Source of the DNA: Octopus vulgaris
Taxonomy: Eukaryota
Direction: 5' to 3'
Assembly (NCBI GenBank): GCA_951406725.2
Contig: OX597818.1
Location: forward strand, 58,094,001 to 58,158,000
DNA: 64,000 nt
The notes below the pieces were generated by a model. The model searched no databases, was not told the DNA's origin, and saw only the letters and a list, made by a program, of their open reading frames with translations. The translations under genes were made by a program, and so were the position numbers. Below, piece by piece: positions 1 through 64,000 of this stretch (positions within the stretch are counted from its first letter, which is position 1; every line of letters begins with the position of its first letter).

Positions 1-150
1 ATTGCTTGACAACCGATGCTGGTGTGTTTACGTCCCCGTCACTTAGCTGTTCGGCAAAAGAGACCGATAGAATAAAGTCCCTGGGTCGATTTGCTCGACT
101 AAAGGCGGTGCTCCAGCATGGCCGCAGTCAAATGACTGAAACAAGTAAAA
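1..150 (+). mobile_element. SINE family C, 3' half (cut by window start)
   Basis: Matches the 3' half of the full copy at 36684-37199 (cttgacaaccgatgctggtgtgtttacgtcccc ... ggcggtgctccagcatggccgcagtcaaatgactgaaacaag). Confidence 0.85.
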
Positions 151-607
151 CAGTAAAACAGTAAGAAATTTCAACATTTTTTGTCTGGAAGTTAATGCAT
201 ACGAATAGAAGAAAGTGAAAATTTTCCATTTCAATGACGTCTCTCGTTACGTTTGTATTATTGCAACTCAACAACAACAACGTGCCCAATAGTTTCATTT
301 TTAAGGTAGCCAACATCAGTAGAAATGAAATCTGAAAGAGTAGAATTCCTTGTTGACTATCAATTGAGGAATGCATAATCTAACTACGTTAATGTAGTAT
401 AGATATATTTGGGGAAAGATTTGTGCAAAATTCAGGAGATGGAGATTACTTTGTGATATTTAGAAATATTCATAAAATTAAGCTTAATTTATTTTGGCTC
501 ACTGGCAACGATGTAAGAAGACTGATAGACGGAGGTAAGAGCGGAGTCTACATAATCGATGACACCATATTTCCTAGAAAAATCCTTAAAGTAACACAGT
601 TGATATA

Positions 608-986
608 TATTTCTTTACTGCCCACAAAGGGCTAAATATAGAGGGGACAAACAAGAACAGACAAAGGGATTAAGTCGATTACATCGACCCCAGTGCGAAA
701 CCGGTACTTTATTTATTGACCCCGAAAGGATGAAAGGCAAAATCGGCCTCGGTGGAATTTGAACTCAGAACGTAACAACAGCCGAAATGCATATTTAAAC
801 ACAGAGAGGACAAACGTATTAAGTTGATTATATCGACCCCAGTGCGTAACTGGTACTTAATTTATCGACCCCGAAACGATAAAAGCAAAGTCGACCTCGG
901 TGGAATTTGAACTTTGAACGTAACGTCAGGAGAAATACGGCTACGCATTTCGCCCGCTGTGCTAACGTTTCTGCCAGCTCGCCGCC
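608..986 (-). mobile_element. SINE family A, dimer
   Basis: Reverse complement of the family A consensus (ggcgagctggcagaaacgttagc...gttcaaattcc...tcatcctttcggggtcgat...tagccc.ttgtgggcagtaaagaaata), two overlapping units. Confidence 0.85.
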
Positions 987-2024
987 TGATATAGCAGCTG
1001 ATATAGCAGTGATTATATGAGACACGAAAACCAAAAGATAATGATATCAACATCCACAGAAATAACGATTTCGGCATCATTAATATGATAACTGCTACCT
1101 AGTATAGAATGTCTTATTGTGATTAATTATTTACTGCATACTATTATGAAAGCGAAATATGTTATTTAGTTCACGGAGATATTACAAGTAAGTATGATCT
1201 TCAACTTTCGCACAGCCTACCAATATGAACTATATGATTAGATGTAATAATGATAATATACATTTCTTAAATGAATAACTGAAGCAGATGGTTTTCTAAC
1301 TGACATTTCTTTTGTTAAAATTTAACTAGTTTTAGTCACCTTAAAATTAATTATTAACAAACCTTACCTACTTGCACAATAAGTCTTCTGCACATTAAAT
1401 ATTGTACCTCAAGTTTTGTAAAGAATAAATATTTCAAGCACACTTTTCGAGAGGAAGCAAAATAATTATATAATTATAAAGGTTTCATTTTTCTAAATAT
1501 CTCTACATAAAGTCATATACTATATCACATGTTTCAACGCGGCGATATAAGTAAAAGATTCAACATCTAATTAAAACTGAATACAACATCTTCCTTTCGG
1601 TTAAGCATATTATTAAAATTTTCCAAATCAAATAAGTTTAAATGTAACCTATACCAATAAAAGTATGCTGATATTTATGCCAGAATCACGATTAAGTTAA
1701 GTAGAATGAATATAGTAGGATTGTAATGATGTACCGATTCATCTTCTAGAGAGGTTATGAGTTTACTGTTAAGTTGTTACTTGAAAATCCATACACAATA
1801 GATTCACATTCAAACTAATACATGCGATTAAATAGAAAAGTACTCAAGAACCAATACACAGATATATTTAAATTACAATATAGAAAATTCGATCTTACTT
1901 GGTTGATACCCTTTCAGACATATGAAAAGCAATATCTTAAAAAGTGTTAAATGATACGGTGTATTGCGAACATTTGTTAAAAATATAATATACAGATTAG
2001 ATATTAATATTTACTTTCTTTAAA

Positions 2025-2835
2025 GCGTCGTTCTGGCAGAATCATTAGCGCGCCGGGCGAAATGCTTAGCAGTATTTCGTCTGCCGTTACGTTCTGAGTT
2101 CAAATTCCGCCGAGGTCGAATTTGCCTTTCATCCTTTCGGGGTCGATTAAATAAGTACCAATTACGCACTGGTGCTGATATAATCGACTTAATCCGTTTG
2201 TCTATCCTTATTTGTCCCCTCTGTGTGCAGCCCCTTTTGGGCAGTAAAGAAATAGGTATTTCGTCTGCCGCTACGTTCTTAATTCAAATTCCACCGAGGT
2301 CGGCTTTGCCTTTCATTCTTTTCGGGGTCGATTAAATAAGTACCAGTTACGCACTGGGGTCGATGTAATCGACTATCACTTTGTCTGTCCTTGTTTGTCT
2401 CTTCTATCTTTAGCCCCTTGTGGGCAATAAAAAAATAAGAATAGTTAGCATGCCGGTTAAAACGTTCTCAGATCAAAATCTGCCGTGGTCGACTTTGCCT
2501 TTCATCACTTCGTGGCTGATAAACTATATAAGAGTTGAGCAATTGAATGAATGCCATCGACTTACGCCCAACCTAGACTTCACTGTCTGCTAAAATTGGA
2601 AATCAGTATCTAATTTCTTTACAGCATCGAGCTGGCAGAATCGTTAACAAGTCAAGCAAAATATTTTGCGGCAGTTCGTCCGCCTTTACGTTCTGAGTTC
2701 AAATTCCGCCGATGTCATGTTTGCTTTTCATACTTCCAAGGTATATAATGATAGTGCCAAATGAAAACTGGGCTTGATGTAACTCATCTACCTACCGTGC
2801 CGAAATTTCTTGCCTTGTGGCAAAATTTGAAACGA
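2025..2835 (+). mobile_element. SINE family A tandem array (about 4 units)
   Basis: Repeated A-box-like tggcagaatc, B-box gagttcaaattcc and central tcatcctttcggggtcgat. Unit junctions at ~2251-2262 and ~2431-2456. Later units are decayed. Confidence 0.85.
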
Positions 2836-2924
2836 AGGTTTACTTTCTTGAGGAGGTAGTTCCGCATATTTACTACTTTTATGTTTGTAATTCGCGAAAC
2901 TCATTAATAGATCGCTAACCACCA

Positions 2925-3085
2925 CACATTCTTTATTTTCTCTTCCTGTTTCTTTGTGTGTTTCTTTCTGTGGAAGTATGGAGCCTCGAAACGATAAAGA
3001 GTAGTTCACTTCCCGTGCGTTATACTAATACGTCTGTTTGTTGTCTACACAACCTGTCTTTTTATTTTTTAAAAATTCTTCCCCT
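2925..3085 (+). mobile_element. Putative Penelope-like terminal-repeat remnant (hammerhead-like family), decayed copy
   Basis: Similar to the reverse complement of 11582-11728 and 43335-43500 (tactaata...gtttg...acctg; tctttctgtggaag...tcgaaacg). Confidence 0.5.
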
Positions 3086-3371
3086 ATAATAAAATTATCA
3101 TTTCTAAACTGATTGTTAGGTCATGTAATTAAAAGATAAGCAGAAAATCATAAACGTTCTGTGATAAACCTAAATCTTGTAAAAATCTTAATGCAAACTT
3201 CTACAGGTTCTACCGTGAAATAAATTTAACAAATTTTCACATGGGCATCAACAGTTTCATGGAGCAAAATTTTAAAACTGTATGCATTGAAAGTTTCTTC
3301 TCAGCAATATTTTTTTTTCAAAAGTGAAATGGTATAAAACTCAATGAATCCAGACAGGATTTGAAACTCAG

Positions 3372-3431
<60 letters not shown>

Positions 3432-3435
<4 letters not shown>

Positions 3436-3639
3436 GAAATGAAGAAAATGCTGACAAATAATTGAAGTAATTTAAGTAATTTAATTAGGTGAAAGTTCTT
3501 TTTACCGGTTGCGCATTTGTTATGCTTATCAAAATATTTTGATAAGCATAACAAATGCGCAACCGGTAAAAAGAACTTTCACCTAATTAAATTACTTAAA
3601 TTACTTCAATTATTTGTCAGCATTTTCTTCATTTCCTTT
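3432..3639. repeat. Perfect spacerless 208-bp palindrome next to (TA)n
   Basis: 104-bp arms centred on aaaat|atttt (3535/3536). The ORF track shows the same N-terminal peptide on both strands (3318-3554 - and 3517-3798 +). Confidence 0.95.
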
Positions 3640-3677
3640 TTTATATATCACCACTCGTGTTCGACATCTCCTTTTTT

Positions 3678-3742
<65 letters not shown>

Positions 3743-4770
3743 AAGCACGTGGAGTTTCCTTATTAACTTTATATACATTAATATTTCTTACACCTTGAAT
3801 TTGAGCATTGCAATTTCAATGGAAAGTTTCAAACAACAGAAAGTATTTAATATTAAACAAACTATTTCCAGTCGCTTCGATATCTAACGCAATGAATTAA
3901 GTATACAAGTTGCCGGATATTACATAGGATTGAGCATTAAAACAAGAATTTCAAACAAGTAAATGTTTAATTCAATAGCAACAATACAACGAGGCATCCA
4001 ATAAATTCTACTATGAATAATTAAACAAAGTTGATAAGATTACTACAGCATATGAAAATAAACTATGTAAATAGACACGATTATGAATATACATACACAA
4101 ATGCATTCACAAACGTTTACATTAACACACAGGCGCGCACATACTTCTATAGACACATATATTATATACTTCTATAGACACATATAGACACCCACTTCTA
4201 TAGACACATATATTATATACAATATATTCACTATTACAAGCCGATAACAACAGTTGTACTCTAAATTACCCCTACAATTATATGAATAGAAATATGTGTT
4301 CACGACTTCTTACGGCTATCTCATTTCCTGAACGAACAAAACAGTAAAACTTACATAGCTAATGATATATCCACCAATACGTTGAAAACGTCTAAAACTA
4401 TTTATACGGTGCTGTATTTTAACGAACAAATTCCAATTAGATATTTTCTAGAAACAAGAGTTTATTTCCGTAGCATAGATGATAAATTATACCAATTTGA
4501 ATGAAAGGGCTTAGAGGTAAATCAAACTTAAAAGTACATGTAAATCCGCTCAGAGCCAAACTCCAAACAAATATTAAACATAATTTGTTTTCTGGTTTTC
4601 TGATAGTGTTATATATAATTAACATAAAGCAGCGAGCTCACAGAGACCTTAATAGTCTGAGTTCAAATTCATCTGAAGGCGACATTGCCTTTCTTCTTTT
4701 CAGGGGTTGATGCAATCGGCTATCTCCCCAAATTCTAGACCTTGTGCCTGTAATAAAGATTATTATTCTT

Positions 4771-5143
4771 TTATTTGTTTTAGTCATTCGACTGGGGCCA
4801 TCCTGGAGCACCGCCTTTTTCATCGAACAAATCGACTCCAGGACTTATTCTTTGTCAGCCTAGTACTAATTCTATAGGCCTGATTTGCTGAACCTCTAAG
4901 TTATGGGAATGTAAGTACACCAACATCGACTTTCAAGCGATGATGGGGTGCAAACACACACATACTCACACACACACATACACACACACACACACACGAC
5001 TGGATTCTTTCAGTCCGCTCACAAGGACTTAGTAGGCTCAAGCCTGTAGTAGCAGACACCTACCCAAGCTGTCACGCAGTGGGACTGAACCCGGAACCGT
5101 GTGGTTGGTAAGCAAGCTACTTACAACACAACCACTCCTGCAC
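4771..5143 (-). mobile_element. SINE family C
   Basis: Reverse complement of the family C head (cgcagtgggactgaacccggaacc..gtggttggtaagcaagctac), internal (CA)n and 3' tail. Confidence 0.85.
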
Positions 5144-5429
5144 TCTTTTCTTTATTAAATATTGGTTTCAGATTTGGTCATACGGCCAGCAATTTCTTAG
5201 AAGGATTAAGTGGATTACATTGACTCCGGTGCCCAACCGGTGCTAATTTAATTGACACCGAAAAGGGTTAAAATGCAAAGTTATCTTCGGCACAATTTTG
5301 AAACGAGAACTCAAATCCGAACTCAAATTTTGCCTAGAGTGGATAACGGTTCTCACAGTTTGAAACCTAAACTGTGTCAAAAAACACAGGTCCAGTAATT
5401 TTGGAGGAGGGGAGTATGTCGATTACCAG

Positions 5430-5654
5430 TTTCATCATCAGGATCATAGGCGCCGTCATTACCACCACCACCACCATCATCATCATCACCACCACCATCC
5501 TCATCACCATCAACACCACCATCATCATGTTCATCATCATAACCACCACTACCACCACCACCACTATCACCACCATCATCATCATCACCACCATCACCAA
5601 CACCACTACCATCATCATTGTAATCATCGTCATCATCGTCATCACCACCACCAC

Positions 5655-5697
<43 letters not shown>

Positions 5698-5735
5698 GTT
5701 GCTGTCATCATTATCACGGTTGTCTTTATCACCAG
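5430..5735. repeat. Compound (CAT/CAC/CAG)n trinucleotide tract
   Basis: Runs of atc/acc/agc triplets, which explain the poly-I/T/M/V ORFs. Confidence 0.9.
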
Positions 5736-6794
5736 CTACAGCAGGTTATCTTTATATTCATATTCCTAGATCTGATTCTCACCATCATGAGCGATATTTT
5801 GAGTTACGAGCATTTTAATCGCCATTAATCGCCTTCATAGTCGACCCCTCCCCCCCCCTCCAAATTTTTATCGTGATTATTCACTTCATTAATCCTCAGT
5901 TCCACCATTACAAGAATTTCATTATATTTCCGTGTATAATCGAAGATATAGTAAAATTATCAAGGGCATCGCGTACAGAGAGAGAGCGAGATAAAACATA
6001 CGAAACAGATATACACGATCGGTCACATATTTATAGATGTGACATAAATTCTTTATCGCATTTTCGCATTAAAACTTAAATTTTATTCGGAAGATATAAA
6101 TAAAATTTAATCTCTCAATAAATTATTCATTAGAAAAGAAATACTAAAATTTGATTCAGATAATAGGAAATATTTGTTTACTTTTCTGGCAAGAAAATTT
6201 ATATAAGCCATATGATTCCCAAGGTGTACACAATTAAGACAATTTTAATTATAAAATAATATATAAAATAACATTTTTTTTTCAATTTTCGAAATTAGCC
6301 ACTATATTTATCCAAACAGCATATTTTTCAATGTCAAATTTAAAAGTTTTGCCTACTGCTTAAAGGTATCTGTTTTCTTAATTGCAATATTTATAGCATT
6401 CAGAACGATATATTCGTGAAAATATAGACAATGAAAAATGTTTGTCAATTCGGTTATAAATTATAATTAAATTCCTGAATTCCAATGTATAAATATACCT
6501 TTCCTTTGTTTGATAAATGTATTGGAAATCGATCAGGATGTAGCATCGTCGCAAAGGATTTGTTTTTTAGAGAACTGACTAGATACAATTTATTAAATAA
6601 AGTATCATACTTCTCCTACCAGCCACTTTCGACAAACTGTGAGTTTCGCTGAATGTAAATATACTAACGCTGGTTAGCAAGCGTTGAGGGCATAAACAGA
6701 TGCATGGAACCTTATATCATCGTTGGAAACATGCTTCCTCAGTTGAAGATACATAATAATTAAAACATACAAGTGATGTACATACATACCTATA

Positions 6795-6837
<43 letters not shown>

Positions 6838-6853
6838 TATGTATATATATATA

Positions 6854-9266
6854 CATCTTGTACAACGTCTTCCCGGTTCGGCCAGGCCCTTCTTGACGTG
6901 GCTGAAGATTGTTTTGTATCGCAACATGTTGAATATCCGACAAGGCATCGGTCTGGGCAGCAGCCATCTATGCTAGATCTGGTATTCTCCCGCTATCCAA
7001 GATCAGTGTCAGACGTATCTGTGTGCGCCCCTCTTGCCAAGAGTGATCATGCGGTCCTGAAGTTCGTCATGCACACAACTTTTTCTACGCCCACGACTAC
7101 TTCGCTGCCACGTAGAGTCTTCTCTGCAATTAATCTTGAAATTCTAACCGAGGCTTCCGCGCTTCTGGACTGCCGATCCCTGATGACGTTGTCCTCAGTT
7201 GACGAACTATGGTCATCCCTCAAAGCATATGTAATCTGTTTGACTGACCAGGCAGTTCCCGTTGGGCTCCCCAAGAGGAAGAAACACAAGCCCTGGGTGA
7301 CGAAGAGGGTTAAACGAGAACATCGACTCAGAGATATTGCTTGGGCTGAATTCAAAAATCTGGATTCGACTGCAGCTTTTGAGGTGTACAAAACTCAACG
7401 AGACCGAGCCGTGAAAATTGAAAAGAAAGAACGCTTCAGTTACGAATACAAAATCGCGGCAAATGCCAGTAGCAATCCAAAAACCTTCTTTGCCCATGTC
7501 CAGCGGAATTCCCGCTTGAACAACCAGATTGCAACGTTGGTAGACTCAACAGGCGTATCGATTGGGGACCCTTATCAACAGAGTCAATTATTTGCCGAGG
7601 CTTTTTCAACTATTTTCAAACAAGATGATGGTCGTGAACCCCCTCCATTTGATAGATCGGTACCTCCAATGCTTCGATTGGTCATCACGCGGGACGAAGT
7701 CAAACGTGTTATTCAAGGCCTCGATGTCAACAAAGGTCACGGCCCTGACGGCATACACCCACGGGTTATCAAAGCGTTGGCTCCGGTCATCTGCGAGCCC
7801 TTAACACGACTATTCAATATGTCATTGTCGACGGGTGTTATACCTGCAGACTGGAGAACAGCGATAATCTGCCCAATTTTCAAGAAAGGAGCCGCGAAGA
7901 CCCGCTTAACTACCGACCGGTTTCCCTTACATCAATTATCAGCAAGTTGTTCGAAACCATCCTTAAGAAAAGTATGATGCTCCACTTCCTAAACACAGCC
8001 TCTATCTCTGATTCCCAACACGGCTTCGTGCCGAAGAGATCATGCTTGACCAACCTACTAGTAATGGAAGAATTGGTGACGCGCATCCTCGATGATAGTG
8101 ATGCTGTTGACATCGTTTTACTGGACTTTGCCAAAGCTTTTGACTCGGTAAACCACCGCCTATTGCTTGTCAAGCTTCAAGCATATAGTTTCCATCCGGA
8201 TATTGTACGATGGGTTGGTGCCTTCCTCTCAGATCGCTCCTTCCAAGTCCAAGTTAATGGTTCGCGGTCCGACGTCTCCAGTGCGAGCAGTGGCGTGCCT
8301 CAAGGTTCAGTTCTTGGGCCCTTGTTGTTCTTAGTCTTCATAAATGACTTGCCCGACGACCTCACGCAACACACCCTTCTATTTGCCGACGATATCAAAC
8401 TGGTCGCTCGTCGCGGTAATATAGAGGATCTTCGTCGATGCCTCCACCAAATTTGGAAGTGGTCTAACAATTGGGACCTGTGTCTGAACGTGTCAAAGTG
8501 CTGTCATCTGCCTGTCGGCTCTACTCCTGCAACTCAACTTGATTTCGAGCCGGGTCGTCTGCTGCTGGAGAGGACCGATCAGGTAAAGGACCTAGGTATC
8601 TTGGTGGATTCCTCCTTTTCGCCTTCAGCCCAGTGCGTCCATGCTGCCAACAAAGCACGCGGAATTCTGTTCTTGATTCGACGGTCATTCGGAATGCTCA
8701 CAGCAGCCATATTCCTACCACTCTATGTCACGCTGGTGAGACCCATATTGGAGTATGGGATTCAAGCCTCTTCTCCTTATCTCCTCAAAGACATACAGCA
8801 TCTCGAAAGAGTCCAGAAGCTGGCTACCCGCATGGTTCATGGTCTCAAAAATTTGTCCTACGAAGAAAGGCTGAGGACGCTCGACCTTTATTCTCTTGAA
8901 AAACGCCGCCGCCGTGGTGATCTCATTCTCGCCCACAACATCATAAGCGGAAAGTGTAACCTCTGGAAAGAGCTGTTCTTCACTGCTGCTCCAGAGCGTC
9001 GGCTGCGGGGTCATTCCGAAAAGCTCTACCTGCGACGATTTCATCCTAATCGAAGGAGAGGAGCTTTCTCCGTCCGGGTTGCGGATCCGTGGAACAAGCT
9101 GCCAGACGAGATGGTGAAGATGCCGACGACCGCTTTGTTCAAAGCCTCCCTTGACCTCAAGTGGCCTGAACTCTTTACATGAACACCACCCTGTACCTAA
9201 CTCCATGTCCCCCTACATGGCCTTGCTTTTTGCTTTTGAGCCAAATTAACTAACTAACTAACTAAC
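6854..9266 (+). mobile_element. CR1-group non-LTR retrotransposon, 5'-truncated, (TAAC)n tail
   Basis: End of APE domain (LDLVF...SDH) and RT motifs (GPDGIHPRV, QHGF, DFAKAFD, GVPQGSVLGPLLF, LFADD). C-terminal RGH...FSVRV...WNKLP is typical of CR1. Short 3'UTR, (TAAC)5 at 9247-9266, (TA)n on both sides. Confidence 0.93.
6898..9182 (+). pseudogene. CR1-group ORF2 (partial endonuclease + reverse transcriptase), one frameshift
   Basis: ORFs 6898-7977 and 7947-9182 join into IFKKG[S]REDPLNYRPVSLTSIISKLFE if one base is added at 7890/7891. Confidence 0.9.
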
Positions 9267-9284
9267 ATATATATATCTTTCATC

Positions 9285-9570
9285 TTTTCTTTTTTTTCAG
9301 CCATTAGACCCCGGCATTGCTGGGGCACCACCTTCAAAACTTTTTTGTATCGACCCCAGTGCTTCTTTTTTTTAATGTCAGGTACTTATTCTATCAACCT
9401 CTTTGCCGAACCGCTAACCTACGGGGACATAAACATACCAGCACCGGTTACCAACTTATATGGGAAGGACACACACAAAGGCACACACATGCACACGCAC
9501 TCACATATACGACGGGCTTTCTTCAAAAGACACTTGCCCAAAATGCCTCGCAGTAGGAGTGAACCCCAAC
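9285..9570 (-). mobile_element. SINE family C, internally deleted
   Basis: acttattctatc..tttgccgaaccgctaa..tacggggac, gacacttgccca, gaaccc match family C reverse strand. Confidence 0.75.
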
Positions 9571-10190
9571 ACATCTACATACATACATACATATACATAT
9601 ACACTCTCACGCACATACATTTTTCAATGTCTCATTGAAACATAGTATTTACAAAATTGCGATACATTCATGAATATTAGTAAGAGAAAGCAGTTAAATG
9701 GAAACTGTTTTTGTATTAAAAGTAGAGGAAGCACGCAGTTGGCAGAAGGACAAAATGCTTACCTACATTTCGTATAGGTCTACATTCTGCATTTCAGGTA
9801 TTGCCGGAGTCAAATTTGCTGTATATCCTGTCGTAATTGATCAAATATGTAACAGTCGGAACTCGGATTAATATAATCGGTTTATCTCAACCCCAACGGA
9901 CACTATTTGAAAGGATTAATCAAAATCTATGAGGGCGAAAATTGAAATGTAAAATATCATGAAAATCTACTCTTTAGTATGTCCAGAGAGAAGAATTGAA
10001 TATTTTGAATACGATTATCAGGGAATATTGCATATGATTCCTTTGTCTCTACTGCACAGGTAAACTTAATTCCCGCTATTTTCAGATGTTTCATTGTTCT
10101 TCTTAATGATGTCCTGTAAAAAAAAATATCATATTGATCGAAATCCAGTGTAATGGATACCCAAAGTTTCACCCGGGGTGAAGGTGAATG

Positions 10191-10590
10191 TTTCTAGTTT
10201 CAGCTCACGAGCTGTGGCCATGCTGGGGCACCGCCATTTGGTGTTGCTATATGATTTTACTTCACGAATGATTTTTAGCAATTGCCATTTGCTGCATGAG
10301 AGAGTTCGATGCAGCTGCCCTCATCTGCACCTCCTGCCGTGAAGTTGGTTCATCCGGGACACCTGACAGGAAGAGAACCAGTCCTACATTAAAGAGATCC
10401 GCATCCACCCCATGCAGGTCCCTCAGGTTCTTCGGGAGGATATTGAAGAGCTGTGGGCCTCTGAAGCCCAGGCTATCAGAGTATCTTGTCCTACATCTTG
10501 ATGGCAAATTTGGAGCCTTGGCACCATGCAGTGGCGCCCAGTTCTAGCATTTGTGTAACTCTCGATGCCAAAGTTTGAGACAAGTCCATA
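10191..10590 (-). mobile_element. CR1/L2-group LINE 3' end (family distinct from 6854-9266)
   Basis: Minus-strand translation RTRYSDSLGFRGPQLFNILPKNLRDL...VPDEP...AASNSL resembles an ORF2 C-terminus. Ends in ggcggtgccccagcatggccacagctcgtgagctgaaactag. Confidence 0.8.
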
Positions 10591-11050
10591 TATTCTTGTA
10601 TATGAGTTGAAATTCTCCTCTTGTTATCAATAAGAAATATTTCATTCGGAATGCAATGTATAGTACACAATCGTTTCATGGCGTTATGAAATATATTCAA
10701 ACAAACAAATCTTTTCAATTTCAGAGTATTTGACGGATCCAGTAAGCATTTTCCCCTGCCAATCATCGAGGCCGGATGAATATTTTATTGATAGCACAAA
10801 AAACTCCGATGGCCAAATATTTTTATTTTTGACAAGCGCACGAACAAAAGGTATCATGAAGCAGCCGTGTAACCGGCCGACATTCTGATCATAACTTGTA
10901 GGCCGAAACCTCGATGTAAGTGACCAGATCTTGCAAAACAGCATTTAAATGTGAGCGCTACAAAATCTTCCTATTGTATTATGCTATGTTATATTATATT
11001 ACATTAAAGCATATTATTTATGCACACACACATACATACACACATACATG

Positions 11051-11119
<69 letters not shown>

Positions 11120-11334
11120 TACATTGTATCATTTACTTGTTTCAGTCATCAGATAGTGGTGTTGCTGGTTCACATATTTGGAATATTTACTCGAACAAGT
11201 CATTCCATATTTGAAATTTCTGTTTCTCATGACTTACGAGAAAATTCGTAATATATATAAATATATATAGGAGTGTGTACGTATGCATGTGTGTGTGTGT
11301 GTGTGTTAAATCAAATGAGACAACAACGCCAAAG

Positions 11335-11381
<47 letters not shown>

Positions 11382-11426
11382 CGTACGCAATGTATATACG
11401 TATGTAGTTATGAATGTATGTAATGC

Positions 11427-11457
<31 letters not shown>

Positions 11458-11458
11458 C

Positions 11459-11521
<63 letters not shown>

Positions 11522-11581
11522 GGTATGTAGAAAATACAACATGGACAAGAACGTATAACTCTTAGAAGACGATTATATATA

Positions 11582-11725
11582 TAACGGGAACGTTTACGAA
11601 AATAAACAAAAGACGAAGGCAGGTGGAGTACAAACAATGTATTAGTATACCGCTCAGGAATTGAAATAAAACAAGTCTTTTACGTTTCGAACCTACGCTC
11701 TTCGACAGAAAGATACACAGAAAAA

Positions 11726-11728
<3 letters not shown>
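11582..11728 (-). mobile_element. Putative Penelope-like terminal-repeat remnant with minimal hammerhead-like motif
   Basis: Minus strand 11676-11713 reads UCUUU CUGUCGA A GAGC GUAG GUUC GAAAC GUA AAAGA. Embedded in (TA)n, with homologues at 2925-3085 and 43335-43500. Confidence 0.55.
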
Positions 11729-11782
<54 letters not shown>

Positions 11783-11785
11783 CAA

Positions 11786-12455
11786 CTAAACGCAGTTTGA
11801 ATATTATAACAAATATAGATATATATCTATGAAGTTATATATGTATCTGACAGCTGGAAATGTATGAACATTTATATATATAATTCATTTGAAAGAATAC
11901 CAGAGACTCACTTCAAGTATCATTTACGTCTAATCCTATTCTATATTAGAGTAAATTATATTATATACGTACATACGTACACATTCATTTGCTGATAGGC
12001 ATGTATGTATAGGTATATATGCATCTATATATGTATGTGTCATTTATGTGTAATTCCGTAATTGTGAACACGGGAACAGTAACTATAAATCTTTCTTCGT
12101 GAATGGCTTAAACGTAAGAGCATAAATCTTGCTATTTTCGATTGTAAAAGTCATACTGTGCGGAGAACAATACAATTTAAGAAATGATATTTAGGATATT
12201 AATCCGTCTATTGGGACGTTTATCAATACAATTGTGCAATCACTATTATTACGTACGTAGACGAAATTTTATTTATCCTAACTTAGAATAGGATTACACG
12301 TAAATCATATTTGCAGTGAGTCTGTGGTATTCTTTCAAATGGACTTCGATGAATCATATATATATATAAACGTTCGTATATTTCTCGCTGTCAGATACAC
12401 ATATAATATCGTTGCTACATATCCATATTTATTTTAATATTCAAACTGCGTTTAG
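11786..12455. mobile_element. Fold-back/MITE-like element with long diverged inverted arms
   Basis: 11786-11943 aligns to the reverse complement of 12284-12455 (ctaaacgcagtttgaatatta..., tgtatctgacagc, catttgaaagaatacca.agactcact, taatcctattcta). Spacer about 340 bp. Confidence 0.75.
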
Positions 12456-13916
12456 ATGTGTATTTGATTCTTTTCCGTGAGTCTACGGAATCCAATATAT
12501 ATTCCAATACTTGTTGAACAGATGAGACAAAATTTAATATACCTGTTATAGATTATAATATGTTAAACTGTACATCATTGTGTCTGGTATATTTTCAACA
12601 ATCTTTCTCACCTACACCTATTTCTCTGAATTCAAGTGAATAGATAAATAAGCTGTTTACATTTACGTTTCGTCTTATTCTTATATCATATCATTAATGA
12701 GCTGAAAAATTCGAAAACCAAAAGATTTGCTATAGAAAAAAATCTTAAATGCGCTAAAAAGCAGTATTACTTGAGTGTAATATTATACACCTATTTGGTT
12801 TACACACATGAAGCAGAATCAATATGGTAAGAGAGCGAAATCTTTGAAGTTATCTTCATAGATTTCTTTTTTTTGGCGATATCTTTTATTCAACCATCAC
12901 TTATCATGTCTAGCATTCAGAATCTGAACTATTTTTTTCATTGGCGAATGACTGAGTAATATATATTCAGTGATTTAAGAATTATTTTTTAAAAGAAAAT
13001 GTTCGTTTCTTAAGAATTAAATGCTTTATTGTCACGTTAAGCGAGTTGGAAATTAAAAGAAAAAAAACAAAGTTGCATGATATATTCTTTTTAAATGCAA
13101 CTGAAAATCCAGCAGATCGCGAACTGATATTTTAACAAAGCACATACAAACACGTATACACGCAAAACATTTTTCATGTTTGTGCCAGACGCTAGCTGTA
13201 TAAATTAGAATAATTACCACCGTAGAATTTCTAATGAATGAATGTTTTAATAAAATCAATAAGATTAGAGCAAGAATTAATCAAAAATGTTTGTTGTGTT
13301 AAAACACATGTATGGTTGTGAAATATAAATTTTGTCAAAAACTTTCTGATAGGAAAATAATTTAGTCAGGTTTCTTAAAACATCAAATCACACAACGATG
13401 TCTAATATAATTTTGCGGAATTTAATCGCGAAATTTTTATCTCTCTAATATAATCTCTGTAATTGGTTTACCATCACTTACGATGTTGTATGCATTGGAG
13501 CATTTCGGAAAATGGTTAAGTAAATTAAATTTAAAATATCACACGTAATATTTGAAAAATATCCTATTTTACCCTCTCTATAAGATGTCTTAAAGTACGA
13601 ATATATGAGATCGCATATATTACAATTTTAAAAGTTGAATAATTTATTCAGACTATAATTGAGCGTTAGCCAATGAATAATCACATGCAAGTATGCTAAA
13701 TGTTATGCCGTTTATAATTACATTGCAAGAATTAACAACTACATAGTTTATATTATCTACTGTGGCTATTCAAATTAGATATAGAATTTACATAAACGTA
13801 CAAATCTAGCAATAACAGAATTTCAAACAGATAGAATTGTTTTCAAAACATGTACTGTGTATCAGTTCAAAAGTTAACAAACAATGAATTATCTATGCAT
13901 ACAAATATATATGGAA

Positions 13917-14265
13917 GCACTCCGTCGGTTACGACGACGACGGTTCCGGTTGATCCGAATCAACGGAACAACCTGCTCGTGAAATCAACGTGTAAGTGGC
14001 TGAGCACTCCACAGACACGTGTACATAGTTGTCGGGGATATTCAGCATGACACAGAGAGTGACAAGGCCGGCCCTTTGAAATACAGGTACAACAGAAACA
14101 GGATGTAAGAGTGAGAGAAAGTTGTGGTGAAAGAGTACCGGAGCCTCGTGGAACTTTTAGGTGTTTTCGCTCAATAAACACTCACAACGCCCGGTCTGGG
14201 AATCGAAACCGCGATCCTATGACCGCGAGTCCGCTGCCCTAACCACTGGGCCATTGCGCCACCAC
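13917..14265 (-). mobile_element. tRNA-derived SINE family B with 16-bp TSD
   Basis: Head ggcgcaatggcccagtggttagggcagcggactcgcggtc...gtttcgattcc (A/B boxes). TSD acaaatatatatggaa at 13901-13916 and 14266-14281. Confidence 0.92.
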
Positions 14266-14289
14266 ACAAATATATATGGAAATTATAAG

Positions 14290-14725
14290 ACTGGTGTCAA
14301 AGTTTGGCACAGGCCGGTAGGTTTTGTAAGAGGGACTAACTCGAATAAATCGACCTCGGTGTTCAAATGGTCCATATTTATATTTTATCGACCCCGAAAT
14401 GGATGAATGGCAACTTAGAACCAGGCGGCATTTGATCTCAAAAGGTAAAGATGGGCGAAATGCCGCTAAGCATTTCGCCCGGCGTGCTAACGATTTTGCC
14501 GCCTCGTGTGCATAAAATATTGGTTTCAAATTTTGGCACAAGGCAAGCAATTTCGGGGTGGGATTAAATCGGTTACATTGTCCCCAGTACTAGTCTGGAA
14601 CTTACGTCTATCGACCCTGAAGGATGAAAGGCAAAGTCATCTCGGCGGAACTTAAACGCAAAACTTTCAGACAGTCGAAGTGCAGCTAAGTATTTTCCTG
14701 GCGTGCTAACGATTCTGCCAGCTCA
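14290..14725 (-). mobile_element. SINE family A, decayed dimer with alternative tail
   Basis: gcatttcgcccggcgtgctaacgatt, atcgacccc.aaggatgaaaggcaaagtc. Tail ggtttcaaattttggcacaagg. Confidence 0.75.
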
Positions 14726-17423
14726 CAGTTTTGTGCATCTTTTAACAGCATATATTATTCACCATAAAATTGTTACACGTATTAACATTCCACACAAGTG
14801 CCTATAACAATATTTGGATCCTTGTGTCCTGCATCTATGGTTACAGCGGAAGAATATGAGTTCAAAACCCAGTTACGTTTCACGCTTCTCATAAATACAT
14901 TGATAGAGAGGTAGGCATACGGACGGAAAGACAGATATGTATTGACTTCTATTTCTATCTTATATAGCAATTAAAAAAAAACATCAAATGATGTGTATTT
15001 GATACATTGCTGCGTTTTGCCGACATTATAAACATGTAAATTACCACCTGGTATCCTCTATGTTGTTTGAAATATATTACATATAAGTCTTTTAACGGCA
15101 AATGATGGGGCAAACGAACGTAGTCAAAGAGATTGGAACCACCCAAAGCATGGATTCATTTCTGTAATCCACAAGTTTGAATTATAAGTGAAGAAAAATT
15201 ATTTAAGTAAGCAACCATTAACACCGTAAGATCTATAAAGTTACTTGGTATTCAATTACAGTCTTATAGAAAATGAGAAGCACAGCTTGAATTTTCATAG
15301 ATATAAGGTACCCCTCTTTGCATGACGCACATTTTATCTGAACGAATAATGCTACTCAGTATATAAACTTTTTTGATTGTTACACGTATGCGGAATTGTT
15401 AAAGCTCAAATTTCTTTTCACAACTGGGTTTTGGAAGATACGAACCCATAAAGACTTCAGCCTTTATGGGTTCAAAACTAGAACCCGTACTGAAATTAAA
15501 CTATAATAATTTGCTTAAGGATGAGCGCCCACGAATCATATCTTGTATTCATAGAATAGATTTACATCTTGCTTGTTCACGAAAGAGTAAACGAAATGGC
15601 AAATGCTAACCGTTCAGTTTAAACAAAAAGGAAGCAGAATATATGGAGAAATCCATGGACAGAACAATTAAAACATTCATAAAACAAAAGCGAAACAATT
15701 GTGTCGCTTACACAGATTGCCCATAAACTGAGAACAGAATTGACAGCTCTAAACATGCTATACTTATTCTGAATGGAACTACACTAGCAAGAGGTGATTC
15801 TAAACAAATTTTCCTTCATCGATTATAGTTTTAAGGAATACAACCTATTGAAAATACAGAAAGACTGCATGTTAGATGTTCATACAATAGTATTATTTGT
15901 TGGAATAAAAAACTACCAATTTTGACGGATGACATTTTGAAAATAAACTTAAAACATTTAAGATTGGAAGTGTCTTACGGTGTCAAGCATCCATCAACCA
16001 TTTATTATATCACTTGAATACTAGAAACTTCAGAAATTATTTAACAATACAAGCATGTAGCAGTTTGTTATTCATTATTCTTTCACATGATTTGACGAGA
16101 TCTGTTATCTCTCCGGTCTTCTGTATAATTTCTACTGATTTTCCAAACATCGGGCTCTCCAAATCTTGTGTAAATATATGACAGACTTTGTGTACGTGAC
16201 ATAGAGATGACCCAAGGGGAACCTTTCTTGTACGCAAATGCGTATGTATGTATGTATTTGTGTATGCATGTATGTATGTATAGAGAAAGGGCTATCTTCC
16301 TTCCAATTGCTGTGAACGGCGTAGGCAACCCATGTATTTAGAAAGTCCTCTTATTTCATAAAATAAATGGGAGAATACTACTGAAAATAACAGCTGGAAA
16401 CGAATGTCTACTCCTAAAAATTAAGTGTCATAGCGGATTGTGAATTTGATAAAAAAATGAAGTTACATATATACTATAAGATTTCTTCACATCTTGAATC
16501 TTCTGCAATCTCTTATTCCGGCTGTAAACACTATGAACATTATCTCTATTCTCTCGATTCCTAAACTACTGAATATGCCATTCTTATTAGGGTTTTGTTG
16601 TACATACAAATATTGATTCTTAACTACGTTGAATCAGATCCTGGAAACGTAATTGTCTAACAACTGATCGGATCCTAGATAAACTGTTTAAATTGAAACA
16701 TTGTCATTTTTTGAATAATACTCATCTTTACACAGTCGTTATAGAGTTTATGTATTTACATAAACTTTGCAACGCAACAAAAGCGTTTATATTATAATTC
16801 AAGTTATATATTTAGAAATACAATTCTTTTCCCTTTCGAGAAATGTCAAATTCTGTTCTTTTAGCGTAAATTGAGACATTCCATGTTAAGAACATCTATA
16901 AACCTGTATGATGTTTACCTAGTTTTTGGCTAAAAGTCGATTATTTAAAATGTGAATTGCACTTTCTTCTTTTCTTTTTAATTTGTGTAAGTGTCTTATA
17001 TCAAGACATAAATATTTTGGACATAAAACCAGCAGACTGGAACGCAAACAGAAAATGAAATTAGTATCGCATCGTTGGAACCAAAAGATGACGAATAACT
17101 CGGTAGTCTTAACTGAAAAGAGATTCAGAATATCGAAGATGTTCAAATATGAATAACTCGCATCGTAAGTAACATAATGCCCAGAAGCAATCATGTTAAT
17201 TATTCATACAAAAATATATAGCAGGATGTTTGATGAGACAAACTATAACGCTCACACCGGTTCCAGTGTATTCAGGCAAAGACACTCATTTACATTACCG
17301 CTTGAACACACACACATTCATCCAACACTTTCGTTAAGGTATGTTTATGTAGAAATATATATATATATATTTCAATATGATTTGCGTACATTTACAGATA
17401 TATTTGCGTCTTTCATTGTCGAT

Positions 17424-18188
17424 CGGGACGAGCGTGTCTGCATACGCGGACGACGTCACCGTCATAGTGTCTAGCCACGAGCACATCGAGCTGGTCGGCG
17501 AGACACTGAAAAACTACGAAACGGTGACAGGAGCGAAAATCAACCGGGAAAAGTCAGTGGGCTTGCGACTAGGCACCTGGAGAAGCAAGCCCATGCCGTC
17601 CACCAGCGCCTCCGTCGTGGGACGCTGGACCGACGGCCCGGTTGAGTTGCTCGGGGTCTGGTTTGGTCCGGACCTCCAAGTGGAGAAGAACTGGAACGAG
17701 ATAACGAGTAGGGTGGTCACTCTCGCCCGGCAATGGGCCGAGAGGAAACTGTCCCTAAAAGGTCGAGCGGAGGTGGCGAACACGTACATCGCGTCCGTCA
17801 TCTACTACCGCCTGACCGTCGTACCTTGTCCCGACCCTACCATCACCAAACTACAACGCATCCTCTTTCGCTTCTTGTGGAAAGGATGCGTCCCGATGGT
17901 CAGGCGATCCATTTGCTGTCAACACCCGTTAAAAGGAGGGCTGGGCATGCCGTGGTTGATGATGCGCAGACACGCGCTGAGACTGCGGCATCTCTGGCTC
18001 TATGTAGACGACGGTGAACAGGTGTGGTCGCCGTTTGTGAGGCACGCTTTCCCGCAGCTCGTCTCCATGACCGAACTGCAGTCGTGGATCAAAAAGAGGC
18101 CGAGGAAGGGCGAATGGCACCGCGAGTGTCGCGTTGCTCTCAAGCAACTCTGCCGTCCTGGGTCGACCTTAAGTGACTTCAACACAAC
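17424..18188 (+). mobile_element. Internal Tx1-family ORF2 fragment (RT C-terminal part) flanked by a 10-bp direct repeat
   Basis: Open frame VSAYADDVTVIVS...LKQLCRPGS is homologous to ~28914-29980 (without the 303-bp duplication). cattgtcgat at 17414-17423 and 18189-18198. Confidence 0.92.
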
Positions 18189-18239
18189 CATTGTCGATGT
18201 AAAAATATGACTGCATAACAAATTATGTTGTACTTCTAA

Positions 18240-19038
18240 GGCAGCGAGCTGGCAGAAACGTTAGCACGCCGGGCTAAATGCTTAGCGGTATTTCGTCTGC
18301 TGCTACGTTCTGAGTTCAATTTCCCCGAGGTCGACATTGCCTTTCATCCTTTCGGAGTCGATAAATTAAGTACCAGTTGTGCACTGGAGTCGATATAATC
18401 GACTTAATCCGTTTGCCTGTCATTGTTTGTCCCCTCTGTGTTTAGCCCCTTGTGGGTAATAAAAAAATAGGTATTTCGTCTGCCGCTACGTTCTGAGTTC
18501 AAATTCCACTGAGGTCGACTTAGCTTTTCATCCTTTCGGAGTCGATAAATTAAGTACCAGTTACTCACTGGGGTCGATATTATCGACTTTATCCATTTGT
18601 CTGTCTTTGTTTGTCCCCTCTATGTTTAGCCCCTTGTGGACAATAAAGAAATAAGAAATGTTAGCACGCCGAGCGAAATGCTTAGCGGTATTTCCTCTGT
18701 CTTTACGTTCTCAGTTCAGATTGCGCCGAGATCAAGTTTGCCTTTCAGGGTCGATGAATTAAGTACCAGTACGCAACTGGGTTCGATCTAATCGATTGAA
18801 CCCTCCACCAAAATTTCAGGCCTTATACCTGGAGTAGACAAGGATATACAAAATATTAAAGCCGTCGAGGTGGCAGAATCGTTAGCACTCCGGGCGAAAT
18901 GCTTAGCGATATTTCATCTGTCTTTACGTTCTGAGGTCGATTTTGCTTTTTATCCTTTCGAAGACGATAAATTAAGTACCTGTCGCACACTAGGTCGACC
19001 TAAATTTCGGGCCGTGTGCCTAGAGTAGAAAAGATTAT
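18240..19038 (+). mobile_element. SINE family A tandem array (4 units)
   Basis: Junctions at ~18461-18480 and ~18641-18670. Units 3-4 carry the alternative tail (aatttc.ggcc.t.t.cct.gagtaga). Confidence 0.9.
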
Positions 19039-20203
19039 TTTGAAACCCTTCTGAATGAATCACTACAGATGAGCGAAACTGTGAACAGTAAAAGCAATAT
19101 CATCAAGTTTCAAAGAATTCCATTTTCATAAAATTCATAAACGGAATTATTTATATATCAGTTTGTTTCGAAACGTTTGAACAAATTCAGGAAATATTGT
19201 TCCCCTGTCTGAGTAAACATACTAATTTCTATTTGATTAACATTTACAAAGTTTCGTTGATATTAAAAACATATTTCGCTTTCGCATTGTAGTCGATATA
19301 ACTGACAATATCGAATTAAAATTAATATATGTCACTTACGATGTTTCACTGTTATGCTTCCAATTCCAATATACTGTGAACCGAGAATTCGATATTATAT
19401 TCTAGTTAAATTTGTAACAAAACTTACAATAAATATAAGAATTAAAAACTCTTGCATTGTTGAATAATTTTATATATCAAAGTTAGCAATAATAACATTT
19501 AGAATCAGCAAGTCATCAATTTATGCATTTGACATTTAATTTATGGCGAAATCGCAGTAATATTTAAACATTTTGCAGAATGAAATATCTAACGCTCAAA
19601 TTCTACATTGTCAACACTTGTATAGATAAGATATCTCAAACTAATCCCATAGTGTTTCCATATGTATCTTTGATTGTAATCAAATATTTATTAATAAACC
19701 ATGTAAATGTTAATCCTAAAAATGTTTTTTGAATAAATTTATACAGGAAACAAAAATCCTGCTTTTAAATAAAAATAAGCAAAGCACCTGAAATGCATAA
19801 AATAATTTTGTGCGAAATTCATAGGGAATAAATTTACAATGAACGAATTTTCCTGTTATATTAGCACCGAGACGAGTGTAATTAGAATGTGTTACATCGC
19901 ACTGTTTTGAACGATCTCATTTACTCCAAATAATTTCATGAAGTGCTGGGGATGCATACATCATAATATGTACTAGAAAGTCAACAGTAGTCCTTAAGTT
20001 GCATCAGCTTGTAATCACTATAAACAATTAAGCCAGATTAGAAGCAGGATAAAAGTAATAGCAAAAAAAAATTCTGAGGATTATCCACTTTATAATAATT
20101 ACGTAATCTCTGGAAGATGTTTGAAGATAAATCACCATCCGGTAATACACCACTTAGTAACTCAATCTCTAATAGTGGTAGTGATGTAGTTACAACAGAA
20201 TTT

Positions 20204-20434
20204 GGCGGCGAGCTGGCAGAAACGTTAGCACGCCGGACGAAATACGTAACCGTATTTTGTCTGCCGTTACGTTCTGAGTTCAAATTCCGCCGAGGTCGAC
20301 TTTGCCGTTCATCCTTTCGGGGTCGATTAAATAAGTACCATTTACGCACTGGGGTCAATATAATCGACTTAATCTGTTTGTCTGTCCTTGTTTGTCCTCT
20401 CTGTGTTTAGCCCCTTGTGGGCAGTAAAGAAATA
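20204..20434 (+). mobile_element. SINE family A monomer with 16-bp TSD
   Basis: TSD agttacaacagaattt at 20188-20203 and 20435-20450. Confidence 0.93.
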
Positions 20435-20498
20435 AGTTACAACAGAATTTCAACATAGTAGCAGTGGCTTCAGTCGACAAAGTGCATTTCATAATGCC

Positions 20499-20620
20499 GC
20501 GCAGGCGCAACACACACACTATTTAATAGCACCCAATATAATGTTTTAACAATTCTATCAACACCTATATTCTGCTACTCAATATCTGAACTGCGACATT
20601 GCACATTCAGCAGATGGCGC
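20499..20620 (+). promoter_or_regulatory. Candidate cis-regulatory site (CTCF-like and NRF1-like motifs)
   Basis: tcagcagatggcgc (20607-20620) fits the CTCF core CCASYAGRKGGCRS except at its first base. gcgcaggcgca (20499-20509) fits the NRF1/ewg motif. Motif match only. Confidence 0.3.
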
Positions 20621-21048
20621 CGTACTTAGTGTGACATATACATACATAGAAGAGAGGAGGACTTTTTAAAAAATCTTATATAAAAGGAATCTGCTGAAAT
20701 ATAGGTAATCTAACCAGGGTGCCATTAAGTAAATTCGTACATCGAATACCAATAACAAAATAAACTACGTTGAGGGTACTAGCAGTTTCAAAACCACAAC
20801 ATGTCAATATTTCATTATATATGGGAAGCGAAGAATAACGCTACAACTGTCATAGTATAATAGAGATCCCATCTAGGTAATTTAGAATACATTAATAACC
20901 TGTAAATGTCAGAGAACAGAATATTTCTTGTACATTATTCCTGTTCTGAGCGGTAATACAAAACCTGTGTGACATAGATATGTACAATACACAAAAATAT
21001 CTCAACTTAAGTGTGTAGGTATGTATATATGTATGTAATATGCATGTA

Positions 21049-21091
<43 letters not shown>

Positions 21092-21094
<3 letters not shown>

Positions 21095-21206
21095 GGTCCC
21101 GGGTTGAGTCGGGGTTAACCACAGTAAATAAGGTACTCAATACATAGCAGAGTAAATTAATTTATTATATAGAAGGAGCTTATATAGAAGAAGCTCCTTC
21201 TATATA

Positions 21207-21212
<6 letters not shown>
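21092..21212. mobile_element. (TA)n-embedded element ending in a fold-back hairpin, copy 1
   Basis: Same start as 49245 (gtaggtcccgggttgagtcggggttaaccacagtaaataaggtactcaataca). 22-bp arms at 21160-21181 and 21191-21212. Confidence 0.8.
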
Positions 21213-21266
<54 letters not shown>

Positions 21267-21734
21267 ACGTGCATACTCAGGTGCATCTCGAAGGTTTAAG
21301 TTACAACCGTATTCCAGAGAAAATGGTAAATATGTTCAAATGAAAGAGTACATACATATATATTACCATTGCAGGACAAGGAATATTTTATCATATATCG
21401 ATAATTCCTTTTGACCTCTACATCGAATACTATATTTAAAATAGTAAAACACACAATAAAACCATATAAACATCTATGCACAAAATAACAACAATTTCCT
21501 GTATCATTTTAATGATCATCTAAATCCCCTATATACATATATACATATATATATATATATACATATATATATACATATATATACATATATATACACACAT
21601 ATATATACATATATATACACATATATATATACATATATATATATACATATATATACACATATATATACACACACACACATATATATATATATATATGTAT
21701 GTGTGTATGTGTGTATTTCTTTTATTTTTATTTT

Positions 21735-22160
21735 CTTTTATTTCTTTCAGTCATTTGACAGCGGCCATGCTGGAGCACCGCCTTTAGTCGAGCAAATCGA
21801 TCCCAGGACTTAATCTTTGTAAGCCTAGTACTTATTCTATCTGTCTCTCTTGCCGAAACAATAAGTGATGGGGATGTAAACACACCATCATCGGTTGTAA
21901 ATCGATTTTGGGGGGACAAACACAGGCACACAAACATAAACATACATGAATATATATATGTATGTATATATATGTATATATACATCTATCTGTCTATCTA
22001 CAAATATATACATATATATATAAATATATATATGCACACATATTTACGACGGGCTTTTTTCAGTTTACCTCTACCAAATCCACTTACAAGGCTTTGGTCG
22101 GCCCGAGGCTATAGTTTAAGACACTTGCCCAAGGTGCCACGCACTGGGACTGAACCCTGC
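21735..22160 (-). mobile_element. SINE family C
   Basis: tttcagtcatttgac..cggccatgctggagcaccgcc ... gacacttgcccaaggtgccacgca.tgggactgaaccc. Confidence 0.88.
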
Positions 22161-23081
22161 GCCTTTAAATGTATTTCAGAGAAAATGAATATATATATAT
22201 TTAGAGAGAGAGAGAGAGAAAGAAAGAGAGAAAGAGAAGAGAGAGAGAGAAACACATTGTGGAAACGTTCTTTACACATTGACAAAAATAAAAGAGAGAT
22301 ACCGATATATCTACTCTTCTGTTATTTCCTGCGAAATATATTTAATAAGGTGCCAACGCGTCGAGTTGTACACCTGTGAGTTGATAAATTTACAAGTGTA
22401 TAAAATGTTATCATTACATATGTATAATGCTAGCAGTGAAATTAAATATTGTTCACTAAACATTTGCACGACATGACACTTGCGTTTCTGACTTCATTAA
22501 TTGGTGACACCAACTAGAAATATATTACAATATATTTGATAGAGCAAGGTGATGTAATGATATATATATATTCACTTATAAGTGTTAATGGATTTCTGAA
22601 TAAATAATATAGGTGACAAGAAAAGGTAATTAATGTCAAAGTACATTAAATAAATACAAAATACAAATTGCACTAAAACAAAAATTTAATGCAATCTAAT
22701 GATAGTAAAATTCTTGTCTCTAATTGAACAAAATGATTGAAGTTGTAAGCGTCAAACCTCATAAATAATCATAAACCAGAGGAAACAACAGACTATATTA
22801 ATGGCAGAGTTCTAATGAAGATGCTCTTGTCCTGAAGGCAACATCCTTCAGATTTGTAATAAACTGGCCTCCAGCCGATGTTTGTTATAACGTAAAGCAA
22901 TCTACAACGTAGCTTAGATTTTTCAATTAACGGTGTTTATAAAAGTGAGATATATCTCAGCTGGGTCATCGAACTTAGTGGGTTGGAAGAAGTAAATTAA
23001 TAGAAACGGAGACGAGAATGTGAGACCACAAGGGTAGAATGAAATATAAACTATAAAGATGCAAATACAATGTGAAATGAA

Positions 23082-23116
<35 letters not shown>

Positions 23117-23135
23117 GTAGTAGTAGTAGTAGTAG

Positions 23136-23465
23136 TTTTGTTTTGTTTTGTTGTTTTGTTGTTTGTCCCTTCTCGAGCCACGCCTGGCTCATAAGGGCCC
23201 GTTTCCCGGTTTCCTTGGCGTATAGGTTTCCCCAACTGGACGGGACGCCGGTCCGTCGCAGGTGAGCTGCAAGATGCAGGAGGAAAGAGTGAGAGAAAGT
23301 TGTGGCGAAAGAGTCAGCAGAAGTTCGCCATTACCTTCTGCCGGAGCCGCGTGGAGCTGAGGTTCTTCGCTCATAAACACACATACATCGCCCGGTCTGA
23401 GATTCGAACCCGCGATAGCTCGACCGCGACTCCGCTGCTCTAACCACTAGGCCATGTGCCTCCAC
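23136..23465 (-). mobile_element. SINE: B-like tRNA head with alternative ('V-like') tail
   Basis: Head gtggaggcacatggcctagtggttagagcagcgg. Tail cctgcgacggaccggcgtcccgtccag...ggaaaccggg...atgagcc is shared with 57152-57375. (CAAAA)n end. Confidence 0.85.
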
Positions 23466-23550
23466 ATTAGTGGTAGTAGTAGTAGTAATTTTAAAATATT
23501 TTCCGCATTAATACCAGTTGAAGGATTATATACAACCTAACGTCAAGAAA

Positions 23551-23834
23551 GTGGTAAGTAGCTTGCTTACCAACCACATGGTTCCAGGTACAGTCCCACT
23601 GCTGGTACCTTGGGAAAAGTGTCTCCTACTATAGCCTCGGGCTCACCAAAGGTGGATTTGGTAGATGGAAACTGAAAGGAGCCCGTCGTATATACGTGTG
23701 TATATGTGTAGGTGTGTATGTGTTTGTGCGTCTCTGTTTGTCCCCCCCCCCCAACATCGTTTGACAAGTGATGCTGGTGTGTTTACGTCCCCGTAACATA
23801 ACAGTTCGACTAAAGTAACCGATACAATAAGCAC
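23551..23834 (+). mobile_element. SINE family C lacking its own tail, fused to a Tx1 3' end
   Basis: Follows family C to ...ccgata.aataagcac, then switches to Tx1 sequence. Confidence 0.85.
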
Positions 23835-24233
23835 CACTTGAAAAGATAGATGAGAATGGAGAGGCAGGTTTTGTCTAGAGAAAGTTTCAAAAATAGGTGG
23901 GTGAATGTAGCAAAGATGGTGCGTGCGAGTGACGAAACCACTTTGAGCATGATCCTATAAGTCGTAAAAGAGAGAGGAAACTTTGATCTCATGTGTTTAT
24001 TTCCTCTCTGCCTGAGGTTACCGTGGTCTTTTCTGTAGGCTTTTCTTCCACAGATGAACCTAATCTTGTTCGTTATTTTTTTAAAAAATCCCCTATTGAT
24101 CCCTTTTGATCACTTTTTCCGATCCCTTTTGATCGAAATTTTACATTTGTTTCCTTTTCTCTTTTTTCTTTTTCCATCTTCGAAAACAACATCTCTACAT
24201 TTGTATTTAGCCCTGTTTGGCCAATAAAGAAAG
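23829..24233 (+). mobile_element. Tx1-family 3' fragment (copy 1 of tandem cluster)
   Basis: Aligns to 30489-30924 (caccacttgaaaag...gagcatgatcct...gccctgtttggccaataaagaaag). Confidence 0.9.
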
Positions 24234-24276
24234 TTACCTACCTACATACCATCTACCTATCTATCAATCTGTTTAT

Positions 24277-24369
<93 letters not shown>

Positions 24370-24414
24370 AATCTGTTTATCTATCTATCAATCTGTTTAT
24401 CTATCAATCTGTTG

Positions 24415-24473
<59 letters not shown>
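24234..24473. repeat. Compound (TATC)n microsatellite
   Basis: (ctat)n with recurrent caatctgttt variants. Confidence 0.95.
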
Positions 24474-24695
24474 ATCTCTGACGGATGTGATGTCGTTTCA
24501 GCTCCGAAGGTAATCATTTATTTTGACTATTTAAAAGTGTATATTGACAAACATTTTGTGCTTAAAAGTTGTGTAACAACATCCACTGTAAACCTTTGAT
24601 AAATATCGACACAAAATTTTGCCCCTTGTGGGCAAAATTTAAAAGAAAAAATTCTCATAGCCTTCGTGGTTTCATTTAGCCATTTTATTTCCAAA

Positions 24696-26839
24696 ATGGC
24701 CACTGGCCACCACGAGGCTGAGTTGCAAGTCAAGCGTGACGCACAAACAGAAAAACAGGATGCTCTGTTAGCATACGCCGAACCTGACAACTCCACCACC
24801 ATCAACAGCAACAAATACAAAACAAAGGTCGCAAGGCCAAGCACCGTCAACACCATCAGTGAGTCCACCACCACCACCAACACCATGGCAGAATCTGCTA
24901 CTAAAACTGCTATCCCTACTAAAGATATCGCCACCAACAACAACACCAACATCACCATCACCGCCACCAAAGACCGTGCCGTCAATGCTACTAATACTAC
25001 CAACACCACCGCCGTCAACAAGAACGACAATAACAACAACAACAACAACAACAACAACGACGACAACAACAATTCCCTTCAACCACTGCTCACTCCATCA
25101 CCAACAAGTGAAAAAATAACGACGACAAGCAAACGAAATGTCGAAATTTGCCCTAGTGCAGGACTAAAGTACGCAGGCAATTTTCCACCCCTTCCTACTT
25201 GCACGATCGAACCAAACACACCAATTTTACAAACTGCAGCCAACAACAATAACAAAACAACAACAAATTTCGCTGAGGCGATTAAAGAAAAAAAAACAAC
25301 AATATACTTCACGGCTCAACAAATACAGGACACGAACATCAAAATAACAGAATCAGAAGGTATAGTAAAAATAAACATACCAGAAGATATTTTGGAAAAT
25401 GAAAAAAGACGAACAATCATTTATAAAATAGTTAACAAAAAAACAAAAATCCCAGAGAAGGCCAACACAAGCAAAATAGAGAAGTGCTTGAAACCCATCT
25501 GGGATCACAAAGAATATGTAACCTGGTGGAACAAATTTGCCCACATACAAGTTGTTTTCTACACCGAAGAGTTAGCTAGACATTTCTCAACGCTAACTCT
25601 TCACTCAGATGAACTCCAACTTACACCAAGCTATCGGGGACAGAAAGTGACTAAGATCACTCTAAACAATGTCCCCAAAATAGCCAATAGTCTATGGCTT
25701 GTAAAGGCCTTATGCGTAAAAATGGCGAATTATACTATTTTGGAAACCACAGTCACAGAGCATAAAAACTGGGTGGGAAAAAAAATAGATTTTCTTCTAC
25801 ATATACATCATGAAGATATAAAAAAAATACCCACCCAGATATGTGTATCAGACGACCACAAGTTATATGTGGTCGTCGATGGCAGAAGACCACGTTGCTA
25901 CATATGCGGCAGTGAGCAACACCTCAAAAAAGACTGCAAATCTGCCGCAAGAAAACAACAGCAACAACAACAGCAGCCGGAAACAAAAACAAATAAACAA
26001 GGTTTACTACCCACACCACTTTTTGCAGGAACAAACCTCACCAAACAAACAACCACACCAACTGCAGCACCAAGAACAGAAGCAGCATCACCAACAACAA
26101 CAACCAAGAATATACCAACTCCCAAACCAAGGACATCTGCCAAAAAGACACCCAGCAAAAATGAAGAAACAATTACAACTCCAAATCCCCACAAAATTGA
26201 GACCCTAAACAACACAACAATACCCACAATCACTCAAACACAAAATACCCAAACCCCACATCCAAAACCGCATACACCACAACCAAACGCTCACCAACCA
26301 ACACCAACAACAAAACCAACACAGTCGACAATAGACCCCAATACTTTCCCTCTTCCAGACTCCGATTCGTCGGATCTGTCATTAGACGAAGAAGACACGG
26401 AAGATTGGCAAATAGCCACAGGGGGGAGAAGAAAAAGGGGAAAAAAAGAAAAGAAAAAATAACAAACAAAGCGGGAAGATACACCACTCCCGAAACAAAA
26501 ACATCCACAGAAAACACACACATCAGCACAAACACACCATCATCAAACCCCCCAAAAATGTTGACAGCCATTAACACAAACAACCACGACCTAATGGAAC
26601 ACATTAGGTCAAACACTAACATTACTGAAAACGACACAAAAACAAGTAACCACCCACACACAACACCACCACAACACATTAAAATAATACACGTGACACA
26701 GAACACATACAGCACCCTGAAATCTCTTTACCCTGATGCAGTAGGGAGATTTCAAAAGTACTCATCGAAAAAACTGTATAAAAGCCTCATAGAAGAAGAC
26801 CGTGAGGTGAAAGACAAAGAACTTTCGAAAAACAAGTAA
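24696..26839 (+). CDS. Tx1 ORF1, gag-like protein with CCHC zinc knuckle (probable -1 frameshift near 26420-26460)
   Basis: ATG at 24696. CYICGSEQHLKKDC = CX2CX4HX4C, with T/N/P-rich linkers and an acidic then basic stretch. The ORF stops at 26462, but ORF 26405-26839 continues it if one base is added in a G/A homopolymer. Confidence 0.8.
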
Positions 26840-26880
26840 CCTTTTCTCTCTCCTTTTCCTTTTTGCACTTTTATCGGAAC

Positions 26881-29800
26881 ATGCTCAGAATAGGTAGTAT
26901 AAATGTACGTGGCTTGGGGTCGCCTTGGAAACAAGGCTACCTGTTAAATGACATCAAGTCACTAAATCTGAATATCATAGCCATCAGTGAGACCAGACTC
27001 CACAGCTTGCGGGCACTCCAGCACATTTTCGGTACACATTTCAACATTTATTTTTCTCCGTGTCTACCGAGAATGGGCGGAGGTGGCACCGCGGTGCTTA
27101 TCCGGAAGAGTCTGGATCTCAAAGTAAGAGCAAATTTCCTAGACCCGGAGGGTAGGCTGGTCGTCTTGGATGTCGATGGCAGCAATGAGTGTGCTTTTCG
27201 ACTGATAGCAGTTTATGCTCCGTCCTTAACAGGCCGACCAGATTTCTTTCGACGTCTAGAGTCTTTCATGGGAACGTCTCGTCCTTTACTTTTAGTGGGG
27301 GATTGGAATGCCACCCTGGACACGCATCTAGACTACGTGGGCAGAGATAGCAATAGAAGGGGATGCAAATGCCTCAAAGACCTGCTCAGACGTTTCCAAC
27401 TGTCTGACAGGTACCGACTGGACCACCCGAATGTGCCAATGTGGACATGGAGTAACCGCATCGGGTCGTCCAGATCATACTTAGATAGAGTATTCTGTAG
27501 GACAATAGATAAAAATAGTGTAGGTTGTCCACAATTTCATATAGTCAGTTACACAGATCACAAGTTTGTGACTTGTACACTTGACTTAGATAAGACACAT
27601 AGGCAGGGTCCTGGTTACTGGAAACTGAACGCGTCTTTTACAGCACGACAGGTTTACAGGGACCGGATCAGCACATTAGTTAAGAGAGCTTTGACGGGTA
27701 CCATCATCAACAACAGATGGTGGTATGCCCTAAAAAAGCGATTAAAGCAGAATCAGTCAGATACAGTAGAGCCCTAGCATTAGACCGAAATAGAATAGAG
27801 GGAGATTTAGTTAAGGTTTTAGAAGAGGCACTTAGAACTGGCATCGCGTCCAACGTACTGGCGGCGAGATTGGCCCTCGACCAACACCTCAACGCCAAAC
27901 ACGAGGGATGCGTTGTCAGAGCTAGGATGCGTGCTCTGAGGAACGAAGGAGTTGGAGCCGCCCAAGAGGCCCGAGTGGTGGAGACGCAACGAGGCAACAG
28001 AGCCACCATCAAGTCTCTTATAGATGAACAGGGGCGCGAATTGCTCGAGCCTAAAAGGATGTGTGGGGTTTTTCAACAACACTTCACCCAACTGTTTGGG
28101 ACAAGTGGTGAGTCAGAAAGCAGAGTGGACTTTAGTGCCTACCTGCATGCCTTGCCACGACTCTCAGCAAGGGAGGTGGAGTCTTGTGAAAAGCCTATCA
28201 CAGCTGCGGACGTACAGGATGCGATGGTAGGCTGCGCGAGAGACAAGTCACCAGGCTTGGATGGTCTGCCCTACGAATTTTATTTTCATATGCCAGACTT
28301 GTTTGGAGGCGTCTTGGCAGCTGTCTACTGCAACTGGCAGCAGAACGGGAGTATTCCTGCTTTTGTAAAGCGAGGAGCAGTGGCACTGATCAAGAAAGAC
28401 CCAAACAAGGGGGACGTCATAGATAATTTCAGGCCCATCACTCTGCTCAACGCAGATTTGAAAATTTTGGCCAAGGTGTTAGCCGAGAGGTTGGCGCTTG
28501 TCATCAAGAAACTAATCGACAAGGCGCAAACATGCGCCGTGCCGGGTAGAAGTATTCATGACAACCTCCATCTGATGCGCTATATCATAGACAGGGTAGT
28601 TAAAAATCCTGGCATGGGTGGGGCGCTGATCAATTTGGATCAATCAAAAGCCTTCGATAGGGTAGACCATCACTACTTGGAGGCTGTCCTCAAAGCGGCT
28701 GGTTTCGGTCCAGTTTTCCGCGGTTGGATCGCTGCCTTATACAGCGGCATCCGCTCAGTAGTTCGCGTAAATGGTCATCTATCCAGACCTTTTAACATCA
28801 TGCGTTCGGTTCATCAGGGATGCCCCCTCTCATCGCTGCTGTATGTACTGACTCTTGAGCCACTACTGCGGAAACTGGCGACGCTGAGGGGCATCCCACG
28901 AGAGCTGGGATGCGGGAGGAGCGTGTCTGCATACGCGGATGACGTCACCGTCATAGTGTCGAGCTACGAGCACATCGAGCTGGTCGGCGAGACACTGAAA
29001 GAATACGAAGCGGTAACGGGAGCAAAAATTAACCGGGAAAAGTCAGTGGGCTTGCGGCTCGGCACCTGGAGAAGCAAGCCCATGCCGTCCAACAGCGTCT
29101 CCATCGTGGGACGCTGGACGGACGGACCGGTTAAATTGCTCGGGGTCTGGTTCGGTCCGGACCTCCAAATGGAGAAGAACTGGGGCGAGATAACGACTAG
29201 GGTGGCTACTCTCACCCAGAAATGGACTGAGAGAAAGCTATCCCTAAAAGGTCGGGCGGAGGTGGCGAACGCGTACATCGCATCCGTCATCGAGTATCGT
29301 CTGACCGTCGTGCCTTGTCCCGACCCTACCATCACCAAACTGGAACGCATACTCTTCCGCTTCTTGTGGAAGGGAAACGTTCCGATGGTTAGGCGATCCA
29401 TTTGCTGCCAACACCCGCTAAATGGAGGGCTGGTTGAGTTGCTCGGGGTCTGGTTCGGTCCGGACCTCCAAATGGAGAAGAACTGGGGCGAGATAACGAC
29501 TAGGGTGGCTACTCTCACCCAGAAATGGACTGAGAGAAAGCTATCCCTAAAAGGTCGGGCGGAGGTGGCGAACGCGTACATCGCATCCGTCATCGAGTAT
29601 CGTCTGACCGTCGTGCCTTGTCCCGACCCTACCATCACCAAACTGGAACGCATACTCTTCCGCTTCTTGTGGAAGGGAAACGTTCCGATGGTTAGGCGAT
29701 CCATTTGCTGCCAACACCCGCTAAATGGAGGGCTGGGCATGCCGTGGTTGATGATGCGCAGACATGCGCTGAGACTGCGACATCTCCGGCGCTTCATAGA

Positions 29801-30620
29801 CAACGGTGAACAGGGGTGGTCGCCTTTTGTGCGGCGCGCTTTCCCGCAGCTCGTCTCCTTGGACGAACTACAGTCATGGATCAAGCAGAGACCGAGGCTA
29901 GGCGAATGGCACCGCGAGTGTCGCGTTGCTCTCAAGCAACTCTGCCGTCCGGGATCGAACTTGTGCGACTCCATCACAACAAAGGCATTCTATAGAGGAT
30001 TAGTGGAGGGGAGGTGCGACGACGAACTCGGGCAGAGTCTGGGCGTCGACGAAGAACACCTGACCCGCCTGTTCAGGACAACTTTCGGGCCGGGACCTAT
30101 GAACAATCATCAAAGATCCCTGGCCTGGCAGTGCTATCGAGAAGCATTACCTGTTCGGGATAAGCTCTACAGACACGGTTCCAGACACACTGGACCGACT
30201 TGCCCGAGATGCGGTCAGAGCGACGAAACCGTTCTGCACGCACTCGTGCAATGTCCAACCATTTCCGACCTGTGGGCTTATGCCGAACGGCTGCTGTCAC
30301 GTGTGGGACGAATCCGCCTATCGGCCGAGTCTATCGTCAGAATTGCTCCGCCCCCTTCCCTCAACCGGGAAGGCAAGGCAGTTTTCATCGTACTGGTGGC
30401 CATGGTGAAAGAATGTGTGTGGTGGACTCGAGCGAAAGGATTAGAGACAAACACTTACCTCTCTGGCCAATCGCTCATCAACTTTTTCAAGTACCACTTG
30501 AAAAGGAAGGTGAGAATGGAGAGGGAAGTTTTGTCTCGCGAAAGATTCAAAAAAAGATGGGTGAATGTTGCAAAGATGGTGCGTGCTAGTAACGAAACCA
30601 TTTTGAGCATGATCCTGTAG
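26881..30620 (+). CDS. Tx1 ORF2: APE endonuclease + reverse transcriptase + C-terminal zinc finger (one frameshift, one in-frame duplication)
   Basis: APE motifs SINVRGL, ISET, VYAP, GDWN, LDR, TDH. GPGYWKLN. RT motifs SPGLDGLP, RPITLLN, DQSKAFDRV, QGCPLS, YADD. CPRC...ETVLHALVQC. Frameshift in the A-run at 27732-27737. Confidence 0.92.
29129..29736 (+). repeat. 303-bp (101-codon) tandem duplication inside Tx1 ORF2
   Basis: 29129-29433 repeats at 29432-29736, identical by eye except the first bases (ggttaaattg vs ggttgagttg). Confidence 0.95.
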
Positions 30621-30924
30621 ATCGTAAAAAAGAAAGAAAGAGAGCATTTTTGACCTCATGTGTTTATTTCCTCCCTGACTGGGGTTCCCGTGGTCTTTTC
30701 TGTAGGCTTTTCTTCCCACGGATGAACCCAATCTTGTTATATCAATGTTTACACCATTATTTCTGTGATACACGATTTTCTTTTTTTTCCTTTTTTTTTC
30801 CTCCTCTCGATCCCTTTTGATCGCAATCATACATTTTTTTATTTTTTTCCACCCTCGAAAAGAAAAGCTCTGCATTTGTATTTGTCCCCTCTGTATTCAG
30901 CCCTGTGTGGCTAATAAAAGAAAG

Positions 30925-30952
30925 TTATCTATCTATCAATCTGTTTATCTAT

Positions 30953-30989
<37 letters not shown>

Positions 30990-30996
30990 AATCTGT

Positions 30997-31052
<56 letters not shown>

Positions 31053-31100
31053 ATATCTATCTATCTATCTATCTGTTTATCTATATATCTATGAATCTGT

Positions 31101-31150
<50 letters not shown>

Positions 31151-31176
31151 GTTTATCTATATATCTATGAATCTGT

Positions 31177-31220
<44 letters not shown>
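30925..31220. repeat. Compound (TATC)n microsatellite
   Basis: (ctat)n with caatctgttt / gaatctgttt variants. Confidence 0.95.
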
Positions 31221-32224
31221 TAGTGGAGGGGAGGTGCGACGACGAACTCGGGCAGAGTCTGGGCGTCGACGAAGAACACCTGACCCGCCTGTTCAGGACA
31301 ACTTTCGGGCCGGGACCTATGAACAATCATCAAAGATCCCTGGCCTGGCAGTGCTATCGAGAAGCATTACCTGTTCGGGATAAGCATTACCTGTTCGGCC
31401 TGTTCAGGACGACTTTCGGGCCAGGGCCCATGGACAACTTCCAGAGATCCCTGGCCTGGCAGTGCTACCGAGAAGCGCTACCCGTTCGGGATAAGCTCTA
31501 CAGACACGGCTCGAGAAACACGGGGCCGACCTGCCCGAGATGCGGTCAGAGCGACGAAACCGTTCTGCACGCACTCGTTCAGTGTCCAACAATTTCCGAC
31601 CTGTGGGCTTATGTCGAACAACTGCTGTCACGTGTGGGACGAGTCGGTTTATCAGCTGAGTCTATCGTCAATATTGTCACGCCTCCTTCCTTCAAACGGG
31701 AAGGAAGAGCTATTTTCATCATCCTTGTGGCTATGGCGAAAGAATGTATCTGGTGGACGCGTCTGAAAGGATTGGAGACAAACACTTTCCTCTCTGGTCA
31801 ATCTCTCATCAACTTCTTCAAGTACCACTTGAAAAGGAAAGTGAGAGTAGAGAGGCAAGTTTTGTCTAGCGAATGTTTTAAAAAAAGATGGGTGAATGTA
31901 GCAAGAATGGCACGTATGAATGACGAAGCCACCTTGAGCATAGTCCTATGAACCCAGAAATCGAAAACAGAGAGTTGCTTATTTGCAAAAAAAAAAAAAA
32001 GAAATATAAAATGTGACTTCATTGACCGAGGTTACCGTGGTCTTTTCCGTAGGCTTTTCTTTCCACGGGTAAACCTCACCTGTCCTCCCCTTTACACTTC
32101 ATATTGACATTTCTGTGATAACGATCCCTATTGATCAATTTTTTTTCCTCTCCCCCTTTTTTTAACCCCCTTTTTTTGTCCTCTTTCTCTCCTTTTACGA
32201 TCCCTTTTGATCGAAACTCCCCTT

Positions 32225-32258
<34 letters not shown>

Positions 32259-32328
32259 CTTCAAAAGAAAAGCTCTACCTTGTAATTTGTTCTATCTGTG
32301 TGCAGCCCTGTGTGGCTAATAAAGAAAC
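31221..32328 (+). mobile_element. Tx1-family 5'-truncated, chimeric copy (copy 3 of tandem cluster)
   Basis: 31221-31385 is identical to 30001-30165. It then restarts with a diverged subfamily encoding CPRC...H...C to the stop at 31951. 3'UTR ends cagccctgtgtggctaataaagaaac. Confidence 0.92.
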
Positions 32329-32380
32329 ATATCTATCTATCTATCTATCTATCTGTTTATCTATATATCTATCAATCTGT

Positions 32381-32445
<65 letters not shown>

Positions 32446-32452
32446 AATCTGT

Positions 32453-32486
<34 letters not shown>

Positions 32487-32568
32487 GTTTATCTATATAT
32501 CTATCAATCTGTTTATCTATCTATCTATCTATCTATCTATCTGTTTATCTATATATCTATCAATCTGT

Positions 32569-32610
<42 letters not shown>

Positions 32611-32645
32611 GTTTATCTATCTATCTATATATCTGTTTATCTATA

Positions 32646-32694
<49 letters not shown>

Positions 32695-32720
32695 GTTTAT
32701 CTATATATCTATCAATCTGT

Positions 32721-32789
<69 letters not shown>

Positions 32790-32840
32790 AATATGTTTAT
32801 CTATCTATTATCTATCAATATGTTTATCTTTCTATCTATC
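32329..32840. repeat. Compound (TATC)n microsatellite
   Basis: (ctat)n with caatctgttt and ctatatatct variants. Confidence 0.95.
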
Positions 32841-33642
32841 TCTTTAGTTATTTACATGTTCATTTTGCGTGGAGTGGCAGGATAGATGTCCAACGGTTCT
32901 CACTTTATTAAAGAAAAGTTACTAAGTACAATTATAGCAGTTTTGGAGCCATTAATGATGATGTGCCTATAATTGCTCATAATTATACAGACAGAATCTT
33001 CTCTCGAACTGCCAAGATATTGAAAACCAATCCTTACATTTAAATTCTATATAGTTATAGTTAGACATGAGATAGCTTTATACGATATATTTCTCAACAT
33101 TTGATGTAACCTTTCCATTTTCTTTTTAGACGTTTGGCATCCATTGAAATAAATACCATAAATGTATTATGCCGACTGCTGGAGAGTATTGTTCGCCTTT
33201 TAGGCAATAAAATGCTGTTAGTTGAATTCTTTTATGTGCAGGGTTCCAATATCTCATAACTTAATTTTACTTTGCAAAATTAATGTGAACAGAACCAGTC
33301 AATTAAAGAATAATTATTGAAGGTTAATGAATATGCAACTCGAAGCAATCGATTATCTTCATCCCGTATACTAAGAGTCCAGTCGCTGAGTTCAATAATA
33401 GAATAAAATAATTAAATGAACAGATTGAAAAATTCAGTACGGGTTGCAAAGAATCTGACAAGTTTAATGTTATTTTGAGAAAGTAATATTTAGTTGTGCA
33501 AACCAAATAAAATATAATCATTGTACATTAGCCGAGTACAGACATTATTTGACTTAGATGGTTTGCATAAATCACAGAACGACTAAGAGTCTCGATGCTT
33601 CAGCTTCCTCTCTCTCTGTCTCTCTGTCTCTCTCTCTGTCTC

Positions 33643-33698
<56 letters not shown>

Positions 33699-33701
<3 letters not shown>

Positions 33702-33936
33702 TCAGAGAAGAATACAGTGTACATCAAACACATAAAAAATAGGATATCTGACTCACTAGAAAGAGCAGTTAAAACTCCAAGCCACAAATAGGGTAAAAGT
33801 TTTTATTTTTCATTCTCTTTCGGAATTCCAACTATTAGTGGGTTGGAGTTTTAACTGCTCTTTCTAGTGAGTCAGATATCCTATTTTTGGGTTATCTCCT
33901 ATGTGTTTGAATGTACACTGTATTCTTCTCTGAATA
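33699..33936. repeat. Inverted repeat (fold-back) abutting (TC)n/(TA)n
   Basis: 33699-33790 pairs with 33832-33936 (aaaaataggatatctgactcactagaaagagcagttaaaactccaa and its reverse complement). Confidence 0.9.
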
Positions 33937-34351
33937 ATGTATAGTATATTGACTAAATGTTTCCTTTTCGCTAGACCACTGGTAACAAAGAATTTTTCTA
34001 TAAATATTTTGCTACCCTAAGACTTTACATATATATTAAAAACAGTGTATATTTATACACAAAAGAGGTGACTCCTAACAGGACAACTTACATGCTAGAA
34101 GGAAGAGTTAAAGTGAAAACCAAGGTTAAGGGTAATTTCGAAAGGGGTGAGAATTAAAGACATTTTCAACAGTTACCACTTGTACCAAGGTTTTGGACAT
34201 TAATGTGCAAATAAAATAGTCTGTTTATCTGTGTCCTTCATCAGCAAGGACCGATAAACAACATATAATTATGGGACAAGAGAGAACATGTACTATCTTT
34301 ATACATTCTAATTCTTTAAGTCCACCGCGAACAAATATGCGTATATATATC

Positions 34352-34968
<617 letters not shown>

Positions 34969-34982
34969 TATATATATATATC

Positions 34983-35024
<42 letters not shown>

Positions 35025-35050
35025 GAGTGTGTGTGTGTATGTATTTATAC

Positions 35051-35268
35051 ATATATAAGGATAAGATCGATAATTAAATACCGATCTTATCAGGTGGCCA
35101 GCATGGTAATAAAAAACATTTCAAAGGTAATAATTATTTAAAATTATAATTTAGGCTATTTAAGAGATACCATCACGCTGAAAGGTTTGAAAAATTTTTT
35201 TTGTATTCCCATGCTGGCCACCTGATAAGATCGGTATTTAAATATCGATTTTATCCTTATTTATATAT
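35051..35268. repeat. Inverted repeat (fold-back) between (TA)n tracts
   Basis: Perfect core taaataccgatcttatcaggtggccagcatgg (35075-35106) pairs with 35209-35240, with imperfect extensions. Confidence 0.9.
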
Positions 35269-35277
35269 AATTTTAAA

Positions 35278-35341
<64 letters not shown>

Positions 35342-36006
35342 CATGTTTTCGGGCACGCTTCCCAACATTTATATTTGGTAAAATATTATATTGAACTTAA
35401 TATTATTTACTTATCGAACGAGTTTCACTTCAAAAATGTTCTGTCTAGTTACCTAATGTGAAGACTAGAGCTAAACCATTGGTAACTTGAAAATATGGAA
35501 AAAAAAAAAATTTAATGACCAAGAATAAAGTATACTAAACTACATCAAACGTATTATTTGATATAATTGCATTAAAACGAAGTGGAGAATGTGTGTAACA
35601 TAGATGGAAATGAAGATCAGATATGGCCATAATTTTAATGCATCTGTACATTTTAACAGAAAATACATGCAGAGATTGGATGTAGGAAGAATCTTGATTT
35701 TAAAGAAGAGAATCAAAGTATTATTACAGATAAAATAAAAACGAAATACATTTATATCTTTGTTACTGTTATATCTCCAACATAGACAACGTCTCTCTCC
35801 TCAATATTGCACCACTACTATGCAAATAATGCATGCATCTAAAGTATAATTATCGTCATTTTTATCATAATATTCAATGTCCATACCAGTATGCCGTTAT
35901 TATCTTTAAATATATGAATATTGAAGTTAAATTTACTTCTAAAATTAGTGACAGCAACATCATTCTCTAACTGCAGGGTGAAGAACCTATAAGGTTTGTA
36001 TGTATG

Positions 36007-36058
<52 letters not shown>

Positions 36059-36107
36059 TATGGATTTATGCATGTACGTGTATAGATATATGGATGTATG
36101 TATGTAC

Positions 36108-36141
<34 letters not shown>

Positions 36142-36165
36142 GTATATATAAATATATATATATAC

Positions 36166-36249
<84 letters not shown>

Positions 36250-36683
36250 ATGTATGCATGTACGTATATATATATATATATGTGTGGGGGGGTGTATATG
36301 CGTATGTGTGTGTGTTTGAGCGTGTGTGTATATAAATGGCTGTAAATGTATGCATCTGTATAATTATGTATCAATGTGCACATAGATGTATATTTAGTAC
36401 AATAATTTAATTGAGTCAGCGATTTTCTAATGCAAGGGAAATACTACCAACATATTCGCTGATTCTGCATTTATTATTGATCAGGTACGGGTATCTTATC
36501 CGAACTAATTCAAAAGAAACGTCTCTATAATTGTTTGAATTTGTAAAACCAACTCTTCTTTAAAAATGTATTTCAATAGCTAGCATTATATGATATTATC
36601 TGTTGCAAAATATAGATATCTGAGGCAAAGTTATGTAACAGAGTCTGTATTGATAGATACTTGGTATAAATAAGTGAAATATA

Positions 36684-36872
36684 GGCGCAGGAGTGGCTGT
36701 GTGGTAGGTAGCTTGCTTACCAACCACATGGTTCGGGGTACATTCCCACTGCGTGGCAACTTGGGCAATTGTCTTCTACTATAGCCTCGGGCCGCCCAAA
36801 GCTTTGTGAGTGGATTTCGTAGACGGAAACAGGAAGAAGCCCGTCGTATATATGTATGTGTATTTTATATAT

Positions 36873-36960
<88 letters not shown>

Positions 36961-37199
36961 GTGTGTGTGTGTGTGCGTGTGTGTGTGTGTGTGTGTTGTA
37001 TGTTTGTGTGTGTGTGTTTGTCCTCCCAATATCACTTGACAATCGATGCTGGTGTGTTTACGTACCCGTAACTTTGCGGTTCGGCGAAAGCGACTGATAG
37101 AATAAGTACTAGGCTTACAAACAATAATGCTGGATTAGATTTGCTCGACTAAAGGCGGTGCTCCACCATGGCCGCATTCAAATGACTGAAACAAGTAAA
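36684..37199 (+). mobile_element. SINE family C, full length, with internal (TA)n/(TG)n
   Basis: tRNA-like head ggcgcaggagtggctgtgtggt, CORE-like cttgggcaa.tgtctt, internal microsatellite, tail ggcggtgctcca.catggccgca.tcaaatgactgaaacaag. Confidence 0.92.
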
Positions 37200-37727
37200 T
37201 GTGTGAAAATAGTAAAAGAGAGAGGGATTATTGTCGACCGGGAGATTTGCAAATATATCCCACAAAAAAAATGCTTTGGTCACATTTTTCTCAGCACCAT
37301 TATAACAAAGATATGTTAACTAGCAGATGGACGATTCCGTGTATGTAGACGTCAACGGAATCTCTAACATCCGTATGCTCACAGAGAAAACTGAGTCAAT
37401 TACGAGAAGAAAGAAAAAAATAAACCATGACAGATTTAAGTAAACTTGTTGTCATATGCTAGAATTTTTCTTCGGCAATGCATATTAAATCGTTCGAAAT
37501 AATGTTAAAATGGAGATATTCTTGCGTAAGGATAGCGTGTCAATTTATTTCAACGCATATTTACGACTCGTGTATTACTTATATTGGAAGGCAAATGGAG
37601 TCAAGCCTGCTGAATGGCTTTTTTCAGATAAAGATCAATACATATCCATTAGATTAATTTACTTAGCGTAACCTCTAATAGAGTTTTCAAACTATGTCAT
37701 AAGTTACAGTACTAGTTTACATATTAC

Positions 37728-37776
<49 letters not shown>

Positions 37777-37817
37777 TCATACATACACGTATATATATAT
37801 ATACACATATTCATATA

Positions 37818-37852
<35 letters not shown>

Positions 37853-37941
37853 GTGTATGAATATGTGTGTATATATATATATGTGTATATATATATATGT
37901 ATATATATATATATCTATACAGTTATTCATACATACATACA

Positions 37942-38013
<72 letters not shown>

Positions 38014-40072
38014 AAGATGTGATATAAAAAAAGTAGAATCAATATTGACGTTTGTTGACAGTCATTAGTTCATTGATTTTACTAGAGAGAAGGAAATGTG
38101 ATATTTATGCAACAATTTCGGATTCCATGTCACAGAATATTTGTTGAGTTCATCGGTTTATAAGTTCACTTGGAGAAGGCGATACTGTTTGATGATATCA
38201 GATATATATGAAAAAATACAAACTCAATTATAAGCTTACACAGTTACATACACAGAGTATGGCAGGTCGACAAATTGCTTGAATTGTGTTAGCATTCAGA
38301 ATCAATAAGACATAGTTTGCAGTCCACCTCGATTATCTAACATAATTGAAAGAATTTACATAGCCACGCGTATGTATAATAGAGAGAGTATATGAGTATG
38401 TTAAGTGAAATAGGTTAACGTAGATCATTTATTATAAACATGAACCTGTGGCATGAAAGAACTAAAAGCAAACCTGTCTAAAATGTTTACCATTTTTATA
38501 TAAATTCAAAATGCATTCGAAATACCTACACGTATTTTTAATTATTTTTTTTTATCAATTCGCCAATCCTATATGTCTTTACATGATATTTGGGCAAAAT
38601 GCGACATATTTAGTATACGTTAAACCAATGGCTTCCTGTTGATTTAAGTACAGAAGAGCTGGAGCATTCAGTTATATGTAAGGGGGTTACTTTTCATAAA
38701 ACGACTCTTTTGCTATTTCAGCACTGAGATCCCTTTCGTTACACAGATATACAGTCGCCGCATTTGACACCTGCCCATCCTCTAATAAAATCCTAGTATA
38801 TTTGGAATTCATATTACAATCTCTCAAAATCTGATTCCCAGTTATAAATTATACACTGAATCCCATGATTTCTCCAGAATGGCATTAACCACTTTACGAA
38901 CAGAGCAAATTTATAAAAGATAGCGTTACTATATCACGCTTATTTAGTCTACTCACTAACCTAGGTAATTTACATTTACTAATAAAATAATAATTTTCAA
39001 AAAGAAGAAATTCAATTAATACTTTCAATATTGTTCCAGTTGCTGTGCCTCCATATCCGGCGATGATCTCTAATGGCTAATGGATACCCTTAATCATTAA
39101 CATTTCTACGAGTACATCTTCAAGATTAGCCCATCTTTGTAGGGCTAGAAAACGCACTTCTGTTCCCAGAATATGCTGACGTTCTACACGTCAAGTATCA
39201 AATACAGAAGAGAGTACTTTGCGCTCTCTGTGACGCTGATGTAGTCACAGACCCTAGGAACATGTATGCATCAAGAGAAAGGCTAATAGACCGTTCTTTT
39301 CATTACACATCCGAGGAAATCTCGTTGTCCTATACCCTAGATGTCGTTTCTGTTATTATTGGAATGGTATCTGCTTATCTGTCATAACCAGAATATCATC
39401 TGATCCTCCACGTATCAGATATCCCAGAAAAGGCTCAACGCACAGTCTCACAGAGGATTTGATCCCCCTCAATATGTCCGACACTAGTCACCTTGACTAA
39501 TCTCTCTTCCCCACATTATTTGCCGTCTGGTATCTGACCCAACCTTATTAGTCTCACCAGTCTCAGAGTGTCTATAATGATCATGGCATCCGCCCTTTTC
39601 TCCCAGACGCAAGAAGCAAAATAAGCAAATATTAATTAATTATTATGACAAAACTCCATGGACATCACACATCATAAAAAACAAAAGAAAGCATAATAAA
39701 CGTAAAACAGCGTTACAAATAAGGGAGGAAACATTTTCGCAATTATTATAGTGTCAAATAATTTAGTCCATAATATAATTTACAATTAACCTTACAGAAA
39801 AAAGTTCAACTATTTTCATGCATTGTTAAAAAGATCAATGACGCGTATCGCTGTATAACAGACTATTCCGGAAAGAAGTTGTATTCAATTACTACTGGAA
39901 ATTAAAAGTGAATTTTAACTAAAAACGGTTTCTGTATTTCAATTGTCTCTAATAAATCGAGGTAAACACGGCTTTTAAAGTATTTCTCATATTTGTCTGC
40001 AAATGATAAATTACAATATATTTTATTTATTCGTAAAGAGGAACTTCAACATAATTATTTAACTCAATACCT

Positions 40073-40262
40073 TCAAACTTCCATGCTTCCTGAAATTCGC
40101 CAACACTACACCTGATGTTCTCCCTCCCATACACACGCAAGCATGTACCTGACTCATACACTGTTCATTTTCCAGACATTTGTACATTACTGCATATGCT
40201 TTATACGCACTTTTTGACAAGTTGTGGTGCACCTGAGCACTGTATACAATAATTTCATTATT
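40073..40262 (+). mobile_element. LINE (CR1-group-like) 3' end
   Basis: Homologous to the reverse complement of 43930-44115. Ends ctgagcactgtatacaataatttcattatt. Confidence 0.7.
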
Positions 40263-40353
40263 TTTTTTTTAAACGTACTCAGCGCAGTATATGATCGACT
40301 GCTATTTCTAGTAAATATACCACTATTCTATATTTCTATATATGTGTATACCC

Positions 40354-40402
<49 letters not shown>

Positions 40403-40716
40403 ATATATATATATATTTCTTGTTTTTCTTTCTACTGTTAATTTCAGAAAATAACATATGTTGAAAGAAATATTAGACTTACGCAACAACTTCTAGGATG
40501 AGTGATTACAATATACAGACCCTCGTTAAATTAGCAAACTCCATAAAACCTATGATTCATGCAGGAAATTCCTTAATGCGTCAGAAAGACATGTTTGCCC
40601 CTGTTCGGGTTGAATAAAATATCTCACAACAGGTGAACAGTTAATTATAAGATGATAAACAACAACTACAACAGCAGTTATAAGCGCAGGCTTCTCTTTT
40701 GCAGATGGAAAATATA

Positions 40717-40941
40717 TATTTCTTTACTGCCCACAAGGGGCTAAACATAGATGGGACAAACAAGGACAGACAAAGGGATTAAGTTGATTACATCAACCCC
40801 AGTGCGTAACTGGTACTTAATTTATCGACCCCGAAAGGATGAAAGGCAAAGTCGACCTCGGCGGAATTTGAACTCAGAACGTTATGACAGACGAAATACC
40901 GCTAAGCATTTCGCCCAGCGCGCTAACGCTTCTGCCAGCTC
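40717..40941 (-). mobile_element. SINE family A monomer with 16-bp TSD
   Basis: TSD gcagatggaaaatata at 40701-40716 and 40942-40957. Confidence 0.93.
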
Positions 40942-42519
40942 GCAGATGGAAAATATAGAGTTACTGTAAGTACAGGCAAAAAAATATATATACAGGTTTG
41001 TAACTACAGCCACATTGAGAACATCTGTCTATTGAAATACTATACAATTGCACAAGTAAAACAAATATCGAACTAATTATACTTCTTTTTGTTTAACTCA
41101 ACAAAGGATGATCCTAAAATGTGCGCATGGTTTCAGTGTAAGTTGCTGTATAGGTGTTCCTGTAAACTTTAATTTTTTCTCCAACTCAGAGAGAAATAGT
41201 AAACTGAATTTCAATTGAACTCTGGGGACAGTAGATCATAAATAATTACTGTAAGGCATTTAATCTCAAGTTTTAACGATTCCGCCAATCAACGGCTTTT
41301 CCGTTCTGTTTCAGATAATAACAACAGCATTAAATAACTCTCTGTGTAATGATTTACGTGCGCTTAGGTAAATGCGATTCTGTGCAATACGGTAATTAAA
41401 AGGCTACACAATGTTTCCAGCACTAATGTCTTTCTAATGTGGCAGTTAACAAAATCTTCACTATAATCACTAACACAATGCATTGCTAGAGTGTTTTCCC
41501 CTCTCAATAAAGCTGTTTAGAATATAAACTTAATAGGCTACCCATGTCGTCTTAACTGACAAAAGATTTCTCAATTATATTAAACGGCGCATGGTAGACC
41601 CATTCAAACAATTGCTAAAACAACTGATAATTAAATAACTTTCTAATAGCATTGAACGTACTCTCCCTTCTTTAATCTATTAAAGCTTGACTGAAAACAA
41701 ACAGACATCTTTAATTATAATACACAAATAAATCTTTTGATATAACATTTTAATCTAATTATTAACAACCCTTACGACAATTTTAGTGGTGTTGTTTTGG
41801 TAAGCTGTGGTGAAATGGGATGATCAAATTTACAATTTAGTTAAATAGCCTTCAGAAAACGGATTACGTTTGCGAAACATAAGACCGTAATAACGTTTGA
41901 CAGTGTCACATTATAGGTAAATACATTAATAAACTTTTGGTGGGTGTGATTAATCGCTGAGAGAGAATATTGATCATGAAAGTAGAAAGGAGTGCCTCAC
42001 GACTTAAAGGAAAATAACACGAATGTCGTGTTTAAATGTCGTACGAATTTACAACAGGCCGTGCAATTCATTGCTCTACCGAGCACATAGACTACTTTCT
42101 GCGGAATTCGGTCTCTTGCAAATATTTCATTGGCGTCCCCGCTTTAACGATGAATTCCACTCTCAGTCTCTGAGACTTAAATTATAGGTTCCGGAGTACG
42201 AAATTTCTCTTACAGATTAATTATTGAAATCCATTTGGTGCCTGCAAAATTTGAAATATTGTCTTAGTGAATCTAGCAGAGAACTGATCAAATTGTGGCT
42301 AAGAAAAGTATGTTGAATAGTTCTAAACTTAGGTCCTAGATTATCCACATCTGGGTTGTACGTTTATCTAATTTCTTCCTACAGGTAAGATGATTTTTCG
42401 CTGCCAGCACATATCTTTGCCAGTATATATATGTATATATATATATACAGCGAAATTTTACTATAGCGTCGTATATTTACTGCTATTTCCAGTAAATATT
42501 GATGCATTACTGTACAACT

Positions 42520-42858
<339 letters not shown>

Positions 42859-42930
42859 ATGGTGGTGCCCCAGCATGGCCACAGCTCGTGAGCTGAAACT
42901 AGAATCAATCAATCAATCAATCAATCAATC
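42859..42930 (+). mobile_element. Ultra-short LINE 3' end with (ATCA)n tail
   Basis: atggtggtgccccagcatggccacagctcgtgagctgaaactagaa matches the 3' terminus of the element at 10191-10590. Confidence 0.8.
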
Positions 42931-43283
42931 ATATATAATGTTATTGATAATAATAATAAACACATAGAGAGATGAAAGTTAACATGTCAAATATTGCTGA
43001 CAGGGACCACCCAAAAGTTATCCCTTTGTAATTTACTTATCAGTCACGATAGGTGGCAATATATCTTTAAAAGAAACGGAGATAGACTCAAAATAGAAAT
43101 ATGTGGAAAATGAGATAACCTGAACGGAACGTGGTATCTGAATACAATAATCCCTGCAAAGATAGGTGCTTTTGTATATGGCTAAAACCCACACAAATAA
43201 ATACATGACCAGATGCCATGACTTACTAATATATATATATATATATATATATGTATTGTATATATGTATGTATATGTATAAAT

Positions 43284-43334
<51 letters not shown>

Positions 43335-43336
<2 letters not shown>

Positions 43337-43500
43337 TTATAGAAAAACAAAAGATAAACACAGATATATGTACAACAAGCTAGTGTATTAATTTGTCGCT
43401 CAGGTATGTGAGAAAGTTTTTTTTTTTAAGTTTTGAGTCTACGCTCTTCAACAGAAATGATTAAAAGAAAATAATGAGAGAGTAAAAAAAAAACCTTTGA
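43335..43500 (-). mobile_element. Putative Penelope-like terminal-repeat remnant (hammerhead-like family)
   Basis: Parallel to 11582-11728 (aaacaaaaga..., gtatta.t...cgctcagg, ctacgctcttc.acagaaa). Adjacent to (TA)n. Confidence 0.5.
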
Positions 43501-43811
43501 TTTTAGCCACACACGCATATCTTCATTGTTAGCCACCTCACACATCTACCGTAAAGGATATTCATTCAGTAGAAATTAGACTAAAGCAAACCGCAGCATA
43601 TCTCCAAGGCCCACACGTCAGTGTTCATTGGTTCAGTGAAAGTACGTAATGAAGATAAAATAACTGAGTAAGGTGAATTAAGTAGTGAACGAAATGACTA
43701 CAGATAATATAACTGGAATGGATAGATTGATTAACGTTAGTAATCTATGTCCTGAACGAAATTTTATATGACATAATGTAGCAAAAGTGCATTTGTGGAA
43801 CAGAAAGGTAA

Positions 43812-44165
<354 letters not shown>

Positions 44166-44169
44166 CGAA

Positions 44170-45275
44170 GTATAAAACCACATCAACATCCCGGACAGAA
44201 AGAAACAATGTGAAATCGTGAGAAAGGAGAAACATTAGGAACTATAACGTGGATATAGGATTAAGAAATGAAGAGCTGGAACTAAGGCCGCAAGCTGAAA
44301 CTGCAGACATTAAGAAATATGATCAAGGATTTGAGCAACATAAAATTAAAAGATTATTACAACATTTTCAAAAAACAAAATGGCTTTATCATTAGCTGAT
44401 AAATATATAATTCAAATATATCTCACTTTTTATCTTTATTCAAAATGTGGCAATATATATAACATGTTTATCATAAAGATCAAAGAAATAACTTCTAAAG
44501 GTTACCAGCAGTGAGGAAACTTATGCTGAAGATAGTAGGAGAATTTGGAATAACATCCGGGATAACGGAAAATATCATAAGAAAGATGTTGAATGGTCGA
44601 AGTAAGGAAGATCGGAGACAAATGATGTCAAGCAGAACAATATAAGGATAACAATTGAAGTGATGACGGAGAAAACTGCAAAGGTTCCAAATTGGAAATT
44701 TCCAGGTTTGGATGGGGTGGAAAAGTATTGGCTGAAAAATTCCCGAGCATTGCACAAAACAATAGCTGTGCAAAAGCATAAAATGATCAACAAAGTATGG
44801 AAATCCCAAAGTGGATGACCACATATAAAAACGTTCTGTGCCAAAAGGATCCCGCCAAAGGTAATGCACTGGATAATTACCACCCTATCCCTACCTACAC
44901 CTGATGTGGAAGTTGATGATTGGAATAATATCCAATTGCTTGCATGACTTTCTTGAAATGAATACGAAGCTGTCAGTAGAATAAATAGGACCCAGGAGGA
45001 AAAACTGAGAGACAATCAACTTCTGATAGAATTAGTGCAAGGATAGATATATGAATTTAGGTATAAAGTAGATCAGTTATAAAAAATCTTTTAACATGGT
45101 ACCCCATTCCTGGGCTTTAGAATGTGTTCAGTTGGTAGAGGTGTCTAAGGATCTTTTGAAATGTAGCTGAACATTAACGAAGAAATGGAATACAGTGTGA
45201 AAATAATGTAGAGGATTTGGAACGACGGTTAATAACACGAACGGATTTTGTCAGGAGGTTATCTACTGTGTGATA
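44170..45275 (+). pseudogene. Decayed R4/Dong-like non-LTR retrotransposon RT region
   Basis: Piecewise translation across frameshifts: SRRIWNNI..YHKKDVEW, PNWKFPGLDGVEKYWLK, PKWMTT, VLCQKDPAKGNALDNYHPI, MWKL, YKKSFNMVPHSW. Many stops and frameshifts. Confidence 0.72.
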
Positions 45276-46010
45276 CGCAAGACGTCTTAGCCCCAGGTGG
45301 GAAGAGCCGATCTGTACATAACCAACGACAGTAAATATCTCATGCCAGTTTCTTCAGCTGCTGGGAAAACTTCCGTACTGCTAATGAATTCAGGAACATT
45401 GGTTTCTATGGGTCTACAAATATGAAAACATGTAAACATGTACGAACAGACCTGGAGTGTTTGAAACAAGCTACGAAACAGGTAGTGAACAAATATTTCA
45501 TTCTGCAGCTCGGCGTAAACTAGGCCTTGCTGGAAACTGCGAAAGAATGGAAGACTCGGATAATTGGCGTAAATTGTGAAAGGTATCTTGTTTGTGGTTG
45601 TTTAAAGAAGAAATATATTTTAGTCTCAATTTCCATCCATCTCTACTCATATTTTGTCCCTGTACAACGGGGTACTGAACAGTTCCTGGCTTCAGATAAT
45701 AGAAAATACAGGCGGATCATTTAATTATGATTTCATTCAACATATTTCCCTCCGTGTATCATGCACTTATCGCAGTGGTCTTTTAATTTTCCCAAGCCCT
45801 GTAAAAGAACTCGGAAGGTTGGGTTTTCAATCAAGCCTTGTGCGATACCCTTAAGGCCGAGAACTTTCCAGCTTTCTCTCCTATAACCTTTTGTTCCCAA
45901 TTATAGCCCTAATCTAATGACATCCCCTGTTTCTACATTATGGCACAAAAACAGAACCACGTGCAAGGTACTTCACGTTGCATCCTTTCCTCTACAGATA
46001 TATCCATGTT

Positions 46011-46227
46011 GGCGAGCTGGCAGAAAGGTGGCGAGCTGGCAGAAACGTTAGCACGCCAGGCGAAATGCGTAGCCGTATTTCGTCTGCCGTTACGTTCTGA
46101 GTTCAAATTCCGCCGAGGTCGACTTTGCCTTTCATCCTTTCTGGGTCGATAAATTAAGTACCAGTTACGCACTGGGGTCGATGTAATCGACTTAATCCGT
46201 TTTTAGCCCCTTGTGGGTAATAAAGAA
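46011..46227 (+). mobile_element. SINE family A with duplicated head and 19-bp TSD
   Basis: ggcgagctggcagaaa occurs twice. TSD acagatatatccatgttgg at 45994-46012 and 46228-46246. Confidence 0.93.
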
Positions 46228-47818
46228 ACAGATATATCCATGTTGGTTTCCAAAAAGTACCACATAAATCAGTTGAGGTTCAAAGATATATTTTTGGTAT
46301 CGACGATTTTAAGCTCCGTTTTATATCCGCAGATCTAGTTTCCAAACTTTAAAGAGATATATGAGTTTTCTCAACACTGCTCAATGATTTTTCTCAACTC
46401 TGATCAGTTTTATTTAGCTCTGTGGAAATGGAATCCTCTATATGTGTTGCACATAATTAAATGACGCCCGACATACAAGTGAGAATATATCTATTTTCCA
46501 TGCAGGCTATTATATCTAATAGGGAACCAGTTGCGATATTCATATCTAGAAATGAAGTGTGTAGAACACCATGAATACCAGCAATGGTTCTTGAGAATCG
46601 TTGTCTCCAGATACATAATGTTAGTGGAATAAAAATTCAAATATATCACACTATTTTATCTTTATTCAAACTGTGGCAATATATATAACGTGTTTATCAT
46701 AAAGATCAAAGAAATAACTTCTAAAATCTATCATTGTCTCTATTACACTGACACCATATGAAGCGGGAATTATGGCTTGGATACTAGCCATGTGAGATTT
46801 GGCTTCTCGGGTTATCTAACGCTGTATTGACTAACAAATTATTTAAATTTTCTAGATCTGTAAGATATGATACATCATACATATTGATATGCATAAAACC
46901 GTCCATAATATTGATAATCAGTAGGCATATCTAATTCAGCACATATAATTCTTAATATATTAAAAATCTAGAAATCTACATTACCATTTATAGTGAATTT
47001 CATGTATCATATTGTATCATTTAAAATTCATATGAGTGATATAAATTTCACTGATGTGTATTCACTGAAAATCTACTGATATATCATATCATAAACAAGG
47101 AAACGTGAGCCGAATACATATACTTGTCTATTATATCAGTAAATACTATCGTTAAAGGAACTAAACAGGAAAAATACCGGCTTCAAAAATATAACCTAAA
47201 AGAACTAAATAGTTATGGAATTATGGCGAATATATATTTGAAGCATGAATCTATAAATTTCATGGATTTACAAACTTCCTTTATCACTAAATAAGCTATA
47301 AAACATTCCAGAATTTGTATTTTACGTATTTTGACAGATTTTTTTGATATTCAATCTTCAGAAATCCTATCAAGAATTGCCCATATACATTATAAACTGA
47401 TTCAGCAATGTTTATATTCGTTATATATTTTGAGTGGTGGTGGGGGGTTATATATCCACATGTTTACCGAAGAAGATATTGCTGCAAGCATAAACATTTT
47501 ATTAGTCAGTGAGGCAAAATATTTATTCTTAATTACGCTCCCAAATTGTGTAAGGAATTTATTTTGAGGTCTCTGCCTGATATTGCGTATATGAGTGAGT
47601 GGGGTTCACCCATTCGTGTAGCAAATGCGATATGAATTTCCGTTGAATACGTTGTCAGTATAAATTTGCGTTGCAGGCACAACTAGCCCTTTACGAGTAT
47701 ACAAAAAAAAATAGGCGACAGTAAAACATTAGTGACCTTTGTATAAACCTCGATATTGCAGTTTAGATGGTTAATATCTAATCTTTATACTGGCCATGTA
47801 TAACAGCAGACATGTCGG

Positions 47819-47819
<1 letters not shown>

Positions 47820-47901
<82 letters not shown>

Positions 47902-48125
47902 AACACAAAAGATTACAGTTTTAGGAAAGAAAAATTCCTATCGTCGGTGCTACAAGTAAACTCAGAGGACAACAGCCTTCCTAAATATCCTAGATGTTTC
48001 CTCGATCCATTTATTGAAATCATTTCAGATAATTCCTAACGCATCTATAACTACTGGGATACATTTTACCCGCACTTCCTATAGTCTCTTAAATTCGATG
48101 GCTGAGTTCTGGTACTTAAATATAT
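47820..48125 (-). mobile_element. R4/Dong-like element 3' end with (TAA)n
   Basis: Minus translation KRL*EVRVKCIPVVIDALGII...TSRIFRK resembles the C-terminus of R4-clade ORFs, followed by a short UTR and (TAA)n. Confidence 0.6.
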
Positions 48126-48356
48126 ATTTTTATATCTCTCATATTATTTTTTTCATCATTTCAGGTTTCATAAATTAAGTACCATCTGAACACTAGGGTC
48201 GATTTAATCGACTCACCTTTCTCAAAATACATGCCCCTGTGGTAAATTTTGAAACCGTTTATTATCATCATCATCATCATCATCATCATTATTGTAATAA
48301 TAATAATAATTATTATTTATCCTTCTTTCTTCAAATTTTCTTCCGTTTCTCGCCGA

Positions 48357-48421
<65 letters not shown>

Positions 48422-48844
48422 CATCATCATCATTTTTGGTGAAGTTATTATTTAAACAACTAAAATGGCGAGCATTTGAATATGAAGGAGATAAAGTTTA
48501 ATTACAAACATTGTTAGACCAAACACATGAAAGCAATCAATTTTGATTGGATTCATTTTCATTGTTTGACAAAACAACAAACACAAAATGTATTCTTTAT
48601 CAAAGCGAGATGGAATTAGACGTTTATAAATAATTTATTATAAATGCTACCCACGAGAATAAAGAAAACGCTTTTATTACGCAAATGTGTCTACCATATT
48701 ACGGAAGAAAAAATGATTAAATATTGTCTGTTTTGTTCAACAGCGATCAGCATTCTGAAGGTTTCGTTCAATGCTTATATTTCTTATTTCTCTGCTAAAT
48801 AAAGTTTAAATAATGCATTTATTTCAATTATTAATAGATTTAAT

Positions 48845-48930
<86 letters not shown>

Positions 48931-49196
48931 ATATATATGTTTCCTATCACGTAACACGCACTTTGGTTTTAATACACAATAATAATAGACTAAGGAATGC
49001 ATAAGGAATTAAGCATCCGTTTTAAACACAAATTTGATTATCTTTCTAAAAACAAATTCATTGATTCGAAATATTTTCTTCAGTCGAGTGTAGTTCAAGG
49101 CTCTTAATCGGACAGTTATAATAAGTGCCTACAGGTTTGAAAGAATGTCACTTAGAAACCAATTCTGTTAATAGACACAATTATATGAAGTTTGTG

Positions 49197-49244
<48 letters not shown>

Positions 49245-49463
49245 GTAGGTCCCGGGTTGAGTCGGGGTTAACCACAGTAAATAAGGTACTCAATACATTG
49301 TAGAGTAAAGTAATTTATTTTATAGAAGGAGCTTCTACAGGACTAGAACTGTTTCATTCAGATGAAATCTTCGGGAAGCTGGCTGTCGAAAAAAACAACA
49401 AAAAAAACAGCCAGTTTCCCTGAACTTCTACAGTTCTAGTCCTGTAGAAGCTCCTTCTATAAA
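49245..49463. mobile_element. (TA)n-embedded element ending in a fold-back hairpin, copy 2
   Basis: Same start as 21092. Perfect 34-bp arms at 49319-49352 and 49430-49463, plus an inner arm pair (gggaagctggctgt / acagccagtttccc). Confidence 0.8.
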
Positions 49464-49471
49464 CTAAAAAA

Positions 49472-49533
<62 letters not shown>

Positions 49534-49839
49534 TATACATATATGTACATAAATATATACATATATATCAACTATCAATAATAAACATGAGCACACTCCA
49601 GGAATCCAATATGGCTACGGTAATATCCTATGGATTAATATCCTAAGGATTATCCTATGGAATATATCTCTAAATTCTTAACGTATGAGAATATTATAGG
49701 ATCCATACATTAACTGTTAAATAATCTACTTTGAATCCCTAAGTGAGAGGAAACTGGTGAACATTTGACGATATCTCTTACTATTTACAAATATATATAT
49801 ATATATATATCAAGCTTGCATTTGAAGTAATATACATTT

Positions 49840-50320
49840 CTCATTTGCAGTTCTCTCAGGATTTTCAGGACGATATTGAACAGATGTAGGACCTTAAACT
49901 CTAAGCTATTGCGATAGCTCGTCCTCTATCGACCTGTATCATGACGATGGTGGAATGTTTGGCAATATTATGTAGCAACGAACCCGTACTACTGTTTGTG
50001 TAACTTTCAAGGGAAAAATGTTATACAAGTCCCTCTCGGAATTTCCGAATGCTTAACACTGCATGCGTTCCCCACTGTTTTTCAAGTGTAGAATATTACT
50101 TTATTTCGTCTCTTCTGGAAGCCACATTTCGCATTGAGACGATCTTGTTTGTGTAGCTTCACGGGTTTGCTCTGAGGTCTGTAGTAAATTTCACACTGTG
50201 TGATGTCCATTGTTGGAAGCACTAGTCGAAAGGACTGAGGACAAATGTATTAAAGAGGACCCTCATGGCTTTCCGTTCTCTCGTTCTAAATGTTGTAAAG
50301 GGACATATCATATGATTCGC
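49840..50320 (-). pseudogene. Old decayed copy of the CR1/L2-group LINE seen at 10191-10590
   Basis: Minus translation TFRTRERKAMRVLFNTFVLS.FD*C.Q.W...SYTNKIVSM...SYRNSLEFK..LFNI..LREL. Confidence 0.65.
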
Positions 50321-50572
50321 CGCCAGAATTTTATGGCCAACTTAGTAATATGCACTTGAAAATTAGTATCCTTATTGATGCCTATCACGCACAGATTTTG
50401 ATTCAAATATCGCAATTCATTCGGAAGAAGTGTTGTCTCTCTGTCTTTCATTCACCTTCCTGGGCTTTTGGACCAGGGATTGTAATTCTGCAGCATCAAA
50501 GTGCGTGTTATTCTCCTCACCCCACACGTATAAAAAATGCCCAGGGCTTATTGCTGGTGAGCAAGAGTTCTT

Positions 50573-50801
50573 ATTTCTTTATTGCCCAGAAGAGGCTACA
50601 CACAGAGGGGACAAAGAAGGACCGACAAACGGATTAAGTCGATTATATCGACCCCAGTGCGTAACTGATTCTTATTTAATTGACCCCGAAAGGATGAAAG
50701 GCAAAGTTGACCTCGGCGGAATTTGAACTCAGAACGTAGCGGCAGACGAAATACTGCCAAGCATTTCACCCGGCGTGCTAACGTTTCTGCCCGCTCGCCG
50801 C
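50573..50801 (-). mobile_element. SINE family A monomer with imperfect 19-bp TSD
   Basis: ctggtgagcaagagttctt (50554-50572) vs ctggtgggcaagggttctt (50802-50820). Confidence 0.9.
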
Positions 50802-51116
50802 CTGGTGGGCAAGGGTTCTTCCGCAAAAACAACTTGCCCGGAATTGTGCCTCAAACGAGATCAGGGTAGGTGCAATCCCGCGGTCATATTTATATACAGA
50901 GGGAGAGAGAGAGAGAGAGAGAAGTTGTCAGTATTTTCACTGAATGTAATCATATTCTTTACAAACATTCCCCGTGTAATGGTAGTATTATACGCTGAAA
51001 TTTAAGTTACGTCCCACTTGGTTTGTGCAAGTATTGCTTTTGATATTCAACTTATTTTGATTTTCACATGCGTGTTTGATTGAAGAGGTCTTACACACAT
51101 AAATATAGCACATGAA

Positions 51117-51259
<143 letters not shown>

Positions 51260-51278
51260 ATATATCTATATCTATATA

Positions 51279-51335
<57 letters not shown>

Positions 51336-52397
51336 CTGCGTCAATATATATTAGAATTTGAATGAATCAATACTCTTTTTCTTAAAGAAAGATAAACGGA
51401 GCCATTTCCTGATAGTCTTTGATATGTACAGTCAATTCTAGTGAAATTATTTGTGTTTTTTCAACAAAATGTACCCAGCAAATAATTGTAATCACAAAAA
51501 GGAAAATAAATAATAACGTTTGAAGACGTAACTTAGTTCACTGGCCCAGCTATAGGCTTTCAAAGAAATCAATAAGGTACTTTTAAGATCCAGGAATTAA
51601 TTGTATGAATACAATGTATGGAAAAAATATCCTACATTCCAAATGCTTCAATGGATACAAAAACGAAAGAATGGTTTAAAGAATTTGATAAAATAACTGC
51701 ATCATGAGTTTAAAAATATAAATCAACGAATGATATTGTCATGTGAAAGATTGCTTGCACTTCTGTAGATTTTAATCTCAAATTCTAAAAGGTCGTTTTA
51801 AATTGAAAACATGATTACTTTGTTTTTAAGTTTTCTAAAGATAAACTCTACTTTTTTATATTTTCTGTTTTTTTGGCTTTATTTACTTATTACATTTTTT
51901 GGAAATATTATTTTAAGACAGAAGAAAGAAACCTTGGTGGATGTTGAAATTTCGAAAAAAAAAAAAAAATTTCCTGCTTCATCAATGGTTTTGTCAACGA
52001 TTAATAAAATAAAAATAGTAATATGAAAAGTTGAAATTTCTTTCAAATTCAACTTCGCCTTAAGGTTTGCGATGATTATCTCAGATTATGTATGCATTCA
52101 GTAACGTATAATTTTGAAGAGGTTAATAACCCGAAAATCCAGATTAAAAAAAAAAAAAGCTCAAACGCCTGCTTTTACGTTTATTCAAAATTGACAGAAT
52201 GACACGACTAATTCGAAACGTAATTCGTGACTCCAATACTGCTTCATTATTCCAATGCTTCCTTAACTACATTTTCTGATCTGTGTTCATTTTCTTTTTT
52301 CCAAAATAAGCTTAGCATAAAAAAAAAATCAGTACATTTTAGAACAAATTGATTTCCAAGTTAAAATTTGGATATAACACTCTTATAATATATTTCT

Positions 52398-52540
52398 GCG
52401 AGGCGCAATGGCCCAGTGGTTAGGGCAGCGGACTCGCGGTCGTAGGATCGCGGTTTCGATTCCCAGACCGGGCGTTGTGAGTGTTTATTGAGCGAAAACA
52501 CCTAAAGCTCCACGGGGCTTCGGCAGGGGGTAGGTGGTGG
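52398..52540 (+). mobile_element. SINE family B head only
   Basis: aggcgcaatggcccagtggttagggcagcggactcgcggtcgtaggatcgcggtttcgattcccagacc. Confidence 0.85.
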
Positions 52541-52589
52541 GTTCTGCAACAAAACGTTGTAGTTGCCAACACACACATATATGTTATAT

Positions 52590-52820
52590 ATTTCTTTATT
52601 GCCCACAAAGAGCTAAACACAGAGAGGACAAACAAGGACAGGCAAATGGATTAAGTCGATTATATCGACCCCAGGGCGTAACTGGTACTTAATTTATCGA
52701 CTCCGAAAGGATAAACGGCAAAGTCGACCTCGGTGGAATTTGAACTCAGGACATAATGACAGACGAAATACCGATAAGCATTTCGCTCGGAGTGCTAACG
52801 TATCTGCCAGCTCGCCGTCT
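52590..52820 (-). mobile_element. SINE family A monomer
   Basis: Reverse complement of the family A consensus including the Tx1-like tail. Confidence 0.88.
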
Positions 52821-54169
52821 TAGATATATATATATGTTATGTGCACTGAAAGCAGTAGTTTAGATCATCCATATCTAATTATCTGATGCATATTATTTGC
52901 TTTCTCCGCTGCTTACTGATTGATAGATATCTTTAGTCGGTAGTTATGACGTCGTCGTAATTCATAGCAATGCTTGTCAAAAGCCCCGCTCTGTATTCGA
53001 TTGCATGCATTTGCGTGTCTTATGACTTACTTGTAATGTTTGATTTCTGACCTAATTTCTTTTCATTTTATGACGAACATTGATTTTTCTCGGTGTTGAA
53101 GCCTAGAAATTCTTTGAGAAATTTCCCTGCATGCGAATAATACAATATCACTCTCCAATAATTTGTGTTGCGGAATTGCTGATATAGGAAGCTATCTGCC
53201 ACATATGATTAGCTCGTCCTGGAACAAATTTCATAATTACAGACATAAGGATTCAATAACTATTGTCCTTGATCACGAAATTAAATTATAGGCCAAAACT
53301 GTGTTGGAGCAATGATTACATTTCGATGTATTGTGCTGGTACAATTATATAGGTGTAAATAAAGTAAGGATTTAGAAGCAATATTGAATGAATATGTTAC
53401 GAAAATATACAATTGTAAATCTTGAATAAATAAGCAGTGGAGTTAATGATATAAAACGTAGAAAAATCGATTGTATTTCCTTTAGTTCAGTGGTAAATAA
53501 CATTTCTTCGTGTAATTGAAAGAGATTTGAATCTGTTCCAAGATATTAACACACATGCGATTCTAAAATTATTCCCCTACTAAAGAAAAATAGATAAATA
53601 TCCTACCAACCCATTACTTTGGAATTAATACTTGTTAAGGTAAACATTTACATCTAGACTGTTTGTTTTTATAAGCTCTATGAGTGTAAATGAATCTCCT
53701 TGGTAAATTTCCTAGTATAATTAGTAATAATTTTGTTAAGTATCCACAACACAAGAATATCAATCTCATAATATAATTGTATGGCGTTATGCCTGCAGGA
53801 CATCGAAGTAATTATGGTTGAAAAGTATTTGATGATGTCTACTTGGGCAGTTCCAGAATAAATCGAAACAGCAAGATCAAATCTAAACGTGCCAGAGACG
53901 GAAATATCAACGTCATCGTTCGAGATCCTATACATACGAACCAAATATTTATCTGCCAGACCACACTGCCTTAGAAAAATCGAGGGTTAACTATCAGATG
54001 ATCTGGACACTATATTCTTGAGGGAAAATACTTGTCATATGTTGAATTAAAAATTAGTGAAATTAAGATGTAAAGTGACACAAAATAAAATTTAAATAAA
54101 TAAAAGTAAAATATCTAGAAATACTTGAAATATATTTATAAGTATATTCTTGTATTCTTGTATTCTAAT

Positions 54170-54388
54170 ACCTGTTTCATCCATTTGACTGCGGCCATGC
54201 TGGAGCACTACCTTTAGTTGAGCAAATCGACCACAAGAGATATTCTTTTGTAACCCTAGAACTTATTCTATCGGGTTTTTTGCCGAACCGCTAGTTACAG
54301 GGATGTAAAACACCAACATCGGTTGTCAGGGGACGTCGTGGGTGGGAGGGACAAACACAGACACACAGACACAAATACACACACACAT

Positions 54389-54450
<62 letters not shown>

Positions 54451-54607
54451 GTCGGGCTTGTTTCAGTGTTGTCCTACCAAATCCACTCACAAGAATTTGA
54501 TCGGCATGCGGCTACACTAGAAGACCCTTGCCCAAGATGTCACGCAGTGGGACTGAACCCGGAACCATGTGGTTGGTAAGCAAGCTATTTACCAGAAGGC
54601 ACTCCTA
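54170..54607 (-). mobile_element. SINE family C
   Basis: catttgactgcggccatgctggagcac ... cacgcagtgggactgaacccggaaccatgtggttggtaagcaagc. Confidence 0.88.
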
Positions 54608-54969
54608 TTTATATTTATAGACAAATCAATGTTATTCGAAAATGCATTAATTAGAAATAAAAAATAATTACTGTTGACTTAACATGTATTCTATTCTGAA
54701 AGATGTTTTCGAAATTAGATTATTTCAGGAAAAAATCGCATTAGGATTGATAATAATGTATTTATGTAATTATATTCAGAATTTTAAAATTATTAAATTT
54801 AAAATGCTAAATTGACTTTAGTCAACATATTCAGCAAATCTTATGTATACAAGGAAATCATATTCCTCATGAGAAACAAATTTTGTTATGAAAAAGGTGT
54901 TTGATATTAAGAATGAATCATCTTACATCTTCCTCCATCTCTCTTCCCAACGCATAAAACGTGAACCTA

Positions 54970-55320
54970 TATCTATGTATCTATATACGTATGTATGCAT
55001 GTATCTATATACGTATGTGTGTATGCATGCATGTACCTATATACGTATGTATGTATGCATGTATCTACATACGTATGTATGTATGCATGTATCTATATAC
55101 GGATGTATGTATGCATGTATCTATATACGTATGTATGTACGTATCTATATACGTATATATGTATGCATGTATCTATATACGTATGTATGTATCTATATAC
55201 GTATGTATGTATGCATGTATCTATATACGTATGTATGTATGCATTTATCTATATACGTATGTATGTATGTATGTATGTATGTATGTATGTATCTATCTAT
55301 CTATCTATCTATCGATCTAT
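54970..55320. repeat. About 24-bp minisatellite (gtatgtatgcatgtatctatatac)n grading into (GTAT)n/(TATC)n
   Basis: Unit recurs about ten times with 4-bp length variants. Confidence 0.88.
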
Positions 55321-55322
55321 CT

Positions 55323-55703
55323 GCGGAGGCGCAATGGCCCAGTGGCTAGGACAGCGGCCTCGCGGTCATAGGATCACCGTTTCGATTCACAGACCGGGCG
55401 TTGTGAGTGTTTATTGAGCGAAAACACCTAATGCTCCACGAGGCTCCTGCAGGGGGTGGGTGGTGGGCCCTGCTGTACTCTCTCAACATAATTCTCTCTC
55501 ACTCGTATTTCCTGTTACTCTTGTGCCTGTATTTCGAAAGACCAGCCCTGTTACACTCTGTGTTACGCTCAATCTGCCCGAGAACTACGTTAAGGGTAAA
55601 CGTGTCTGTGGAGCACTCAGTCATTTGCACGTTAATTTCACGAGCAGGCTGTTCCGTTGTTTGGATCAACTGGAATCTTCGTCGTCGTAAGTGACCGAGG
55701 GCC
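55323..55703 (+). mobile_element. SINE family B, full length
   Basis: B head plus B tail (gaactacgttaagggta.acgtgtctgtggag...aatttcacgagcaggctgttccgttg...gtcgtcgtaa). Confidence 0.9.
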
Positions 55704-55788
55704 ACGTCGTCACCTCATCTCTCTCTCTTTCTCTCTCTCTCTCTCTATCTACCTATCACTCAGTCTACCTATCTATCTATCTACCTAC

Positions 55789-55841
<53 letters not shown>

Positions 55842-55842
55842 A

Positions 55843-55890
<48 letters not shown>

Positions 55891-56773
55891 GTCTACCTAC
55901 CTGTCTGTCTACCTATCTATCAGTCTGTCTACCTATCTATATATCTTTCTATCAATCTCTCTCCTTGTCTCGCTTCCCCCCTCTTTCTCTCCATATATAT
56001 ATATATATATATATATATGTGTATGTATAATAAAGAGTAAAACTAATTTATTTTGCTGTCTTGGAGGTTTTCTTATGATAGTGAAATAATAGATTTTAAC
56101 TGCTAATTCTAAATTTCAGTATCTGGTGAAGCAAATTTTTGCTGAACCCTGTTTCCTTTCTCCTAACTCGACGTCATATTCCTTTTCCAGCATCCCAATC
56201 TCCACTCTTCCTCTCCCCCTAAATTGTAGTCTTTCTCCCTTTCTCCCTTCCTTGTTTTCTCTCTCTCTCTCTCTCTCCCTCTCTCTCTCTGTCTTTTATC
56301 CTTCTTTCCCTATATTTCCTGCCCACACATGATCCGTGACTTATTTTCTCGTCTCTTTCCCTTTCGGCACCGGACGCTTACCTTGCAGGTCAGTTTTACC
56401 TCCTCTCTTGCTATTTATCTTATTACATCCATTCAAGTTTTCTTCCAGGCGTTACTCATCACTGTCGATTGTTTGCGCGAAACGTCGTATTTATTCTGTC
56501 TTTTCCAATCATTTTAAATTACATTTGTTTATTATCCTACGCCCACTCTTTGAAATAGTTCCGTTTGCTTGAGGCCTAAGTCTCTGCACATTTTGCCGAT
56601 ACCGCTGATATGCAAAGTTCTTAGTCTTATCATTAAGGGCATGACACTGAGTATTAACATTTCGGTTGATAACTGAAAAAGAATTAGGATCCTTCTGTAC
56701 GTGTACATTTTTTAGTATTTAATGCCATTTTCATTGTGTGTGTATATATATATATATACATCTATGTACATAT

Positions 56774-56827
<54 letters not shown>

Positions 56828-56867
56828 CTGTGTGTGTGTGTGTGTGTGTGAGTGTGTGTGTGTGTGT

Positions 56868-57127
56868 GTGGAGGCGCAATGGCCTAGTGGTTAGGGCAGC
56901 GACTTGCGGTCGAAGGATCGCGGTTTCGATTCCCAGACCGGGCGTTATGTGTGTTTATTGAGCGAAAACACCTTAAAGCTCCCCGAGGCTCCGGTAGGGA
57001 GTGGTGATCCCTGCTGTACTCTTTCACCACTCTTTCTCTCACTCTAAAGCAAAAACAATGCGAACGCATTGTGACCAGCGATGTGTAGCAACATCTGAAG
57101 GGCTGGTCGGTCACGTGATCACGTGAT
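56868..57127 (+). mobile_element. SINE: B head + 'F' tail
   Basis: B head to ctttctctcactct, then the module shared with 42591-42711, ending cacgtgatcacgtgat(at)n. Confidence 0.85.
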
Positions 57128-57151
57128 ATATATATATATATAAACACAAAT

Positions 57152-57375
57152 GTGGGGGCGCGTGGCTTCGTGGTTATGGTGTCAACCTCATAATCGTAAG
57201 ATTGTGGTTTCGATTCCTGGACTGGGTGACGCGTTGTGTTCTCGAGCAAAACGATTCATTTCACGTTGCTCCAGTCCACTCAGCTGGCAAAAATGAGTAA
57301 CGCTGCGATGGACTGGCGTCCCATCCACCCGGGAAACCGAGCCCATGAGCCTGGCTAGGCTTTAAAAGGCCGAGT
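57152..57375 (+). mobile_element. SINE: E head (CORE-like) + 'V-like' tail
   Basis: ggcgcgtggctt.gtggtta...tttcacgttgctccagtccactcagctggcaaaaa.gagta is shared with 62031-62354. Tail ctgcgatggactggcgtccc.tcca...ggaaacc...atgagcc is shared with 23136-23465. Confidence 0.82.
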
Positions 57376-57752
57376 TTATTTATTTATTTTTTATATATAC
57401 ACTCATACATACATAATACACAGGCACACACAGAAAGTTTGCTTTAAATTTGAATCCTGATAAACTCATGTTTATCTTCGTCATTACCGTAATCTATGAG
57501 CGGAATATACTTGCATATATATATATCCAGGGTTTAACCAGTAGTATAACGGATACTTCTAACCCTCAGACGTTCATAGCAAACTCTATCTCTGCTAAGT
57601 TTTTATCAATGGCCAGCATATTAAAAATAATACCTTTAAAGGTTAAATGTATAAACAGCTTCTAGTGATGAATTATATGGTTATGGACGATGTGTCTAGT
57701 TTCGGCATATTTGGCATTAGAAATTTTTTCTTTTGCCCTTGTTTATAAGTTG

Positions 57753-57792
<40 letters not shown>

Positions 57793-58132
57793 AAGATTTA
57801 GTTCACAGATGATCTAAACGATTAGGTACGCTAGGTAACGGATTATTGGGGCTCCAGTGTTATAGCCGAGACAGTAGTTATGGAGCTATTGCACATTTGC
57901 TATGCAGCCGATAGATAATGGTTAAACAGGACAGAGAACATTAAAGAAAAGCAAACATCTCAAGTCGTATACAATAATATTACAGGAAGACATTGAAAAT
58001 CTCTAACTTCCTTCTGGGATATCCCCGAGTGTGGGATACTCCGTCATCAGAGACAAATAGGGAAAAATAGGGAAAATGAGACGACATACAAGAAGGAAAT
58101 AAAATAGTAAGGAGACTGGAAGACAAGAAAAA

Positions 58133-58468
58133 AAAAAGCATAAAATTTCATTGTTAAGCTTTCCGAAGTTATAGAAACCAAAGCATGAATCCTTTGGTGC
58201 AATACTGTGTAGATCCATGAGCGTAAGTCCTTAGGTGCAATCCTGCGTATATCCGTCTGGTTGAATAACATTCTGTTATTGAACGTTGATAGGTTCGCCT
58301 CTTTTTTCTTCAGATGTCTAGTATATCAGGGCTTTAACCAACACGGATCTACGTAGGATTATGCCTTAGGATGGAGCTCATGGATCTACACAGGATTGCT
58401 CCTAAGGACTCATGCTCTGGTTTCTATAACATCAGAAAGTTGACCTATGAACTTTTATGATTCTTTTT
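58133..58468. mobile_element. Fold-back/MITE-like element with internally repeated inverted arms
   Basis: 58133-58265 aligns to the reverse complement of 58333-58468 (gttatagaaacca.agcatga.tcctt.gg.gcaat.ctgtgtagatccatgagc). Each arm holds two copies of a tcctt.ggtgcaat.ctg.gta.atcc subunit. Confidence 0.7.
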
Positions 58469-58479
58469 AGATGCTTTTT

Positions 58480-58815
58480 TTTCTAAGCCTGATATTTATA
58501 CAATCGGTCCCCTTTGCTGAATCGCTAAATTACGGTAATACAACCATAAGAACTCCGGCTTTCAGACAATAGTGGCGGTCAAACACAGACACAGATACAC
58601 ACAAACACAGATACATACACACACACATATGCACACACACATACATATATACATATATTCGATGAGCTTCTTTCAGTTTCCATCTGCTAATGCTCTGAAA
58701 AGGCTTTCATTGCCCGAGGCTATAGTAGAAGACACTTGCCCAAAGTGCCACGAGGTGGGACTGAACCCGGAACCATGTGGTCGGGACGCAAGCTTCTTAT
58801 CACATAGCCACCCAT
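58480..58815 (-). mobile_element. SINE family C, decayed
   Basis: gcccgaggctatagtagaagacacttgcccaa.gtgccacg..gtgggactgaacccggaaccatgtgg. Confidence 0.8.
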
Positions 58816-59714
58816 GTTCATATTATTTGATAATTATTCAGATATTTCTAAAATATTCGGCGACTGCAGAAAATAAAATAAATGCATTACATTAGAAATA
58901 TATTCGGGCATTATAAATAGCAGGAATAGATACGTTCTTGTATGAAAAATGATTTAATTGCAATATTGACATTTTCGGAACGAATACATGTTAAATCAAA
59001 TTAAACGTTATATCTTAGTCAATATGTTTTTTACTCTCAATTAACATTCCATAATGTTCACCCCGTAATTAGATACATTCTAAGGACGTTTCCTCCAAGC
59101 AACATCTATTTAGATTCAGTTCAAATGTTGACATGTTTCATTAGTTATTCGATATTTAAAACACAGCCCTAATAACAAATAACAATATAATTGTAAAAGA
59201 ATTCTAGTAATAAATAAAATAAAACAAATTTTGAGACTAAGCGAAAAAATAATGGTATCGGCATTATTGATTCCATTAACCATTTAATAATTAAATACTA
59301 ATGATATAGAAGAATATAATCTATTTTGATTGAAGTGTTACTCAAAGGTTATTCCTGGACTGCAGGTGCTCCGTTTGTAAAAACTTTGAGATAGAACAAA
59401 GCCCACTAAAAATACATATGGCGCATTTCCTTCCTCATATGGTTTTGTTAACTATAGGTTATATTGAAATCTTGTAATATATTGAACTCATGTAATGAAA
59501 GGTTACATGTACTTTCTTAAACTTAATTCACACCTACAAGCACATACATACGTACATTCATATAGATCATAGGTTCTCAAATTGGGTGCTACTACAGCCC
59601 AGTGGGCGATTGAGACGGTAGAGGAGGCGCCAGTATCTAAGGGTGCAGCGGAGGGTGCGGTAGAGAGAAAGGATGCGTTGGGAGGAAGGCGGTGGATTGG
59701 GGGACGCTATGAAT

Positions 59715-60133
59715 AACCCCAGGACTTATCCTTTGTAAGCCTAGTACTTAATGCATCTGTCTCTTTTCTCGAACCTGCTAAGTTACGGGGATGTAAACAG
59801 ACCAGCGTCGGTTGTCAAGCGATGTTGGATGGGGGGCAAACATAGACATATAAACATATATATTATACATATACATACATACATATATATATGTTTTTCT
59901 CTAGTTTCAGCTCAGAGCTATGCATGCTGATGCACCGCGGTTATTATATATATGTATGTATGCATATATACGACGGGCTTCTTTCAGTTACCGTCTACCA
60001 AATCCACTCACAAGGCTTTGGTCGGCTCGAGGCTATAGTAGAAGACACATGCCTAAGATGCCACGCAGTGGGACTGAACCCGGAACCATCTGGTTCGTAA
60101 GCAAGCTACTTTACACACAGGCACTCCTGCGCC
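59715..60133 (-). mobile_element. SINE family C with a nested ultra-short LINE 3' end (59901-59938)
   Basis: Family C body. ctagtttcagctcagagct.tg.catgctg..gcaccgc lies inside its internal microsatellite. Confidence 0.85.
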
Positions 60134-60231
60134 TTAGTTATGTATATTTAAGATATCTAGCACTAGACATCTCATATCTTTTTTGTACATTTATCTCTCA
60201 TTTATCTCATACACACAAACACACTCACTCA

Positions 60232-60313
<82 letters not shown>

Positions 60314-60683
60314 TATATATTGATATGTTTAACAACTATTGTGTTGACCGTGTCTTCGAAATCCCGTCTCGCGAAAACCATCATCGACCTGTGACCGAAA
60401 ATTTGAAGAGCAGATTTTGAATCAAAGACATGATATTACTTCTTTATGGAATTCGCCATCTGACATACACTATGAGAATACAATTGCCTCAAAATAGAAA
60501 ATATTCTTAGATGCGTTCATCATCTCTTTTGAGAGAAATTAAAGTATTTGTGTACACATTACTGCGTGTGTGACACTTCTAGTTAACACGTCATGCTCAA
60601 ATTGTTGTGGCTGTGGATTAATAGCAGTAAATGTTTGGCGAATAAGTCTACACATATGTCTTGGGTTTTACCATCACTCTCTC

Positions 60684-61040
60684 GTGGAGGCGCAATGGCC
60701 CAGTTGTTAGGGCAGCGGACTCGCGGTCATAGAATCGCGGTTTCGATTCCCAGACCGGGCGTTGTGAGTGTTTATTAAGCGAAAACACCTAAAAGCTCCA
60801 CGAATGTCCGGCAGGGGATGGTGGTGATCCCTGCTGTACTCTTTCACCACAACTTTCTCTTACTTCCTGTTTCTGTTGTACCTGTACTTCAAAGAGCCGG
60901 CCTTGTCACTCTCTGTGTCACGCTGAATATCCCCGAGAACTACGTTAAGTGTACACGTGTCTGTGGAGTGCTCAGCCACTTACACGTTAATTTCACGAGC
61001 AGGCTGTTCCGTTGATTCGTTCCGTTGATTCCGTGCTTCC
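60684..61040 (+). mobile_element. SINE family B
   Basis: B head plus B tail with a rearranged terminus (ttccgttgattcg repeated). Confidence 0.9.
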
Positions 61041-61079
61041 ACTCTCTGAATCATAACTCTTATGTTTTTTTTACTCTTT

Positions 61080-61461
61080 TTACTTGTTTCAGTCATTTGA
61101 CTGAGGCCATGCTGGAGTAAATCGACCCCAGGACTTATTCTTTGTAAGCCTAGTACTTATTCTATCGGTCTCTTTTGCCGAACCGCTAAGTTACGGTAAC
61201 GTAAACACACCACCGTGGGGGTGGGGTGGGGGGCAAACACAGACACACAAACATATACACACACATACATATATACATATTTACGACGGGATTCTTTCAG
61301 TTTCCGTCTACCAAATCCGCTCACAAGGCTTTGGTCGGCCCGAGGCTATAGTAGAAGACACCTGCCCAAGATGACACGCAGTGGGACTGAAACCGGAACC
61401 ATGTGGCTGGTAAGCAAGCCACTTACCACACAGCCACAACCACACAGCCACTCCTACGCCT
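61080..61461 (-). mobile_element. SINE family C
   Basis: tacttgtttcagtcatttgactg ... cacagccactcctacgcc. Confidence 0.9.
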
Positions 61462-62030
61462 AAATCAAGAATTTATATTTATAAACCAGTCAATATAATT
61501 GTCTAAGATCTTTTTTCAATATTCCGAAGCAGAAACGTGGAGAATATCGTGATTTCTCTTTAGTGTAGCAGCACCTCTACTACAAAATGTTATACGCTGA
61601 ATAATTCAAGGTATAGATGGTATTGTGATAGGAAAACCGTGTGAAATATAATATTGTGTCTGTGCTACGATTTTACTGATTAGAAATTGTGAAAAATGTG
61701 TTCTCTGAAATGATATTTTCACAATGTGCAGTATTGTGATAGTATCATGACATTACTTAGAGGAAGAGAGATTCGATGTATGTTTTGTGGGTACGGTGGA
61801 CGTCTTTTCTGTGATATTCTTTTAGTAAGCCCAATGAGACTTATGCTATTCTATTGGATAAAACATTAGTTAATTCAATTGAACATGCAAGGTAATCACA
61901 ACGAAATCTCTTACCGAAAGATCGAACATATAAGAGCAGGATTTATTACGCTGAAGTAAAAATATAATACTTAAGAATATTAACTCCAGTCGGAGCATAT
62001 TCAATCAATGTATTATGTAATTCTATTCTA

Positions 62031-62354
62031 GAGCACTCCGTCGGTGACGACGAAGAGGGTCCCAGCTGATACGATCACTGGAACAGCTTGCTCGTGAAAT
62101 TAACGTCCAAGTGGCTGAGCATTCCACAGACGCGTGTACTCTTAACGTAGTTTGCAATGAGATTCAGCGTGACACAGAATGTGACAAGGCTGTCCCTTTG
62201 AAATACAGGTGCTACTCGTTTTTGCCAGCTGAGTGGACTGGAGCAACGTGAAATAAAGTGTCTTGCTCAAGGACAAAACGCGTCGGCGGGAATCGAATTC
62301 ACAACCTTACCATCATGAGCTGGATGCGCTAACCACTAAGCCACGCGCCCTCAC
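62031..62354 (-). mobile_element. SINE: E head (CORE-like) + B tail
   Basis: Head shared with 57152-57300. Tail shared with 13917-14090 and 60880-61015. Confidence 0.85.
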
Positions 62355-62386
62355 TGAAATTTTGTTAAACCGAAACAAAAGTACAA

Positions 62387-63020
62387 GGTGGCGAGCTAGC
62401 AGAAACGTTAGCACGCCGGGCGAAGTGCTTAGAGGGAATTTCGTCTGCCGCTACATTCTGAGTTCAAATTTCGCCGAGGTCGACTTTAACTTTCATCCTT
62501 TCGGGGTCGATTAAATAAGTACCAGTTACGCACTGGAGTCGATGTAATCGACTTAATCCGTTTGTCTGTCCTTGTTTGTCCTCTCTGTGTTTAGCTCCTT
62601 GTGAGTAGTAAAGAAATAGGTATTTCGTCTGTCGTTACGTTCTGATTTCAAATTGCGCCGAGGTCGACTTTGCCTCTCATCATTTCGGGGTCGATAAATT
62701 ACGTGCCAGTTACGTACTGGGGTCGATATAATCGACTTAATTCCTGTGTCTGTCCTTGTTTGTCACCACTATATTTAGCGCCTTGTGGGCAATAAGGAAA
62801 TAAGAAACGTTAGCACGCCGGGCGAAATGCTTAGCTTATTTCGTCTGCCATTACGTTCTAAGTTCAAATTCCGCCGAGGTCGACTTTGCCTTTCATCCCT
62901 TTGCCGTCGATAAATTAAGTACCAGTCACACACTGGTGTCGATGTAATCTACTTAATCTGCTTGTCTGCCCTTGTTTGTTCCCTCTGTGTTTAGCCCCTT
63001 GTGGGCAGTAAAGAAATAAG
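62387..63020 (+). mobile_element. SINE family A trimer
   Basis: Junctions at 62611-62630 and 62791-62820. Possible TSD aacaaaagtacaag (62374-62387) / aacaaaactacaag (63029-63042). Confidence 0.9.
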
Positions 63021-63779
63021 AAGTAAGGAACAAAACTACAAGAATTGCATAATTATATTCAATATTTAATATCCATATTCCTTATAAGGTATCATTCTTT
63101 AAAATCAAATGCGTAGTTTCTGTAATTATAATTCTGTTTCTTGTAGTAGAAATCTTCCTCTTTTATTCCAGAGGTCATTCTATACCTCACCTCGCAGAAA
63201 CTTTGTGTTACTCGTAAAAGAAATATTGCAACAAACCAACTGTGAATAATAATGAAGGAAGACCGTGACGCGCACTGAAGTAGAATACTTTTTCCCCCGT
63301 TAATAAGACACGTAAGGATTCTTTCACAAAATCGAGGGGGAAAAAAGCAATTTTAGGGAATAGAGGTAGTTTGTATAGTCGTCATTCTTCCCTTATTCAG
63401 CCGGAAGAAGACGAAGTCATATGACATAAAGTATAAAAGTTGAAATTGTCAATAATTGCAATCACAAAAGGATCACAACGGCTGCGGCGGTAGTCGTCGC
63501 GGTGGTGAAGTTGGGTTGATGATGATAATGATGATGATGGTGATTGCAGTGGTGTTGATTGTGTGGATGACGGAGCAGCTGCAGCTGCTGCTGATGATGA
63601 TGATGGCAGGGCTTGTCGTTTGACTGGAAGAGCAGCGGTGAGAGAGATGATGATGATTACGACGACAACGACGCTGGTGATTATCAAATATTATGGTGTT
63701 AATGGCGATAATGATGGTGGCGATAGTAGTAGTAGTATTGTTCTGTGGAAGACAGACACATAAAGTTATAGACTAACAA

Positions 63780-63930
<151 letters not shown>

Positions 63931-64000
63931 GATGCATGGAGATGCTGACAAGTTGCGTTGGGTAAATTGTCACCATTTTACATTTTTAATTTTGCGCACT

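Follow-up and report, generated by a model that had tools for sequence, protein, structure and literature searches.

Head-to-tail stacking of Tx1-clade retrotransposons within a (TATC)n context in Octopus vulgaris suggests tandem re-insertion behind existing copies

Retrotransposons of the Tx1 clade include LINEs with defined targets. These targets comprise U2, the microsatellites (TC)n, (TTC)n, (TTCC)n and (TTTC)n, and transposons (PMC4494074; this and the other articles are cited from the portions of their text that were accessible). In the same source, a Tx1 family qualifies as microsatellite-specific when more than 20% of its copies are flanked by the repeat, and the word GATA occurs zero times in its accessible text. 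Kibi, Koshi and the crocodilian Tx1 families are Tx1-clade APE-RT elements with microsatellite flanks (PMC4494074), while Keno is inserted in U2 (PMC4494074, PMC4640811). Head-to-tail arrangements of LINEs have also been described. Tandem R1 elements of Drosophila are separated by a short duplicated target; they arise by re-insertion and are multiplied through unequal exchange (PMC2718515; 10.1101/158386). HeT-A/TART, Zepp and Tx1-1_ACar, one of which is a Tx1 element, form head-to-tail stacks with intact 3' and truncated 5' ends, telomeric Zepp and Tx1-1_ACar being named in PMC10088271. For molluscs, the accessible parts of the repeat surveys treat L1-Tx1 as a class only (PMC13282606, PMC8967140, PMC10294476, PMC4758252), and those of PMC3747384 and PMC8869645 hold nothing specific to the Tx1 question. 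No (GATA)n-targeting or array-forming Tx1 family was found in the literature searched; Repbase lay outside that search and a name may exist there. Microsatellite-targeting Tx1 elements and tandem LINE arrays are each already known, and their occurrence together, with a spacer that differs from branch to branch, appears to be undescribed.

The locus presented here lies in a window of 64,000 nucleotides, the whole stretch of DNA that was analysed, from Octopus vulgaris (GCA_951406725.2, contig OX597818.1, positions 58,094,001 to 58,158,000 of the forward strand). All coordinates below are those of the window. Three LINE 3' ends on the plus strand, each of the form AATAAA-GAAA, are found at about 24233, 30924 and 32328, and a TATC array follows directly after each one (24251-24477, 30926-31220 and 32330-32841 in the TRF output). 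The first 20 or so nucleotides after copy 1 are degenerate and consist of TACC units. Sequence, TRF and alignment agree with the first-pass annotation that three ends in the same orientation run into (TATC)n and that TATC also lies upstream of copies 2 and 3. Table 1 presents an overview of the features.

Table 1. Features of the stack and of related repeats in the window.
Feature	Position	Strand	Basis
Solitary internal ORF2 fragment, related subfamily, both ends missing	17424..18188	+	repeat comparison
SINE A example (tandem form), 3' tail like LINE 3' end	18239..18652	+	tail comparison
SINE-like repeat, cut short, fused to copy 1 5' end at a shared short word	23551..23834	+	repeat comparison
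Copy 1: last 43 ORF2 codons (one stop) and 3'UTR; decayed, probably older	23829..24233	+	alignment
(TATC)n array 1 with AATCTGTT variants, degenerate at its start	24234..24473	+	TRF, alignment
Copy 2: full-length LINE; multi-copy public contigs are about 99% like it	24474..30925	+	contig comparison
Copy 2 ORF1: low-complexity N/T/Q tracts, domain common with sister-clade ORF1, CCHC zinc knuckle	24696..26839	+	Pfam, blastp
Copy 2 ORF2: APE endonuclease, RT, zf-RVT	26881..30620	+	Pfam
Copy 2 3'UTR: conserved blocks, AATAAA, no poly(A)	30621..30925	+	alignment
(TATC)n array 2	30926..31219	+	alignment
Copy 3 chimeric head: 167 bp identical to copy 2 and a short internal repeat	31219..31398	+	repeat comparison
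Copy 3: 5'-truncated, different subfamily, open frame, 3'UTR	31399..32328	+	Pfam, dS/dN vs copy 2
(TATC)n array 3, higher-order TGTT/TATA/AATCTGTT units	32329..32845	+	TRF, alignment

All ten occurrences of CAATCTGTTT in the window fall within the three stack arrays, and TGTT-type units are absent from the window's three other large TATC/GATA arrays. Outside the stack, TATC/GATA runs of at least four units make up 328 of 54,984 bases (0.6%). The left portion of array 2 resembles array 1 and its right portion resembles array 3. From the shared variant it had been proposed that insertions divided a single array; the variant is real, but a tag that is carried by the element or duplicated with it fits equally well. 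The 5' end of copy 1 adjoins the SINE-like repeat instead of TATC, which counts against tandem re-insertion. Other window copies of this repeat, which we take to be CORE-like, extend about 100 bp further and the missing remainder was not found downstream of the stack, so a clean insertion of copy 1 into the SINE was rejected. A search for a direct repeat flanking the whole stack found none. Unlike telomeric arrays, the stack is bounded on both sides by ordinary genomic DNA, as are several of the sister arrays described below, and the TRF output contains no telomeric repeat.

The element is an L1-group non-LTR retrotransposon with an N-terminal APE endonuclease, RT, a C-terminal zinc finger and a separate ORF1. 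ORF2 matches PF03372, PF00078 and PF13966 in Pfam and has no Pfam match to RNase H; its RT reaches 158 bits with human L1 ORF2p versus 75 with R2. The endonuclease aligns to that of L1 and keeps the N, E, Y, D-N, D and H positions, presumably the catalytic residues, while its hairpin loop, gapless against L1 and two residues shorter than PDB 2v0r 'LTX', is uninformative on specificity. Tx1-clade elements carry an ORF1 with a CCHC zinc knuckle. Here, the knuckle reads C-x2-C-x4-H-x4-C (PF00098, E 0.002, slightly short of the Pfam cut-off) and is kept in all three sister-clade ORF1s that match by blastp (E 6e-13 to 4e-10). Copy 2 has frame breaks at an A-rich run near 26432-26470 in ORF1 and at an A-run near 27731 in ORF2, the latter not common to all public contigs of four runs, together with a 303-bp tandem duplication in ORF2 (29129-29736). 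Among the 120 matches listed, the single one carrying an organism name is an Argonauta hians protein at 70%, in keeping with an octopod host. The idea that the 5' end bears a ribozyme or a U1/U2-type head was rejected, given Rfam matches at chance level and a fold z of +0.5. Hairpins in the 3'UTR are plausible and mostly not significant (z +0.25 to -1.7), a small CGATC hairpin reaching z -2.8. By eye only, octopod and sister elements have similar terminal hairpins, a resemblance that was given no weight.

Two trees were built: a quick one of 104 rows, among them 25 proteins and 77 of the 80 metagenome loci, and a careful RT tree of 40 chosen rows (27 loci, 12 proteins and the window). The careful tree was midpoint-rooted and included no curated Tx1L, Kibi or Koshi sequence. 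In both trees, the window groups with the proteins P0004 and P0005 (100/99), and this group joins a sister set with support of 100/100. The octopod and sister clade share a 96/90 fork with U2- and 5S-inserted elements, their branching order being unsettled, and six more distant L1-like rows fall outside. The insertion sites of these neighbours were identified from their junctions: L007 has U2 sequence at each flank, with a 16-bp duplication, and L009 and L014, presumably Mutsu-like, adjoin 5S genes. L007, L001 and L004 are labelled Keno-like, after the name in PMC4494074, and are the top RT relatives outside the clade at 42% identity. L007 resembles the octopod element in having both junctions at TATC words and an A/G-rich end after the polyadenylation signal. 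In contrast to Keno, whose U2 is a fixed gene target, the octopod element occupies a separate branch, not nested within the U2-inserted group of the careful tree, and no U2 sequence was found in the window and no Rfam match in it or in eight sister-array loci. Membership in the Tx1 clade, which the first-pass annotation had assumed, is supported by the 96/90 grouping of RT sequences. Searches of metagenome contigs yielded only distant relatives (27-45% identity), and a TATC run of at least three units occurs in 1 of 80, a count that says nothing on the octopod target. Viral contigs gave 44 matches to a protein pattern, with none confirmed, and no relative by a 3'UTR pattern, and the protein atlas gave generic RT clusters only.

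Within the stack, the 3'UTRs of the three copies are identical at 82%, 72% and 70% of aligned columns. Copies 2 and 3, compared over 183 codons, give dS 0.49, dN 0.10 and dN/dS 0.20; copy 2 and the solitary fragment give dN/dS of 0.23-0.25, and the copy 1 pairs give 0.22 and 0.39 on 43 codons only. Among the three subfamilies dS spans 0.37-0.49 and decay is unequal, copy 1 having a stop versus a copy 2 that is close to public contigs. Ratios of 0.20-0.39 combined with unequal decay point to separate insertions, as tandem re-insertion would have it, and a simple tandem duplication was rejected on the dN/dS values, in line with what had been read from the diverged 3'UTRs. Judging from these comparisons, the window copies are separate families of unequal age that diverged under purifying selection. 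The head of copy 3 is chimeric: 31219-31385 is 100% identical to 29999-30165 of copy 2 before the sequence switches to a different subfamily. The solitary fragment, at 88-89% identity, carries a 10-bp direct repeat and lacks TATC.

Turning to other copies of the element, contigs from 4 of 24 listed runs (four studies) were aligned to 24458-29430, a reference that starts with only 16 nt of TATC. Six indel rows at 24473-24478, from runs X12 and X11 (two studies), cross the junction of TATC and the 5' end. Since the aligner would presumably call an indel there only if the alignment ran into the left TATC, these rows suggest a TATC 5' flank. In X12, five contigs without one base at 24474 account for a depth of 7151 out of 9828, versus 50-93 for diverged single pieces, and in X16, contigs of 396 nt and 589 nt that each differ from copy 2 by one substitution have a depth of 262-290 versus 3-10 for diverged pieces, although contig depth is not equivalent to copy number. 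X16 shows a depth of 136 over 24473-24478 with no indel, and X1 has no coverage there. Multi-copy junctions in six variants suggest that the link with (TATC)n is not confined to the window locus; many full-length copies would have TATC at the 5' flank and joints that vary among them, the pattern expected of independent insertions into a repeated site. Against tandem re-insertion, TATC is found at 0 of 11 'before' loose ends among 24 rows listed of 2449. None of those 24 rows is at the 5' terminus and repeat-bearing contigs may be filtered out. Most of the 11 appear by eye to be diverged internal sequence, whilst one, from X16 at 28289, resembles the non-TATC flank of a diverged subfamily.

The sister clade offers a second view of stacking. 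A scan of genome contigs returned 41 loci, 37 of which are on contigs of one assembled bacterial genome (G001); since their flanks are microsatellite-rich and animal-like, these contigs are read as host DNA binned by mistake. The sister arrays consist of head-to-tail units of 6.4-6.9 kb with up to 13 same-strand 3'-end motifs per contig, as sampled from a single binned genome in which binning may favour contigs rich in the element and conceal solitary copies. On 16 contigs, 61 of 66 distinct 3' ends continue into another copy, 58 meeting its 5' end and three a truncated or rearranged copy; four others enter unique DNA and one is too short to tell. Two library units were taken from behind two sister 3' ends, and their ORFs confirm both as copies. 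The spacers that follow AATAAA are family-specific and 3-18 nt long, and neither a TATC run of at least three units nor poly(A) is present in the 37 sister loci. Each of the four terminal 3' ends begins with its own family's spacer, and contigs 8 and 18 have 12 nt of spacer in common with different flanks beyond, which shows that the tag travels with the element. At one of five outer 5' junctions the 16-bp spacer recurs as the genomic flank upstream, constituting a target-site duplication; its absence from the remaining four counts against tandem re-insertion. Since the units are mostly more than 99% alike and two of the three truncated junctions are identical, recombination appears to have amplified the arrays, and most sister junctions may be recombination copies of few events. 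Comparison of the sister-array flanks with the window produced five matches, to simple repeats only, which gives no link between the sister host and cephalopods.

A further line of evidence comes from SINE A, whose last 42-55 nt resemble the LINE 3' end. Its tail scores 57 against copy 2 (shuffle maximum 40), and 46 and 44 against the other two copies (shuffles of 44 and 39). As the first-pass annotation had cautioned, SINE A copies lie outside (TATC)n: none of 13 tails is followed by the repeat, and six run directly into another SINE piece. Direct repeats of 10-19 matching bases, counted without a chance control, flank seven of eight units at unrelated sites, two of them being exact (16 and 19 nt), which argues against a strict TATC nuclease. 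If the LINE lineage mobilises SINE A, its nuclease would not be strictly TATC-specific. The SINE A partner could instead be another related Tx1 family; 80 L1-Tx1 families are listed for O. vulgaris (PMC13282606 supplement). A similar pairing is known for SINEU, which is apparently linked to the Tx1-Mar family and shares the target of its LINE (PMC4494074), whereas SINE A shares the 3' tail and not the (TATC)n context. Thus, of the (TATC)n-specific lineage proposed earlier, the association with TATC extends beyond the locus through multi-copy TATC junctions, but strict specificity is not upheld by the non-TATC spacers of the sister clade or by the SINE sites.

Taken as a whole, the best explanation, on which our judgement is evenly balanced, is a Tx1 lineage that re-inserts in tandem behind existing copies, with the tag after AATAAA serving as both tail and target and with (TATC)n as the octopod tag. 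Its observed basis is the APE-RT-zf anatomy, the lack of poly(A), a short tag after AATAAA and stacking in both branches of the clade, along with the travelling tag, one clean duplication and the multi-copy TATC junctions. In this scheme the transcript would end 10-20 nt past AATAAA, carrying whatever tag follows. The APE would nick at or near the boundary of AATAAA and the tag, and the nicked strand would pair with the RNA tag and prime reverse transcription. The tag would be duplicated as a target-site duplication, such that every insertion leaves a fresh landing site. The octopod (TATC)n tag probably came from a founding insertion into such an array, after which new copies would insert at the tails of their predecessors and probably also at free (TATC)n arrays. 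Later slippage would lengthen the spacers, the TGTT variant included, and unequal exchange probably amplifies the long sister arrays once a dimer exists. R1 arrays provide a precedent that makes re-insertion into a duplicated target plausible; however, R1 belongs to another clade with one fixed 28S target, whereas the spacers here are family-specific and at least one moves between loci. A more specific version, in which an acquired RNA tag of 10-20 nt past AATAAA guides insertion to matching DNA and a family inherits the target of its founding site, is doubtful at present.

It is also possible, with less confidence than tandem re-insertion, that the octopod APE has its own specificity for (TATC)n/(GATA)n, in the manner of Kibi and Koshi, and that three families split one array independently. 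The locus differs from Kibi and Koshi in its octopod host, its TATC/GATA unit, the stacking of diverged families and a sister branch devoid of the microsatellite. TATC at three of three 3' ends and two of three 5' ends (zero of one for the solitary fragment), the heterogeneous multi-copy junctions in public contigs and the two-sided resemblance of array 2 all speak for such an endonuclease, as do the U2- and 5S-inserted neighbours in the tree, the Tx1 families already described in four other microsatellites (PMC4494074) and the relaxation of Utopia's U2 target to U2-like words (PMC4640811). Drift from a U2-type site is a possible route, since the 5' and 3' junctions of L007 fall at TATC and TATCT, respectively, and its duplicated site contains TATCTGTT, which is like the array variant; this likeness is short, was noticed post hoc and is without a control, and the octopod branch falls outside the U2 group. 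Stacking of the sister clade without a microsatellite and with differing spacers, and the 13 SINE tails of the same type outside (TATC)n, weigh against an endonuclease of this kind. When tandem re-insertion and a microsatellite-specific endonuclease are considered jointly, preferential insertion at (TATC)n is probable.

An unlikely reading is that (TATC)n is only an element-encoded end, a tail and perhaps a head, and that untargeted insertion was followed by stacking through RT template jumps or local recombination. Signs of template switching or repair are present in all three copies, namely the chimeric start of copy 3, the 303-bp tandem duplication within copy 2 and the join of copy 1 at microhomology; the solitary fragment and the SINEs occupy random sites, and the TGTT variant is confined to element-linked arrays. 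Such a history fits poorly with three subfamilies of the observed dS and unequal decay, and with the missing direct repeat around the whole stack. An encoded head would, moreover, be expected to give one invariant junction versus the six variants seen, and by a rough estimate from assumed numbers a random triple stack would be very unlikely if tails make up about 0.1% of the genome. Highly improbable is a mis-assembly that joined unrelated copies across long microsatellites. Exact internal repeats (303 bp, and 167 bp common to copies 2 and 3) and A-run lengths that differ from public contigs could be its traces, but the three 3' ends are diverged, the junction of TATC and the 5' end is present in independent runs and stacking recurs in the sister clade.

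Returning to tandem re-insertion, several consequences may be drawn for the family and its host. If (GATA)n is indeed a target, it would be a new target class for the Tx1 clade, and the constant trait of the lineage would be self-stacking, with a spacer that varies between families and hosts. If RNA-tag guidance were true, it would explain both the spacer-specific arrays of tens of kb and the octopod (GATA)n stacks, target choice would be changeable through the RNA 3' end and not the endonuclease, and the element would be both source and spreader of GATA microsatellites. The respective shares of the endonuclease and of pairing between the RNA tail and nicked DNA in LINE target choice thereby become testable, with a young, multi-copy octopod family as a practical substrate for such assays. 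More broadly, the stacks suggest a possible route from LINEs to satellite-like arrays and a possible link to the microsatellite richness of octopus genomes.

Head-to-tail LINE arrays make up the bulk of at least 16 animal-like contigs, up to 94 kb in size, in G001, a public assembled bacterial genome that carries a sister clade of the window element. These contigs are apparently host contamination. On several of them both ORF1 and ORF2 are open, and ORF1 variants are interleaved. Locations are collected in the table.

Coordinates of LINE and SINE features (window positions, or loci where an L-number is given)
Feature	Location
G001 array contigs	L081-L116, L121-L141
Sister-family junction	L103:6877-6910
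Internal ORF2 fragment	17424-18188
In-frame ORF2 duplication	29129-29736
Second LINE	6760-9182
SINE A dimers and trimers	2033-2735, 18239-19030, 62386-63017
SINE A head duplication	46010-46055
tRNA-like SINE	55322-55702
Flanking TATC-containing repeats	55290-55330, 55732-55962
Keno-like elements	L007:782-5947; L001, L004, L008
Mutsu-like elements	L009:5495-5623; L014:5892-6011

Among the site-specific relatives, the Keno-like element of L007 has U2 sequence on both sides with a duplication of 16 bp; the U2 head is doubled at L008, and non-U2 sequence follows the 3' end at L001. In both Mutsu-like elements the poly(A) is directly followed by 5S rRNA gene sequence, from the 3' portion of the gene.

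Within the window, an internal ORF2 fragment lacks both ends yet is flanked by a 10-bp direct repeat, suggesting that it was primed internally or captured at a break. ORF2 of the full-length copy 2 contains an in-frame tandem duplication of 303 bp, in which the first two bases of the second unit are typical of the other subfamily; the duplication could be either a real template jump or an assembly error. A second, distant LINE, which has APE and RT and two long overlapping frames, shares at best 25% identity with the Tx1 set.

SINE A also occurs in head-to-tail dimers and trimers. Its tails directly abut another SINE piece in 6 of 13 cases and two junction types recur; the multimers may represent composite masters or repeated tandem insertion. 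In one copy, 15 nt of the SINE's own head are duplicated and sit where the target duplication meets the element, resembling a template jump. Elsewhere, TATC-containing repeats on both sides of a tRNA-like SINE are without the TGTT variant of the stack's arrays.

In one sister family from G001, the spacer is partly complementary to the 5' end of the next copy (CAGAC ... GTCTG) at L103 and related junctions. Such complementarity could allow a fold across the junction, possibly serving as a processing signal for read-through RNA.

What the first reader, a model, noticed from the sequence alone, without database searches (positions are those of the whole stretch)
30881..30924. SINE family A tail is homologous to the 3' terminus of the Tx1 element
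Seen: LINE TTTGTCCCCTCTGTATTCAGCCCTGTGTGGCTAATAAA vs SINE (18426-18463) TTTGTCCCCTCTGTGTTTAGCCCCTTGTGGGTAATAAA gives 33/38 identity without gaps. Both typically end aaagaaa without a long poly(A), and both keep a small stem-loop (agcc-ctgtgt-ggct vs gccc-cttgt-gggy). SINE A copies have 16-19-bp TSDs. Established: shared 3' tails mark stringent LINE-SINE pairs, whereas mammalian L1 recognises poly(A). Inference: an L1/Tx1-clade element with stringent 3'-end recognition drives a very abundant SINE, which is an uncommon pairing.
Basis: partly seen in the sequence, partly recalled or inferred. Interest (0 to 1): 0.8.

Follow-up and report, generated by a model that had tools for sequence, protein, structure and literature searches.

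The report
Octopod SINE borrows Tx1 retrotransposon tail
A very common short parasitic repeat in an octopus-like genome ends in the same roughly 40-base stretch as a Tx1-type retrotransposon, which suggests it hijacks that element's copying enzyme through a small RNA hairpin, a partnership we did not find described for this group in animals.

Summary
Confirmed. The 33/38 match is real but the best of 12 SINE A tails (28-33, median 30). A profile built from SINE tails alone finds all three LINE 3' ends (E 7e-9, 2e-8, 3e-5), although one copy lacks the first half of the motif. The LINE is Tx1-like (closer to named Tx1 proteins than to human L1) and forms a three-copy array, each copy followed by (TATC)n; contigs from other runs show the same flank. 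SINE A is dispersed, with 11-20-bp duplications at 6 of 9 sites, so target choice differs. New here: the SINE's hairpin core occurs exactly, as an 11-bp stem, in the LINE's 5' UTR. Sister-lineage LINEs (43-44% identity) form head-to-tail arrays that end without poly(A) in a hairpin with the same CUNGU loop. An older SINE family with the same body has a tail that weakly matches them. Best reading (0.7): a stringent Tx1-SINE pair. Mobilisation and hairpin binding are inferred; folding support inside the window is weak. Stringent L1-group pairs are known in plants and an alga; our searches found no shared-tail Tx1 pair in animals.

The parts
30881..30924 (+). Shared 3' tail of the full-length LINE: pyrimidine-rich block, 4-bp hairpin (AGCC/GGCT, loop CTGTGT), AATAAAAGAAA end, no poly(A)
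24478..30924 (+). Full-length Tx1-like LINE (copy 2): 5' UTR, ORF1 with a CCHC knuckle, ORF2 with endonuclease, RT and zinc finger, 3' UTR. ORF2 is broken by a frameshift near 27684-27777 and carries a 303-bp in-frame tandem duplication
24614..24640 (+). Perfect 11-bp hairpin in the LINE 5' UTR; its 13-nt core (24621-24633) is identical to the SINE A tail hairpin GCCC-CTTGT-GGGC
24696..26462 (+). ORF1; C-X2-C-X4-H-X4-C knuckle seen in the translation, no Pfam hit at E<=0.001
26806..27777 (+). ORF2 endonuclease part (Exo_endo_phos, E 1.3e-14)
27684..30620 (+). ORF2 RT and zf-RVT part (E 3.7e-31 and 8.3e-8); duplication at 29129-29736
23829..24233 (+). LINE copy 1, 5'-truncated; tail lacks the first half of the shared motif
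31222..32327 (+). LINE copy 3, 5'-truncated; tail 32286-32327 matches copy 2 at 33/38
24234..24477 (+). (TATC)n array after copy 1 and directly before copy 2
30926..31220 (+). (TATC)n array after copy 2 and directly before copy 3
32330..32841 (+). (TATC)n array after copy 3
17424..18188 (+). Internal ORF2 fragment of the same LINE family (88-89% identical to copy 2), no 3' end
18240..18655 (+). SINE A two-unit element (tails 18426-18463 and 18610-18647)
20204..20432 (+). SINE A monomer with a perfect 16-bp target-site duplication; A-box-like and B-box-like motifs in the head (read by eye)
608..987 (-). SINE A two-unit element
2025..2439 (+). SINE A two-unit element
40717..40945 (-). SINE A monomer with duplication
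46027..46228 (+). SINE A monomer with an internal deletion in the tail; 19-bp duplication
50570..50802 (-). SINE A monomer, 19-bp duplication with 2 mismatches
52589..52820 (-). SINE A monomer, 11-bp duplication
62387..63020 (+). SINE A three-unit element
18654..19041 (+). Two units of the older SINE B family (same head and body, other tail; tails 18794-18848 and 18991-19041). Further B tails at 2789-2842, 4715-4768, 5156-5210(-), 14287-14339(-), 14514-14569(-), 48214-48263

Best explanation
SINE A is a Pol III (tRNA-type head) SINE whose last ~44 bases were captured from the 3' end of a Tx1-lineage LINE. That LINE family, or a sister subfamily, mobilises it in trans. Shown: shared tail; Tx1-like ORF2; no poly(A); 11-20-bp duplications; the tail is the best-kept part of the LINE 3' UTR; sister-lineage LINEs end in a hairpin with the same CUNGU loop. 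Inferred: ORF2p binds the small GC-rich hairpin just upstream of the AAUAAAGAAA end and primes reverse transcription at a nick, as zebrafish L2 proteins do with their stem-loops (stringent mode). Also inferred: the identical hairpin in the LINE 5' UTR is a second site for the same protein; and the LINE's (TATC)n preference is only weakly passed to the SINE, either because it partly depends on repeat RNA read through past the LINE end or because a less specific sister subfamily did the copying.
For: Tail homology beyond chance, within the 35-61 bp, 72-95% range accepted for bivalve pairs (PMC11481361). Between LINE copies 2 and 3 the UTR body is 58% identical, the tail 82% and the ORF2 end 84%. 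In contigs of two DNA runs, LINE relatives carry the tail behind LINE-type UTR sequence (loose ends before 30880-30882: 54, 69, 17 and 63, 71, 15 contigs); in one RNA-guess run 6 contigs join the SINE A body at 30881. RT scores 221-276 bits against four fish proteins (three named Transposon TX1, one Tetraodon pol-like) versus 162-164 against human L1 ORF2p. Array relatives group with the window family at SH-aLRT 100. All 51 array loci of 55 fetched end in GGC-CTNGT-GCC, a second hairpin and AATAAA, followed by 0-1 extra A in 64 of 64 ends; the second hairpin shows T-A/C-G/G-C exchanges at one pair among 11 variants. A profile of 8 SINE B tails alone ranks these ends first in 885 kb (E 0.016, 0.035, 0.74). 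The SINE hairpin core is exact in the LINE 5' UTR (expected 3e-5 in the LINE sense strand; z -3.5). ATAT lies in the first 9 bases of 4 of 6 SINE duplications (background 7-10%, P about 0.001, post hoc), like the LINE flank consensus that starts TATAT. The window's other LINE (CR1-like) matches the tail at only 17/38.
Against: SINE A is in none of the (TATC)n arrays, whereas 3 of 3 LINE ends in the window and the consensus of 142 and 173 contigs are followed by such repeats. The SINE hairpin differs from the LINE 3' hairpin at 4 of 13 positions. Tail folding is no better than shuffles (z -1.5, -0.5, -0.7). RNAalifold on 14 tails prefers another, longer-range helix with no double-sided change. 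A covariance model built from the array relatives alone recovers none of the 12 SINE A or 3 LINE tails among 26 hits to E 10, and the SINE A profile hits 0 of 64 array ends, so that link rests on a motif noticed by eye. All array loci come from one assembly. Only one full-length LINE, itself broken, was seen; no genome was available.
Confidence: 0.7

Rival explanations
1. Reverse capture: the LINE lineage picked up SINE-tail sequence (at its 3' end and in its 5' UTR), and SINE A is mobilised by another LINE such as RTE, Dong-R4 or CR1.
For: The 5' UTR motif equals the SINE A core (13/13) and its flanks resemble SINE B tails (E 0.016), as a SINE relic would. Target sites differ. RTE, Dong-R4 and CR1 are active in O. 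vulgaris (PMC13282606).
Against: Sister-lineage LINEs from another host end in a hairpin with the same loop motif. The tail sits at the very end of 3 of 3 LINE copies and is selectively conserved. Only 2 of 6 SINE duplications start with T, unlike the RTE signature (PMC6007223 abstract).
Confidence: 0.1
2. The tail is LINE-derived, but it serves 3'-end formation or RNA stability rather than ORF2p recognition; recognition is relaxed and relies on the A-rich end.
For: The tail ends in AATAAA in the LINEs. Folding support is weak. Mammalian L1, the best-studied relative, is relaxed (PMC3472496).
Against: No poly(A) follows any LINE or SINE end. AATAAA is intact in only 5 of 12 SINE tails (6 read AGTAAA, 1 AATAAG), while the hairpin can pair in 10 of 12.
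Confidence: 0.12
3. The tail is a module shared by several LINE clades, and the true partner is an unseen non-Tx1 LINE carrying it.
For: No genome could be searched. In bivalves one SINE superfamily uses several LINE partners, and the authors warn of assigning sibling lineages (PMC11481361).
Against: Among the listed loose-end rows at 30880-30882 only LINE-family UTR and SINE body or SINE-like sequence appear (621 rows not shown). The CR1-like LINE of the window does not match.
Confidence: 0.07
4. Chance or convergence of two pyrimidine-rich, AATAAA-ending sequences.
For: Both are short and compositionally biased; a 26/38 hit to the LINE tail occurs at an unrelated place, 26408-26445.
Against: Shuffle nulls max out at 24/38; profile E-values reach 7e-9; both sequences are terminal.
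Confidence: 0.01

Closest known systems
Stringent L1-clade pairs: maize LINE1-1_ZM with ZmSINE2/ZmSINE3, and Chlamydomonas L1-1_CR with SINEX-3_CR (PMC3472496 part 1 of 3 read; PMC3747384 passages and Table 1 excerpts)
   Same: L1-group LINE, tRNA-type SINE, about 45-50-nt shared 3' sequence, tail conserved against a diverged UTR, small hairpin with conserved loop.
   Different: Here an animal and a Tx1-type element; no poly(A) or poly(T) end; loop CUNGU rather than UCU; the hairpin core recurs in the LINE 5' UTR.
Crocodilian SINEU and Tx1-Mar (PMC4494074, passages)
   Same: A SINE thought to be mobilised by Tx1; a 16-bp duplication is expected for SINEU-3.
   Different: SINEU has snRNA heads and poly(A), shares the LINE's target, and SINEU-1 has no LINE-like 3' sequence. 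Here the link is a shared tail, and the target is not clearly shared.
Microsatellite-targeting Tx1 families Kibi (TC)n, Koshi (TTC)n and crocodilian (TTCC)n/(TTTC)n families (PMC4494074, passages)
   Same: Tx1-type ORF2, copies associated with one microsatellite, same orientation.
   Different: Repeat is (TATC)n. The window family does not group inside the named fish Tx1 branch; deeper relations are unresolved. It is not settled whether the repeat is target or tail.
Zebrafish ZfL2-1/ZfL2-2 stem-loop recognition (PMC4176376, abstract)
   Same: Model for the mechanism: ORF2p binds a 3' stem-loop, the loop giving specificity.
   Different: L2 clade, shown experimentally; here inferred only.
Mollusc SINE superfamilies with exchangeable tails (MetaSINEs PMC4824008; bivalve HCD SINEs PMC11481361; passages and one section)
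   Same: One head and body with several tails; tail homology of 35-61 bp at 72-95%.
   Different: Partners named there are CR1, CR1-Zenon, L2 and Nimb; the word Tx1 does not occur in the main text of PMC11481361. Which superfamily SINE A belongs to could not be tested.

Membership tests
Stringent LINE-SINE pair | Shared 3'-terminal sequence between SINE and LINE | tested here: met
Stringent LINE-SINE pair | LINE 3' tail conserved more than the rest of the UTR | tested here: met
   58% body versus 82% tail between copies 2 and 3 (one pair only)
Stringent LINE-SINE pair | Conserved stem-loop with compensatory changes | tested here: inconclusive
   57 of 60 cells pair and 3 of 4 pairs change on both sides across 15 rows, but structure and rows were chosen by eye; one double change among 12 SINE copies; RNAalifold prefers another helix; z-scores not significant
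Stringent LINE-SINE pair | Same insertion signature and target as the LINE | tested here: inconclusive
   SINE A is not in (TATC)n arrays; weak ATAT bias at 4 of 6 sites
Stringent LINE-SINE pair | Overlapping periods of activity | tested here: inconclusive
   SINE A copies 82-89% pairwise (21 pairs); LINE-family contigs span 99+% to under 90% identity; no genome-wide landscape
Stringent LINE-SINE pair | ORF2p binds the tail and needs it for retrotransposition | not testable with these tools
   needs binding and mobilisation assays
Tx1 clade of non-LTR retrotransposons | Two ORFs; apurinic-like endonuclease, RT and C-terminal zinc finger in ORF2 | tested here: met
Tx1 clade of non-LTR retrotransposons | RT closer to Tx1 than to L1 proper or other clades | tested here: met
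   221-276 bits to named Tx1 and Tetraodon pol-like proteins, 144-167 to five unnamed metagenome RTs with a DFxKA motif, 44 to the CR1-like RT; 162-164 to human L1, 56-74 to R2; DQxKAFDRVxH shared with named Tx1 (that this motif marks Tx1 is recalled)
Tx1 clade of non-LTR retrotransposons | Monophyly with reference Tx1 in an RT tree | tested here: inconclusive
   Quick tree of 51 rows, careful search unfinished, no L1-proper reference; the window family and array relatives form their own branch (100), deep forks open
Tx1 clade of non-LTR retrotransposons | Target preference (common, not universal) | tested here: inconclusive
   3 of 3 ends and contig consensus followed by (TATC)n; copies 2 and 3 also preceded by it, copy 1 not; tail versus target not separated
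tRNA-derived SINE | Internal A and B boxes in a tRNA-related head | tested here: inconclusive
   A-box-like and B-box-like motifs read by eye in 4 heads (box consensus recalled); ARAGORN finds no tRNA; no meaningful Rfam hit
tRNA-derived SINE | Short, non-coding, dispersed, flanked by duplications | tested here: met
   about 230 bp, 14 units at 9 sites, 4.6% of the window, duplications at 6 of 9
MetaSINE superfamily | 66-bp Meta domain after the tRNA head | not testable with these tools
   consensus is in figures; motif searches of the held supplements found nothing and one file was not searchable; resemblance is recalled only

The most novel reading that the evidence does not exclude
An invertebrate Tx1 sub-lineage recognises its RNA through a CUNGU-loop hairpin present at both ends of the transcript (bipartite recognition, as known for R2 and RTE, recalled), ends without poly(A), and builds head-to-tail arrays. 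It has repeatedly donated tails to one SINE body (older SINE B, younger SINE A), making it a main motor of the octopus SINE expansion and the unidentified partner of some widespread invertebrate SINE tails. It would be the first animal L1-group element with a defined structural RNA signal, a direct test of the idea that poly(A) recognition in mammalian L1 is derived.
Probability: 0.25. Interest if true: 0.8.

Novelty: new variant of a known kind. Interest (0 to 1): 0.6.

Why it matters
Ohshima's model says ancestral L1-group elements recognised a specific 3' structure and that mammals and most plants lost this. Its examples are plant and algal only. A tail-sharing Tx1-SINE pair in an animal would extend the model and give a 13-nt hairpin that can be mutated in a standard assay. 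SINEs make up 11.6% of the O. vulgaris genome (PMC13282606), and none of the papers we read names their partner LINEs; SINE A alone covers 4.6% of this window. The mismatch between an array-forming, microsatellite-associated LINE and a dispersed SINE offers a natural test of whether Tx1 target choice lies in the endonuclease or in the RNA end.

Tried and rejected
No whole genome was held. Pattern scans for the tail in genome and viral collections gave 0 matches; protein scans gave no relatives in metagenomes with the window's C-terminal part and none in viral contigs, so no other cephalopod loci were obtained. The 80 metagenome loci fetched are distant (23-43% best-segment identity); 0 of 42 loci examined (38 of these 80, plus 4) had the CUNGU hairpin before AATAAA, many being cut short by contig ends. 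A covariance model from 9 array ends failed to recover SINE A or window LINE tails. A hand-written descriptor hit only 3 SINE A tails and 1 LINE tail in the window (null 0.01-0.03), but it was written after seeing both sets and is not counted as a test. The first hairpin does not vary within the array relatives. Contig depth rises about 10-fold or more over the tail in one DNA run, but ORF2 bins reach similar depth and the tool says depth is no copy number, so it was not used. RNA status of runs X5 and X14 is a guess; no claim of expression is made. SINE A has no match in the assembly that holds the arrays. The careful tree did not finish. Atlas hits were unnamed RT clusters. Earlier-findings look-ups returned nothing. 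Literature searches listed no shared-tail Tx1-SINE pair in an animal; Repbase, Dfam, the Zenodo library of PMC13282606 and subscription papers (e.g. Ohshima and Okada 1994, not seen) could not be searched.

Full report
Setting. The window is 36% GC, rich in microsatellites and SINEs. The best named relative of the LINE's ORF2 is from Argonauta hians (69% identity), and the LINE's 3' part is held by runs of two coded organisms. I infer an octopod cephalopod. No whole genome was held.

Observation. The 38-mers at 30881 and 18426 match at 33 positions. That is the best of 12 complete SINE A tails: range 28-33, median 30, 31 against the majority sequence, 26 of 31 without the A-rich end. Shuffles of the UTR (5000) and of the tail (20000) never exceed 24. 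A profile made from SINE tails only finds the three LINE ends at E 6.6e-9, 1.9e-8 and 3.3e-5. The copy ending at 24233 has lost the first half of the motif. The window's CR1-like LINE reaches only 17/38. SINE A has 14 units at 9 sites, 2949 bp or 4.6% of the window. Duplications of 11-20 bp are convincing at 6 of the 9 sites, and copies are 82-89% alike (21 pairs among 7 first units).

The LINE. The element at 24478-30924 has ORF1 with a CCHC knuckle, and ORF2 with endonuclease, RT and zf-RVT domains. ORF2 is frameshifted and has a 303-bp duplication. Its RT scores 221-276 bits against three proteins named Transposon TX1 and a Tetraodon pol-like protein, 162-164 against human L1 and 56-74 against R2 (that query was the whole ORF, best stretch 96-583, while one search used residues 1-583). 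A quick tree does not resolve its place relative to named Tx1 and held no L1-proper reference, so I call it Tx1-like. Three copies lie head to tail, each followed by a (TATC)n array. These arrays share an AATCTGTT variant (4, 4 and 5 times) that is absent from the three other arrays compared. Copies 2 and 3 begin directly after an array; copy 1 does not. In two DNA runs, 142 and 173 contigs leave the reference at 30918 with a consensus of GAAA followed by TA and TATC repeats (agreement 0.55-0.58), so the association looks family-wide. Between copies 2 and 3 the tail is 82% identical, the UTR body 58% and the ORF2 end 84%.

Relatives. A scan of genome contigs gave 55 loci; 51 come from one assembly titled as a bacterial MAG and hold relatives at 43-44% identity. 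I take these contigs for binned host DNA (inference). They are head-to-tail arrays: 67 of 69 motif matches lie outside contig C1, mostly 6.4-6.9 kb apart. They group with the window family at SH-aLRT 100. All 51 loci end in a pyrimidine tract, a hairpin GGC-CTNGT-GCC, a second hairpin and AATAAA (13 distinct ends, 64 occurrences in overlapping loci), with no poly(A) and no TATC arrays. The second hairpin shows pair exchanges among 11 variants (T-A 6, C-G 3, G-C 2 at one pair), so structured 3' ends appear to be selected in this lineage. The loop of the first hairpin matches SINE A's CTTGT, and an alignment of 15 ends puts the TCCCC block and hairpin in register, with 57 of 60 cells paired and double changes at 3 of 4 pairs. 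This was noticed by eye. Unbiased tests did not recover it for SINE A: the array model found none of 15 tails, and the SINE A profile hit 0 of 64 array ends. None of 42 more distant loci examined had the motif.

Two further findings. First, an older SINE family (B; 71-78% identity to a SINE A monomer) shares head and body but has other tails. A profile of 8 B tails ranks the array ends first in 885 kb of loci: best E 0.016, 0.035 and 0.74, best other hit 1.8; 47 of 64 ends were hit to E 50, against 97 other hits. This is weak per hit but falls on the right place, and suggests repeated tail capture from this lineage. Second, the 13-nt SINE A hairpin core occurs exactly at 24621-24633 in the LINE's 5' UTR, inside a perfect 11-bp stem (expected 3e-5 in the LINE's sense strand; z -3.5). 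The SINE matches the LINE 3' end at 17 of 19 positions before the hairpin and 9 of 13 within it, and matches the 5' UTR at 13 of 13 within it. The simplest reading is one ancestral hairpin kept at both LINE ends, with the SINE preserving the older loop. A SINE relic in the 5' UTR is the alternative; only one full-length copy was seen.

Structure inside the window is not proven. The 4-bp hairpin can pair in 10 of 12 SINE tails, with one double change, and is in the minimum-energy fold of 3 of 3 LINE ends but 4 of 12 SINE tails. Fold energies are not below shuffles, and RNAalifold prefers a longer-range helix without double changes.

Mechanism. By analogy with zebrafish L2 (PMC4176376, abstract), ORF2p would bind the hairpin near the AAUAAAGAAA end and prime at a nick; SINE A RNA would be copied because it carries that end (inference, 0.7). 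The main difficulty is target choice: no SINE A copy lies in a TATC array. Four of six duplications hold ATAT in their first nine bases (background 7-10%; post hoc), a possible relaxed form of the LINE flank. Either a sister subfamily did the copying, or the LINE's repeat preference depends partly on RNA read through into the repeats. Only 2 of 6 duplications start with T, which does not favour the RTE signature (PMC6007223, abstract).

Known systems. Of 58 catalogued pairs only three have L1-clade tails, in maize, sorghum and Chlamydomonas (PMC3472496, part 1 of 3; PMC3747384, passages and table excerpts). SINEU is linked to Tx1-Mar by shared targets, and SINEU-1 has no LINE-like 3' end (PMC4494074, passages). 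Bivalve SINE partners are CR1, CR1-Zenon, L2 and Nimb (PMC11481361, passages and section 13). MetaSINE partners were unknown (PMC4824008, passages). PMC13282606 (parts 1-2 of 3 and one supplement row) lists 13 recently active L1-Tx1 families and a SINE and LINE expansion at distance 0.065, compatible with SINE A's divergence if the genome is of that kind, but names no pair in the parts read. Passages were also seen of PMC4758252, PMC5786205, PMC11203168, PMC3531059 and PMC8967140. Nine searches listed no shared-tail Tx1 pair in an animal. Repbase, Dfam, figures, two unsearchable supplement files and subscription papers may hold one.

Verdict. A real shared tail, most likely a stringent Tx1-SINE pair: a new variant of a known kind, interest 0.6.

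Noticed in passing
window 24614-24640: Perfect 11-bp hairpin in the LINE 5' UTR with the exact SINE A core; it is followed by an A-rich stretch like the element's 3' end, and a second short hairpin-like motif with a TTCGT loop lies near 24659-24671.
   Followed up: partly
L081-L127, L131, L133-L135 (one assembly, handle G001): Long head-to-tail arrays (up to about a dozen units of 6.4-6.9 kb per contig) of intact-looking Tx1-like elements without poly(A) or spacer, inside an assembly labelled as a bacterial MAG; probably host DNA. They suggest insertion at the element's own ends.
   Followed up: partly
window 18654-19041, 2789-2842, 4715-4768, 5156-5210, 14287-14569, 48214-48263: SINE B: older family with the same head and body as SINE A and two tail subtypes, one ending in ATT repeats; tails resemble the array relatives' 3' ends.
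   Followed up: partly
window 608-987, 2025-2439, 18240-18655, 62387-63020: All four multi-unit SINE A elements restart the second unit at about monomer position 49-51 (period about 184 bp), pointing to a composite master copy; third units start near position 15 at an AGAAA microhomology.
   Followed up: partly
window 24234-24477, 30926-31220, 32330-32841: The three LINE-associated TATC arrays share the variant AATCTGTT, absent from the arrays at 55732-55962, 63780-63933 and 42903-42931.
   Followed up: partly
window 29129-29736 and 31287-31496: A 303-bp, 99% identical in-frame tandem duplication in ORF2 (real or an assembly artefact), and a 111-bp duplication at the 5' end of copy 3.
   Followed up: no
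window 6760-9265: A CR1/L2-like LINE remnant (RT at 7749-9182) ending in short TAAC repeats; its tail does not match SINE A.
   Followed up: partly
window 21713-22157, 23551-23831, 36683-37215, 54142-54615, 59716-60134, 61065-61437: Another abundant SINE-like family or composite with a different head and tail (CORE-like by recalled motif); partner not examined.
   Followed up: no
window 17424-18188: Internal ORF2 fragment of the Tx1-like family, about 50 bp upstream of a SINE A two-unit element.
   Followed up: no
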